Shown here: in pieces, positions 1 to 64,000 of the stretch | Layout of the letters: every line of letters starts with the position of its first letter | Position numbering within the stretch: the stretch's first letter is position 1 | NCBI GenBank assembly: GCA_002269645.1 | Contig: NIVC01000127.1 | Location: forward strand, 186,001-250,000 | Source: Macrostomum lignano | Taxonomy: Eukaryota | Direction: 5' to 3' | Length of the DNA: 64,000 nucleotides | Translations under genes and position numbers: made by a program | Notes under the pieces: generated by a model | Seen by the model: only the letters and a program-made list of their open reading frames with translations | The model's database searches: none | Told to the model about the DNA's origin: nothing

Positions 1-248
1 AATAAAACTGGGCTAAAACAGACTTTATGGATGAGGAAGGGCAATAAAACTGGGCTAAAACAGACTGTATGGGTGAGGAAGGGCAATTTGGCTAAAACAG
101 ACTGTTTGGGTGAGGAAGGGCAATAAAACTGGGCTAAACAGACTGCTTGGGTGGGGAAGGGCAATAAAACTGGGCTAAACAGACTGCTTGGGTGAGGAAG
201 GGCAATAAAACTGGGCTAAAACAGACTGTTTGGGTGAGGTAGGGCAAT
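1..248. repeat. Minisatellite, ~41-42 bp unit, ~6 copies (truncated by window edge)
   Basis: Repeated GGGCAATAAAACTGGGCTAAAACAGACTGTTTGGGTGAGGAA. Confidence 0.95.
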
Positions 249-853
249 TATATATTTGGTAAAATCGATTTTTTCCAAGAGACTATCACGTGACAAATTT
301 TGTGACCAGTGTTGCAATAATGTACATTTCGTGGCCGCGACAGGATGAATGTACGCGGCTTGACCTTAAAGCTGTATAGATGGGCAATAAAAAGGGGGTT
401 TGCTCGCGCAAAAGCAATTAAATACAGAGTACTATGGGGTGACGTATTTATTTATAATAGCTAGGTTTGATGCCAGTCAGGATAAAGTTGATCAAAACAG
501 AAAACAGTCATTTACAGGATCGGAGAAATTTTTGGCGAATCAATTTTCAACTTAATTACAGTTATTAACTGCTTTGCTCCCGACTATGTACATAACTTGG
601 CTATCGCGTCAACGATGCTCTGTATTAGGTTATTTTTTGCTATTGAATATTATTAGGACTCTGAATGTTTAAATTAAAAAATACAGAGATTAATGTCATT
701 AAAATCATTTTTCGAATTCTAGTCTGTTTGATTTATAGTTTAATAAATTAAACTAATTGTATCCAGCCGCAGCACGTTTGTCGGCCCCACAATCATATCC
801 GTCACTTTTTGTCTTGTCTTACCTTTTACTGTCACTTTCACGAACACTCCAGC

Positions 854-1178
854 CAGGGGCGTCGCCACCGGGGGGACAGGGGGGATATGTCCCCCGCTAG
901 TTAAAGCTATGGGGGGGGGACATGCCAATGTTTTGTCCCCCCACCCCACCTTGTGACCCGTTGTGGAAATCAATAATTTTGCTGCAGGGCGACAAATTAG
1001 CGCCTGCGGCTCCAAATTGAATGCCTGCGACTCCAGAATGAGTGCCTGTGGCGCCAAAATGAGCGCTGACGACACAGATTCTGAAAAAATGTACAAGTAC
1101 AAATTCAGTCATGTACATGTACATGTAGAATTCCCGACTTTGTCCCCTTCTACCATAAAAAACATTGCGACGCCCCTG
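854..1178. mobile_element. MITE / non-autonomous DNA transposon, 325 bp, hAT-like CAGGGG termini
   Basis: Perfect 12-bp TIRs CAGGGGCGTCGC (854-865) and GCGACGCCCCTG (1167-1178). A homologous copy starts at 1956 in the opposite orientation. No TSD visible. Confidence 0.75.
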
Positions 1179-1882
1179 CCCATGTGCAAGGTGTCTCGAT
1201 ACGCTCTGAACTTCTGCCACGTGCTGTCCTGTATGTGGATGCTGGTGCTGGTCACTGACCGAGTGCTGGTTGTTCACCGACCGCTGGCCATGAAGAATGT
1301 CGGGCTGCGCTGGGCGGCGAGGGCTCTGGCTGGAACACTCGTTCTGTCCGCTGTGATCGCCCTGCCGAACGGCATTCTGGTGGGTCACCAGACAGTCACC
1401 ATGCATGACGGCACCATCCTCATCTTCTGCTACCACCTGCACGAGACGCAGCTGTTCATGCTCGGCTACACGACATCGATGTCGAATCCACCTCTGGTGT
1501 TCATCCTGCTGATGCTGGGCCTCAACTGCTTCCTGCTATCGCGGGTGGTCGCCGCAGTCAGGAAGCGCCGCAGTCTTTCTATGCACTGCTTTGGCACCAG
1601 GATGGTGTCCGATGCCTTTTTCATTTTGCACTGCCAGCCCTGGCCATGAGACCAACAATGCAGCTTTCTCTCTACTCTCTGGACTACCTGACTGTTCTGG
1701 CTATCGTGGCCTTCTCCCTCACCCACACCTTGGCCCTCATCAACCAATGCGTCAACTTTTTCATACTACGCAACCGCAGCGCGCCGTTCAGATGCTGCCT
1801 GAAGCTGATCACTGCTCCAGCTGCACCAAGCGAACGGCTGAGCAGAGAGTGTGAGACGGTGAAATATTCAATTATCAGATAG
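1179..1882 (+). pseudogene. 5'-truncated, frameshifted 7TM GPCR pseudogene (TM3-TM5, part of TM6, TM7)
   Basis: 1180-~1548 is nearly identical to 4339-~4708 of the intact paralog (MCKVSRYALNF...LLSRVVAAVRKRR). After a frameshifting deletion at ~1585-1610, another frame gives LFHFALPALAMRPTMQLSLYSLDYLTVLAIVAFS...INQCVNFFILRNRSAPFRCC, matching paralog TM6/TM7. Confidence 0.9.
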
Positions 1883-1955
1883 GGCAGGTACAAATTTCCG
1901 TTAGCAGCTTACGGGTCAAAGACTGCTCATAAAATTTTTTTGTTGAAACAGTTCA

Positions 1956-2752
1956 CAGGGGCGTCGCCATGAATTTTAAGGCGGGGGGGACAAAGCCAAA
2001 AATTCTACATGTACATGTTCATAACTAATTCCTACATGTACATTCTTTTCAAAATCGGGCTCGTCAGTGCTAATTTTGTCGCCGCTAGCATTTATTATAG
2101 CGCCGCAGGCATTCATTTTGGCGCCGCAGGCACTCATTTTAGCGCCGCAGGCACTCATTTTAGCGCCGCAGGCACTCATTTTAGCGCCGCAGGCATTCAT
2201 TTTGGCGCCGCAGGCACTCATTTTAGCGCCGCAGGCACTCATTTTAGCGCCGCAGGCATTCAATTTGGCGCCGCAGGCATTCAATTTGGCGCCGCAGGCA
2301 TTCATTTTGGCGCCGCAGGCATTCATTTTAGCGCCGCAGGCATTCATTTTGGCGCCGCAGGCATTCATTTTAGCGCCGCAGGCATTCAATTTGGCGCCGC
2401 AGGCATTCATTTTGGCGCCGCAGGCATTCATTTTAGCGCCGCAGGCATTCATTTTGGCGCCGCAGGCATTCATTTTGGCGCCGCAGGCATTCATTTTGGC
2501 GCCGCAGGCATTCATTTTAGCGCCGCAGGCATTCATTTTGGCGCCGCAGGCATTCATTTTGGCGCCGCAGGCATTCATTTTAGCGCCGCAGGCATTCAAT
2601 TTGGCGCCGCATGCACTCCTTTTAGCGCCGCAGGCACTCATTTTAGCGCCGCAGGCATTCATTTTAGCGCCGCAGGCATTCATTTTAGCGCCGCAGGCAC
2701 TCATTTTAGCGCCGCAGGCACTCATTTTAGCGCCGCAGGCACTCATTTTGGC
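1956..2752. mobile_element. Second copy of the 854-1178 MITE, inverted, with an internally expanded minisatellite; far TIR not evident
   Basis: Starts CAGGGGCGTCGCCA and is colinear with the reverse complement of 1178->~990 (GGGGACAAAG, AATTCTACATGTACATG, CGTCAG-GCT-ATTTTG). Confidence 0.7.
2101..2752. repeat. Minisatellite, 21-bp unit, ~31 copies
   Basis: GCGCCGCAGGCATTCATTTTG/A tandem array. Confidence 0.97.
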
Positions 2753-3163
2753 GGCGAAAAATTCGAATGACTATTAATAATTAAGCAGGACCGAATGGCA
2801 ATGGCGACGGTGAATGAAAGATTTTGGGCTGATATCCTGAGCTCGGCTGAGCTGCCAGTCACGAACTTGGAAGCCATAAAAACACATGTCAGATGAGTTC
2901 GGTGGAAATTGAATTGCTAAAATTAACTGATCCCTCTAAGGATTAAAAACCTTGGCGGTGATTACGGAATTGAAATTGCATTGCTGAGTCTGTCGTGACA
3001 GTCTCTTCAATTATTTACGGGCTTCATCTTTACGGAAATTTCAAGCCGGAAAACGAATCTATGAAAAGATGATTGGCAACAGTTGAATAAATTTAGTCAA
3101 TTTTAACAAAACATTTTATCATTGAATTTTTAGAAATAAGCATTGCTTCTAACGATAAAACTT

Positions 3164-3632
3164 AGATTAGCTTTGAGTCTGAGCAAGTGTTCAGTGAGAT
3201 TAGCTTTGAGTCTGAGCAAGTGTTCAGTGAGATTAGCTTTGAGTCTGAGCAAGTGTTCAGTGAGATTAGCTTTGAGTCTGAGCAAGTGCTCAGTGAGATT
3301 AGCTTTGAGCTTGAGCAAGTGCTCAGTGAGATTAGCTTTGAGTCTGAGCAAGTGCTCAGTGAGATTAGCTTTGAGTCTGAGCAAGTGCTCAGTGAGATTA
3401 GCTTTGAGTCTGAGCAAGTGCCCAGTTAGAGGTTAGCTTTGAGTCTGAGCAAGTGTTCAGTGAGATTAGCTTTGAGCTTGAGCAAGTGCTCAGTGAGATT
3501 AGCTTTGAGTCTGAGCAAGTGCTCAGTGAGATTAGCTTTGAGTTTGAGCAAGTGCTCAGTGAGATTAGCTTTGAGTTTGAGCAAGTGCTCAGTGAGATTA
3601 GCTTTGAGTTTGAGCAAGTGTTCAGTTAGATT
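3164..3632. repeat. Minisatellite, 33-bp unit, ~14 copies
   Basis: GAGATTAGCTTTGAGTCTGAGCAAGTGCTCAGT tandem array. Confidence 0.97.
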
Positions 3633-3728
3633 AATTGACGGCGAGCAAGTTCTTGGTCAGTTGAGTATGATTGTGATTGAGTTAAAGTTCACACTGAATT
3701 TCCAGAGAGGAATAATGGGAGCAAGGAG

Positions 3729-3731
<3 letters not shown>

Positions 3732-3759
<28 letters not shown>
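3732..3759. repeat. (TC)n microsatellite
   Basis: About 14 TC dinucleotides. Confidence 0.95.
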
Positions 3760-3762
<3 letters not shown>

Positions 3763-3968
3763 ATGTGCAGGTTCGGGAAAAGGATTCTCAAGGCAAATAC
3801 CTGATTGGCTTCCCAAACGGCTGCTATGGCAATAAAAAACTCGAATGAATTCTTCCAGGTAATATTATCCCCAGCTAGGATAATAGCTTATTGTGACCGG
3901 CAGCTCAAATAACGAATTCAGTCCTCAGTCCTCAGTCCTCAGTGCTCAGGCGAAACCAAACACCCGCT

Positions 3969-5111
3969 ATGAACAACCTGACCTTGAAAGCGGTGAAAAT
4001 CGGGTACGTGGAGAGTGCCATGCAGATTGTCAGGGACTGCCAGAGCGGAGACCCGTCCAGGTACCTCTTCTGCGTCATGTCTCACGTTATCGGCTCCGTG
4101 TCGGCCGTCCTGCTGCCAATCGTCGTTGTAGTCGGCACGCTGGGAAACATGGTCGTGGCCCACGTCATGCTGAACCGCCTGAAGCCCCTCACCCGCCAGA
4201 ATCTGTACCTGGGCTGCATCGCGATCGCCGATATTCTCAGCCTCGTCGTGATCGGAGTCTTCAACGGGTTTCTCACTAAGGGGCTACCCTGGCTCACCAG
4301 AGGACAATTCGGATTTTTCAGCTACAACCTGAGCGACGCCATGTGCAAGGTGTCTCGATACGCTCTGAACTTCTGCCACGTGCTGTCCTGTATGTGGATG
4401 CTGGTGCTGGTCACTGACCGAGTGTTGGTTGTTCATCGACCGCTAGCGATGAAGAATGTCGGGCTGCGCTGGGCGGCGAGGGCTCTGGCTGGAACACTCG
4501 TTCTGTCCGCTGTGATCGCCCTGCCGAACGGCATTCTGGTGGGTCACCAGACAGTCACCATGCATGACGGCACCATCCTCATCTTCTGCTACCAACTGCA
4601 CGAGACGCAGCTGTTCATGCTCGGCTACACGACATCGATGTCGAATCCGCCTCTGGTGTTCATCCTGCTGATGCTGGGCCTCAACTGCTTCCTGCTATCG
4701 CGGGTGGTTGCCGCTGTCCGGAAGCGTCGCATTCTGCAGAATCGCTCCGGCATCAACGCGCAGGACAGCAGCAGGAAGGAATTATCAGGCACGGTGATCG
4801 TGCTTATCTTGGCCATTCTCTATCTCCTACTGCACACTCCTCTGCTGGTGAGTCGGCCCGCCATTGAAGTGTCGCTTTTCCTCCTGGACATGGCGGACAA
4901 TTTGGACTTCCTCACTCTGCTGGCCAACCTCTTCTACTCCAGCTTGGTGATCAGTCTGATCAACCAGAGTCTCAACTTTTTTGTGCTTATGCGTCGCAGC
5001 CAACAGTTCAAGCAGTGCGTGTCGGCGGCTCTCTGCTGCGCCAGGAACAAAAGACCGAGGCGGTCAACATCTGGAATTGAGATGGGCACCGTCACTGCTA
5101 GTGCGCTGTGA
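3969..5111 (+). CDS. Intronless rhodopsin-class 7TM GPCR (peptide/chemoreceptor-like, FMRFamide-receptor/srw-like), paralog A
   Basis: Seven hydrophobic segments; GN in TM1 (GTLGNMVV), IAD in TM2, TM3 Cys (AMCKV) and DRV in place of DRY, ECL2 Cys, TM7 NFFVL. First ATG at 3969 (MNNLT, N-glycosylation sequon); the ORF-track start at 3942 is GTG. Confidence 0.93.
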   Translation: MNNLTLKAVKIGYVESAMQIVRDCQSGDPSRYLFCVMSHVIGSVSAVLLPIVVVVGTLGNMVVAHVMLNRLKPLTRQNLYLGCIAIADILSLVVIGVFNGFLTKGLPWLTRGQFGFFSYNLSDAMCKVSRYALNFCHVLSCMWMLVLVTDRVLVVHRPLAMKNVGLRWAARALAGTLVLSAVIALPNGILVGHQTVTMHDGTILIFCYQLHETQLFMLGYTTSMSNPPLVFILLMLGLNCFLLSRVVAAVRKRRILQNRSGINAQDSSRKELSGTVIVLILAILYLLLHTPLLVSRPAIEVSLFLLDMADNLDFLTLLANLFYSSLVISLINQSLNFFVLMRRSQQFKQCVSAALCCARNKRPRRSTSGIEMGTVTASAL

Positions 5112-5220
5112 GCACGTGACGCGTAGGTAGGGTAGCGGAGGAAGCATTGACCGATCCAGGGCCGCCTTAACTGTCGGGGAAGAAAGTCTGATGGCGGGTC
5201 ATTACTGGCCTGATTTCTAG

Positions 5221-5345
5221 TGTAACACTGGACGCTACTTTCTAATTCCCGGATGTTGTAACAATGGCCGCTAATTTCTAATTCCCGGATGTTGTCACAC
5301 TGGACGCTACTTTCTAATTCCCGGATGTTGGAACACTGGACGCTG
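5221..5345. repeat. Short tandem repeat, 36-bp unit, ~3.4 copies
   Basis: ACACTGGACGCTACTTTCTAATTCCCGGATGTTGTA repeated. Confidence 0.85.
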
Positions 5346-6019
5346 CCCCCTTAATTACCAGATATAACGCTGGTCGAAATTAGTAGCTAAAATGTTCCTA
5401 AAGGTTTGTGAAGCAAACTCCGGTTAAAAAGTAAAGCTGATTTTTTTTGGCAAAGCTGCTCCTAGCATAGAGATTGGACAACTGATTCAACAAATTGTTT
5501 TGCAAGAATAGAAATCGGCAGACATAAAAAAGGGCTCGCTTTTATTTTCAATAACCATTGTTTTGAATGAAACGAGACCAAATATTTTGTTCCTAAAAAC
5601 AGTTTTTATTGGAAAAAAAACTAAAATCGGTTTTGAACAAGACCCTTGTTTAGCCCCTCAGTGCCTGTCGCCTTTGTCTGCTGATCAGAGGCAGGTCTCT
5701 CCGCCTACCGCCCGCCACACGAAGGAGATGGTCCGCCATTTTTAGCAGCTCCATCTAAACGCTCACGCAATTGCCATCATGGATTTGAGTGGTTTTCAGT
5801 TTCGCAGGTTTTTTATCAAATATTTGCATTCCACCCAACCCCCACCTGTGTGTACTTTAAAGCAGATCTCTGACACGAACACGGACAACTCAAGCGCTGC
5901 ACTCGCGAGTTGTGCAAATTTCGCTGAGCTCCATTTTTCCTTAAATAGTAATAATATTAATACGAGCTAACAATAATAATTGATTACACCTGCCCTAATC
6001 GGCAGATCTGCAAGCGACC

Positions 6020-6261
6020 GCTCAGCCGCAGCTATTGCGCGGCGCATCTGAAGGCTGCGTACGGCTGTTCAGTCCAGGGACTGGGGGGTCGCCACATACA
6101 CACTCAATTACCCCAGCTTATGCTGGCACCCATTTTACAGCTGGGTGAACTGAAGCAATGCAGAGTTAAGTGTCTTGCTCAACAAATTGTTCCGAGTGGA
6201 TCGAGAATCGAACCTCCGACCTTTCAGTCGACAGTGGGGAGTCTCTAACCACTAGAGCCAT
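6020..6261 (-). mobile_element. tRNA-derived SINE with CORE/Meta-like central domain (copy 1)
   Basis: Minus strand: A-box-like TAGTGGTTAGAG, B-box GGTTCGATTC, then GAGCAAGACACTTAACTCTGCATTGCTTCAGTTCACCCAGCTGTAAAATGGGTGCC. Homologous copy at 54108-54840. Confidence 0.85.
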
Positions 6262-6296
6262 AATCATGGACAACTCTAGTTGTCCATGGCCATAAT
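6257..6296. other. 24-bp palindrome flanked by an 8-bp direct repeat (micro-transposon or footprint)
   Basis: GCCATAAT-CATGGACAACT-CT-AGTTGTCCATG-GCCATAAT. Confidence 0.7.
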
Positions 6297-6515
6297 AACC
6301 CTGTGTGATATGAGATAAATCTCAGTTCTGTCTCTCTAGGGAATTTTAATTCAAACGGATTTGTCTATGGCTAAACCCCATTCAGTGCTGTGCAAAAGAA
6401 GAAAATGTTTGTGAAATCCGTTTAGAAAACACAAATTCGGTATTTTAAGCTTAGCTTTGTCGTTCTTCAATGATACTTTTTCAACTTTTCAACTACAGAC
6501 TAAAACTGTAACGTG

Positions 6516-6725
6516 AAAACTTGAGACTGTAACATGCAGATTTCAGCCTGTAAACTTGAGACTGTAACCTGTAGATTTTAGCCTGTAAGCTTGAGACTGT
6601 AATCTGTAGATTTTAGCCTGTAAGCTTGAGACTGTAATTTGTAGATTTTAGCCTGTAAACTTGAGACTGTAATCTGTATATTTTAGCCTATAAACTTTAG
6701 AGTGTAGCTTGTAAACTTTAGAGTG
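6516..6725. repeat. Minisatellite, ~35-bp unit, 5-6 degenerate copies
   Basis: CTTGAGACTGTAATCTGTAGATTTTAGCCTGTAAG repeated. Confidence 0.85.
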
Positions 6726-8273
6726 TTTACTTAATACAGCCTCAGACTGTATCTTGTATCAGACCAACTGAAGCATGTAAATGGTCGAGCTTGTGTACTG
6801 TGAGCTACATTTCACACATTGAAGAATTTCTAATTCGGACAATATCCCACTTACAAACTAGTCAGCGCTTTTAGTCTGCACATTTTCTAAGCACATGATT
6901 ACCGGCTGAGACTTATTGACTTTGCCAGCAAAGAGTTGCCAGTTTACTTAGGGAACTTGCCATGAAAGGGAGATGGCCTCTAATGTTACAAAAAGTGATT
7001 CTGTTTGCTAAAAATACACAGCCTCTGCCACTTGCTGAACACATTGCTAGGTGATTTACAAATTGCCTTTCCTGCAACTTTCTAATGCAATAATGGCTGC
7101 ATCAAATATAATTTTACAATTGGTTCGGCTCTGCTCTGCTCTTAGCAAACATTTAATGAATGTAGGAGTGCGTGCACACTGCAGCCAAACAGGTCCTGAA
7201 TCGTTGTTCATCATCTGAGCGACGGAGATGATGATGGTGATTACCTAGCAGATGGAGGATGAGAGAAGCACGAACTTCTTCATGTCGACTAAAGGTCAGT
7301 GGCTGCTGAGACCGATTCCAGCGTTTTGTGCTTTTATATCCTAAATTTTAGCTCTTGAGCAATGGAGCATTCCATCTGGTTTATTAGGAAAGTGGTTTGA
7401 GTATTTTGATGTAATCTACTTTTCACTCTGAAGAAATGTGCCCATGGTCCATCAACTGCATGAGACGTGGCATGCACTGATATTGCAATATTTCAAACAG
7501 TATATATTCCTCTCAAAGAGATGTTCTCAACTACTTTAACGTAGAATAAAATTGTGCTCAAATTAAACCGAAACTGCGAGTGCGCCCGCTCCACTGCCTG
7601 TGTGTTTATTGCGGGTGCATTTAAAAAACCATGCCTTACATGGGCTACGAAATGTATGCAGATTAATAGTCTAAACTGGCAGAGTGATTTGATTGTCGTT
7701 AATTTAAAAAAACTACAGGTTTTTTTAAGATCGACAGATTAGCGGATACCAGCGAGCAGATGGAGCTACCAAATCACAGACTAAACAGGTGCGGTTCAGG
7801 TTGGGATAATTTTTTAAAATATTGTTAGTTAGCTTTGAAAAATCTCAAATTTTTAGAAAAAATCCTTATTAAGATTATTTGAATTCGTGCATCCATAAAG
7901 GTAATCAAGCGACTCAAGTGTGACAATAGAAAGCAGTAGTACGATCTCACAGTGCGATAAAATAGTTGAAAATATACGCGAATGGTGACATAACAACACA
8001 AAACTACGGCCTAATAGAGTGTAGCCTGACTGTCAATAGTCAAAACTAAAAGTACATAAAACGGAGGCGATAAAGTCTATCGGCGTGCAAAGAGTGCAAA
8101 CGTAAAATATCATTAATATGTTCGTGCAAACTCATGTCCAATAAAAATTCACTCATTTTTAGTCTTTCAAATATCTCATCAATGTCGTACACTCGTCCTT
8201 TCACAGAACACAACATCCTCAGTAGCGGGAAGTCCGCCAGTCTTCTCCGCCCTCCTGTCGCAACCTCAGATCC

Positions 8274-9419
8274 TCAGTTTGCCGTTCTACTGGCCGTCGG
8301 CTGGTCTGTGTCGGACCTGGACTGCAAGTCTTTGCCAGCAGAGCAGCAGAACATGGCGAGAACGCATCTCTTGAAGGACTGGCTGCGGCGCATCAGCACG
8401 AAGAAGGTGAGGCTCTGGCTGACTACGCTGAACACGAGGGTCATGAAGAACAGGTCGGCCAGCAGTATAATGTAGTCCAGGTGAGTGGCCGTGTCCAGCA
8501 CGAACTGGGAAATCTCCAGCAGCATCCGGCAGGCCAGCAGCGGGGCGTGCAGCGCCAGGTAGATTACGGCCAGGATCACCACAATGATGGTGCCGGAGAT
8601 CTCCTTCGGATATTTCTGCTTCTGCGACTCTCCGCCGCCGGCGCCGAAAGACGACATGCTGCGGCGTTTGCGCACCGCGGCAGCCACGCGGGTGAGCAGG
8701 AAGCAGTCCAGAGCCAGGATCAACAGGATGATCAGCAGCGGCGGGTTGGACATCGCCGAGGTGTACACCATCATGAACAGCTGGTAATCTGGCAGGTGCG
8801 AGCACAGGATCACAGTCACCCCGTCTGGCCGGTACAGCAGGTGGTGCCCGGTAAGAAAACCGTTCGGCAGGGCGATCGCAGCGGACAGAACGAGTGTTCC
8901 AGCCAGAGCCCTCGCCGCCCAGCGCAGCCCGACCTTCTTCATGGCCAGCGGTCGGTGAACAACCAGCACTCGGTCAGTGACCAGCACCAGCAGCCACATA
9001 CAGGACAGCACGTGGCAGAAGTTCAGAGCGTATCGAGACACCTTGCACATGGCGTCGCTCAGGTTGTAGCTGAAAAATCCGAATTGGCCTCTAGTGAGCC
9101 AGGGCAGGCCCTTGACAAGGAACCCGTTGAAGACTCCGATCACGACGAGGCTGAGAATATCGGCGATCGCGTTGCAGCCCAGGTACAGATTCTGGCGAGT
9201 GAGCGGTCGCTGGCGCTTCAGCATGACGTGGGCGATGACGATGTTGCCCAGAACTCCAATGAAAAATATGATGGGGAGCAGTACGCCCGATACGGAGCCC
9301 GTGATGTTTGACTGGATGCACTGCATGTACCTTGATGGGTCACCACTTAGGCAGTCTTGGACCATCCGGAATGCATTGGCTGAGTAGACAATTCGCGCCT
9401 CTTTGCCAGTGCCGTTCAT
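8274..9419 (-). CDS. Intronless rhodopsin-class 7TM GPCR, paralog B
   Basis: Same motifs as paralog A (DCxSGDPSR, GN, IAD, AMCKV, TDRVL, FFVL). First ATG at 9419 (MNGTG); the ORF-track start at 9440 is TTG. Confidence 0.93.
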   Translation of the reverse strand: MNGTGKEARIVYSANAFRMVQDCLSGDPSRYMQCIQSNITGSVSGVLLPIIFFIGVLGNIVIAHVMLKRQRPLTRQNLYLGCNAIADILSLVVIGVFNGFLVKGLPWLTRGQFGFFSYNLSDAMCKVSRYALNFCHVLSCMWLLVLVTDRVLVVHRPLAMKKVGLRWAARALAGTLVLSAAIALPNGFLTGHHLLYRPDGVTVILCSHLPDYQLFMMVYTSAMSNPPLLIILLILALDCFLLTRVAAAVRKRRSMSSFGAGGGESQKQKYPKEISGTIIVVILAVIYLALHAPLLACRMLLEISQFVLDTATHLDYIILLADLFFMTLVFSVVSQSLTFFVLMRRSQSFKRCVLAMFCCSAGKDLQSRSDTDQPTASRTAN

Positions 9420-9507
9420 GATGGCTGTTTCTGGGACCAAACAGGTGGGGCAAGTGACGTTTTCTGATGATTTTCATATGGTCTTTCTTGGAGCTTCTAG
9501 TATCAAA

Positions 9508-9944
9508 TTGTAGCTTCCACTGCCTCATCTTGTAGCTTACACTGCCTCATCTTGTAGCTTCCACTGCCTCATCTTGTAGCTTCCACTGCCTCATCTTGTA
9601 GTTTCCACTGCCTCATCTTGTAGCTTACACTGCCTCATCTTGTAGCTTCCACTGCCTCATCTTGTAGCTTACACTGCCTCATCTTGTAGCTTACACTGCC
9701 TCATCTTGTAGCTTCCACTGCCTCATCTTGTAGCTTCCACTGCCTCATCTTGTAGCTTCCACTGCCTCATCTTGTAGTTTCCACTGCCTCATCTTGTAGC
9801 TTACACTGCCTCATCTTGTAGCTTCCACTGCCTCATCTTGTAGCTTACACTGCCTCATCTTGTAGCTTACACTGCCTCATCTTGTAGCTTCCACTGCCTC
9901 ATCTTGTAGCTTACACTGCCTCATCTTGTAGCTTACACTGCCTC
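9508..9944. repeat. Minisatellite, 22-bp unit, ~20 copies, directly upstream of GPCR paralog B
   Basis: TAGCTT(C/A)CACTGCCTCATCTTG tandem array. Confidence 0.97.
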
Positions 9945-10884
9945 CATCGAACCTGGACAGCAAACCTTTGTCTCTGTCATCAGAACTTGGATTTCTCAGG
10001 AGTTCATTAACTACATGTAAGACAATTCAATGAGTGCAAAAATAGCGAGAATGGGACTCACTTTGTCGCGCGCTGCTCAGGGTCCTGCGATACTTTTTAG
10101 CGCTCGGGAAATATTCGAGCGGTCCATTAGCAATAGATGCTCGGAATTTAAATAGGCCTGCATCTTGACTGGGGATTTGTCACCTGAGAGCAGCTCGCTT
10201 GTCACACCTCATCTCTCTCCAATCAGTTTGAATCAAAGAGGAGAAGTCTACATGTGAGCGCTAATCGCTTCAAAATAAAAGCTTTTATCATCACTCCTAA
10301 GCCTGTAAAAATAAATATCCTTCTTAACGTCAGCGCAAGCTTGAGTGGTTGCTTTTTGATTGACAGTGGATGTCTTAACTAACCGGGCTGGTGTTATTGT
10401 TCGATTCGGTTTTTCTGTTAGCAACAATGCAGTTGTTGGGCATCAATGCTTGAAAAATTATCGAGTTAAAGCGACGCTCGGATACCGATACTCTAAAAAG
10501 TATGGACGATAGGTGATCGATGGTAGGATTTGAACATTTGAGTATCGATCGATACTTTAGTCCGATATTAACATGGTTGGCTACGGGGCGGGCAGCTGGC
10601 TCAGTTTCTCTCTCCCCCGCGCGGTGTGATTGGCTGTTATGGGGTAGAGCCCGTCGGAAGGGGTTGTGGTGGGCTGGAGCTGCCTTGCAGCCCTATCTCT
10701 CTCTCCCCTCCGCGTGTGCCGGGCCGGCTGTTTAGGCAGTCGCGCCGCACTCTGGGTCTGTGTTTACAGACTTTCTAGCTCATGCTTCGTCTAATTCTGG
10801 TTGCCAACTTGCCCTCGGCCTTGACGACTTTTTCGTCAAGCGCGACCGCTGTTTTTCGTTACTTGTACGAAAAAAAGCCGACAT

Positions 10885-11020
10885 AGGTTGCTTAAATTGC
10901 TACAACCTCAGCTACAACCATTGCTGGTTGCCAGAGAGCCTCCTGCTCTTACCCCCACATCTACAAAGTGAAGGGCTGTGGGCGGCAGCATCCTGCCCAT
11001 CAGCACCAACATCCTGCTCA
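10885..11020 (+). pseudogene. Gag-like Cys/His zinc-finger remnant of the Ngaro-like element
   Basis: CYNLSYNHC..., then after a frameshift CSYPHIYKVKGCGRQHPAHQH, resembling Ngaro ORF1 zinc fingers. Confidence 0.45.
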
Positions 11021-11137
11021 ACTGCTCCAGCGCGGTCCTGATGACTCGCAGCCAATTCAGGAGACAAAAAACTGAGTGAATTTTATAGTGCTTTTAATCC
11101 TCCGCGTCAACCAAATTTTAACTCCTCTGCTGGTGAT

Positions 11138-12060
11138 TTGAAGGCTTCCGCTTGGGAGAAACTGTTGCATAACGACCCCGACAAGCAGTATTTGATGAAT
11201 GGCATTGTTCACGGCTTTCGTCTGGTTAATAATAAGCAGCCTAATATTACTACTCTGAGAGATAATTACGCATCCGCTAGCCAGAATGCCGCCAAGGTGG
11301 AAGCTCAGCTTCTGGATGAGCTTCGGCTAGGCCGCTACACCGTTACTCAGGAGCCTGTAAAAGTGAACCCAATTGGTGCCTTGCCTAAAGCCAACGGGAA
11401 AGTCCGCCTCATTCACGATCTGTCTGCTCCGCTCGGCGACTCTGTTAATGACTACTATCAGCAGGAGAAAGGTATCCTTTTTGGCTCCGTTCGAGAATTC
11501 AAAAAGCATTTAAAGCCCGGTTCCTTCATGGCCAAAGTGGATCTGAAAGATGCCTACAGGTCCGTCGCCATCAGTCCTGATGACCATTGTCTTACTGGTT
11601 TGAAGTGGCGCTTTCTAAGCCAGGACTGCGAGACTACGATGTTCGACACCAGGCTGCCTTTTGGTTCGCGCGCCTCCTGTGAGATTTTTCACCGGCTCTC
11701 ATCAGCGGTGAGACGCCACATGGTGCGGTGCGATTTTCATGCCACCGTCAACTACCTGGACGATTGGGCGATCGCAGCTGACACGGAGAGCGGGGCCCGG
11801 CGGGCCTATTGATTTTCTGACTAGTCTGCTGCAGTCGCTGGGGTTCACTATTAACTGGGATAAGTCGACTCAACCTGTGCAACAGTTGGTTTTCTGGGAA
11901 TAAGCATCGATACGCGCAAGGGCACGATGAGTCTTCCTGCTGACAAAGCCAGTGAGATCGACAGCCTGCTGAGGGACTGCGGCCGCATGCAGACCATTCG
12001 CCTCAAGACTATGCAGAAGCTGGTGGGAAAGCTCGGCTGGCTGTGTCAAATCAATGGCGG
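11138..12060 (+). pseudogene. Reverse transcriptase (DIRS/Ngaro type), frameshifted near 11810
   Basis: KVRLIHDLS, MAKVDLKDAYRSV, RLPFGSRASCEIF, VNYLDD; continues in another frame as LTSLLQSLGFTINWDKS...KLVGKLGW. Confidence 0.9.
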
Positions 12061-12650
12061 CCTTTCCTTGGGCCGCTGATTGCCTCCATGGACTATGACT
12101 GCAAGGCTACAATTTTAGTTACGTCCGAGCTGAAAATGCATCTGGATTGGTGGCTGGAAGCGCTGGACTGGTTGCCGCCTAGTAGTCTATGGCCAAACTA
12201 CCAGCAGCTCGCAGCGATCGAGTCTGGCAGCTGCACCAAAGGTGCGGCAGGCATTCTGAGGACCTCAACTGTCACTGACTGGGTCTACATCAACTGGGAG
12301 AGAGACTTTAATGACCAGTTCATGAATTTACACATCAACTTCAAGGAAGCCATGGCTCTGCTGTTGTCTGTTTTAAAGTTTCGCTCGACTCTGGTCAACA
12401 CCAGGGTTGTGGTGTACTCTGATAGTACCGCCGCTGTCGGCATGATAAAGCGCCTGTCCTGCAGTCATCCCGATCTCCTTCGGATCTATCAAACTGTGGC
12501 TTTGTTGTCCATTCGTGATGGTATTTGTATTGAAGCTTATCACCTGCCGGGTCGTATGCAAATTTCTAGTGACGCTGCGTCTCGTATGCTCGGTTCACGT
12601 GCTGAATTGCTCAACTTTTGCTTTCGTTTTTATGGTCACATCTGCCTTTT
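12043..12650 (+). pseudogene. DIRS-type RNase H domain
   Basis: HINFKEAMALL, VVVYSDSTAAV, EAYHLPGRMQISSDAASR match the DIRS RNase H pattern (HIN.xE, SDS/N, H.PG..N..AD..SR). Confidence 0.85.
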
Positions 12651-12699
12651 GCCTGACAATTTTGCCATGCACGCGCTCTCGGTGTCTTCTCGCGCCGCC

Positions 12700-13483
12700 C
12701 TCCGCTTTCAGGTCGCCTCCGCTCTCGGGACGGGCCGCCCCAGAAGGCAGTCTTCGTCAGTCTGCTCTGCCGCCTCGCCCTCGCAGACAGTTCCTGGAAA
12801 TCCTACTGCAGCCAATTCAAGGCCTGGCGTGCGTTCTGTGATCAGGCGGGCATCGGTCCGACCACCGCCAGCGAGAGCGACCTGTGCCAGTACGTCGTCC
12901 ACCTGGTGCAATCCCGAATTAGCGCCTTCTCAGCCCTGCGGTCCTACATCAATGCCGTCTCGGTGCTCCATCAGCTGGCCGGCTCGCCAGACCCAGCTCG
13001 AGGGCCGGCACGGCTGCAGTTCCTTTTGAGGGGTGCTCGGCGCTTCCTGGGGCTTCAGATCAAGCAGGTGACGGCGCTTGAGCCTGCTCACCTGCGGCGG
13101 CTTGCGGGCGACCCTGCGGCCCGTCGAGGCTTCGCCCCGAACCTGTGGTCTGCAGTGGCCTGGTGGGGGCTGATCAGAGTCGGCGACCTGCTGCCGGACT
13201 CTGGAGCTGCCGAGCTGCGCTCTAGCCATCTGTCCTGTTCCGGCTCCGGGCTGGTACTGCAGCTGCAGCGGTCCAAGACCAACCAGTTCGTCCAGCGTGT
13301 CCACACGGTGCAGCTGTGGGGCCAGTGGTTGTGGCCAGCTTTGCCCTGCAGGCGGGAGTGGCCTTGCCTGACATCATGGCCCTGGGTGACTGGCGTTCTG
13401 ACTGTGTGAAGCGCTACTTTAGTGGCCGTGCTTCTGTGGCCCGCAAGTCTCGGGCGGTCGATCAGATGGCGTCGCATTTTTAA
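12700..13483 (+). pseudogene. Tyrosine recombinase, internally deleted
   Basis: LRSYINAVSVLH, LIRVGDLL (catalytic Arg), RSKTNQ, and in another frame ASFALQAG...GDWRSDCVKRY (His/Trp and catalytic Tyr region). The H-x-x-R box is missing near 13320. Confidence 0.85.
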
Positions 13484-14928
13484 TTTCCCCCCGTCTCTTC
13501 TCTGACTAACTGTCGTTTTATCCTCTTTGGGGTTGGGAGTTCGTTTGCTGCTCCCCCCGTTATTGCTTCGTTGCATTCACGCCTCGCGCTCGCCAAGCGC
13601 TGCCCTCCTTGCCTGTCCATCCTCATGGTTTAAAGCTATTTTCAAGACTGTGATAGAACTTTTCATAAATTAGATAAAAACCTACTCGATTAAACTAAGA
13701 AAGATGCATGCACTGCAGAGACTACTGACGAAATTGAGTTCAGTAGTTCATTTTTGCGCTGTCGCGAGGTGCAAAGGCTTCTATGGCCACATAAGTGGCT
13801 AATGAGTGGCCCATCTTGTGTATACATGATCTTTGACTTCATCTACCGCCCGTGTTGTGGGGCAAAATGAATAGCCCAAATAAAGAAAGACTGATAAAAT
13901 AGAGAACGAAGGGCCAAGGAAGTGAGTGCGCTTCTCTGTCTCTTCTTTTTTGGTTGCGAATGGACAGCTATAGGGGTCCGTGTGTCCAAACGCCTAGCTA
14001 AAATGTGATAAATATCTCGCACACTGCAGGGAAAAGGCATTGCGGACAAATCTCATGGACCCTCTACCGTTACTCCATTGGCCAGGTTTTCAGAGATGAA
14101 ACATAATTTTGAGATTTATTCTGAGAAATTGGCCACTAGAGTGAACAAAGGACACTGCACTCGCTTCAAAAATCGCAAAATTTGCACCTTTCGAATTTCG
14201 GACTTTCGATTTCCAAATAAAGGGAACATGTGTCTCATTTGAGTTCGAGGTGCTAAAACAACCGAAAACTTACTATCTCTCTATTTTGCAGCGAAAACTA
14301 TGTAGCAGTCTCCAGTGAAATTTGCAGGATTTGAAAGCGCAAGCGTCCTTATAATGTAGTTCTCCAAGCCTCATATTCGTGTGCTTGTGTCTGTACAGTG
14401 GGTATCGCTGACTGCGAACTGACTGTCGTCCTGATTTGCCCTATTATTTTTTATTAGAGGCAGGGGGGTTGTGTGCACCCTGGCGCACTTTAAGCGACAT
14501 GGGCACACAACCGGCGAGAGGCATTACTGCCCATTCCGCCGACTCCCCTGAGCAGGCACACAAGCGCGCGGATACGTACGCAGGTACACACTCATACAGG
14601 AGTGTACAGCGACCCTAACTTTATATTATTGTTAGGCATGCACACTTCACTGCGCCTTGGGGGGTTGGCTCTCAAGGCCGTTAATTGCACGAGCAGAGCC
14701 AAGCCGAGATTCCAATTCAGCCCCAAATTAATGTGAACCTGCACTTGGAATCGAGCCTGGGTCGCTGGCACACCAGAGCCTGCGCTAGACCGCTGGGCTA
14801 CGGCCCCCCTCTGATTTGCCCTAAGTGCCCAAAAGCATCTCAGCAAACCATGCTACTACAAGTAGTGCAGTGTAACCAAATTTCATCACTCTCTGAACTT
14901 ACCTCTACGCTTGAGATGTTTTGAGATG

Positions 14929-15617
14929 TCAGGTTCATGAGGGAATTGCTGAAATGCTGTGGCTCATGGGGGTTTGCTGAGATGTCAAGGTTCATGAGGG
15001 AATTGCTGAAATGCTGTGGATCATGGGGGTTTGCTGAGATGTCAAGGTTCATGAGGGAATTGCTGAAATGCTGTGGCTCATGGGGGTTTGCTGAGATGTC
15101 AAGGTTCATGAGGGAATTGCTGAAATGCTGTGGCTCATGGGGGTTTGCTGAGATGTCAAGGTTTATGAGGGAATTGCTGAATTGCTGTGGCTCATGGGGG
15201 TTTGCTGAGATGTCAAGGTTCATGAGGGAATTGCTGAAATGCTGTGGCTCATGGGGGTTTGCTGAGATGTCAAGGTTCATGAGGGAATTGCTGAAATGCT
15301 GTGGCTCATGGGGGTTTGCTGAGATGTCAAGGTTCATGAGGGAATTGCTGAAATGCTGTGGCTCATGGGGGTTTGCTGAGATGTCAAGGTTCATGAGGGA
15401 ATTGCTGAAATGCTGTGGCTCATGGGGGTTTGCTAAGATGTCAAGGTTCATGAGGAGATTGCTGAAATGCTGTGGCTCATGGGGGTTTGCTAAGATGTCA
15501 AGGTTCATTAGGAGATTGCTGAAATGCTGTGGCTCATGGGGGTTTGCTGAGATGTCAAGGTTCATGAGGGATTGCTGAAATGCTGTGGCTCATGGGGGTT
15601 TGCTAAGATGTCAAGAT
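14929..15617. repeat. Minisatellite, 57-bp unit (dimer of 29+28-bp related subunits), ~12 copies
   Basis: GCTGAGATGTCAAGGTTCATGAGGGAATT+GCTGAAATGCTGTGGCTCATGGGGGTTT. Confidence 0.97.
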
Positions 15618-16549
15618 TAATTGGGAGTTGTTGGTAGGCCATCATCAAAGAGACAGTTAGGGTTAAGCCATGGCTTAAAGGGAGGCTTTGATCCCAAAGC
15701 TCACGTGGTGCTGATATTTTCGGCTAGATTGCTGGTTTTCGGGGCTGATACTGTTTTTGCTTCAAGCATCATTTTCCCTAAGATACTAACAATTACAAAA
15801 CCTACATTTAGTTTATAAAAAATGCTTTTATTCCTTTCTTTCTTGCTTCCCCACGGGGGCGTAGATTGCTAGTTCCATCTAAAATTTCGATAATGCATCA
15901 AAACAGCAAAGGAAGTGAAGCATCTCTCAGCGGTAAAAGGTGTGAAAATGGTTAAATTCCTGGATTCGGCTAAAGACGCCAAATCAACGTTTTTCTTTTT
16001 CTATCGATTCCGCACGTCAATAGAAGAATGAAGCTTTTGTTTCAAAAACAAACGGGCTTTTCTGAACAATTGACGTGTTGGTGATGCGCCATGCGTTTTA
16101 CAATAGGGCAACAGCTCAATTTGAATGGGGCAACTCAATAGGTTTTCCTTCTCGAAAAGGCTGCACGAATGATCAGGCGCACTGGATATTTAAGAAATAA
16201 AATTTTCAGAATCCTTAAAACCCTTCAGTGCTTTTGTTTTCATCTGGGAAAAGTGAACAGTTTGCATACTTTCCATGCATGTTCTTTTCCGGTCGCGATT
16301 GCGTAACACAAGCGTAACATTATTCTTTTTAATTTCGGCAGCCGTAAGATTATCATAAGACGGCCGGCTTCAGGATATTTCAGAATCTGAACCACCGGTG
16401 ATTTGCATCAAAATGGAACAGTAACTCTTTGGTCTGATGGGACTATAGACAATCTGTGACAAAAAGTATGAAGTAAAATCTAGGTTGCATCATAGATAGG
16501 AACTTCAAAGGATAAAACCAGTGATAAGACCAGTTCTAAGCCATCCTAA

Positions 16550-16760
16550 GTCTTAAAGACAAAAAATTGTCTACACGAGCTTGCAGAAGAAGCTTTACTA
16601 ACTCGTATGTTTCAAAGCAGACTTAATCTTCTTACTAAGTGCTGTTTCCAGATGCGTAGATAAATACAAAATATATTAATATGGGCTGCATAAGGCAGTA
16701 ATACACCAATATGGAAGGCTTGCGGAGGCTGAAACCAGCTGAAACGTCGAGACACATAGA
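16550..16760 (+). mobile_element. Possible decayed Penelope-like element 3' end
   Basis: LAEEALLTRMFQSRLN resembles the GIY-YIG C-terminus (E..xI....LN), followed by a degenerate hammerhead-like GCGGAGGCTGAAACCAGCTGAAACGTC. Confidence 0.35.
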
Positions 16761-17006
16761 GCCACTCCCTGCTCTCCGGCTGCTGAAGTCAGTGCCTCAA
16801 CTGGTAACCCATTATATTCTTTCATTCATGCAAAAAACAGCTTTCTGTCACTTCTGCTTTGTCTACAACTCATTAACATGCAGCATCCAAAGGAACCCGA
16901 AAATTGCTGAGCATCAGGGCGGCTGCCTTTCAACCTTTTGACTCCCCAGACCTAAAAATCTGACAGCATTTCCACCCAGATGGAGTGGGATAAAGCCTGC
17001 CTCCTC

Positions 17007-17205
17007 CTTCATCCGGGTGCCTCATCAGGGTACCTCCTCCTTCATCCGGGTGCCTCAGCCTTCATCCGGGTGCCTCCTTCTTCATCCGGGTGCCTCAGCC
17101 TTCATCCGGGTGCCTCCTTCTTCATTCGGGTGCCTCTGCCTTCATCCGGGTGCCTCAGCCTTCATTCGGGTGCCTCAGCCTTCATTCGGGTGCCTCAGCC
17201 TTCAT
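17007..17205. repeat. Minisatellite, 20-bp unit, ~10 copies
   Basis: TTCATCCGGGTGCCTCAGCC repeated. Confidence 0.92.
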
Positions 17206-17525
17206 GCCGCAGCAGATGACTAGGATAGGGCCATTTGGAGGCTGAAAAAAGAAATACAAAAAATGCCAAGAGCATATAAAAGAAATTTCTAGGCTTTAAG
17301 TAATTGCTTTTGTATTTTTTTAACCTGCCACTGAGAAAGCGTACTGCTGTTGCAGGTTTTTCGAGTTTCGAGTTATTTCAATCTTTTTGATTTCTGCGGA
17401 TTGTTGAATGAAATGACAACAAAAGCAGGTATCAGTAGCCATTAGGTAAAGTTGCCCTTGACAGTCAGAAACCGATCATGAAGTCCATTTTATTTTAAGT
17501 CGAGCCTGCACCTCAGTTTTGTAAC

Positions 17526-18605
17526 TTAAGGTTGATAGTCAGCACTGCGACGCAACAGCACGGCTCTTCGAAACTGACGATTTCGGCGTAGCAGCACAAA
17601 GAAGGCGGTGCACTGGTTGATGAGGCCAGTCACCGAGCTGCAAAACAGCATGTTCACCACAAGGGCTATGTAGTCCATGTTTTCAGCCACGTTCACTAGG
17701 CGGGCCGCCAGCTCAGCCCAGAGGCGGAACACAAGCATCGGAACGTTGAGAACCAGGTAAATAACGCTCATAATCATGACCACTAGAACTCCAGAGATCT
17801 CCGAGGTAGTCAGCTGTTGCTGCTGCTGTTGAGCCGCCGACAAAGACCGACGATTTCGGATTGATTGGATAACCCGCCGGAGCAGGAAACAGTTGAGAGC
17901 CAGGATAGTCAGGATGAGCAGCAGTGGCGGGTTGGTGAGCAAAATGGTGTACGGCATCATGAACAGCTGCGAGTTGGCGAGTCGGTAGCAGTAGATGGCT
18001 GCCACCCCATTGCCCAGCGGCACTTGCAAGTAGCCCATCAGGAAAACGTTCGGCAGGGCGATCGCAGCGGACAGAACGAGTGTTCCAGCCAGAGCCCTCG
18101 CCGCCCAGCGCAGCCCGACATTCTTCATCGCTAGCGGTCGGTGTACAACCAGCACTCGGTCAGTGACCAGCACCAGCAGCCACATGCAGGACAGCACGTG
18201 GCAGAAGTTCAGAGCGTATCGAGACACCTTGCACATGGCATCGCTCAGGTTGTAGCTGAAAAATCCGAATTGGCCTCTGGTAAGCCAGGGTAGCCCCTTA
18301 GTGAGAAACCCGTTGAAGACTCCGATCACGACGAGGCTGAGAATGTCAGCGATAGCGTTGAAGCTCAGGTACAGATTCTGGCGAGTGAGGGGCCTCAGAC
18401 GGTTCAACATGACGTGGACCACGATGATGTTGCCCACGAGTCCAGTGACGAAGATCGCTGGCAGTAGGATGCCAGACAGGATGCCCATCACGTTTGACAC
18501 GGCGCAGTACAGTTTCCGGGACGGATCGCCGCTCATACAATCCCTTACCATCAACATGGCGTTGTCACCGAATACAACTCGCCTCACTTTTTGAGTGGCA
18601 TTCAT
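17526..18605 (-). CDS. Intronless rhodopsin-class 7TM GPCR, paralog C
   Basis: 359-aa ORF starting MNATQ; same family motifs (DCMSGDPSR, GN, IAD, AMCKV, TDRVL, FFVL). Confidence 0.93.
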   Translation of the reverse strand: MNATQKVRRVVFGDNAMLMVRDCMSGDPSRKLYCAVSNVMGILSGILLPAIFVTGLVGNIIVVHVMLNRLRPLTRQNLYLSFNAIADILSLVVIGVFNGFLTKGLPWLTRGQFGFFSYNLSDAMCKVSRYALNFCHVLSCMWLLVLVTDRVLVVHRPLAMKNVGLRWAARALAGTLVLSAAIALPNVFLMGYLQVPLGNGVAAIYCYRLANSQLFMMPYTILLTNPPLLLILTILALNCFLLRRVIQSIRNRRSLSAAQQQQQQLTTSEISGVLVVMIMSVIYLVLNVPMLVFRLWAELAARLVNVAENMDYIALVVNMLFCSSVTGLINQCTAFFVLLRRNRQFRRAVLLRRSADYQP

Positions 18606-19952
18606 CGCTGATATCTCTTTTGGGTTGCGTTTGGTGTTTAATGCTTGTGATACCTGCTATGTAATTTAAAACAGTATTGAACAGAATTCCGCAAACAGCT
18701 TACTGGAGTAAATTTTACGCAAAATTACTGGTCGATTTTAATTGGTCTGAAATTCTGATTGGTTCTTGCTTTGAATTGTCATTTGCCTGCAACTTACTCT
18801 CTTATACATGTAAATGACACTTTCATCAGCTAAAAGATGACTTTCCGAAAGGGAGTTTTATATTTCTTGTGTATTATCCACATCTAAAACTTCCTGTTCA
18901 GTGCTAACAGGAATTTTCCCGAATTTTTTATATCGTCAGGTCAGACAAACATCACAGAAAGACATGCCTTGCATTGCATTTCCATGGAAACATTTTGGGT
19001 TTTGACGTGAAATTATTTCCATGAAATTATTAGCTAACCTCTGGTTCCATGGTTTTCTTTTTTATCCATTAATCTGGAAGTTTTCGGGCGAAGATAGGCG
19101 TACGAACTTTTTAGAAGATAGGAGGATGTGAGGCCGTTGTCACCAGGGCGTTCTTATAAAGTAATGCTGAGATTTTTTACCATTTTCTAAACAGCTACGT
19201 ATACAAATTTATAAACGATAAACAAAAACTAATTGTTAGAATAAACAGTCGTAAATAAAATTACCTTTTTGAATAAAATTATTTAATTCAACAAAAAATC
19301 TAAATCTTTTGTTTAAATCAGACAAAAATAAAATTTGTTTCGAATCCCCGAATCCCCGGACTCTTTTTAATTAGTACTACTACATTCCCAAATACATTAT
19401 ATCCAAATTCCAAAGTAGCCTAGGTCCTACCAAAACTTCCATAGTCTGAATTTTTCCAAATTGTGTCTTCGCTGTATATCAGGAGGAACCGTTAATTAAA
19501 AAATATAACATCTCTAGGCTAAGGATTGGCTGTGTTAATGTATGTTGGCAAATTTCTGTTTGCAGAAAAAGTAGGTCTAGGGCTAGGCCTAGCTAGGGGG
19601 CCTATATTTATAATTTATCTTATGCTCAAATTAGCGCTTCTACATCTAGAAAGATCAGAAGTTTCTAAATATTAAAGCTTATTTTAGATTAAGCCTGTAC
19701 TTATACAGTGGCATGTTAATTGTTATTTTTTATTGTTTAGCCTACTTTATTGGGCAAGTAAAAAATAGTAAGAATATAGACAGTTAAGTAAAAGTTCTTG
19801 TTAAAGCAAATTAACTTTTAACTAATAATAGAAATTTTAAAAGTAACTTTGTAATTTATAAAATAACTGGTAACTTTTAGCCTAGGCCTATCCTAAAATA
19901 GCAGCCTTTAGGTCTATAAAGAGTTATAACGACTTAGGCATAGACCTAGGCA

Positions 19953-20543
19953 TGGCTGAACGTTAACGAATGTAATTAAAGGCTAATTAATTATGCCAGT
20001 TATTATTGCTTTTGGTTTGAGTTAAATAGCAGGCAAGCACGGGATAAAGATAATATATATTATTACTAATGCATGAGATGGGTTTGTTTGCTGCAGTGCC
20101 GGTGCGCTAGGTCAAACTTACTAAACGAAACTATTAATTAATAAAACAACTATTAAAAAGGAAGTGGTCGTAGTGGTAGAGGAAGGGTGGTAGGTGGGTT
20201 GGTAGGGAAAACTTTAAAGAAAACAGGGCACAAAAGCGGCATAAATAATCAAAAAGGGACGCTGACAAGCACTGGAAACAGACGTTGGGCAACAAAATTC
20301 ATGGGATGGAATAGGCTCAAATACATTGGGACACCAGGCGGATAAACAAAATTTAACATAGGGAACAACGAAAAACAGTGAAGGGACGCGACCAGGCCAC
20401 GGAAAGGAAAGGGAGCTGGGCAAACGATGGACAAAAATTGAGGTGAAAAGATAGCGGATGGGACAGTATATTATAGTTTTGAATGTGCTTCATATTATTA
20501 AAATTAGGTTCAGTCAATTACTTGTGGCATCTCGCCTACCACA
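19953..20543. repeat. LTR-like direct repeat copy 1 (~590 bp, TG...CA)
   Basis: Colinear and roughly 90-95% identical by eye to 26708-27304; both begin TGGCTGAACG and end CCACA. Confidence 0.85.
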
Positions 20544-20583
20544 TACGCGGGGCAGCCCTACGCAATGGGAAGAAACTTGGCAG

Positions 20584-21312
20584 TCACCCGCTGCCATGGT
20601 GGCGTCCTCGGCCGGCTGATGAATAGCCGCCTCGGTTGGTGCTGCTGGAATCGCCCTGGTGGTTGGTCCTGGGCGCCTGAACTGAACTGGCAAGCCTCAG
20701 ATCCCAGCAGAGCTGTTCTAGATGGGCCGGAATCCTGTCGCATCGCCCAAATTCTGCAAACAGGGCAGCCAGGGTGACGCAAGGGCCGAGCTGCTGTCCG
20801 GCAGTGTCGGCTTGTAAATGGGTGCCGACAAGCACTGCAGCCACGTTGATGGCCAGTACCACCTCCGGCTGCAGATATTGGGCAGCGATCTGGCTCCAGA
20901 GCCGGCAGCCATTCATAAGGGTGGCCCCTGGTCCGTTGATCGTCTCCCAGTACAGCAATTCTGCGAGGGTCTGGGTCAGCTTGGGCTCTCGCAGTGGGGC
21001 CTGCGTCTCATTGGCCTAGGGTGGTATGGCCGGCCTTTCGTTACTTGAGCCGCTAGTCCAGGCGGCTGGCGGCGGCAAAGGCGTTTCCGGGTGCACCTCT
21101 AGGAGTCGGATCGCCTCGTCGTCGATTTCCGGGAGCACTTGGGTAGCGCTGACTTGGGCCAGGAACTGGTCATCGTTGGAAACTGGGTTGGGGGCTGGCG
21201 CAGGCGGAGCGTTGGCAGACGTTGGACCTGTTTGACCATTGTCATAGGCATCGTCGAAATCCAGGTCATTGTCTTCTGGAGCCACTTCTCCGTACATAGT
21301 GTTGTTACACAT
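20584..21312 (-). pseudogene. Orphan ~242-codon ORF with one in-frame TAG, probably a retroelement ORF1/accessory protein
   Basis: ORFs 21016-21312 and 20584-20958 share a frame separated by one stop. Acidic/Pro-rich N-terminus, RGG-rich C-terminus, GC-rich against AT-rich flanks. Confidence 0.45.
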
Positions 21313-22459
21313 ATCAGCAGCAAGCTACAAACGAATCAACCAAAATAAGTAGTGGGCAGCAGTAAAAAAAACAACTGAATTATATATATATATATGAAGA
21401 GGATCAGGACGACAGAATATTAGAAAGCGAATTGGACTTGGCTAAGTGCACAGAGTAATTTGAAAATTAACGACAGTGAGGGGGCACTTGGCTGCCTTAA
21501 ATACGCAAGTGGCTGCCCAAGCAATGAATAAGAGGGAAATCACACATTGGAACAGGGCACCAGTCACCGCCCCGCATGCACTCTATGGTGGGCACGGAGG
21601 TGGGGTGGGTGACTAATTGCGGAGTAATAAAACAGATAGCTAACTGCGACCGCAGCAGGAGGTCTAACTTTGAATGAATTGGGGCGCCTTGAACGGCTCA
21701 CATCCAATGGGGCAGTTAAGAAAAGGCTGGTTAGCACACAAACAACATTTAAAATAAAAGCAGTAAAGGAGCAAAGGCAGGCTCCGTACTAATGATAATG
21801 TTAGAATAAAGTAGGTTAGCTTCCGATATGGCATGCAGAGGCTTCATAAGGAGTTGCAATGAAACAGGGGCAACAACTGGCACTGGGAAAGGGGGGAGCC
21901 AAAATTAGCGGCCCTCACAATGTTCCCAGGCTCGAGCAAAACAAACAAAGAACAGGGGGTCAAGTCACCTCAAATACCCTCCACTGAGGACAAGGCCTGG
22001 ATCCAGGGCGCTTGACCTAAATGGGGCACAGACAAATTGGCCCTAAGACAGCGGGCTCACAGAATAGTAGAGAGAAAAAGGGGTACCTTCAGTTTTAATC
22101 GAACTAGAAGGTTTACAATAATTAATTGCTTTTCCCAAAAGCATAAGGAAAAGAGGGGGTACTTCTGCACTTTGATCGTGTGCGAAGAAGTTTACAATAA
22201 CAGGGATTCACAAAATCAGATGAGACACAAATACTGTATTGCATCGATTAAATATTGAATGCGTTGAATAAAATGGTCACATTGGTGTGGGCTTTTGCCA
22301 GAAAGCTTAAGGATAAATACGAAGCACAGAGGTGCTGATTAATGAATCGCGTTGGGTAACTAGCAACATTGCAGACTATACATGAGCATGGAACTGCTCA
22401 AATATATACACTGCTTTTAGCCAGAAAGCATAAGGAAAAAATAAAAATATAGCAAAAGG

Positions 22460-23486
22460 GGAGAATTATTGCTTTTATCCCTCAAGCATAAGGAAAAGTA
22501 CATTGAGTTTGAACAGCAAATTGGGAAATTGTTGCTTTTATCCCTCAAGTATAAGGAAAAGTACTGAGTTGGACAGCAAAATGGGAAATCTTTGCTTTTA
22601 TCCCTCAAGCATAAGGAAAAGTACAGAGTTGGACAGCAAAATGGGAAAATTGTTGCTTTTATCCCTCAAGCATAAGGAAAAGTACATTGAGTTTGAACAG
22701 CAAATTGGGAAATTGTTGCTTTTATCCCTCAAGCATAAGGAAAAGTACATTGAGTTTGAACAGCAAATTGGGAAATTGTTGCTTTTATCCCTCAAGTATA
22801 AGGAAAAGTACTGAGTTGGACAGCAAAATGGGAAATCTTTGCTTTTATCCCTCAAGCATAAGGAAAAGTACAGAGTTGGACAGCAAAATGGGAAAATTGT
22901 TGCTTTTATCCCTCAAGCATAAGGAAAAGTACATTGAGTTTGAACAGCAAATTGGGAAATTGTTGCTTTTATCCCTCAAGCATAAGGAAAAGTACAGAGT
23001 TGGACAGCAAAATGGGAAAATTGTTGCTTTTATCCCTCAAGCATAAGGAAAAGTATAGAGTTGGACAGCAAAATGGGAAAATTGTTGCTTTTATCCCTCA
23101 AGCATAAGGAAAAGTACAGAGTTGGACAGCAAATGGGAAAATTGTTGCTTTTATCCCTCAAGCATAAGGAAAGGTACAGAGTTGGATAGCAAAATGGGAA
23201 AATTGTTGCTTTTATCCCTCAAGCATAAGGAAAAGTACAGAGTTGGACAGCAAAATGGGAAAATTGTTGCTTTTATCCCTCAAGCATAAGGAAAAGTACA
23301 GAGTTGAACAGCAAAATGGGAAAATTGTTGCTTTTATCCCTCAAGCATAAGGAAAAGTACATTGAGTTTGAACAGCAAATGGGAAAATTGTTGCTTTTAT
23401 CCCTCAAGCAAAACGAAAAGTACAGAGTTGAACAGCAAAATGGGAAAATTGTTGCTTTTATCCCTCAAGCATAAGGAAAAGTACAT
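22460..23486. repeat. Minisatellite, 60-62 bp unit, ~17 copies
   Basis: CCTCAAGCATAAGGAAAAGTACAGAGTTGGACAGCAAAATGGGAAAATTGTTGCTTTTATC repeated, with two alternating variants. Confidence 0.97.
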
Positions 23487-23701
23487 CGAAATTGAAATTT
23501 GAGGCCTGATTTTATCTGGAAAACATAAGGAAAATGAGAATTTAAATGGAAAAACTAAAATCAGCTTTCAGCACAAAGCAGGTGCAGAAAAAGCTTACAG
23601 AAAAATTAAAATTGGATGCATTAGCAAATTGGACTACTACTAGTAATGGGCATCAAAAGTTAGCAACTTGGCGCAATAACAAATTCTTTGGTAAATACCT
23701 T

Positions 23702-25477
23702 TTAGATCTCGAGCTCCATGCCAATGTCAGGCAGATCCGGGTCGCCTTCAGGCAGCACTTCCGGATGGCGGAGACTGGGCTCGAACAATTGGCTGCCGCG
23801 CAGGTCAGGCTGAGCTGCGGCTGGCTGTTCTGGAGCGGGCTGATCGGCTGTGTCGACTTCGTCACTCAACTCGAAAGGCAGCATTGGCCGCTCAGTTTGG
23901 TGCGGCGGCTCCTGCAGTCGATCTGCCATCATCTGCGGCACCTTGATGATGTTATTGCGATGCACGAGTATTTCTGCTGGACGTCCACGTCGGGCTGTTG
24001 CAGGCTGGATCCAGTAGGCTAATTCGCCGACCTTTCTGTTGACCTTGTACAAGCTTCTGTATGGCCGATGGAACTTCGGCAGCTCGCCCAGCTCAAGCTT
24101 CGGGTTAGCCAGGCAGACTAGGTCTCCGGGCTGCAGTTCCACGGGCTTGGGTCGGTTCTCGTAGTACTCTTCGCGACGTTGAATCTCAGCTCGCAATCGC
24201 TGTCGTACAATCCTTTCGGTCTCGGCCAGTCTGCGCTGATGCTTCGCGATGTACTCGGGGAGGTCCGGCGATATGTCCAGGCGGTCTAGGGTGTTATCGA
24301 TCGGATACTGGTAGGGCACTGCGTAGATGACGTAATGCGGCGAGAATCCCGTCGTACGGTTAACAGCTGATCTCAGAGCTGTCAGAGCGGCTGGCAGCAT
24401 CTTGTCCCACTGTTGATGATCTTCAAGGAGACAAGTGAGCACCTTTTTGATGTTTTTGTTGCACGATTCAGCTTGACCGTTGGCCCAGGGCGAGTATGGC
24501 GGCGTCGTTGTCTGCCGGATGCCATAGACTTCGCAGAAATGTCGAAACTCGTGCCCTGTGAACTGTTTGCCATGGTCCGAATGGATCCACGCGGGGATTC
24601 CGGTGATCGGGAAGACTTGTTCTTGCAGGAGAGTTATGATCGTCTTGGCGCGCTGATTTTTCATGGCGAAGGCAAATGGGTATTTCGACGTGGTGTCGAC
24701 GTAGGTCAGGATGTACTTATTGCCTCGGTCTGTCGGGTCTCCAGTGGGGCCCATGATGTCGATCGCGCATCGCCCATAGATTTCGCAGACCGGAAACGAT
24801 TGTACATGCGCTGGGATGCGTTGCCGTCCTTTGCTCTGAGTGCAGGTCTGGCAGGAAGCGACATAGTCGGACACGGCCTTGGCCAGGGCCGGTCGCCAGA
24901 ACCTCTCGCGCACCTTCGCGATGGTGAGATCTCGGCCCATGTGTCCGCAGTAGGGTGAACCATGCAGGTCGGCGAACACCGTGGCGTCGAGACTCTTCGG
25001 CAGGACAATCCTCGCTTTGTCCTCTTCGCCATTATCGTCGAGATGGATGACTAATAGTCCGTCGTCTCGGACTTCCAATTGCTCGTAGAATGCTAGGAGA
25101 TTTCGCTCATCTCTTGTTAGATTTAAACGCTGATTTAGCGGCGGCTTTGGTTGTCGACTTTCAATTAAGTTGATCATCATCGCGATGGCAGAGTCAGCTC
25201 GCTGATGAGTCTGGAGCTCCTCACGGGTGACTGGCCTCGGGATGTGATCAGTTAGATTCAATTTTTGGCGTCGATTAGTCGAATTAGTCGGCGCGGCTTC
25301 GGCTGTAGCGGCATGGTTCGGGGTCTGGAGCTCCCTCCGCACGATCGCTACTCTGGCCGGTTGCCGGGCTGTTGAATTGAAGGGCCGATCCTCGTCGGAA
25401 TTGGACTCGTCAGCAGATGAGGGCGAGTCAGCAGAACTGTCGGCGTCGATGCTGAATCTCACTCGTTTCTTGAACAC
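23702..25477 (-). CDS. Gypsy integrase ORF (HHCC zinc finger, rve DDE core, GPY/F-like region)
   Basis: H-GSPYCG-H...CQTC; AIDIMGP; SDHGKQF...ANGQAE with exact D-35-E spacing; KFHRPYRSLYKV. The ORF-track start is not a natural ATG start. Confidence 0.92.
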   Translation of the reverse strand: MFKKRVRFSIDADSSADSPSSADESNSDEDRPFNSTARQPARVAIVRRELQTPNHAATAEAAPTNSTNRRQKLNLTDHIPRPVTREELQTHQRADSAIAMMINLIESRQPKPPLNQRLNLTRDERNLLAFYEQLEVRDDGLLVIHLDDNGEEDKARIVLPKSLDATVFADLHGSPYCGHMGRDLTIAKVRERFWRPALAKAVSDYVASCQTCTQSKGRQRIPAHVQSFPVCEIYGRCAIDIMGPTGDPTDRGNKYILTYVDTTSKYPFAFAMKNQRAKTIITLLQEQVFPITGIPAWIHSDHGKQFTGHEFRHFCEVYGIRQTTTPPYSPWANGQAESCNKNIKKVLTCLLEDHQQWDKMLPAALTALRSAVNRTTGFSPHYVIYAVPYQYPIDNTLDRLDISPDLPEYIAKHQRRLAETERIVRQRLRAEIQRREEYYENRPKPVELQPGDLVCLANPKLELGELPKFHRPYRSLYKVNRKVGELAYWIQPATARRGRPAEILVHRNNIIKVPQMMADRLQEPPHQTERPMLPFELSDEVDTADQPAPEQPAAAQPDLRGSQLFEPSLRHPEVLPEGDPDLPDIGMELEI

Positions 25478-25739
25478 CGGACTGCGAGCGGGTTGGCAGC
25501 GGTCGTCATTGGCTGCGCTGTGGTCGCTGTCCTCGCCGCCTTCAGCTAGTAGACGGCGGCTCCTTGATGGGCAACGTGTCGTGCTACTAAAACTGGTGGG
25601 CGACCTCTGTGAGTCTCGAAAACGGCTGGCTGATGGCCTCGGCTTCGTCGCCGGCGGGTGCAGCGCTGTCAGCGGCTTGCTGTCGGCTGTCGAGGTTGCT
25701 GGCGGCGTAGCCTCGCAGCCTGCTTCTGAACCGGGGTAA

Positions 25740-26307
25740 AATGCGGAAATGCTCTATCAGCCAGAGCAATTAGTCGATCGCCATAGTCATCAACGCTCTC
25801 GTTCTTGCCTTGCTAGAAGCTTCGGAACTGCTCCCGGTACTCCAGCGTGTCGGCCACATGCGTAAAGCGTTCAGACAGTTATTGTTTGAACTCACCAAAC
25901 ATCAGATTGTCTGGCAGCTCCATCCTGACAACCGCGGGATAGGTTGTGGCGATGTCCAGGTTCACTAGGACCTCCACCTTCTTGCGTCTATCGTCTGTGA
26001 TCCCGTTGAGCTTGCAACGCTCTTCCAGAGCCTGGATCCAGAGGTCGAATTCCTGGTTCTGCGTATACCGCTGAATCTTGACCGGTTTCGGCGCTGGAGC
26101 TCCATCCTGCTGCTGGGGCTGCTGGTACACATGATGATGGTGTTGCGGCTAGCCCAGGCTGGTCTGCTCCAATCGCCGGTGCACATCTTTGGTCACCGCG
26201 CGAATCATCTCGTCATAGGTCGGTCTTGTCGTTGAGTTGTCAGGGCCTGCGGCGTCGGCTGTTGCTGTTGCGTCTGCGACTGTTGAATTAGTAGTAGTTG
26301 AAGCCAT
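25740..26307 (-). pseudogene. Gypsy gag (capsid) with in-frame stops
   Basis: ATG at 26307 (MASTTTNS...), FDLWIQALEERC, FRSF*QGKNESVDDYGDRLIALADRAFP (Ty3/Gypsy major-homology-region-like). Confidence 0.8.
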
Positions 26308-26353
26308 AGTATAACGTTTGAACGACTCGTTGAAGGGGTTTTGGCGTTTCGTA

Positions 26354-26373
26354 ATCCCACTTAGCTGACACCA
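26354..26373 (-). promoter_or_regulatory. Primer-binding site, tRNA-Leu(CAA)-like
   Basis: TGGTGTCAGCTAAGTGGGAT one base after the LTR end; resembles the complement of the tRNA-Leu 3' end ATCCCACTTCTGACACCA, with a small insertion. Confidence 0.75.
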
Positions 26374-26374
26374 G

Positions 26375-26618
26375 TGAGGTGGGGGCAGAGAAAGAAAATA
26401 AATTTTTTTAAAATTCTCCTGTTTTACTCCGACAGCTGGGGTCCTCAAGTTCCGGGGGGAGGGTAGTCGTAATCGTAGCGGAGCAGTCATGTAGCGGCGA
26501 GGTCGTTCAAATCGATGAAACACCGTAGTCAGAGATTCCTAACTCCATAAAATAATGCGTCGAATAGCTGAGTTTGTTACTTTCAGTAGGGTAATTGCTG
26601 CCACCACCGTAATTTACA
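26375..26618 (-). repeat. 5' LTR of the Gypsy element (244 bp)
   Basis: Minus strand begins TGTAAATTACGG and ends CCCACCTCA immediately before the PBS; no second copy in the window. Confidence 0.65.
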
Positions 26619-26707
26619 TATTACGGAACGGATAAGTCTCAGAGCTATCTTTGAGATGAGAACTTGGTTATTTTATGCCCCACGGGCAAATGACTCAAGA
26701 AATACTA

Positions 26708-27304
26708 TGGCTGAACGTTAACAAATGAAATTAAAGGCTAATTAATTATGCCGGTTATTATTGCGTTCAGTTTGAGTTAAATAGCAGGCAAGCATGGGAT
26801 AAAGATAATATATTACTAATGCACAAGATGGATTTGTTTGCTGCAGCGCCGGTGCGCTAGGTCGAACTTACTAAATGAAACTATTAATTAATAAAACAAC
26901 TATTAAAAGGGAAGTGGTCATAGTGGTGGAGGAAGGGCAGAGGAAGGGTGGTAGGCGGGTTGGCAGGGAAATCTTTGAAGAAAACAGGGCACAAAAGCGG
27001 CATAAATAATCAAAAGGGGACGCTGACAAGCACTGGAAACAGACGTTGGGCAACAAAATTCACGGGATAGAATAGGCTCAAATACGTTGGGACACCACGC
27101 GGATAAACAAAATTCAACATAGGGAACGACAAAAAACAGTGAAGGGACGCAACCAGGCCACGGAAGGAAAGGGGAGCTGGGCAAACGATGGACAAAAATT
27201 GGGGTGAAAAGACAGCGGATGGGACGGTATATTATAGTTTTGAATGTGCTTCATATTATTAAAATTAGGTTCAGTCAATTACTTGTGGCATCCCGCCTGC
27301 CACA
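26708..27304. repeat. LTR-like direct repeat copy 2 (~597 bp)
   Basis: Homologous to 19953-20543. Confidence 0.85.
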
Positions 27305-29115
27305 AATGTTACAATTTTCTACTTTTTATAGAATTTTTTTAATTTTTACTTTTGTGCCTTAGGCTTATTTAGTTTTCACTTTTTATTCTTATTTTCTTTG
27401 TGATCTTAGCTAGTAGGATTATCTTTTGCAAAATCCAATATTTCAAGCACACTTTTGCATATATTAAGAATTAGCAATTTTGTCTGAAATTCTGCTACAC
27501 ATTTTTTCCGGATTTTTTGACGCAAAATCGCATTTTTTTGCACAATCGCATAATGCGTTGTGATTTTTCTGCAAGAATTCCATCCAGGCTAGGGCCTAAG
27601 TAAATTTGTTCTTTTCCTTATTTACTTTTTTAAGCCTAGCCCTAGCTATCCCAATTGTCAATGATCCTATCATAAGTATAAAGACATTAACCCATTCTAT
27701 AAAACTTTTTTAAGTCACATTGTATGATCTAACTTATGCATAAAAGTTAAAAACCATCTTGATTCTCAAAATGTTTTAAGTACATTCAGTGAAACTTTTG
27801 TAGATGCATTGTAACTTACAAAGTAACTACAATCAATCAAACTTGAGTTTGAGAATTCAGGCTTGACTTTTCCTGTGCCTTGTTGGAACTGTTTTTTTTT
27901 AAACTTATTTGTAAAGATTCACATTGTACTTATAAATTAAAATTAGACAAATTCCTCTTTATTTATCAATAGGCCTAGTATAAGCAATATAAGTTTTAAC
28001 CCATGGCAATTTTGTCATTGGTTAATTTTACTATTCTTTTTAACTACACTAAAAAACATAATACATATGCCTTATTTATATGCATAAGCCTATGCAAATA
28101 AGGCCTAGGCCCTAGCATATTGCTTAATTATATTCCCTATTGGAATAAGTATAGAAAACCTATGGATATATGACATGACCATAAAGTCTAAAATTATAGT
28201 TTAAAAATGTGATGCAACATAGAATGTTAACTTTCACATTGAATATAGGCATAGTACTAATTAGATGATAAGGCATTTAGCCCTAATAAGATAGTCATAA
28301 TTACTTTTGGCATTTACACAAAAACTATATTGCGCTATTGCTTGTAACACCACATCTGCCTTGACTTTAGCTACAATGCAACACTGGAAATTCCAAAATT
28401 GCAATAGATAGTTGGATGCCTTTTTTGTCCACTTATTCTAATAAGGATTTCATCTTAATCTTAATATTATTTTGACATATCATATATTATTTAAATTGAG
28501 CTATTGACTATTCTTATTACTTTATTATTTTCAATCATTTGTCTTTATTTCTCCTCTAACTAGATAGCTATAGGGCCTACAATGGATTGCCTCCTATTTT
28601 AGCTTGTTCTTTATGGATGCTAGCTACTTTGTGCTTCAGTTGACTTTTGAAGTTAGACCACTACTTTTAGCATTTCTCTTTAGAACATTCTAGTCTATTG
28701 ACTATATTTATGATATTGTCAATTTGCAGCTATCTGCATTTTTTTGTATAAATTTGCTTTGACAATATTTGTGGGGCTCTCCAGTTAATTTCTCCACTCA
28801 GTCATTATTTCTTATAGTGTCTCAAGTTCTGCTATAGACCAGTTTGCTGAGCATTTTTGCGCTACATTAGAATTCATTGGATTTCAATTATTTGGCAATT
28901 TCACCCATATCAGTGCCTTTAATGCTGTTTTATCAGTGTCCAGAGTTGTGACTAAAGTTTGCCTTTTGCTTCAGGACATGGTACCCATTTTTTGAAATTT
29001 CTAGAATGCTAGGTGCTTCAAGCCATAGACTGCATGCATATCTGTATCTGGCACCCTAACAATGATAGTGGAATCTTTATTAATAGAAAGAGATATCACT
29101 TATAAATGTTCAGTT

Positions 29116-29350
29116 GCTGAGAGTTGCTGAGATGCCATGGCTCAATGGGGGATTCGCTGAGATGCCATGGCTCAAGGGGAGTTGCTGAGATGCCATGGCT
29201 CAACGGGGGATTCGCTGAGATGCCATGGCTCAACGGGGGATTCGCTGAGATGCCATGGCTCAATGGGGGATTCGCTGAGATGCCATGGCTCAATGGGGGA
29301 TTCGCTGAGATGCCATGGCTCAATGGGGGATTCGCTGAGATGCCATGGCA
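29116..29350. repeat. Minisatellite, 30-bp unit, ~7.5 copies
   Basis: GCTGAGATGCCATGGCTCAATGGGGGATTC repeated. Confidence 0.95.
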
Positions 29351-29526
29351 ACTGTTCGAATTAAAGTGAAAAGAAATTGCTTCTTTTATTGAGTAGAGTA
29401 GGCCTATAAATGTCTTTTTGGATTTAAGAAAGTTGTAATGCAGTTGATCTAAGCATATATGCAGTAAAAAAATCTTGTTGCTAGTGTGTTTGCAAGCAAT
29501 CCAATCCAAACTGCCACATCTTGCAG

Positions 29527-30696
29527 ACTGACCAACCGCCACCCAGTCCGCCCTCATCGGGTGTCGGCAGCGGCGACCTCCAGCGTCGACCAGCCGGTAG
29601 CTCCGACAGTTTCCAGCATCCGTTTTTACCGCCGCAGCCGCCAGCTGCAGGGCTGGCCAGCGGCGGCATCGGCGGCTCTTCCGACCCCCTGCTGGGCCCC
29701 CTGCCGCCTCCCGTGCCGCCGCGGTCTGCCTCCGCCGCCAGTCCCGCCCTAGCAACCGGCTACTCGCCATTCGGCTATGGCGGCTTTGGCGCCGCCTCGG
29801 CCATGCCTTTCCTGCACGGTGGCTTCGGCGGTCTTGGCGGCGGCGGCGGCTTCGGCGGTCTTGGCGGCGGCGGCGGCGTCGGCGGTCTCGCTGGAGCGGC
29901 TGGCGGCGTCGGCCTGACCCAGCAGATGGAGGCCAGCCTCCGGCCGGCCTTCGAATCGCTGCACGCGGTCGTGTCCACCGTGTCTTCGGTGGCCGTCATG
30001 CTGGAGAGCTGCTACTTTGCCCTCAGCCAGTCTGTGCGCGCCCTGGCCGCGCTGGGCGACCAGTTTGGCCGGGCCGGCGCCGCTGTGCGCGCCCTGCTTG
30101 GTAGCGGCGTGCGGCGCCTATGGCGCCTCATCAGCTTGGCGCTGTACGCGGCCGGCCTGACGGAGCGTCTGCCCGCGGCTCCGATCGCCTCGTCGGCCGG
30201 CGCCGCCGCCTCTCCCTCCGTTGCTGCCGCCGGACAGTCTGCAGGCGGCAGCGTCGGCGGCGCCAGCGGCAGCGGCGGCCGGACTCTGCTGTTCCTGGCC
30301 GCGGCCATGGCCGGCCCGCTGCTGCTGCTCCGCTTGGCCGCTGGCGCCAGCAGCCAGACATTGGCGGCGGCGGCTTTGGCCAACAACAATGACCCGTCGA
30401 CTGCGTGGAGTCGCGGCGAAGGCGAGCACTACACGGCCAGGGCGCTGTACAGCTTCAACAGGACCGTCGCTGACGAGCTGACTGTTCAGGCCGGTGACCG
30501 ATTGCTGGTGGCGCCGAAGCGGCTGCAGCCGGACGTGCCAAACTGGCTGCTGGCCGCCTGCCCGGCTACCCGCGCCTCCGGCCTGGTGCCCGCCGCCTAC
30601 GTCAAGGTGCTGTCCGCTGTGCGGCCTGCGCCGCCGCCGCCGCCTCAGTCGAAGCCACCCTCAGATTGCGAAGACAAGGACGCCAAGATTGTGTAG
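29527..30696 (+). CDS. PEX13: Peroxisomal membrane protein PEX13 (Peroxin-13 N domain plus C-terminal SH3); initiator ATG not present in this exon
   Basis: Pro-rich N-terminus, YSPFGYGG, FESLHAVVSTVSSVAVMLESCYFAL...ALGDQF (Peroxin-13_N), SH3 ARALYSF...ELTVQAGD...WLLA...GLVPAAYV. Exon starts after TTGCAG at 29521-29526. Confidence 0.92.
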   Translation, partial: TDQPPPSPPSSGVGSGDLQRRPAGSSDSFQHPFLPPQPPAAGLASGGIGGSSDPLLGPLPPPVPPRSASAASPALATGYSPFGYGGFGAASAMPFLHGGFGGLGGGGGFGGLGGGGGVGGLAGAAGGVGLTQQMEASLRPAFESLHAVVSTVSSVAVMLESCYFALSQSVRALAALGDQFGRAGAAVRALLGSGVRRLWRLISLALYAAGLTERLPAAPIASSAGAAASPSVAAAGQSAGGSVGGASGSGGRTLLFLAAAMAGPLLLLRLAAGASSQTLAAAALANNNDPSTAWSRGEGEHYTARALYSFNRTVADELTVQAGDRLLVAPKRLQPDVPNWLLAACPATRASGLVPAAYVKVLSAVRPAPPPPPQSKPPSDCEDKDAKIV

Positions 30697-30994
30697 ATTC
30701 TCCCTAATGACTCTTCCCCTTTTGATTCTCTTCTCTGTTTGATTCCCCAATATTTTCTTCTATAATTTATTTATTATAGTCTCCCGCTGATCAATACTGA
30801 TAATGGATCTTCAAAGTTTTGTTAAACCTTTCATATTCTAATCTTTAAGTCCACGAGATTGTGTAATTTTTATTTTCTATGATCTGTATGGCTCATGCCC
30901 GCTTTTATCATAATTCCATATCCGTCATTGCATGGCGCTTGCCTGAAGCATTATGATAACACGAGCTATGCGTGTTCCTGTCTATCGCTAGGTG

Positions 30995-31000
30995 AATAAA
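30995..31000 (+). terminator. Candidate polyadenylation signal of PEX13
   Basis: AATAAA ~300 bp after the stop codon. Confidence 0.5.
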
Positions 31001-31589
31001 GTGAGACAAAAACCGTGTAATGCATTGGCATTGCTATTCGATTACTGAATATAGTAATCAAATATAACATTGAATATTCACTGTTGAGTTATTTTACTGC
31101 TCTAATGAGCTTAAAATCTTCTTGGAAAGTGTTTTGGATTCTGTTTTTAAAGTCAGTTTTTTACCTGTTATATGTACTGTAACGATATTTTAATATACAT
31201 GTATAAAACTATATACGCTGCTTTTGGAAAATATATTTATGAAAAAAATTACTTTACATTTACCTAAAGGTAGTAGATGCTACTCGCACGGCAGTCTTGT
31301 TTAAAAATGGAAAACTCCGATTTAAAATTCACATCCTGTTTTTTTACGAGCGTATTTTATAATTACGAGCTACTTCGAAAAACGTATGGAACTTCTCGGT
31401 GTTAAAAATCTCACCTTTATTAGACAAGCGGATTTAACGATATACTTGATGCATGATGGAGGATAATGATGGAGTGAAGATGGACTGTTTGAGAGACTAG
31501 CTGAGGATGTCCAGCAGTTGAAGTTTTGCTCACTATCGAGAGGCTTGATCAGCGAAACTCTAGAAATTTGCAACAGGGTGTCCATAGTC

Positions 31590-31812
31590 AGTAGTCACCT
31601 TGTGCCACAGTTATAGAAGGTTCAGAAGTTCCGTCAGGGTGAAGGCCAGTAACTATCGAAGTCCCAACGAAGTCAGCTGGTGCAGACGCGTGGTAGAATC
31701 TTTGAATATCTCGACGGTCCGGAGCGCTGACGACTTGATTCTTGTTTGAGAAGGTGCACATGTACACAAAGTTAGCCCCTGTTCTGGAATTCCAGCGCAG
31801 CAAAAATATATT
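31590..31812 (-). mobile_element. Possible Helitron Rep remnant
   Basis: Minus-strand YIFAALEFQNRG*LCVHVHLL resembles the Helitron HUH motif EFQKRGLPHAHIL; the rest is degraded. Confidence 0.4.
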
Positions 31813-32376
31813 AGTTCCTTGTTAATATTCTTATCAACGTAATATACGCTTAAAAGAAGAAAAATAATACTCGTCAAGCAAAAATTTAATCCAGAGGGCT
31901 TTTTAAAAAATAGAGTACGAGTATAACACTAAGCAGAGCTGATGTGACAAATCGTCACCATAGTCACTATTAAAAGTTATTATAAATTATTAAATTTAAT
32001 AATAATAATAATTAATATTATAAAAAATAAGAATTTATCATCATTGTTAATATTATTATTAATATTAATAATAATTTAATTTATTATTACACTTATTAAA
32101 TTCGATGGTCTTTTTACACTGCAATCAAGATACTTGTTTAAAAGTTCCCATTCCAAGTTTCAATTTAATTTTGTCTTTCAAGCGTTCATCAAGAGAAAAG
32201 TCAAGGCAATACTATTATTGCATTTATATAATTTATAGTTACAGAGTCGACGGGTTTTGTATTTTACGTTTTCGTAAAATTCCAAGGAGATATTTACAAA
32301 CAGTAGATTTAACGTGTAATTTTTCTTTATTTTCGACAGCTAGCTTTTTTATTTGAAATGCGTGTTCTGAGTAGAC

Positions 32377-33093
32377 ATGGCGGATTCTGATGATGACGAC
32401 TATAAGCCCAGTGTGCAATTGAAGATTGTTGTCGTTGGCGATGGATCTTCAGGAAAGACATCACTGACTTGCAGATATGCGCAGGATTTGTTCGGTAAAG
32501 ACTATCGTCAAACAATAGGTGTTGACTTTTTCATGAAAAAAATCGTTCTACCTGGAAATACCGAAGTAACACTCCAAGTTTGGGACATCGGAGGCCAAAC
32601 ACTCGGTGGCAGTATGCTAGATAAGTACTTATACAACGCAGATGGAGTCGTCCTGGTGTACGACATTACAAACTTTTCCAGTTTCGAAAACCTGGAGGAT
32701 TGGCTCACCTCTGCAAAGAAAATGATTGACCCGTCAAAAAATCCGCACTTTGCTCTGGTCGGCAATAAAATGGACTTGGAGCATCTGCGAACAGTCAAAG
32801 CGGATCGGCACGAGAAGCTCTGCCAAGAAAAGAATCTGTCTAGTCATTTCACATCTGCCAAGACCGGCGACTCTGTCAACGCCATGTTTATGAAGGTGGC
32901 CGCTGCAATCTTGAAGATCACCCTGCGTCAGAACGACATCGATCAGCAGAAGGGAGTTGTCAAAGCCGAAATTGGAAACGCGGCGTCGCGCAGCTCAGCT
33001 GGACAAGGCGCCACTCCAAGTCGCCCTTCTAACTCGCAATTGTCTAACACTAATGCGAATCAAGTGCAGACCAAAGCTTGCACATTGCTATGA
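32377..33093 (+). CDS. RAB28: Ras-related protein Rab-28, single coding exon
   Basis: [10 protein letters not shown]-loop, [28 protein letters not shown] (Rab28-specific DIGGQ), GNKMD, SAKTG, C-terminal CaaX CTLL. Confidence 0.95.
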
Positions 33094-34618
33094 CCTGCAG
33101 CCTGCACAGCCAAAACAATTGTGCTATTAACAGGGCTGGCTTTCATGTTGTCCTTCAGTCTGTGCGAATTTGATTTTATAGTCTCGCATGCTTTCTTTTT
33201 CTGTGTTCTATTTCATAATTATATTGGTATATATATCAAGTTATGGGCCAATTGATTTTTTTGGAATTCAAATCTAAGCAAAATGCTTTCAACATTGATT
33301 CACAATGCCACAAATGCTTGTATGTGCATTTTAGTGCATTATTTTTTCCTGTAACTGTTCACAAATATCTGCACTAAAAATTCCAGTAACTCCTGATGGT
33401 AAGCAAAGCTCTGAAGAATGGAACAGAAAGCTTATAGTTATTTTTTTAATTAAAATCCAATTGAAATCCAATAAATTTAGTTCCAGTGTCATTAAAAATT
33501 GTACTAACAGTCAATACTAAGTCAAATTTCAGCCAAAGCTCACATGATTGGAATTCAATTTAATTAATTTCCTGCAAGTTATTTTTATTTATCTGTATTA
33601 TACTAGAGCAGGCCAAATTCAATGTAGAAAAATGGCATATAGATTTTACATTCCAAACTTAGAAGTTTGAACATATTCTTATGCCTTTGTAATTGTAGTA
33701 ATATTTTTTATGTAATTAGAATGCATAAAATATACAAACTTATGGTTGTCGCTTGATTTGCTAGATAAAATAGGATTTATAATATTTTAAAACTTTTATA
33801 GACACAAATTTTGATTGTATGTATTGATTTAATAAGGTTAATCCTGCATGTGGTTTGTACTACATTAAACTGGTGTTGATTGCATAAATAAATTTTTTAC
33901 AATCTGGTGGGTGTAATATATGCAATACCTACTCAACTGCATAAAAAGATTAACAAAGCAACAAATTTGCAGTGAATTTTATTCGTTTAGTTATTTGATC
34001 CGGTAAAAAAGCAATAACTATCCAAAGATTAATTTAAATGTATATTTTTCTAACTGTGGTTTGGTTTTTTTTTCAACAAAAACCACAGGTGACCACCCAG
34101 CTGAGGCGCAGGCAGTCAAAGCATGTCGCATGATTGGTAAAGAAATTAACAAATTCATGTCACTAGACGGTGGAGAGTGCAGGAGCCACTGTGCAGACAA
34201 TGACGATGGACTTTATGGGGAAAAACAACGTTAGTCGTGCGGACAGGCGCATGCAAATATTAATATCTGAGGCTAAAAGTTTGAAGAAATAAAATAATAC
34301 TAGCAAACAGTTTCTAAAGAGGCTCGCAATTAATAAATAAATTAACAGGTGAAAACAATGCATCTGTGTACAAAATCAGCTCTTGTGTGGGCGCTCTGTG
34401 TGTACATCCAAATGTACATTACATTGTATACGAGTCCAATGCATCTCAATATGTAGCGTTTAACAGTGCAGTCAAATGTAACTTTGGTAACGCACAATAC
34501 AATGTACAAATCAGAGTCGAGGTAAGGTGCATCGTTTGATAAAAGCCAGAAGAATGAAAGCGAAAACGAACATTCGCATGCTTTTCTTTAATAATACCAA
34601 ATTGCAAATTTATTAATC

Positions 34619-34662
34619 TTTGCGCGACGTGTTTCGCCGAACAATTGGCATCTTCAGGCAAT
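34619..34662 (-). ncRNA. Minimal type-I hammerhead ribozyme motif (minus strand)
   Basis: TTGC-CTGAAGA-T-GCC-AATTGTTC-GGC-GAAAC-AC-GTC-GCGCAAA: CUGANGA core, stem II, GAAA, GUC triplet, downstream ATTAATAAA. Confidence 0.7.
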
Positions 34663-34732
34663 AATAGGTGCAGAGAGATGGAAGCCAAATATGATGCAAG
34701 TATGCAAAATTACCATCTCTCTGCATCTATTA

Positions 34733-34778
34733 TTGCCCCTGAAGATGCCAATTGTTGGGCGAAACACTTCGCGCAAAG
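34733..34778 (+). ncRNA. Minimal type-I hammerhead ribozyme motif (plus strand, GUC>UUC variant)
   Basis: TTGCCC-CTGAAGA-T-GCC-AATTGTTG-GGC-GAAAC-AC-TTC-GCGCAAAG. Confidence 0.6.
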
Positions 34779-34875
34779 ATTAATAAATTTGCAATTTGGT
34801 ATTATTAAAGAAAAGCATGCGAATATTTGTTTACGCTTTCGTTCTTCTGGCTTTATTGTACAAATCAGTGCGTAT

Positions 34876-35115
34876 GTAATGTACATCTAATTTGCAGATC
34901 AATGTACATCCACATTGTACATCTAATGTACATATCAATGTACATCCACATTGTACATCTAATGTACATATCAATGTACATCCACATTGTACATCTAATG
35001 TACATATCAATGTACATCCACATTGTACATCTAATGTACATATCAAGTGTACATCTAATGTACCTATCAATATCAATTTATTTAGATTAGATGTACATTA
35101 AAAACATATCAATGC
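34876..35115. repeat. Minisatellite, 36-bp unit built from TGTACA palindromes, ~5-6 copies
   Basis: AATGTACATATCAATGTACATCCACATTGTACATCT repeated. Confidence 0.92.
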
Positions 35116-36329
35116 ACATTAAGGTAACTGTAACTTGTACTTGTAAACCTGGAAAACTCGGTTAAAAAGCGTTCCATCCCAAGCAAAAAGAGTGTACAAC
35201 TAACAGTGTACATACTTGAGCGAATATTACAGATATTGTGAAAGAAGAGAAAGTTCAAATTGAGTGAACCCATCTACGGCTAATTTGTGAAGCACAAAAA
35301 ATGTAACAGCACACCCAAGGGAAGTGTGCACTAAAAGCAAGGAAAGGTTACCATAGAGCATACGCAGCAGACAGGTAACACATTGAAAAAAATAATTACA
35401 AGACAGGTTTGAGATAGCTTTAACCTTCTCACATGAATTCAAGAGACAAAATAATTATAAAAAGTAAATTATTCGATTTTTTAAATTCCGCACTAAAAAT
35501 CACAAAATATCAAATAGATAAAAATAATACAAAGCTGTCTGCTTTTATCGATCTGCTTTAATTAGCTATATCTAGCTACTTCACAAAAAACGCAAAAATG
35601 ACCCACAGGTAGGCGCTGATCAAATAATAGTTGATTTTCTATAATAAACTAATTAACTTAAATTTTATTGATAAATGATCACAGTCTCATCTGTGATTGG
35701 CTGGCACACCCGCCGGGCAGAGAGCGGGATCGGGGCGGTTGGCCTAAAATGACGTGGCCGGCGCTGATTGGCCTGAGGAGAAGAGGCTGACGAGAAACGA
35801 GAAGCGGCTAGGTGAGACGCCTTAAAGTTGAACTATAAAGTATAGAATTTAAAGTACAAACAAATAGAATTGTCATGTTAAAAGCAGGGAGCAAAGGTAA
35901 AAAGATGTATCAATTGACTGTTAGAGAGAATAATTCAGAAGAAGCAATAAGGATATTAAAAATCGCTAAACAAAGGATACCAGCTCCGACCAAAACAGTT
36001 GCTGGTTTCAATTTGATCTTCAGAGATCACGTTGGGAGAGGAAATTGAAAAATAAGTGCTAAAATGTTTCTTTTGAAACGAACTTCGGCCTTCAAATATA
36101 CTTACGATATTTTAGTGTTAATGTATTACTACAGAATATTAAATAGGAGCGCCCCAGGTATTTAACAGGCAGCTCAAGACGTAGCACAAAGTACACTTCG
36201 AACAGACTGAACAGATAGCCTCAGCGTATCGCCACTAGCACTGAAGTCAACGAATGAGACGCTGGTTAAACGCCGAGGCACTGACACAGTTAGTTGCTTC
36301 CTTCAAATTTACTTTCGATCAAGGGTTGG

Positions 36330-36640
36330 CAAACTGCGGCCTCTATATAATAGCCTCTCTATTCGGCCCTCGTGTTCTTTTAAACTTCACAATAGTAATC
36401 CATCCGACCCGCTCAAGGTCTCTTCTAAGCTCTTTCATATACCTTCTTTCTCCCTCTCTTCTCTGGATCCTTTCTCCACTCGTTTTTCTCCTCTATCCTC
36501 TCATCATCTCTTATCTCTTTTCTCGTCTCGCATCTTCCAGTGGACGACCGAAGAGCCCTATCCTCCAGCTTATTATCTTCCCAATGACCATATGCGGGTC
36601 GCATGAATCTAAGGCACAAAAACAAGTTGTCTATGGTTAA
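36330..36640 (-). mobile_element. Decayed LINE (RTE-like) 3' fragment
   Basis: LRFMRPAYGH...EKRGRKKVYERA*RRDL resembles the RTE C-terminal (L.W.GH...R.RGR) segment. Confidence 0.35.
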
Positions 36641-36766
36641 AACACCGACTTAGGCAGAAATCAATGGCCAAATCGTTCAGTTTTGCATTCTCTATGCCTA
36701 CAGTGATGCGCTTCTAGAAATGAAAGAAAACAAGTTTCTCTTATGCCAAATACATGGTGGAGAAAG

Positions 36767-37510
36767 CTACTGCACTGGGCATTCCAATCCCAGCATCCCG
36801 TCTTCATCCTCGGGCAGCTGCACCACATCCGGCAGGGCACGCAGCAGGTAGGTGAGGGTGCCGAACCGGCCGCTAGGCGCCGTGTCGTAGAAATGCGCGC
36901 AGACGCCGCAGGCGCCGCCGCAGACAAGCGCCGGGTAGGTGGCGCCGGCGCCGCGGCGCCAGTCTTCGTGCCGCAACAGCTGGTCGATCTGGTCGGGCAC
37001 AGCGCAGCAGGCGCAGGCGTCACCGCCCAGGCTGAGCTGGTCGCTCAGAAAGGTGTAGTTGGCCCTGTGCACCAGCTGCTCGGCGGGCAGGATCCTGTGC
37101 AGATCCACTCGCTGCAGCTGGTCACAGTCCGGCAGGCGGACCAGCAGGCTCAGAGCTTCAACAACCAGCTGGCGGTACTCCGGCACTGGCACGGCCGTGA
37201 TCATCGCCTCAACGTGCAGAGCAAACTTTACTTCGCCAGCCGTCATCTCCCTGGTGAGGTACTGGCCGATGATTTGGCCGTAGATGCTCACGCCCTCCGT
37301 GTACTCCAGCAGGCGCCACATCCGCCTGTAGAAGCCGGCCGGCACCCGGTTCAAAGCGCCGTCGATTCGTCGGCGCCGAAGCCACTGGCCGCGCCGGTCG
37401 GAGCTCATGGTCTGGCCGAGCCGCTCCTCCGCCCACTGGCCCGGTCGCTGGCCGGGGCCGTCCGACGGCGCAAGGCTGCGCGGCCGGAAGTCGAGCACGC
37501 GCGAGTCCGA
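36767..37510 (-). CDS. PHKA: PHKA terminal exon (13)
   Basis: [19 protein letters not shown]...[14 protein letters not shown]...PEYRQLVVE...[15 protein letters not shown]...CPVQ*; acceptor CCCCAG. Confidence 0.93.
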   Translation of the reverse strand, partial: SDSRVLDFRPRSLAPSDGPGQRPGQWAEERLGQTMSSDRRGQWLRRRRIDGALNRVPAGFYRRMWRLLEYTEGVSIYGQIIGQYLTREMTAGEVKFALHVEAMITAVPVPEYRQLVVEALSLLVRLPDCDQLQRVDLHRILPAEQLVHRANYTFLSDQLSLGGDACACCAVPDQIDQLLRHEDWRRGAGATYPALVCGGACGVCAHFYDTAPSGRFGTLTYLLRALPDVVQLPEDEDGMLGLECPVQ

Positions 37511-40500
37511 CTGGGGATTGGGAGAGGAGGGGAAGATTTTTGGCAGTGGATTTGCCTTCTCTCTAGAATTCTATTCCCATGCTCTGGACTATTCTAAATG
37601 GGATATTTAGAAGATCAGAATCAGAATTGGCTTGATGAACTTTGGCGGCTCAAAGGTGTCGGTTTGAAGAATCGCAGCTCCAGATCACAAAGGCGTTACA
37701 TAGACACTGCTCGATGGGTTCGAGAGCTGGACTCGGGGGCAGAAAAGTATGGAGACTCAAGGCGTTTAAAGAAAAGTTAAGGAGATATGAGGAAAGGAAC
37801 CAGAATCTGTGGAGGAGATCATCAAGAGGAGAAAGCCCAAATATTACGGACATCAGACGAGGAAGGGAGCCATGGCAAATTTCTGTATTCAAGGAGAAAT
37901 AGATAGTGAAAGAAGAAGAGGAAGACTGAGAAAAGGCTTTCTAAAGGAATGGACCGGATGGACAAATGGAGAGAGAGGCTAAGAAGAGCATCGAAGGACA
38001 GGGAGGCAGTGGTGGCAGGATTTTTTGCATGAATGGGTGCGCCCACCGTCATGAAAGAATTTTAAGGCTGGTTTTCGCTACGGAGATAGGTAGTGTATTA
38101 TAGAAGATTGATAGCCATAAAGCTTTTCGTTCAGAAAATTAAGATTCTATGTTAATTTCTTTTTCTACATACAATTGTATATGTTATGTGCCTAAAAACC
38201 ATTAAAACGGCATGAGTCGAGCTGTGCCATGCATTTTATTATTTTAGGTACAGGGAATGTACGTAGAATAATAAAAGTAATATTAAATACCAATTTTCCG
38301 GCAAAAACCAGCCTCATTAACTTTTTCTGAGAAACAGTTTCCCGTCCTAGTTAAGTATAGTCCTTGGGTTAATAAACTGAGACCAATCAGAGGAAGTCAC
38401 GTGAGATAATGATGAGAAACAGTGTCTATGGTTCTTCTCTGCTTGACTGTCCATTTTCTATAGTCTATGGCCAAGCCAGTCCTTTAACCATTTGTCCGGA
38501 TGAACAATAAAAATCGAAAGTTGAAGCACTGCAAGCGATGCACCAAACAACGTTGGGTAGCAAATAAAAAGTTCACAACAATAAATAGCAAAAGCATTTG
38601 ACTATTGGCTAAGACAGAATAATTGCCAAAAGCTAATAATCTTCTTCAGGCAGACACTATGCCCCTCAAGCAAGAGTTAGTAAACCATACGAGAGTTGTT
38701 AAAATCGTCATTCATCATTATAGATTAATTTAACCGCATGCATTTCGTTAGCAACTAACTAGACTCTATATAATAGACAATAAATGCTTAATCACAGTGC
38801 GAGCACAACAGCTATTAGCAGAGAATAGTCAGTTTTACTGAGGCCTCACCTCCAACGAGATCTGCTCGTCCTCCGCTGAATAAGGAACATAAAGCTTAAC
38901 GTTAGCATGTAAGATAATAATAGCTGAACATCTCAAAGTCTTAATTAATAGCTCCCGAATACTAAAATAATAATAATGAGCGGAAAAGTCAGTCAAGTTA
39001 GCTGTGCACAGGGCCGCTTTGAGCACACGCTCGCTTCTGATTAGAAACACGGCCGGTCTGAGCTAAAATTAGACTCCCGCAATTAGTCCCCGCGTGCTTC
39101 TCCCTCATCCCTTACTCCCACCTGCAGGGGATAGCTCTTGTTGCTAGGGAAACGGATTAGGCCTAGCAGGTGTAGATAGCACAACAAACAGTGGCGAGGG
39201 AAAAGTACGAGAGAGTAGCACTGAACCCGAGATGAGGGGTAAGAGAGGCAAGCTGTACACAAGCTGTTTTGCTAAGTAAAATAATACAGTAAAAGTCGCA
39301 CTCAACTACTCACAGTATTCCGCGTGGAATTCTTTGCCGCTGAGAATGTGATGCAGCAGTGTTTTCATCTTGTACGGACTCAGGCCTAGCAGGTGCTCGG
39401 TGGCCTCTTCAGCTGCGGGGGGGGGGTTACTTGGCTAGTTCAGGATATTTATAGGCTGTTAATTTGGTTGGAATCTGGACTCGCTGACTAGCAGCAGTCG
39501 CAGGGACCTCTGGTGCTGCTCCTCTGTAGCGTTTGAAGAAACAGAGCTGCCCCCCTCTTTAGCTGCCCCCTCTTTAACTGCCCCCATCTTTAGCTGCCCC
39601 CTGTAGCTGCCCTCTGTAGCTGCCCCCTGTAGCTGCCCTCTGTAGCTGCCCTCTGTAGCTGCCCCCCTCTGTACATGTAGCTGCCCCCTGTAGCTGCCCT
39701 CTGTAGCTGCCCCTCTGTAGCTGCCCCCTCTGTAGCTGCCCCCATCTTTAGCTGCCCTCTGTAGCTGCCCCCTGCAGACCTACCGGAGATATTCAGCGCC
39801 CTGGCCATCTCGGAGCCCATGACCTGGATGACCAGGCCCACCCGGATCCTGTACATGCTGGCCAGCAGCTGCGGCTCAGTCCTAGCCAGCATGCTCAGGT
39901 ACACCAGCAGCTCCTGGGTGAGCACGCCAAGTGTTGGATCGCTGTCGCTGGCTGTCCGAATCAGCTGAGCGAGGGCGGCGCCTCCGCGCGGCGAGCTGAT
40001 CACTGTCTCGCGCGGCTCCGGTGGCAGGCCGACAGTCACCTGGGCGTATCGATTGTCGGGGACAATTAAGGACGCGTACTTCAGCTATGGCAGATTCGAA
40101 CCCCTGACCCTACGAGTATAAGATTCGAACCCCTGAACCTACGAGCATAAGATTCTAACCCCTGACCCTACGAGTATAAGATTCGAATCCCTGACCCTAC
40201 GAGTATAAGATTCGAACCCCTGAACCTAAGAGTATAAGATTCGAATCCCTGACCCTACGAGTATAAGATTCGAACCCCTGACCCTACGAGTATAAGATTC
40301 AAACCTCTGACCCTACGAGTATAAGATTCGAACCCCTGACCCTACGAGTATAAGATTCGAACCTCTGACCCTACGAGTATAAGATTCGAACCCCTGACCC
40401 TACGAGTATAAGATTCGAACCCCTGACCCTACGAGTATAAGATTCGAACCCCTGACCCTACGAGTATAAGATTCGAACCCCTGACCCTACGAGTACGAGT

Positions 40501-43500
40501 ATGATATTCGAATCCCTGACCCTACGAGTATAAGATTCGAACCCCTGACCCTACGAGTATAAGATTCGAACCCCTGACCCTACGAGTATAAGATTCGAAT
40601 CCCTGACCCTACGAGTATAAGATTCGAACCCCTGACCCTACGAGTATAAGATTCGAATCCCTGACCCTACGAGTATAAGATTCGAATCCCTGACCCTACG
40701 AGTAGAAGATTCGAATCCCTGACCCTACGAGTACAAGATTCGAACCCCTGACCCTACGAGTATAAGATTCGAACCCCTGACCCTACGAGTATAAGATTCG
40801 AACCCCTGACCCTACGAGTATAAGATTCGAACCCCTGACCCTACGAGTATAAGATTCGAACCTCTGACCCTACGAGTATAAAATTCGAACCTCTGACCCT
40901 ACGAGTATAAGATTCGAACCCCTGACCCTACGAGTATAAGATGCGAACCCCTGACCCTACGAGTATGATATTCGAACCCCTGACCCTACGAGTATAAGAT
41001 TCGAACCCCTGACCCTACGAGTACGAGTATGATATTCGAATCCCTGACCCTACGAGTATAAGATTCGAACCCCTGACCCTACGAGTATAAGATTCGAACC
41101 CCTGACCCTACGAGTATAAGATTCGAATCCCTGACCCTACGAGTATAAGATTCGAACCCCTGACCCTACGAGTATAAGATTCGAATCCCTGACCCTACGA
41201 GTATAAGATTCGAATCCCTGACCCTACGAGTAGAAGATTCGAATCCCTGACCCTACGAGTACAAGATTCGAACCCCTGACCCTACGAGTATAAGATTCGA
41301 ACCCCTGACCCTACGAGTATAAGATTCGAACCCCTGACCCTACGAGTATAAGATTCGAACCCCTGACCCTACGAGTATAAGATTCGAACCTCTGACCCTA
41401 CGAGTATAAGATTCGAACCTCTGACCCTACGAGTATAAGATTCGAACCCCTGACCCTACGAGTATAAGATGCGAACCCCTGACCCTACGAGTATGATATT
41501 CGAACCCCTGACCCTACGAGTATAAGATTCGAACCTCTGACCCTACGAGTATAAAATTCGAACCCCTGACCCTACGAGTATAAGATTCGAACCCCTGACC
41601 CTACGAGTATGATATTCGAACCCCTGACCCTACGAGTATAAGATTCGAACCTCCAACCATACAATTATATTCGACATTCGATTTTTTCAACTCAAACTTC
41701 AAGTCACACACTAGAAGAATAATAAAATCAAATAGAAAAATATAAAATATAAAATCCACACTCACGTGCTTCTGTCGGACCAGCAGATCAGTGAGAAACA
41801 TTGGCAATTTCTCAACTCGCTTGTCCAGCATTCCGGCCGTGTAGCGAACCAGCCACCACTGGCGGAGCGAGCCGGCCCGCTCGTACAGCTCCTTGACGAG
41901 GTCGCGCACTGTCACCGGCTGGCCGCTGCCGTTGGCGTCCTCCCAGCCTGTGCTGTAGTCCAGGCCTCTGCGTTGGCGCAGGCGGAGGCGTTAAGTATTT
42001 TTTAAATCGCGTCCCATAAGTGTACAGCGGCCCTGACTTTCTATTCGTCAGGCATGTACACTCTCTGTGCCTTGGGGGTTGTTGGAGCGAGAGTCAGACG
42101 CGTTTACCGCTGACCTACTTTGACTCCGTATTACTAAGTAGCAAGTAACGAATATGGCGGCTATTTTCCTGTGAAGAACTCAACTAGATGTTTCATTACT
42201 TCACTGCAAGATAAGAAACAGTCACGTGACAATCTGTAAATCAGTGCGCGGGAGGGAACAAATGTACATTAGTCAGCCAGGCTATAAATAAATGTACATA
42301 GCTGGCCGCTCCGATGCGTTATTCGGATGTACAATAAAATTAGGGTTAAGAGGACAGATAAAAACAGCCAATAGGAATCTAAGGAGTAAGACATTCAGCC
42401 AATCTCACTTTGTATGGTACAGATGAAACAGCAGGTCGAACTGCTCGTACAGATGGTCGGACTGGGCCAGCCGTTTCAGCAGCTGCTGCTCGTTCATGCT
42501 GGCCATGCAGTTCCCCGAGTCGTGCTGGTCAGTGGCCCTAGCGCAGTGCACCATTCGCTTCATGCTGTCCACGCTGTCCTCGTTCAGCATTGTGGGGTTC
42601 TTCAGCCGGTGCGTCACTGCGGAGGGGTTGGGGCAGCAAGGGTCAGCACTGACTCACTGCTCACCATTGACTGCAGCTGCCTGACTCACTGTTCACCATT
42701 GACTGACTGCAGCTGCCTGACTCACTGCTCACCATTGACTGCAGCTGACTGACTCACTGCTCACCATTGACTGCAGCTGCCTGACTCACTGCTCACCATT
42801 GACTGCAGCTGCCTGACTCACTGCTCACCATTGACTGACTGCAGCTGACTGACTCACTGCTCACCATTGACTGCAGCTGACTGACTCACTGCTCACCATT
42901 GACTGCAGCTGCCTGACTCACTGCTCACCATTGACTGCAGCTGCCTGACTCACTGTTCACCATTGACTGACTGCAGCTGCCTGACTCACTGTTCACCATT
43001 GACTGACTGCAGCTGACTGACTCACTGTTCACCATTGACTGACTGCAGCTGACTGACTCACTGCTCACCATTGACTGACTGCAGCTGCCTGACTCACTGC
43101 TCACCATTGACTGACTGCAGCTGCCTGACTCACTGTTCACCATTGACTGACTGCAGCTGCCTGACTCACTGTTCACCATTGACTGACTGCAACTGACTGA
43201 CTCACTGTTCACCATTGACTGACTGCAGCTGCCTGACTCACTGTTCACCATTGACTGACAGTAGCTGACTGAATCACTGCTCACCATTGACTGCAGCTGC
43301 CTGACTCACTGTTCACCATTGACTGACTGCAGCTGCCTGACTCACTGTTCACCATTGACTGACTGCAGCTGACTGACTCACTGTTCACCATTGACTGACT
43401 GCAGCTGACTGACTCACTGCTCACCATTGACTGCAGCTGCCTGACTCACTGTTCACCATTGACTGACTGCAGCTGACTGACTCACTGCTCACCATTGACT

Positions 43501-46500
43501 GACTGCAGCTGCCTGACTCACTGCTCACCATTGACTAAAGGTTAGAAGAGCAAGTTAACTGAAGCCGGGATAGATAATTCTGCAGAACACAGGCTTTGAA
43601 ACTAAAAAAAATTTATACGGTATCTTGTGTAACTATAGTTACACAAGGTTTTAAGGCATCATTCTTGTTATTGTATTCATTAATGGAGACTAACTAGACG
43701 ATAAAAAAATAATAGACTACTCTAGCGAACCTCCATCTGATCTAGTGTTACCTGAAATTCGATAAAGCGTACTTCCATTCTAGTCTAGTGTACTTCCAAT
43801 CTGATCTAGTGTACTTCCAATCTGATCTAGTGTACTTCCAATCTGATCTAGTGTACTTCCAATCTGATCTAGTGTACTTCCAATCTGATCTAGTGTACTT
43901 CCAATCTGATCTAGTGTACTTCCAATCTTATCTAGTGTACTTCCAATCTGATCTAGTGTACTTCTAATCTGATCTAGTGTACTTCCAAATTGGGATCAAA
44001 GCACACGTTAACCCTGATGTAGTGGGCAGCTGTTAGAGAAACATGGAAAAAAGACACTGCAAAATGAAACACCGTGCATTGAAAAAATGAATTTATTCAA
44101 AAAATACCGAATGCACGCATCATACTACTGATATGGGGGTTGCCAGTAGAGTAGCTACCTGTAGTTTCCTCGGCCACACGCCTGGACTCGTTAATCATCT
44201 CGTTAAGATTGGGCACCATGCCGAGCAGGCCGAAACCCGAGCTGCGACGCCGGCGGGACGGCTGCACGCCGCTGGCTGGGACTGCCGGAAAATAGGAGGG
44301 GCCAGCTGTATATACTACTGCCAGCGACAGGCGTGCACATTGGGCGGCAAATTTTAGTAACAGCAAGTACAGACAGTGACCGGCCGCTTCTAATAGCAGA
44401 ATTAAAAAAATGTCTTATTGTCTTATTGAGATATTCCCTTGTAATAATTACTGTCCTTACCCAAGAACGAAATCGGATTATTTATGACCAGGTTATCCCT
44501 TTCCATAACGATCAGGTGTGGTGAAGAGTTGATAGATCAGACAGGTGTGTAGTGAAGAGTTGATAGATCAGACAGGTGTGTGTAGTGAAGAGTTGATAGA
44601 TCAGACAGGTGTGTGTAGTGAAGAGTTGATAGATCAGACAGGTGTGTGTAGTGAAGAGTTGATAGATCAGACAGGTGTGTGTGGTGAAGAGTTGATAGAT
44701 CAGACAGGTGTGTGTGGTGAAGAGTTGATAGATCAGACAGGTGTGTGTGGTGAAGAGTTGATAGATCAGACAGGTGTGTGTGGTGAAGAGTTGATAGATC
44801 AGACAGGTGTGTGTGGTGAAGAGTTGATAGATCAGACAGGTGTGTGTGGTGAAGAGTTGATAGATCAGACAGGTGTGTGTAGTGAAGAGTTGATAGATCA
44901 GACAGGTGTGTGTAGTGAAGAGTTGATAGATCAGACAGGTGTGTGTGGTGAAGAGTTGATAGATCAGACAGGTGTGTGTGGTGAAGAGTTGATAGATCAG
45001 ACAGGTGTGTGTGGTGAAGAGTTGATAGATCAGACAGGTGTGTGTGGTGAAGAGTTGATAGATCAGACAGGTGTGTGTGGTGAAGAGTTGATAGATCAGA
45101 CAGGTGTGTGTAGTGAAGAGTTGATAGATCAGACAGGTGTGTGTGGTGAAGAGTTGATAGATCAGACAGGTGTGTGTAGTGAAGAGTTGATAGATCAGAC
45201 AGGTGTGTGTGGTGAAGAGTTGATAGATCAGACAGGTGTGTGTGGTGAAGAGTTGATAGATCAGACAGGTGTGTGTGGTGAAGAGTTGATAGATCAGACA
45301 GGTGTGTGTGGTGAAGAGTTGATAGATCAGACAGGTGTGTGTAGTGAAGAGTTGATGGATCAGACAGGTGTGTGTAGTGAAGAGTTGATAGATCAGACAG
45401 GTGTGTGTAGTGAAGAGTTGATAAGGCAGGTGTGTGTGGTGAAGAGTTGATAAGGCAGGTGTGTGTAGTGAAGAGTTGATTAGCTTATCATTAACATAAT
45501 AATTTAGTTAGTATAATTAAACAAAGTGAGCTGTTTTGGCCAGCAAATATTCACGATTATATAAAGAGACTTCCACAAAATCATTTTATGACTAATAATC
45601 GTGTGGAAAAATACTTCAGTAGTTTTAGCTCTGTCGCTGCACTTTCGGAGTTACTAGCAATTTTAGCTACTGAGAGTAGAGTAGCTTGAAAAAAGCGATA
45701 AAAAAGGAAGACAAATGAAATGAAAATGTTGAACTTTGCTTAGGGGTAATGTTTGGTTAAATAAGTTGACCACAGACAGGCAAACTTGTTTTAAAGCACA
45801 AAAATAAAATAATAATATTTGAAAGTAAAAACTCAAAAATTATTCGAACACAATAGCAATTGAAACTAAGGCTGCGTGCTGTGATTTTCACGAAAATTTA
45901 CATACACAGGAGACTGAGCATTCAGCAGCTAATTAGTACTGTATGGGATTTTACTGTCTCAATAATGCAATAAATGCTGAGCAGGGTGCGCTCGTAATGT
46001 TAGATAATTAGTAATATCCGTACCTGGTCCCGCTTTTGATTCCGGGGAACCAACTTTGAACTGAACAGCTATAAATATAATGAGGGCAAAACAGCAAATT
46101 TATCAGAATGCACAGGTTTAAACAGACTGGTAAGTTGAGCGAATTTGTGTGGCTTAAAATTCGGTAAGATCTACTTAGAGTAGTACACAACAACTCAAAA
46201 AAGTAAAAAAGATACACATACACAAGTTAAGACTGCAAAATGAAGCACGAACAAAAGTTTGCACTAATTCAAATTCAAAATGGCACTCAAGTATTACTCA
46301 CAAATCAAAATGGCACTCAAATATTACTCACAAATCAAAATGGCACTCAAGTATTACTCACAAATCAAAATGGCACTCAAATATTACTCACAAATCAAAA
46401 TGGCACTCAAATATTACTCACAAATCAAAATGGCACACAAATATTACTCACAAATCAAAATGGCACACAAATATTACTCACAAATAAAAAAGGCACACAA

Positions 46501-49500
46501 AGAATGGTCACAAATCAAAAATGGCACTCAAATAATACTCACAAATCAAAATGGCACACAAATAATGGTCACAAATAAAAAATGGCACACAAATAATACT
46601 CACAAATCAAAATGGCACACAAAAATGTTGACAAATCAAAAATGACACACAAATAATGTTCAAAAAACAAAAATGGCACACAAATAATGGTCACAAATCA
46701 AAAATGGCACTCAAATAATACTCACAAATCAAAATGGCACACAAATGTTACTCACAAATCAAAATGGCACTGAAATAATGGTCATAAATAAAAAAAGGCA
46801 CACAAATAATGTTCACAAATCAAAAATGGCACACAAAAAATGTTCACAAATCAAAAATGGCACACAAAAAATGTTCACAAATCAAAAATGGCACTCAAAT
46901 AATACTCACAAATCTAAATGGCACACAAACGTTACTCACAAATCAAAATGGCACTGAAAAAATGGTCATAAATCAAAAATGGCACACAAATAATGTTCAC
47001 AAATCAAAAATGACACACAAATAATAGTCACAAATTAAAAAATGGCAGACAAATAATAGTCAGTTTGTTCTAAATGGCACACAAACGTTACTCACAAATC
47101 AAAATGGCACTGAAAAAATGGTCATAAATCAAAAATGGCACACAAATAATGTTCACAAATCAAAAATGACACACAAATAATAGTCACAAATTAAAAAATG
47201 GCAGACAAATAATAGTCAGTTTGTTCAAAATGGCACACACAACTGGCAGAAATTCGAACTTAAATACCAATCGAAGAATTCGCAAAAGTTTGATGCGACA
47301 TATAAATTTTCGTCGCTCACCTTCCTCGTCGCCGAACGGTTCGCCTTCGCCCTCGCCGTCGGTGTCAGCGGCCGAGAGGCTGGACAGGGCCAGCTCTAGA
47401 GCGGCGGCGCTGCTCAGTACGACGGATTTTTTACGAGCGCCAACGCTGCCAGCTCGGAAGCGCATGGCAACTGCGGCGGCGTCGGCGGCAGTGGCGGAGG
47501 CGCCGGAGCCCAGGCGTGTGCGGCCGCGTCGCCGGCCTTCGACGGCGGCCTTGGCCTTGGCCAGCTCGTCGTCTGCGTTTTGCGGCGTGGGGAAGAGAAA
47601 TAGTTGAAAGATTTTGTTCAAAACTTGTTTAAAAAACTCCATGCATATCCTAAGTAGTCTACTTTCGATGCCAGTGAGTAGCATCTAAAGCTTTTAATAC
47701 GGAGGATTAAAGTTAATGTTTTTAGCAAACGATACTGCAGTTAAAATTGAATGCCATTAAAAGCAGACAGGCAGCACGTAGCAGCACTCACCGCCCTGTC
47801 CTTTATCCAAAAAAGTCATGTTGGTGACGCAGCTGGTGTCAACAAAGTCTGCCAGTTTTCCGAGCGTGACCCTGAGCAGTTGGTACAGGGTATTGAATGC
47901 ACTGATCTGTATAATTGTTTAATAAATCAAAAAGTCTAATTGCGTAGAAAATAGATTATACGATTTGGGATGAGATGAGATTTTATGTCTGGGATATCTG
48001 AAAAGAGCTTTTTATACCTAGAAGGAGATTTTGATATCAAGAATGAGATTTTGATATCTAAGATGAAATTTTTATATCTAGCATGAGATTTTGACACAAA
48101 GAAAGAGATTTTGATATCTAGTATGAGATTTTGGTATCTAGGATGAGATTTTGATATTTAGAATCAGAGTTAGAATCAGAGATTTTGATATCTAGGATGA
48201 GATTTTGATGTCTAGGATGAGATTTTGATTTTTAGAATGATATCTCTAGAGCGTTATGGACAAACATACAAACAAACAAATATTAGAGATTAAGTATATT
48301 TAGATTTTGACATCTAGAATGAGATTTTGATATCTAGTATGAGATTTTTATGTGTAGCCTGAGATTTTGACATAAAGTAAGATATTTTGATATCTAGAAT
48401 GAGATTTCTAATTCTTATTTTGACAATGAAAAATACCTGGTGCCATTGATGTAGCCGCTCTGCAGCTTCTTAATAGTGGTGTACAGCGAAGGTGCCTGCT
48501 CGCTGGAGTCCGCATTGAAGTACCAGTGGTACACAGGTATGATGAACAGCGGCCGGCCAACAGCCGACCAGGTGCGCCGCAGGAAGGCCACATCAGTGCG
48601 CAGCATGTCTAACAGGAAGTCCAAGTCCAGGCTCAGGTAGAACGAATGATGATCGAGGAACTGCGGAGTGAAGGCCACGGTGCGCTGGCCAACAATGTAC
48701 AGCTTGCTGGTGGCCAGGATGCCGACCTCGCTGGACTGGCGGCCGCTGAGGCCCAGCTGGTGGCACTTGCCCAGGTGCCGATAGAAATGACTCAACACCT
48801 TGGCCGGGAACACCCGGATCTTGGTTTCCTTGTACATCTCGGCAAAGTCTTGCACCTGCTTCAGTCCGAATTGGGTCTCCAGGGTGCGACGGATTTTGGC
48901 GTCTTCGGCAACCACCACAACCTGAAATTGGATCGCTTCATCAATCAGATTTCTACCTTTCTGACGCGGGGGAGATTTGGTTATCGAGAGAGGTGACAAG
49001 AAATTACAGATTCTAGGGAATAGATTACAGATCCTAGGACAGAGAGATTACAGATCCTAGGGAAGAGATTACATATCCTAGGAAAGAGAGATTACAGATC
49101 CTAGGGAAGAGAGATTACAGATTCTAGGGAAGAGAGATTACAGATCTTAGGGAAGAGAGATTACAGATCCTAGGGAAGAGAGATTACAGATCTTAGGGAA
49201 GAGAGATTACAGATCCTAGGGAAGAGAGATTACAGACTCTAGGGAAGAGAGATTACAGATCCTAGGGAAGAGAGATTACAGATCCTAGGGAAGAGAGATT
49301 ACAGATCCTAGGGAAGAGAGATTACAGATCCTAGGGAAGAGAGATTACAGATCCTAGGGAAGAGAGATTACAGACTCTAGGGAAGAGAGATTACAGACTC
49401 TAGGGAAGAGAGATTACAGATCCTAGGGAAGAGAGATTACAGACTCTAGGGAAGAGAGATTACAGATCCTAGGGAAGAGAGATTACAGACTCTAGGGAAG

Positions 49501-52500
49501 AGAGATTACAGATCTTAGGGAAGAGAGATTACAGATCTTAGGGAAGAGAGATTACAGATCTTAGGGAAGAGAGATTACAGACTCTAGGGAAGAGAGATTA
49601 CAGACTCTAGGGAAGAGAGATTACAGACTCTAGGGAAGAGAGATTACAGACTCTAGGGAAGAGAGATTACAGACTCTAGGGAAGAGAGATTACAGATCCT
49701 AGGGAAGAGAGATTACAGACTCTAGGGAAGAGAGATTACAGACTCTAGGGAAGAGAGATTACAGATTCTATGAAAGAGAGATTACAGATTCTATGAAAGA
49801 GAGATTACAGATTCTAGGGAAGAGAGATTACAGATCCTAGGGAAGAGAGATTACAGATCCTAGGGAAGAGAGATTACAGATCCTAGGGAAGAGAGATTAC
49901 AGATCCTAGGGAAGAGAGATTACAGATCCTAGGGAAGAGAGATTACAGATCCTAGGGAAGAGAGATTACAGATCCTAGGGAAGAGAGATTACAGACTCTA
50001 GGGAAGAGAGATTACAGACTCTAGGGAAGAGAGATTACAGACTCTAGGGAAGAGAGATTACAGACTCTAGGGAAGAGAGATTACAGACTCTAGGGAAGAG
50101 AGATTACAGACTCTAGGGAAGAGAGATTACAGATCTTAGGGAAGAGAGATTACAGATCTTAGGGAAGAGAGATTACAGACTCTAGGGAAGAGAGATTACA
50201 GACTCTAGGGAAGAGAGATTACAGACTCTAGGGAAGAGAGATTACAGACTCTAGGGAAGAGAGATTACAGATCCTAGGGAAGAGAGATTACAGATCCTAG
50301 GGAAGAGAGATTACAGACTCTAGGGAAGAGAGATTACAGACTCTAGGGAAGAGAGATTACAGACTCTAGGGAAGAGAGATTACAGACTCTAGGGAAGAGA
50401 GATTACAGACTCTAGGGAAGAGAGATGACAGATTCTAGGAAAGAGAGATTACAGATCCTAGGGAAGAGAGATTACAGATTCTAGGGAAGAGAGATGACAG
50501 ATTCTAGGAAAGAGAGATTACAGATCCTAGGAAAGAGAGATTACAGATCCTAGGGAAGAGAGATTACAGATCCTAGGGAAGGGAGATTGCAGATCCTAGG
50601 GAAGAGAGATTACAGATCCTAGGGAAGAGATTACAGATGCAGAGGGCATACGTCATGGATAGGATGGGGGAACACAGAATAGAGAGCAGCTGAGTAGCAA
50701 CCCACCTGCACCACCAAGTCGGGCTTAGCCTCGAGTCCCAGGCGCCTCCCGATGGGGTCAATCTCTTGCGGCCGCAGGAATTTGTCGCGCAACAGCTGGC
50801 AGATGACGTACAACGATTGAGTCCACAGGTGCGGCAGCGCACCAACCGGGTGGCGATCCTGGCTACCCGGAGCGGCCCGCTCTGCTGCAACCAGGTGCCC
50901 GGGCACGCTGTAGGACTCGGGCATCTGCGGCAGTCCGTCAGAGTTCAGCAGAGCCAGCCGGTCCAGCAGGCGGGCGAAGCGGTCCGCCCGCTCGTCAGAG
51001 TCGGCGAACTGCGCGTCCAGCAGCTGGTAGCAGAGGAACAGGGGCCACTCGCACTCGATATTCTCGAACTGGCGCAGCTCCCAGGGCTCGTAATAGAGCC
51101 GGTTAGGGTCCTCAACGGCTGTGCGGTAGCCGTCGCGCAGGAAGCGCCGGTAGCCGTACCTGGGGTGGGATTTTCGGTGGATGATTATAAAGGGATTAGC
51201 GAGGCTGAGACTCGAAAAGGAAGGTTAAAAGCAATTTTAAAACTAACTAGGAATAGAATTTTATTGAATCAGTTGGGAAATGGTTGGGATAAAGAACAGG
51301 ATGGATGGAATGGGGAACAGGATGGATTGGATGGGGAACAGGATGGATGGGATGAGGAACAGGATGGATGGGATGGGGAACAGGATGGATTGGATGGGGA
51401 ACAGGATGGATGGGATGAGGAACAGGATGGATGGGATGGGGGAGCAGGATGGGATGGGGAACAGGATGGATGGGATGGGGGAGCAGGATGGGATGGGGAA
51501 CAGGACGGATGGGATGGGGAACAGGATGAATGGGATGGGGAACAGGATGGGGTGGGGAACAGGATGGGGTGGGGAAAAGGATGGGAACAGGATGGATGGG
51601 ATGGGGGAGCAGGATGGGATGGGGAACAGGATGGATGGGATGGGGAGCAGGATGGGATGGGGAACAGGATGGATGGGATGGGGGAACAGGATGAATGGGA
51701 TGGGGAACAGGATGGGGTGGGGAACAGGATGGATGGGACGGGGAACAGGATGGATGGGGTGGGGAGCAGGATGGATGGGATGGGGAACAGGATGGATGGG
51801 GAACAGGATGGATGGGATGGGGAACAGGATGGATGGGGTGGGGAGCAGGATGGATGGGATGGGGAACAGGATGGATGGGGAACAGGATGGATGGGGTGGG
51901 GAGCAGGATGGATGGGATGGGGAACAGGATGGATGGGGAACAGGATGGATGGGGTGGGGAGCAGGATGGGATGGGGAACAGGATGGATGGGGAACAGGAT
52001 ATATGGGGTGGGGAGCAGGATGGGATGGGGAACAGGATGGATGGGTGAGGAGCAGGATGGGATGGGGAACAGGATGGATGGGTGGGGAGCAGGATGGGAT
52101 GGGGAACAGGATGGATGGGGAACAGGATGGGGAACAGGGTACACTGATAGGACACACTATACGAGTGAGATAGAGTGAGGAATGGGATGGAGAGTAGCAG
52201 TACAGTAAAAGTACGATTCCCTCTAACACTGAACAAAAACAAGATCCTAGCGCTAATTAGTCAGGCGCTTGATGCTCTCACCTGCCCTGCAGCATGCTGT
52301 CAATGCAATTCCTAGTGCTGGCAACCAGCTCTTCCCTATCCACAGCGAATGCCGGATAGCCAATAACAGCCAGCAGGCCAGCGTCAGTCTCCTTGGAGCA
52401 GCTCTCCCTCGGCAGCATGGTGTCCAGCACGGCCGCGCAGTTCTGCGAGTCGTCAGCCATCACGTGGATAAACGATCGACAGCCGCCCGAGCTGCCGTAC

Positions 52501-54031
52501 AGGTCGAGCTCGGACAGCGCCTCCAGAGCCGCCTTGGTCATGCCTATAGAGGTGGAGTTGAGCTCCGGCTGGCCATTGTTAGTCTTGTCGCCTCGTTCCC
52601 ACACGCCGTAGTCGCAGGTCATATAGGCCGCGTCAAGGTAGAACACAAGATTCTGTACGAATGCAGTCTCTTCGGCTGTGTAAACAAGCACCAAGCCTGA
52701 GGCGGTCATCTGTGCCAGGGCTAGCAGGTACAGGGCGACAGCGTCGAACTGCAGGTGGCCATAGTTGGAATCGCCAGTGACTGGCGACAGGCTGCTGGCT
52801 GAGAACTTGCAGTGCAGCGCGTCCAGTGGCTGCCTGGTGTGCTTGAACCGCTCCACCTGCGCAGTGGGTTTGTGCTGGGCATCGTTAATAACAAAGCCCA
52901 AAGGCATTTGCGGTAAAATGGAAAAAATCTGTTAGATTTAAAGTTTAGGTCTCGTGAAGTTTAGGTCTAGTGAAGTTTAGGTCTTGTCAAGTTTAGGTCC
53001 TGTCAAGTTTAGGTCTTGTCAAGTTTAGGTCTTGTCAAGTTTAGGTCTTGTAAACTTTAGGTCTTGTGAAGTTTAGGTCTCGTGGAGTTTAGGTCTTGTC
53101 AAGTTTAGGTCTTGTGAAGTTTAACTCTTGTGAAATTTAGTTCTTGCGCAGTTTAGGTGTCGTGAAGTTTAGGTCTTGTAAACTTTAAGTCTCGTGAAGT
53201 TTAGGTCTCGTGGAGTTTAGGTCTTGTAAAGTTTAGGTGTTGTGAAGTTTATTTCTTGTCAAGTTTAGGTCTCGTAAAGTTTTGGTCTTGTGAAGTTTAG
53301 GTCTTGTGAAGTTTGGGTCTTGCGCAGTTTAGGTCTCGTGAAGTTTAGGTCTCGTGGAGTTTAGGTCTTGTCAAGTTTAGGTCTTGTGAAGTTAGGTCTT
53401 GTGAAGTTTAACTCTTGTGAAATTTAGTTCTTGCGCAGTTTAGGTCTCGTGAAGTTTAGGTCTCGTGAAATATAGTTATTGTGAATTCTAGGTCTTGTGA
53501 AGTATAGTTCTTGTGAAGTTTAAGTCTCGTGAAGTTTAGGTTTTGTGAAAGCGCCCCCTCCCTGAATCCATCTGGACGCGCGAGGAATCGAACCCGGGAC
53601 CGTTTGCTCGAGAGAGAGAGACACTTCACCAAAGCATCAAGGTAAGACAGCCGCTAACGGGAGCGCGTGAAATTTACAAAGAAGCCAGCAATAATTAATA
53701 GATATTTAGTGTCTGTGAATTCTAATTTAAACACATTCATCACCTTATCAGCCTGACGCATCATACAGGCCAGCAGGCTCCGCATGCACTTGATAGTCCG
53801 ACCTTCGAGGTCTCGCAGCCTAGCCCTATCCTGGTCCTCTTCGGCCACCTTTTTGAAGGCCAAAGCCAGCGCCCAGGTGCACATGGCAGCGTAGGTGTTG
53901 TCCCGGATGTAGGCATGATCGCTGCTGGGCGTAGATGGTATCAATCCCGTGATGTCATTCTGCCTGGCCAGCACAGTCTTCAGCACCAGGCTGTGGTAAT
54001 AGTCCAAGTTCTTTCTGGGCTCTGGCGACGA
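36767..54031 (-). CDS. PHKA: Phosphorylase b kinase regulatory subunit alpha, 13 predicted coding exons, ~1270 aa, C-terminal CaaX CPVQ
   Basis: GT-AG exons with compatible phases: 54031-53744, 52856-52282, 51159-50706, 48921-48437, 47871-47792, 47572-47321, 44305-44159, 42616-42409, 41967-41766, 40039-39784, 39412-39314, 38875-38850, 37510-36767 (sum 3816 nt, divisible by 3). Peptides match PHKA ([70 protein letters not shown]). No ATG seen at the first exon. Confidence 0.93.
37575..38065 (+). mobile_element. RTE-clade LINE 3' fragment in the last PHKA intron
   Basis: [47 protein letters not shown] matches the RTE/BovB C-terminal pattern (LKYFGH..R....G.IEG.RRRGR). Confidence 0.7.
38850..38875 (-). 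CDS. PHKA: PHKA candidate 26-nt microexon (12)
   Basis: TTATTCAG|CGGAGGACGAGCAGATCTCGTTGGAG|GTGAGG; converts phase 1 to phase 0 as the flanking exons require. Confidence 0.6.
39314..39412 (-). CDS. PHKA: PHKA exon 11
   Basis: [29 protein letters not shown]. Confidence 0.9.
39545..39775. repeat. Degenerate 12-14 bp minisatellite next to a splice donor
   Basis: TAGCTGCCCTCTG repeated. Confidence 0.9.
39784..40039 (-). CDS. PHKA: PHKA exon 10
   Basis: [17 protein letters not shown]...[18 protein letters not shown]...[11 protein letters not shown]. Confidence 0.93.
40088..41652. repeat. Minisatellite, 29-bp unit, ~54 copies, with a 528-bp higher-order duplication
   Basis: CCTACGAGTATAAGATTCGAACCCCTGAC; rare variants recur 528 bp apart (40491/41019, 40941/41469). 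Confidence 0.97.
41766..41967 (-). CDS. PHKA: PHKA exon 9
   Basis: GLDYSTG...[35 protein letters not shown]...TDLLVRQKH. Confidence 0.92.
42409..42616 (-). CDS. PHKA: PHKA exon 8
   Basis: [25 protein letters not shown] resembles PHKA L..QL.....L.EQADILY.LY..K. Confidence 0.85.
42647..43536. repeat. Minisatellite, 32/36-bp unit, ~26 copies
   Basis: GACTCACTG(C/T)TCACCATTGACT(GACT)GCAGCTG(C/A)CT repeated. Confidence 0.97.
43786..43986. repeat. Minisatellite, 21-bp unit, ~9 copies
   Basis: TCTAGTGTACTTCCAATCTGA repeated. Confidence 0.95.
44159..44305 (-). CDS. PHKA: PHKA exon 7 (variable region)
   Basis: TACAG|...|GTAGCT, phase 1-1, open frame AGPSYFP...[13 protein letters not shown]...EETT; little family similarity, so assigned by phase and position. 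Confidence 0.65.
44512..45480. repeat. Minisatellite, 33-bp unit, ~29 copies
   Basis: GTGTGT(A/G)GTGAAGAGTTGATAGATCAGACAGGT repeated. Confidence 0.97.
46268..47235. repeat. Degenerate AT-rich minisatellite, ~30-bp unit, ~31 copies
   Basis: TCACAAATCAAAATGGCACTCAAATATTAC repeated, with increasing divergence. Confidence 0.95.
47321..47572 (-). CDS. PHKA: PHKA exon 6 (variable region)
   Basis: CGCAG|ACGACG...GAGGAAG|GTGAGC, phase 1-1, GC-rich open frame. Confidence 0.7.
47792..47871 (-). CDS. PHKA: PHKA exon 5
   Basis: [23 protein letters not shown] matches PHKA RV..G.L.EF..TSC...L.F.D. Confidence 0.9.
47965..48408. repeat. Degenerate 20-bp minisatellite
   Basis: ATGAGATTTTGATATCTAG(T/A/G) repeated, with interruptions. 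Confidence 0.85.
48437..48921 (-). CDS. PHKA: PHKA exon 4
   Basis: VVVVAED...[20 protein letters not shown]...[16 protein letters not shown]...GRP...[12 protein letters not shown]. Confidence 0.93.
49000..50640. repeat. Minisatellite, 23-bp unit, ~70 copies
   Basis: GGGAAGAGAGATTACAGA(TC/CT)CTA repeated. Confidence 0.97.
50706..51159 (-). CDS. PHKA: PHKA exon 3
   Basis: [11 protein letters not shown]...[11 protein letters not shown]...PESYSVP...[10 protein letters not shown]...EIDPIGRR...KPDLVVQ. Confidence 0.93.
51285..52140. repeat. G-rich degenerate minisatellite (GGGGAACAGGATGGATGGGAT-type, 16-21 bp)
   Basis: Strongly purine/G-rich plus strand with dense GG, GGG and GGGG runs. Confidence 0.95.
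52282..52856 (-). CDS. PHKA: PHKA exon 2
   Basis: VERFK...DALHCKF...[21 protein letters not shown]...FVQNLVFY...[30 protein letters not shown]...LPRES.SKE.DA.LL....YPAFAV. Confidence 0.95.
52940..53548. repeat. Minisatellite, 16-bp unit, ~38 degenerate copies
   Basis: GAAGTTTAGGTCTTGT repeated. Confidence 0.93.
53575..53640 (-). mobile_element. tRNA-like head fragment (SINE remnant)
   Basis: Minus strand TGGTGAAGTG...CCGGGTTCGATTCC (A- and B-box-like); no complete cloverleaf. Confidence 0.45.
53744..54031 (-). CDS. PHKA: PHKA first identified coding exon (no ATG, phase-0 acceptor)
   Basis: CCTTCAG|TCG TCG CCA...[25 protein letters not shown]...RDNTY...WALALAFKK...[15 protein letters not shown]|GTGATG. 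Confidence 0.92.
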
Positions 54032-54107
54032 CTGAAGGTGTACAAGTGGCCAGTGCAAACTTATTCAATGCTGAGCAAGAGCATGTATTAGCCTTGTAGC
54101 ATATGCC

Positions 54108-54840
54108 AGGGGGGAACCTAGGGCTTAGAGTGTCAGACTCACAACTTGAAGGTCGGGGGGGGGGGGTTCGATTCCCAATCCCATAGGACCAACTTGTGTC
54201 CATGAGCAAGACACTTAACTCTGCATTGCTTCAGTTCACCTAGCTGTGAAATGGGTGCCGCCAGCATTAGCTGGGGTTATTGAGGGTGTGTTGTGACCCC
54301 CCAGTCCATGGACTGAACCACAAATACTAGAATAACCAGATGGGCCACTCAGGCATATAAACTTAGTAAATCAGCTTTCTACTTTCAGTTCAGTAGCAAA
54401 GAAGAATACATAAGCTATTTATAAAATAAAGTCAGCTGAAATGACTTTGATAAGTTTAGAAGCCCAAGCTTGCAGGCGTAAACAACTTGCTAATTTGTTC
54501 AGTAATAATGTACATTAGCCAGTCCACTGAAATGTACATGGCAACTTTAGGCTGGAATTCCGAGGAAGGCAATAAAAATTGGGGCAGGGTAGGGGGCAGT
54601 GTAGAAAGGCACAGTTTAAGGTTTTAAACTGGGAGGCCCATGAAGGTGGTAAGAGCCAATAAATGAGACTTGTCTTTAAAAATACATTAAAATGGTTTAG
54701 TTTAACACACTACTAAGCTGAAAGTAGCTTACAAGTAGCTCAAATGTGCTGAGTGGCCCATCTAGTTATTCTAGTATCTGTGGACTGAATAGCCATATGT
54801 AGCCTTCAGATATCCCACACAATATAGCTATGGCTGAGCT
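54108..54840 (+). mobile_element. tRNA-derived SINE copy 2, interrupted by a MITE
   Basis: GGTTCGATTCCC B-box plus GAGCAAGACACTTAACTCTGCATTGCTTCAGTTCACC. Homology to copy 1 stops at 54318 and resumes at 54784 (GACTGAATAGCC...GCCTTCAGAT...GGCTGAGC). Confidence 0.85.
54319..54783. mobile_element. 465-bp MITE with ~35-bp TIRs and 8-bp TSD, nested in the SINE
   Basis: TIR CACA(A/G)ATACTAGAATAAC(C/T)AGATGGG(G)CCACTCAG; TSD GACTGAAC (54311-54318) / GACTGAAT (54784-54791). Confidence 0.85.
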
Positions 54841-57800
54841 TTTTCAATTTTTCATTGGCTTACATTAGCTAATATCAGTTTTCATCAAAAATACTAGACT
54901 ATTTAGCATGATCCCATTTAAATCTTTTCATATTTCTAAATCAATTGTTTTATGCACTTAATTAAAATGAATTCCTAATTCATTATATATTACTATTGTC
55001 TATAACTATTGCAAATAGGCAAAGATAAATTGCCATTTTGGACATAGATAAGCAAAGACTAGTAAATTCATTTGTTAGAAACAGTTAGAAACTTAAGTTC
55101 TTGACTTAAGAATCATTGTTTAAGCAGACTAGTCATATTTGAGCTTTAAAGTATAATAAATAATTAGAAATTGACCAGTAACTAAGCATAGCAATGACAT
55201 GATTAATACCTTTATTAAATTTATTGTTGATATATCTATTGCCATGCTAAATTACTCGTACATATAGCAGTTTCTTAGGGTCATGAAAAAAAAATTTTAT
55301 GACTATATTTATTTACAATTACATGTCTTTTTTGTTTTTTTTAATTTCATATCATTTTTTCATGTCTTTTTCTAGCTTCTTCATTTCATTATCTTTATCT
55401 TTTATTTACATATATGTCTAATCTCCCTGATTTACATTAGCTGTGCTTACTTACTTCCTGACTTATCTAATATAATTTTGGGTGAATGGTATGAGTAGGC
55501 CTAACTATAACTATATTGTTAAGACTAAATGCCTTGTCATCTAATTAGTACTAATTAGTATCTATAGTCGAGACTAGAGGTAATTAAACAAAGATAATTT
55601 ATTGCATATATTATAGACTATTAGAGCCTATACTCTACTCTAAAAAACATTATTTATGCCAGTGCCAGCATGCATTTGGCTTGCTTGATGAGCATTAGGT
55701 TCTAGCATATTTTCTAGCATGCACTCAAGATGATCCTAGGTATAGAGTATTGACAAAAATACTTATAATACTCTAGCTATATACTTTATATCATTGAATA
55801 TAATCATTTTCTAGTTATTTTTAGAGTAATTTTGTTGTTTGCTGATGTTTATAGGGCCTAGTTGATTACAAAACAAATGGTTTTCAAAAAGTTTATTGAC
55901 AAACTTTTTATTTTTAATTAAAATAAAAAACTGCACAGTATATTAACTTATATATAGTTGACAATACAATTATTTGTTTTTGTTGGTTATGGATATCTTG
56001 GCAAAATATAATAAATGCCAATTTTAATTTACAAAAGTATAAAGTTTTAAAATCAAATTTATTGCATCGTTCTTTCGAAAAAAATTTATTCACTTTTTAT
56101 TACTTGCAGTTGAAAAGGCTCTACTTATTATACTATATGTTTACAATTTATTAAAGGACTATTAAAAAATTAAATTAAAAAAAATTTAAATGTCAACCGG
56201 CTGACCGGCTGATTTTTCAAGCTTAAATCTGTGGCTCAGAGTCTACGTATTGCTTAATCGAACCCTAAACAAATTCTATAAACAGGATACTACTTTAAAA
56301 GTATTTTTAGGAACTAAACACAAAACTATGGTATATACATGGTATTCCACTGAATTATCTCTGCATGACTTTGTTAAAATAAAAAACATTAAAGTGCAAT
56401 GATCGTGATTCTTTGCTGTTACGAAATTGTGTATTATAACGTTATATCAATTTATATTAACTCATTGTGCACAAAATAAAAAAACTTGCATGCTTAAATC
56501 AAGAAATCCGTCGTTACTTTCTTCTGTTTTATTATGATATCAAACAAAAATTTTGTTGTGTTAAGAATAGTATGCTTGCTGCATACTCTACTATTACTGT
56601 GTCATAAAGTAATATGTAATTCTGTTGTTGGCATTCTGTTGTGGCTCCGGCTTTTTATGATGATCCCCTGATGATTTTTTACGGCCTAGGATTAACTTAT
56701 ACCAATTACAGCCTAATTTTGCTGAATAAACTTTGTAGCGCAAAAATGTTTGCACTGATCGAGTCTGAGGATGATCGACCAATTTTGGATGGAGTAGTTA
56801 GAAATGCAGTACCTATATTTGAATGTACAAATATTTGGGCAAGTACGGAGTTAGTTTCTAAAGACGCCTTGGAACATTGACAGAATAGTGCAGTGGATTT
56901 TCTTCATGTGCTTCAATAGCTGCTGGAGCTCTGCTTGTCCAACAATTCTGACACTTACGAACCCGCGTATTGCATTTGCGTTTTTTAACTTTTTATTTTC
57001 ATATACTATACTAGCCTCCCGAGTAGTAGTTTAGTAAGTAGTTTAAATTGATATTTAGTTTTTGCCGGAACCGAATGGTACATGTATATAATTTATGAGT
57101 CGATTATATAATCATCATATAATCTTTAATCATGCATTTTTAGATTTTCATGTACACATGTAGTATTACCCTGGGGTTGTTACATAATTAGATTAGTTCT
57201 AGCATCATTATTATGCGCATATCGGTTTAATGCAAATATTTCTTGAACTACATAAAATTTTTACCATTTACCTTTCTGGGTAAGCTCAGCTGCGAGTCTG
57301 TGCACATGGTATGCATGTATAAATGTTGTAAGTTAAATTAATAATCCATGCAGTAAATTTGGTTGAAAAATCGTTGATTTCAATTTGAAACTCTCACAGC
57401 GTAACTAGCTCAAAAGGCCACTACATGTATAATTCGTACAAAATGAGAGTGATATATTATAGCTAGCTACTAGCAGTAGAAGATACTGTACAGTAGTAGT
57501 GTACAGAAGATACAGAAGCACAAAGATGAGACGGAAGCGCTGCGACAGCATCGACCCAAGCAGCCTTATCTGCAGAATAAACTGACTTTGACAGGAAAGA
57601 AACCCGCGAGGGCCTTGAGAGCTATAGCTTGAGCGCTCTTGAAAGCATCGGAAATGAACCAATATCCGAATTTGCCCTTTTCCCGCATTCCCGCACCGTC
57701 AGATGGGGCTGGGCAACCTGTGCCCCTCGTCCCTACCCATGCAATCAATACATGGCTGATAAAAGTGCAACGAGTTATACTAGAAACAGACGTTCAGAGC

Positions 57801-58094
57801 TGAGAATTAAGACATTGTCTAACCCTAGAAGGCTGTGCCAGCAGGTTCAGATTTACGCTCGTATAGCGTATAGCGATATCTTATGACATGCTTTCCCCTC
57901 TGTTGTGAACTCTATTCATAGGCTGCTTTGCACTCTTTAATTAACTCGCGTGTTCGTCCATCATCAGTTACCGTAGCGATCGCTCCCTGAGACTGCTTGG
58001 ACATTCTCCCTGTGATCCGCTTCCTCTACTCTTCAGACTTTCCTCAGAAAATCAAACTGTAGTTATGCGTCTTCCTCTCCTCCACCTTTTTACT

Positions 58095-58565
58095 CTTCCC
58101 TACAGTCTCCCTCTCCCCTATCTTTTCACTCTCCTCTACAGTCTCCCTTTTCACTATCTTCTCACCAAGGACTACTAGACGAAGACTACTAGACTATAAA
58201 GAAGCGTTCTTAGAGATCCTTGCTTCTCACTCTCTCCTACCGTCTCCCTCTCCCCTACCGTCTCCTTCTCCCCTACCGTCTCCTTCTCCCCTACCGTCTC
58301 CTTCTCCCCTACCGTCTCCTTCTTCCCTACCGTCTCCTTCTCCCCTACCGTCTCCTCCCCTACCGTCTCACTCTCTCCTACAGTCTCACTCTCCCCTACC
58401 GTCTCCTTCTCCCCTACCGTCTCACTCTCCCCTACCGTCTCACTCTCCCCTACAGTCTCACTATCCTCTACAGTCTCACTCTCCCCTACCTTCTCACTCT
58501 CCCCTAACGTCTCACTCTCCCCTAACGTCTCACTCTCCCCTACCGTCTCACTCTCCCCTACCGCC
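58095..58565. repeat. Pyrimidine-rich 18-bp minisatellite
   Basis: CTCTCCCCTACCGTCTC(A/C) repeated. Confidence 0.92.
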
Positions 58566-59493
58566 TCACCACGGCATGGCTCACTCTCCCTCCCATTCTA
58601 GCTCTCCTCTCGCCCGCTCTTTACTCACATTTTCTTCATACTGGCTCAAATCTGTGGACCTGCAGCACTCTGTTTCTGCATAGCATGCAGTCAACTCTAA
58701 ATACTACAAATATCTATGGCCAGACCCGTCTCACAGGCACCCGATGTCTTGAGAATGGAAGCTGTATGAAACCGCTCCTGTCTCATTCCAGATCTTTGCT
58801 ACAGTTTCACTGCAAGCAGGCATTTTGCTTGTCTTTCCTAACTAGTTGCAGCACCCGCTACGTACCATAACTACGAGCGTATGGCCTGAATTATTATTAT
58901 TTCCTCCAGAAAGACCTCCAGGGGTGGCGCCGCAGCGACCCTGGCAGTCCAACTGGAGATAAAGCGATTTGCGGCCTTGAACTGCATTGCACCAAAAATT
59001 TAATCAGTACGTGTGTCAAAAAATATAAGCAAATTAGCGAATTTGCGAATTGACCAGAAGTAAATAAGTGACTCTGAACTGCTGGTTCCAGTTTTTAAAA
59101 TGACATTTCAATGAGAAGAGAATACGTCAATATGGCGTACATTTTATGGCATTCCTGACATTGATGATGCATCAGCTCTAGCGAATCTCTTTAACAAGAC
59201 ATGAGTCCAGTTTCTTCTGCCCCATGGGACACAGCTGCTCTGCATGGCTCGAGATGCAACTTGCCTAAATGTCCACAAAGTCCTTTGATCAAAGATTTGA
59301 GACTGCATGTCTTTTGCTAAGCAAGTCAATTTGCCTTTCAAATGAGCAGGTATAGAAAAGCAATTTTAATAGCATACGAGACACCGAAAATCCTTGCTGT
59401 GCATGTATGTCCTTCAATACTTGAAATGGGAGCTCAGACATGACTGTTGCGGTGTCAGGCTCTGACACTGTCACTGTCACAATGAAGCAGTGT

Positions 59494-61758
59494 CACATCT
59501 GACACAGTCTGCTTGTCTCTGACACAGGGCGCCTGCCTGCATCTGACACAGTCTGCTTGTCTCTGACACAGGGTGCCTGCCTACATCTGACACAGTCTGC
59601 TTGTCTCTGACACAGGGCGCCTGCCTACATCTGACACAGTCTGCTTGTCTCTGACACAGGGCACCTGCCTGCATCTAACACAGTCTGCTTGTCTCTGACA
59701 CACGGCGCCTGCCTACATCTGACACAGTCTGCTTGTCTCTGACACAGGGCGCCTGCCTGCATCTGACACAGTCTGCTTGTCTCTGACGCGGGGCGCCTGC
59801 CTGCATCTGGCACAGTCTGCTTGTCTCTGACAGGGTGGCTGCATCTGACACAGTCTGCTTGTCTCTGACAGGGTGCCTGCATCTGACACAGTCTGCTTGT
59901 CTCTGACAGGGTGCCTGCATCTGACACCGTCTGCTTGTCTCTGACAGGGTGCCTGCATCTGACACAGTCTGCTTGTCTCTGACAGGGTGCCTGCATCTGA
60001 CACAGTCTGCTTGTCTCTGACAGGGTGCCTGCATCTGACACAGTCTGCTTGTCTCTGACAGGGTGCCTGCATCTGACACAGTCTGCTTGTCTGTGACACA
60101 GGGCGCCTGCCTGCATCTGACACAGTCTGCTTGTCTCTGACACAGGGCGCCTGCCTGCATCTGACACAGTCTGCTTGTCTCTGACGCGGGGCGCCTACCT
60201 GCATCTGACACAGTCTGATTGTCTCTGACGCGGGGCGCCTACCTGCATCTGACACAGTCTGATTGTCTCTGACACGGGGCGCCTGCCTGCATCTGACACA
60301 GTCTGCTTGTCTCTGACACGGGGCGCCTGCCTGCATCTGGCACAGTCTGCTTGTCTCTGACACAGGGCGCCTGCCTACATCTGGCACAGTCTGCTTGTCT
60401 CTGACAGGGTGCCTGCATCTGACACAGTCTGCTTGTCTCTGACACAGGGCGCCTGCCTGCATCTGACACAGTCTGCTTGTCTCTGACAGGGTGTCTGCCT
60501 GCATCTGACACAGTCTGCTTGTCTCTGACACGGGGCGCCTGCCTGCATCTGGCACAGTCTGCTTGTCTCTGACACAGGGCGCCTGCCTACATCTGGCACA
60601 GTCTGCTTGTCTCTGACAGGGTGCCTGCATCTGACACAGTCTGCTTGTCTCTGACACAGGGCGCCTGCCTACATCTGGCACAGTCTGCTTGTCTCTGACA
60701 GGGTGCCTGCATCTGACACAGTCTGCTTGTCTCTGACACAGGGCGCCTGCCTACATCTGACACAGTCTGCTTGTCTCTGACACAGGGCGCCTGCCTGCAT
60801 CTGACACAGTCTGCTTGTCTCTGACACGGGGCGCCTACCTGCATCTGGCACAGTCTGCTTGTCTCTGACACAGGGCGCCTGCCTGCATCTGACACAATCT
60901 GCTTGTCTCTGACACAGGGCGCCTGCCTACATCTGACACAGTCTGCTTGTCTCTGACACAGGGCGCCTGCCTGCATCTGACACAGTCTGCTTGTCTCTGA
61001 CACGGGGCGCCTACCTGCATCTGGCACAGTCTGCTTGTCTCTGACACAGGGCGCCTGCCTACATCTGACACAGTCTGCTTGTCTCTGACACAGGGCGCCT
61101 GCCTGCATCTGACACAGTCTGCTTGTCTCTGACACAGGGCGCCTGCCTACATCTGACACAGTCTGCTTGTCTCTGACAGGGTGCCTGCATCTGACACAGT
61201 CTGCGTGTCTGTGACACAGGGCGCCTGCCTACATCTGGCACAGTCTGCTTGTCTCTGACACAGGGCGCCTGCCTACATCTGACACAGTCTGCTTGTCTCT
61301 GACACGGAGCGCCTGCCTACATCTGGCACAGTCTGCTTGTCTCTGACACAGGGCGCCTGCCTGCATCTGACACAGTCTGCTTGTCTCTGACGCGGGGCGC
61401 CTGCCTGCATCTGGCACAGTCTGCTTGTCTCTGACAGGGTGCCTGCATCTGACACAGTCTGCTTGTCTCTGACAGGGTGCCTGCATCTGACACAGTCTGC
61501 TTGTCTCTGACAGGGTGCCTGCATCTGACACAGTCTGCTTGTCTCTGACAGGGTGCCTGCATCTGACACAGTCTGCTTGTCTCTGACAGGGTGCCTGCAT
61601 CTGACACAGTCTGCTTGTCTCTGACACAGGGCGCCTGCCTGCATCTGACACAGTCTGCTTGTCTCTGACACAGGGCGCCTGCCTACATCTGACAGTCTAT
61701 TTGTCTCTGACACAGGGCGCCTGCCTGCATCTGACACAGTCTATTTGTCTCTGACACA
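59494..61758. repeat. Minisatellite, 44-bp and 38-bp variant units, >50 copies
   Basis: GCCTGCCTGCATCTGACACAGTCTGCTTGTCTCTGACACAGGGC interspersed with runs of the 38-bp deletion variant. Confidence 0.97.
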
Positions 61759-62120
61759 AAAGCTATTCAATAAGGTGCACCGATAGCTTCCCACTCAATC
61801 AACAACACTCAATCAATCAGCAACAACAACTTCTACATTTTGCCAACCAATCCATGCAGTATGTCTCTGGCCCACGACACTCAGAAAGTTTTTACAATAT
61901 TAAACTACGGCTTGTAGAACACAAAGCAAGTGTGACGACCCCACCACCCAGCCTGCTGCACCCAATTCTTATGCACTACTTGATTTGAGAGTTGGCTGGC
62001 TGTGCATGAACCGTGAACGTGGAAGATTGAAAACGGAATGAGGCCGGTTTTCCAGCGAATCCCCCAATGACTCAGCCAACACCACCCCAACGCCCCAATG
62101 TCAAGCCAGCGCACTGCATG

Positions 62121-62203
62121 AGCCAATAAGCGGCCAGGCGGCCTTAAAACCGGTTTCGGGAAATCCCCTGCCAGCCCCTGCATTTCTACAGTGTATATAA
62201 AAG
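62121..62203 (+). promoter_or_regulatory. Candidate Pol II core promoter of glutamine synthetase (CCAAT plus TATA)
   Basis: AGCCAATAAG at 62121 and TATATAAAAG at 62194, ~110 bp upstream of the ATG. Confidence 0.6.
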
Positions 62204-62310
62204 CAAAAGCATAAGTAGAAAACCCGCAAATCTGATCATAGGCCCGGACTTTGCTGCAACTGAACGTTTGAAGTTGATATCTTTCACCAAAAACAGGCCA
62301 GACCATAGAC

Positions 62311-62565
62311 ATGCTGGGCATTACGCAGACAACGAATAAAACTACTCTTCTGGTGAGTCGCGATAGGTTTTATCGAACCATATTACTAACATGGACGTTG
62401 TTAGACAGCTAATAATACTTTTTAACTAATTCTAACAACAGAGGTACTTGGCGCTGCCACAGCCGGAGGACAAGGTCCAGTGCATGTACATCTGGATTGA
62501 CGGTACCGGAGAGAATTTGAGAGCAAAAACGCGCACAGTTGATTTTGTACCGAAACAGGCGACAG
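62311..62565 (+). CDS. GLUL: Glutamine synthetase (type II), exons 1-2 (62311-62352, 62442-62565); rest of gene presumably beyond the window
   Basis: Spliced [52 protein letters not shown] matches the GS-II N-terminus ([22 protein letters not shown]); GT-AG introns. Confidence 0.92.
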
Positions 62566-62699
62566 GTGAGCAAAATCAAAAATGGAGTTCTCGTCTTTGT
62601 TTTTAGTTCAAAATTCTGGCCGAACTTTAATGAAATTACAGGCATGACCCCGAGCTCCATTAAGCTGCGCCATTTCCACTTCAATTTTATTGCGACCAC

Positions 62700-62910
62700 T
62701 TTTCCCAGGGGGGTCAGCTGACCCCGTTTGACACCCCTGACGGCTGGCTCCGCCATTGAGTAAAGTTCTGCTCTCCCTTCCATCTTGCCGCATAAAAAAA
62801 ACAGTTCAATTCTTTTTTTCTGAAAATTTTCAAGAGAATCTCAATTCTCGAATCTCTGAATTTCTCAGGGGGTCAGGTGACCTTTTTTGACCCCTAAAAT
62901 CTGCCGTTGC
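62700..62910. mobile_element. Degenerate hAT-like MITE ends in GS intron 2
   Basis: GGGGTCAGCTGACCCC-type hairpins followed by CTGGCTCCGCCATTG and AAATCTGCCGTTG, resembling CAGTGGCGG-type TIR ends. Confidence 0.35.
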
Positions 62911-64000
62911 CTTGATAATTATCTTTATTCGTAGATCATGGGGTAAATTTTTCGTCTCCTATGTGGTTGCTTGTCATTTTTTGTATCTTATAGAGTGCAA
63001 GGTACTGACTGATTATAATCTTGATTAAGTGAACTTTGCGATAATGAAAACAATTTTCCTTCACAAACATTCTCTGTGAAAATTTTAGCCTGTACTCCTT
63101 TGCATTTCGGTTGAATTAAAACTGAATTATCACTGCACGGGTCGCTTGCGTGCTCCACAGCTGACTGGCTATGTACATTGTCAATGTACGGGGCCTCGTG
63201 TCAGTTAATACAAGGGAAAGAAAGGGTTGACTGGGACTGACTTCGGGCTGAAGTGGCAGGCCCCCACCCCCTCCCTAGCGGACTTGTACAGTAAGTAGCG
63301 ATAAGTAGCGATGAGAAAGCCCTCCTGAGGGGCGGGGGTGAAATAGCTCGGGTTTCCTAACTGTCACGCGTTGTCCGCGTGACCAACAAAATTACCGGAC
63401 TAAGCTGGTTCCACCCCGTGCGAGCCCCGTCAAGGCGAGGCGACCTGCCTTTTCAAAATCTTGATTCCTATGGCATGGGTCTATTTATTTCTAAGATACA
63501 CTCAGCAATATGAAAAAATTCCACCCAGGATCATCAGTGTCCACTTTTTCTAAGATCTCGGTCCAACGTCCAATTGTGACGAAATTCACACCACGACTGC
63601 CGGTGCTTGTCTCGACTGAATGCAAATTGCGTCACCACTCTCACCAGGCCCTAGCTTAGGCTGGTGAGGAGGGGTATGGGATTTACGAATCCCATCTCGT
63701 ATGAGAAGTTATGGTTAGAGTTGGACTTAAGTTGCAAGTTGTTGACAACTGCATGGTTTCGTGGTATGATTAAAGACCTCATTCTCAGCATGCAGCATAG
63801 GGGTGGTGACAGAACTACTTTAAGCAGTCCCTACCTTCAAAACTCCTTGGCCGTAGTTTGGATTAGAACAGTGGGACCTTGCTATCGGACCACAACCCAA
63901 GCTACCAATTCTCCATCTAGGGCGGGTGCCCCTGAGAGGGTGATGGCTGATCCCCATGTCTGATCTGAGCTAGCAGAAGTGCCTGGCAAGACTTTTAGAC

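What the first reader, a model, noticed from the sequence alone, without database searches (positions are those of the whole stretch)
4190..18385. Mosaic GPCR cluster: TM2-TM4 block homogenised across otherwise divergent paralogs
Seen: a ~340-bp block (A ~4190-4530, B ~8862-9200, C ~18048-18385, pseudogene from 1180) is nearly identical at the nucleotide level, including third codon positions, across three intact genes (e.g. IGVFNGFLxKGLPWLTRGQFGFFSYNLSDAMCKVSRYALNFCHVLSCMW). The N-termini, ECL2, TM5-TM7 and C-tails are only about half identical in protein. The boundaries are sharp (the 3' edge falls just after IALPN). Inference: recurrent inter-paralog gene conversion, working across opposite orientations over 4-14 kb, keeps one receptor module uniform while the ECL2/TM5-7 ligand-contact surfaces diversify. 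This could be a modular receptor-diversification system.
Basis: partly seen in the sequence, partly recalled or inferred. Interest (0 to 1): 0.72.

Follow-up and report, generated by a model that had tools for sequence, protein, structure and literature searches.

The report
Gene conversion block in flatworm receptor genes
Three neighbouring orphan receptor genes of the flatworm Macrostomum lignano keep one 370-base stretch almost the same by copying short pieces from one another while the rest of each gene has drifted far apart; this is real, but it is a well-known kind of process.

Summary
Three intact intronless class-A GPCR genes (A 3969-5111 +, B 8274-9419 -, C 17526-18605 -) share a 345-375-nt block that is 92.5-94.6% identical. 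It runs from the end of TM1 through ICL1, TM2, ECL1, TM3 and ICL2 to TM4. The rest of the CDS is about 57-62% identical and the non-coding flanks do not align. dS is 0.13-0.24 in the block and 1.05-1.40 outside it.

The window is Macrostomum lignano Mlig_3_7 contig NIVC01000127.1. Two homeologous contigs carry further copies of gene C. Among the three C copies, 8 of 11 variable block sites carry the base of paralog A or B (P about 2e-10), against 1 of 10 outside the block. Four-gamete conflicts (Rm >= 3) occur only in the block. Synonymous divergence between the C copies is no lower in the block than outside.

Ongoing short-tract inter-paralog gene conversion is therefore well supported. Synonymous constraint, recent duplication and assembly collapse are rejected. 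Short-read mis-polishing of single sites is unlikely but was not excluded, because no reads were examined.

A dedicated "modular diversification system" is not shown. The pattern is what conversion plus selection or a homology threshold produces, as in red/green opsins and CCR2/CCR5. The genes are unannotated and resemble the flatworm-specific PROF1/Srfb family. I class this as a new member of a known kind, of moderate interest.

The parts
3969..5111 (+). Gene A: intact intronless class-A GPCR of 380 aa, counted from the first ATG. The ORF opens at GTG 3942.
   Evidence: ORF list. Pfam 7tm_1 at 49.8 bits, cut-off 30.5. AlphaFold model with pLDDT 91.8 and seven TM helices. Best PDB fold matches are peptide-type class-A receptors.
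4158..4529 (+). Homogenised block in A, alignment codons 73-196 (the strict A-B and B-C block starts at 4188). It encodes the end of TM1, ICL1, TM2, ECL1, TM3, ICL2 and TM4.
   Evidence: Codon alignment and change-point fit. dS is 0.13-0.24 here against 1.05-1.40 in the flanks. Helix limits come from the model.
8274..9419 (-). Gene B: intact intronless paralog of 381 aa, counted from the first ATG. The ORF opens at TTG 9440.
   Evidence: Pfam 7tm_1; 64% amino-acid identity to A.
8862..9233 (-). Homogenised block in B.
   Evidence: It differs from A at 24 of 372 nt and from C at 28 of 372 nt.
17526..18605 (-). Gene C: intact intronless paralog of 359 aa. Its homeologs are C' (L003 2253-3332, minus strand) and C'' (L004 1552-2631, minus strand).
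18048..18419 (-). Homogenised block in C. Among C, C' and C'' this is where the A-type and B-type patches occur (codons 132-191).
1180..1804 (+). Chimeric pseudogene P. 1180-1370 is the 3' half of the block. 1180 to about 1547 is an A-like tract running through ECL2 and TM5. 1634-1804 is a divergent, frame-shifted remnant of TM6-7. The 5' end is cut by a minisatellite-bearing insertion.
   Evidence: tblastn and blastn. Difference map: 4 B-type sites in the block, 2 differences in ECL2-TM5, then decay at codons 256-264. Inverted repeat arms.

Best explanation
A, B, C and the remnant P are old tandem duplicates of an intronless, flatworm-specific (PROF1/Srfb-like) orphan class-A GPCR in Macrostomum lignano. 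A block of about 370 bp (ICL1 to TM4) is kept 93-95% identical by continuing non-allelic gene conversion with short tracts, from about 13-40 nt up to the size of the block. This happens between copies in either orientation, 3-14 kb apart. Outside the block the copies have diverged past the identity that homologous repair needs, so conversion no longer occurs there.

Shown:
- the regional drop in dS;
- the paralog-matching patches that arose after the three subgenomes split;
- the confinement of these patches to the block.

Inferred: what fixes the edges. Most likely the block stays conversion-competent because conversion itself keeps it similar, which is a self-reinforcing homology threshold. 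The abrupt 3' edge at the TM4/ECL2 junction is then held by selection against importing a paralog's ECL2. The functional consequence, also inferred, is that the receptors share one TM2-TM3-TM4/ICL2 core but differ in the N-terminus, ECL2, TM5-7 and tail. The ligands are unknown.
For: - dS (Nei-Gojobori) is 0.13-0.24 in the block and 1.05-1.40 in the flanks; dN is 0.02-0.035 against 0.36-0.55.
- There is no similarity in 1.5 kb of non-coding flank for any pair, so the duplications are old.
- The window is 100% identical to NIVC01000127.1 of Mlig_3_7. Two further contigs carry the same locus, with C' and C''. This matches the three subgenomes S, L1 and L2 (PMC10733133).
- Among C, C' and C'', 11 of 372 block sites vary against 10 of 708 flank sites. 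In the block, 8 of the 11 minority states equal the base of A or B (null 3.2% per mutation, binomial P = 1.8e-10). In the flanks the figure is 1 of 10 (null 22%).
- With five sequences, 8 of 18 informative block sites break the C clade, all in codons 132-191, and Rm is at least 3. In the flanks, 130 of 131 informative sites support the C clade.
- pS between C and C' is 0.031 in the block and 0.028 in the flanks.
- TM4 is weakly conserved across the family (0.17-0.19), yet differs among A, B and C at a single residue (V/A, codon 191). TM1 is as conserved as the block family-wide but is not homogenised.
- P also mixes A-type and B-type states.
Against: - Only three paralogs plus two extra copies of one of them could be read. 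The A and B copies on the other two contigs could not be fetched, so donors and directions are inferred from the window's A and B.
- The assembly was polished with Pilon using short reads and RNA-seq (PMC5730564), which could misplace single variants among near-identical copies.
- GC3 is not raised in the block, so there is no sign of GC-biased conversion.
- Block divergence among paralogs (5-7.5%) exceeds divergence among homeologs (about 2%), so homogenisation is slow and partial.
- The cause of the sharp edge is not demonstrated.
Confidence: 0.85

Rival explanations
1. Selection-maintained modular design. Conversion is favoured because it keeps a signalling core uniform, and divergent or positive selection on ECL2 and TM5-7 sets the block edge. 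The cluster would then act as a receptor-diversification module.
For: - The 3' edge is identical for all pairs and falls at the TM4/ECL2 junction. Divergence is saturated immediately beyond it, with no gradient.
- In the pseudogene, where selection is absent, an A-like tract crosses this edge through ECL2 and TM5.
- Family-wide conservation does not predict the block limits.
Against: - Flank dN/dS is 0.30-0.47 and never above 1.
- Divergence also covers TM1, ICL3, helix 8 and the tail.
- The block includes ECL1 and TM3, which form part of the ligand pocket in class-A receptors.
- There are only three genes and one pseudogene tract, and there are no expression or ligand data.
Confidence: 0.2
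2. One or two historical conversion or domain-swap events produced the block, and nothing has happened since. The block is simply younger than the flanks.
For: Block dS of 0.13-0.24 is well above the homeolog pS of about 0.03, so most of the similarity predates the subgenome split.
Against: Paralog-type patches differ among C, C' and C'', so exchanges occurred after the split. Private differences within the block are clustered: C-private at codons 91-97, B-private at codons 110-119. Starting a conversion between sequences only about 60% identical is hard to explain.
Confidence: 0.07
3. Assembly or polishing artefact. The block identity, or its fine mosaic, comes from collapsed or mis-polished repeats.
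For: Mlig_3_7 is a Canu PacBio assembly polished with Pilon from Illumina and RNA-seq reads. The genome holds three near-identical subgenomes, and 36% of the assembly length lies in chimeric scaffolds.
Against: - The copies are not identical (20-28 differences), and each has private variants.
- Three independently assembled contigs give the same block in intact ORFs.
- Pilon cannot turn sequence that is 40% diverged into sequence that is 94% identical.
- Reads from A or B carry several mismatches to C in codons 150-172, so they should map to their own gene.
Confidence: 0.04
4. Nucleotide-level purifying selection on the block, from an embedded RNA element, an antisense ORF or extreme codon constraint, with no exchange between copies.
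For: Antisense ORFs cover the block in B (8481-9311) and in P (897-1442).
Against: - Synonymous divergence among the C homeologs is as high in the block as outside, or higher.
- No antisense ORF of at least 100 aa exists in A or C.
- RNA folding of the block gives z = -0.26, and there is no Rfam match.
- Distant family members are only 31-42% identical in this region.
Confidence: 0.02
5. Recent whole-gene duplication followed by fast divergence of the flanks.
For: None beyond the low divergence within the block.
Against: Flank dS is saturated at 1.05-1.40. Positive selection cannot raise synonymous divergence. The non-coding flanks show no similarity.
Confidence: 0.01

Closest known systems
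Human/Old-World-monkey red and green opsin genes (OPN1LW/OPN1MW): tandem class-A GPCR genes under ongoing gene conversion, with a divergence peak at exon 5
   Same: Both are tandem GPCR paralogs. Conversion keeps most of the sequence alike while a functionally distinct part stays diverged, giving regions of very low and very high divergence within one gene (review PMC3924837).
   Different: In the opsins the diverged part is a small island in an otherwise homogenised gene. Here the homogenised part is a 370-nt island in otherwise saturated genes. The genes here are intronless, three or four copies take part, and they lie in both orientations.
CCR2/CCR5 chemokine-receptor partial gene conversion in mammals
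   Same: Both involve adjacent intronless-CDS class-A receptors with repeated, independent conversion of only part of the coding region. The N-terminus is never converted (PMC8877049).
   Different: CCR2/CCR5 tracts vary between lineages and always include extracellular domains. Here the converted region is one fixed block with the same 3' edge in every pair, and it excludes ECL2.
PROF1 / Srfb flatworm-specific rhodopsin-like orphan GPCRs (Zamanian et al. 2011; Saberi et al. 2016)
   Same: The genes are intronless, and most are missed by gene models. They show remnants of rhodopsin motifs (IA..D in TM2, DRV at TM3/ICL2). The closest relatives are flatworm 'rhodopsin orphan GPCRs', and the fold is peptide-receptor-like.
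   Different: No phylogeny with reference PROF1 sequences was made. The TM6 and TM7 motifs fit only loosely. Block-wise concerted evolution is not mentioned in the PROF1 papers I read; a full-text search for 'gene conversion' with 'Macrostomum' returned 9 papers, none with both terms in title or abstract and none opened.

Membership tests
Class A (rhodopsin-family) GPCR | Match to Pfam 7tm_1 above the gathering score | tested here: met
   A scores 49.8 bits, B 46.3 and C 49.0, against a cut-off of 30.5.
Class A (rhodopsin-family) GPCR | Seven-helix bundle with helix 8 and fold similarity to solved class-A receptors | tested here: met
   The AlphaFold model has pLDDT 91.8 and pTM 0.89, with TM1-7, an ECL2 hairpin and H8. 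The top Foldseek PDB hits are ETB, apelin, opioid, SSTR and CCK1 receptors, with E about 1e-10 and TM-score 0.6-0.8.
Class A (rhodopsin-family) GPCR | Canonical motifs: N1.50, D2.50, the C3.25-ECL2 Cys pair, DRY, W4.50, P5.50, CWxP and NPxxY | tested here: inconclusive
   Read from the sequence. GN in TM1, IAIAD, the Cys pair, W in TM4, and P in TM5 and TM6 are present. DRY is replaced by DRV, CWxP by LH(T/A)P, and NPxxY by (N/T/A)FFVL.
PROF1 / Srfb flatworm-specific orphan rhodopsins | Intronless gene | tested here: met
   Each gene is a single uninterrupted ORF of 359-389 aa. PROF1 is described as exclusively intronless (PMC3261222).
PROF1 / Srfb flatworm-specific orphan rhodopsins | Closest relatives restricted to Platyhelminthes | tested here: met
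   In a profile search of 1.84e9 cluster representatives, the named top hits are Macrostomum, Spirometra/Sparganum, Echinococcus ('rhodopsin orphan GPCR'), Protopolystoma and Schistosoma ('rhodopsin-like orphan GPCR'). Many hits are unnamed Logan or ENA contigs.
PROF1 / Srfb flatworm-specific orphan rhodopsins | PROF1 motif table: TM2 [L/I][A/S]..[D/E]; TM3 D[R/K][C/M] or DR[L/V]; TM6 [F/Y]...[S/A/T].P; TM7 [N/D/S][F/G/I]..[Y/F/M/L] | tested here: inconclusive
   TM2 (IAIAD) and TM3 (DRV) fit. TM6 (Y...H/N.P) and TM7 (NFFVL in A, but TFFVL in B and AFFVL in C) fit only in part. The motifs mix the PROF1 subgroups I, II and III.
PROF1 / Srfb flatworm-specific orphan rhodopsins | Placement inside the PROF1 clade in a tree with reference S. 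mansoni and S. mediterranea members | not tested
   The reference PROF1 sequences were not retrieved.
Interlocus (non-allelic) gene conversion / regional concerted evolution | Synonymous divergence between paralogs lowered regionally relative to the rest of the gene | tested here: met
   dS is 0.13-0.24 in the block and 1.05-1.40 outside; Fisher tests on third positions give P <= 2e-11.
Interlocus (non-allelic) gene conversion / regional concerted evolution | Phylogenetic incongruence or four-gamete conflicts confined to the converted region when orthologous or homeologous copies are added | tested here: met
   In the block, 8 of 18 informative sites break the C/C'/C'' clade and Rm is at least 3. 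In the flanks, 1 of 131 does.
Interlocus (non-allelic) gene conversion / regional concerted evolution | New variants in one copy match the paralog's base and are clustered | tested here: met
   8 of 11 match, P = 1.8e-10. The patches are codons 153-164 (A-type in C'') and codons 168-172 (B-type in C').
Interlocus (non-allelic) gene conversion / regional concerted evolution | Paralogs within a species more alike in the block than orthologs between species | not testable with these tools
   No other Macrostomum genome could be reached. No close protein was found in the two similarity searches. None of the three genes is on record as a called gene.

The most novel reading that the evidence does not exclude
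The cluster exchanges cassettes in both senses. Besides homogenising the TM2-TM4 core, conversion tracts that start in the shared core occasionally run out into ECL2-TM5. Decayed copies such as P then serve as a reservoir of alternative ligand-binding cassettes for the intact genes, which would be pseudogene-templated receptor diversification. The A-P tract (window 1180-1547 and 4339-4706) would be one such event, with P as the donor.
Probability: 0.06. Interest if true: 0.7.

Novelty: new member of a known kind. Interest (0 to 1): 0.33.

Why it matters
- It is a clean, internally controlled example of regional concerted evolution. The three subgenomes of a neopolyploid act as a natural replicate, showing conversion still at work and confined to one block.
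- Trees of flatworm orphan GPCRs are usually built from the TM1-TM4 block (PMC3261222). Such trees can be badly misled in clusters like this one.
- It adds five unannotated, apparently functional receptor genes to the M. lignano repertoire.
- It does not reveal a new mechanism.

Tried and rejected
- Two word-index protein searches, one with gene A and one with the block peptide, found nothing.
- Exact-protein look-ups of A, B and C found no called gene. I therefore could not fetch A', B', A'' or B'', nor any other genomic family member.
- The locus of the M. lignano relative P0004 holds a single gene and no cluster.
- A Sawyer-type longest-run test on polymorphic sites was uninformative, because all three genes are homogenised together.
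- Three differences falling within 13 nt is not significant by clustering alone (P about 0.2). The signal comes from the match to the paralog bases.
- GC3 shows no biased-conversion signal.
- The first structure job, with a three-sequence alignment, gave pLDDT 37.7 and I discarded it.
- RNA folding and an Rfam scan of the block were negative.
- Family-wide constraint as the sole cause of the block limits is rejected. TM4 is poorly conserved yet homogenised, whereas TM1 is conserved yet not homogenised.


Full report
**What is there.** The first 19 kb of the window hold three intact, intronless ORFs: A (3942/3969-5111, +), B (8274-9419/9440, -) and C (17526-18605, -). They also hold a gene fragment, P (1180-1804, +). 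All three proteins match Pfam 7tm_1 above threshold. A model of A built on a 44-sequence family alignment is confident (pLDDT 91.8, pTM 0.89). It shows seven helices, an ECL2 beta-hairpin and helix 8. Its best PDB matches are peptide-type class-A receptors: endothelin B, apelin, opioid, somatostatin and CCK1.

**Origin of the window.** The Rab28 gene at 32377-33093 is encoded exactly on two contigs of the Macrostomum lignano assembly GCA_002269645.1. Locus L002 (NIVC01000127.1) is 100% identical to window 22377-43093, so the window is that contig from position 186001. A profile search of 1.84e9 cluster representatives finds nothing closer than a 270-bit M. lignano hit. The named relatives are flatworm 'rhodopsin orphan GPCRs' from Macrostomum, Spirometra, Echinococcus, Protopolystoma and Schistosoma. 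The genes are intronless, have IA..D in TM2 and DRV at TM3, and are missed by gene models. These features fit the PROF1/Srfb family as described in PMC3261222 and PMC6114109. The TM6 and TM7 motifs fit only loosely, and I made no reference tree. A, B and C are not annotated.

**Checking the observation.** In a codon alignment, nucleotide identity rises from 0.5-0.7 to 0.85-1.0 between alignment codons 73-83 and 196. Third-position identity rises from 0.35-0.6 to 0.85-1.0 over the same range.
- A two-rate change-point fit places the 3' edge at alignment nt 589-590 for all three pairs. This is just after IALPN (A 4529, B 8862, C 18048).
- The 5' edge is at codon 83 for A-B and B-C and at codon 71 for A-C.
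- The copies differ at 20-28 of 372 nt.
- Nei-Gojobori dS is 0.13-0.24 in the block and 1.05-1.40 in the flanks; dN is 0.02-0.035 against 0.36-0.55.
- Fisher tests on third positions give P between 2e-11 and 3e-18.
- 1.5 kb of non-coding sequence on either side of the genes shows no similarity for any pair.

Mapped on the model, the block covers the cytoplasmic end of TM1, ICL1, TM2, ECL1, TM3, ICL2 and TM4, ending two residues before TM4 ends. The ECL2 hairpin starts four residues later. Protein identity is 94% in the block and 11-71% in the other segments. The block is 93-95% identical rather than nearly 100%, and its 5' edge is graded and lies slightly further upstream.

**The decisive evidence.** M. 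lignano DV1 carries three subgenomes, S, L1 and L2, which differ by about 1.9-2.4% in SNPs. All three are represented in Mlig_3_7 (PMC10733133). The same locus is present on two further contigs: L003 (NIVC01000162.1) and L004 (NIVC01001722.1, reached through a Rab28 cluster representative). Each carries an intact copy of gene C, named C' and C''. Non-coding substitution divergence upstream of the three C copies is 1.2-3.1%.
- Among C, C' and C'', 11 of 372 block sites vary, against 10 of 708 flank sites.
- pS between C and C' is 0.031 in the block and 0.028 in the flanks. The block therefore has no special synonymous constraint.
- Of the 11 variable block sites, 8 carry as the minority state exactly the base found in paralog A or B. 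The null expectation is 3.2% per mutation, giving binomial P = 1.8e-10. In the flanks the figure is 1 of 10 against a null of 22%.
- The states come in patches. C'' is A-type at codons 153, 162 and 164. C' is B-type at codons 168, 169 and 172. C is A-type at codons 168-169, where C' and C'' are B-type. Codon 191 also swaps.
- With five sequences, 8 of 18 informative block sites contradict the C/C'/C'' clade. All of them lie in codons 132-191, and at least three exchanges are required. In the flanks, 130 of 131 informative sites support the clade.
- The block half of pseudogene P is also a mix of A-type and B-type states.

This is the signature of ongoing, short-tract, non-allelic gene conversion confined to the block.

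**Rivals.**
- *Nucleotide-level constraint.* The homeolog comparison rejects it. In addition, there is no conserved antisense ORF, RNA folding is unremarkable (z = -0.26), there is no Rfam match, and distant relatives are only 31-42% identical in this region.
- *Recent duplication with fast flank divergence.* Saturated flank dS and unalignable non-coding DNA reject it.
- *Collapse or polishing artefact.* This is unlikely. The copies differ and have private variants, and three independently assembled contigs agree. However, the assembly was Pilon-polished with short reads and RNA-seq (PMC5730564). Single-site states should therefore be confirmed on long reads.
- *A single historical event.* This is contradicted by the patches that arose after the subgenome split. 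Even so, most of the similarity is older than that split: block dS among paralogs is 0.13-0.24, against about 0.03 among homeologs.

**What sets the edges.** This part is inferred. Family-wide conservation does not predict the block. TM4 is poorly conserved (0.17-0.19 pairwise identity among 41 distant homologs), yet differs among A, B and C at a single residue (V/A at codon 191). TM1 is as conserved as the block but is not homogenised. The 3' edge is abrupt, shared by all pairs, and followed at once by saturated divergence. That points to an old, stable barrier. In pseudogene P, an A-like tract runs across this edge through ECL2 and TM5. It has only two differences over codons 197-255, then decays in the conserved RKRR patch. 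Beyond that, P keeps its own TM6-7, which is only about 40% identical to A. The edge is therefore not a mechanical limit. Selection against importing a paralog's ECL2 into an intact gene, together with the self-reinforcing need for sequence identity, is the most economical account. This matches the known behaviour of duplicated genes under conversion plus selection, with the red/green opsins as the textbook case (PMC3924837). It also resembles the partial CCR2/CCR5 conversions (PMC8877049).

The claim of a modular diversification system is not shown.
- Flank dN/dS is 0.30-0.47.
- The diverged parts include intracellular segments.
- The block includes pocket-lining TM3 and ECL1.
- GC3 gives no sign of biased conversion.

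**Verdict.** The gene-conversion reading is well supported and is now backed by direct evidence of recent exchange. The 'system' reading is over-interpretation. This is a new instance of regional concerted evolution in a GPCR cluster, found in unannotated flatworm-specific receptors. Its practical lesson is that TM1-TM4-based trees of these families can mislead.

Noticed in passing
window 1180-1804, with 994-1087 and 2046-2753: Pseudogene P is chimeric. It is A-like from TM3 to TM5 and has its own frame-shifted TM6-7. Its 5' end is cut at 1180 by an element carrying a 21-bp minisatellite. That minisatellite also occurs in inverted orientation 1 kb downstream, with 32 copies at 2073-2753.
   Followed up: partly
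L003 2253-3332 (C') compared with window 17526-18605 and L004 1552-2631: The private changes in C' are 8 nonsynonymous to 2 synonymous, including P->H in the family-wide RPLTRQN motif. The private flank changes in C are 4 synonymous to 0 nonsynonymous. One homeolog may be under relaxed constraint.
   Followed up: partly
window 19943-28892: This stretch has no counterpart in the homeologous contigs (L003; in L004 the gap is 19868-27591). It holds a gypsy-type integrase ORF (23702-25477, minus strand; Pfam rve and Integrase_H2C2). It looks like a subgenome-specific retrotransposon insertion.
   Followed up: partly
window 11138-13409: Between genes B and C there is a reverse-transcriptase fragment (Pfam RVT_1) followed by further long ORFs with no Pfam match. 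This is probably a decayed retroelement.
   Followed up: no
window 29521-30696, 32377-33093, 36767-37498 (-), 52278-52907 (-): The neighbouring genes are an intronless Pex13, an intronless Rab28, and exons of a phosphorylase-kinase beta subunit gene (KPBB_C and Glyco_hydro_15 domains). All three are conserved on all three homeologous contigs.
   Followed up: partly
window 1-248, 3164-3633, 9508-9944, 14922-15615, 17000-17205, 40092-41674, 42648-43536, 44516-45480, 50766-52242, 59625-61737: Minisatellites are very dense, with periods of 20-57 bp and up to about 50 copies. Several create long spurious ORFs in all frames. One lies directly upstream of gene A and another directly upstream of gene B.
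   Followed up: no
genes A, B, C (window) and C', C'' (L003, L004): None of these intact receptor ORFs is annotated in GCA_002269645.1. No protein in the clustered collection of 15 billion sequences falls within 50% identity of them. This echoes the report that most PROF1 genes are missed by gene models.
   Followed up: yes
P0001 (UniRef A0A1I8HJ75, M. lignano): This 2481-aa gene model fuses two nearly identical copies of another PROF1-like receptor with retroelement and cadherin-like segments. It is probably a mis-merged model over another tandem receptor cluster.
   Followed up: no
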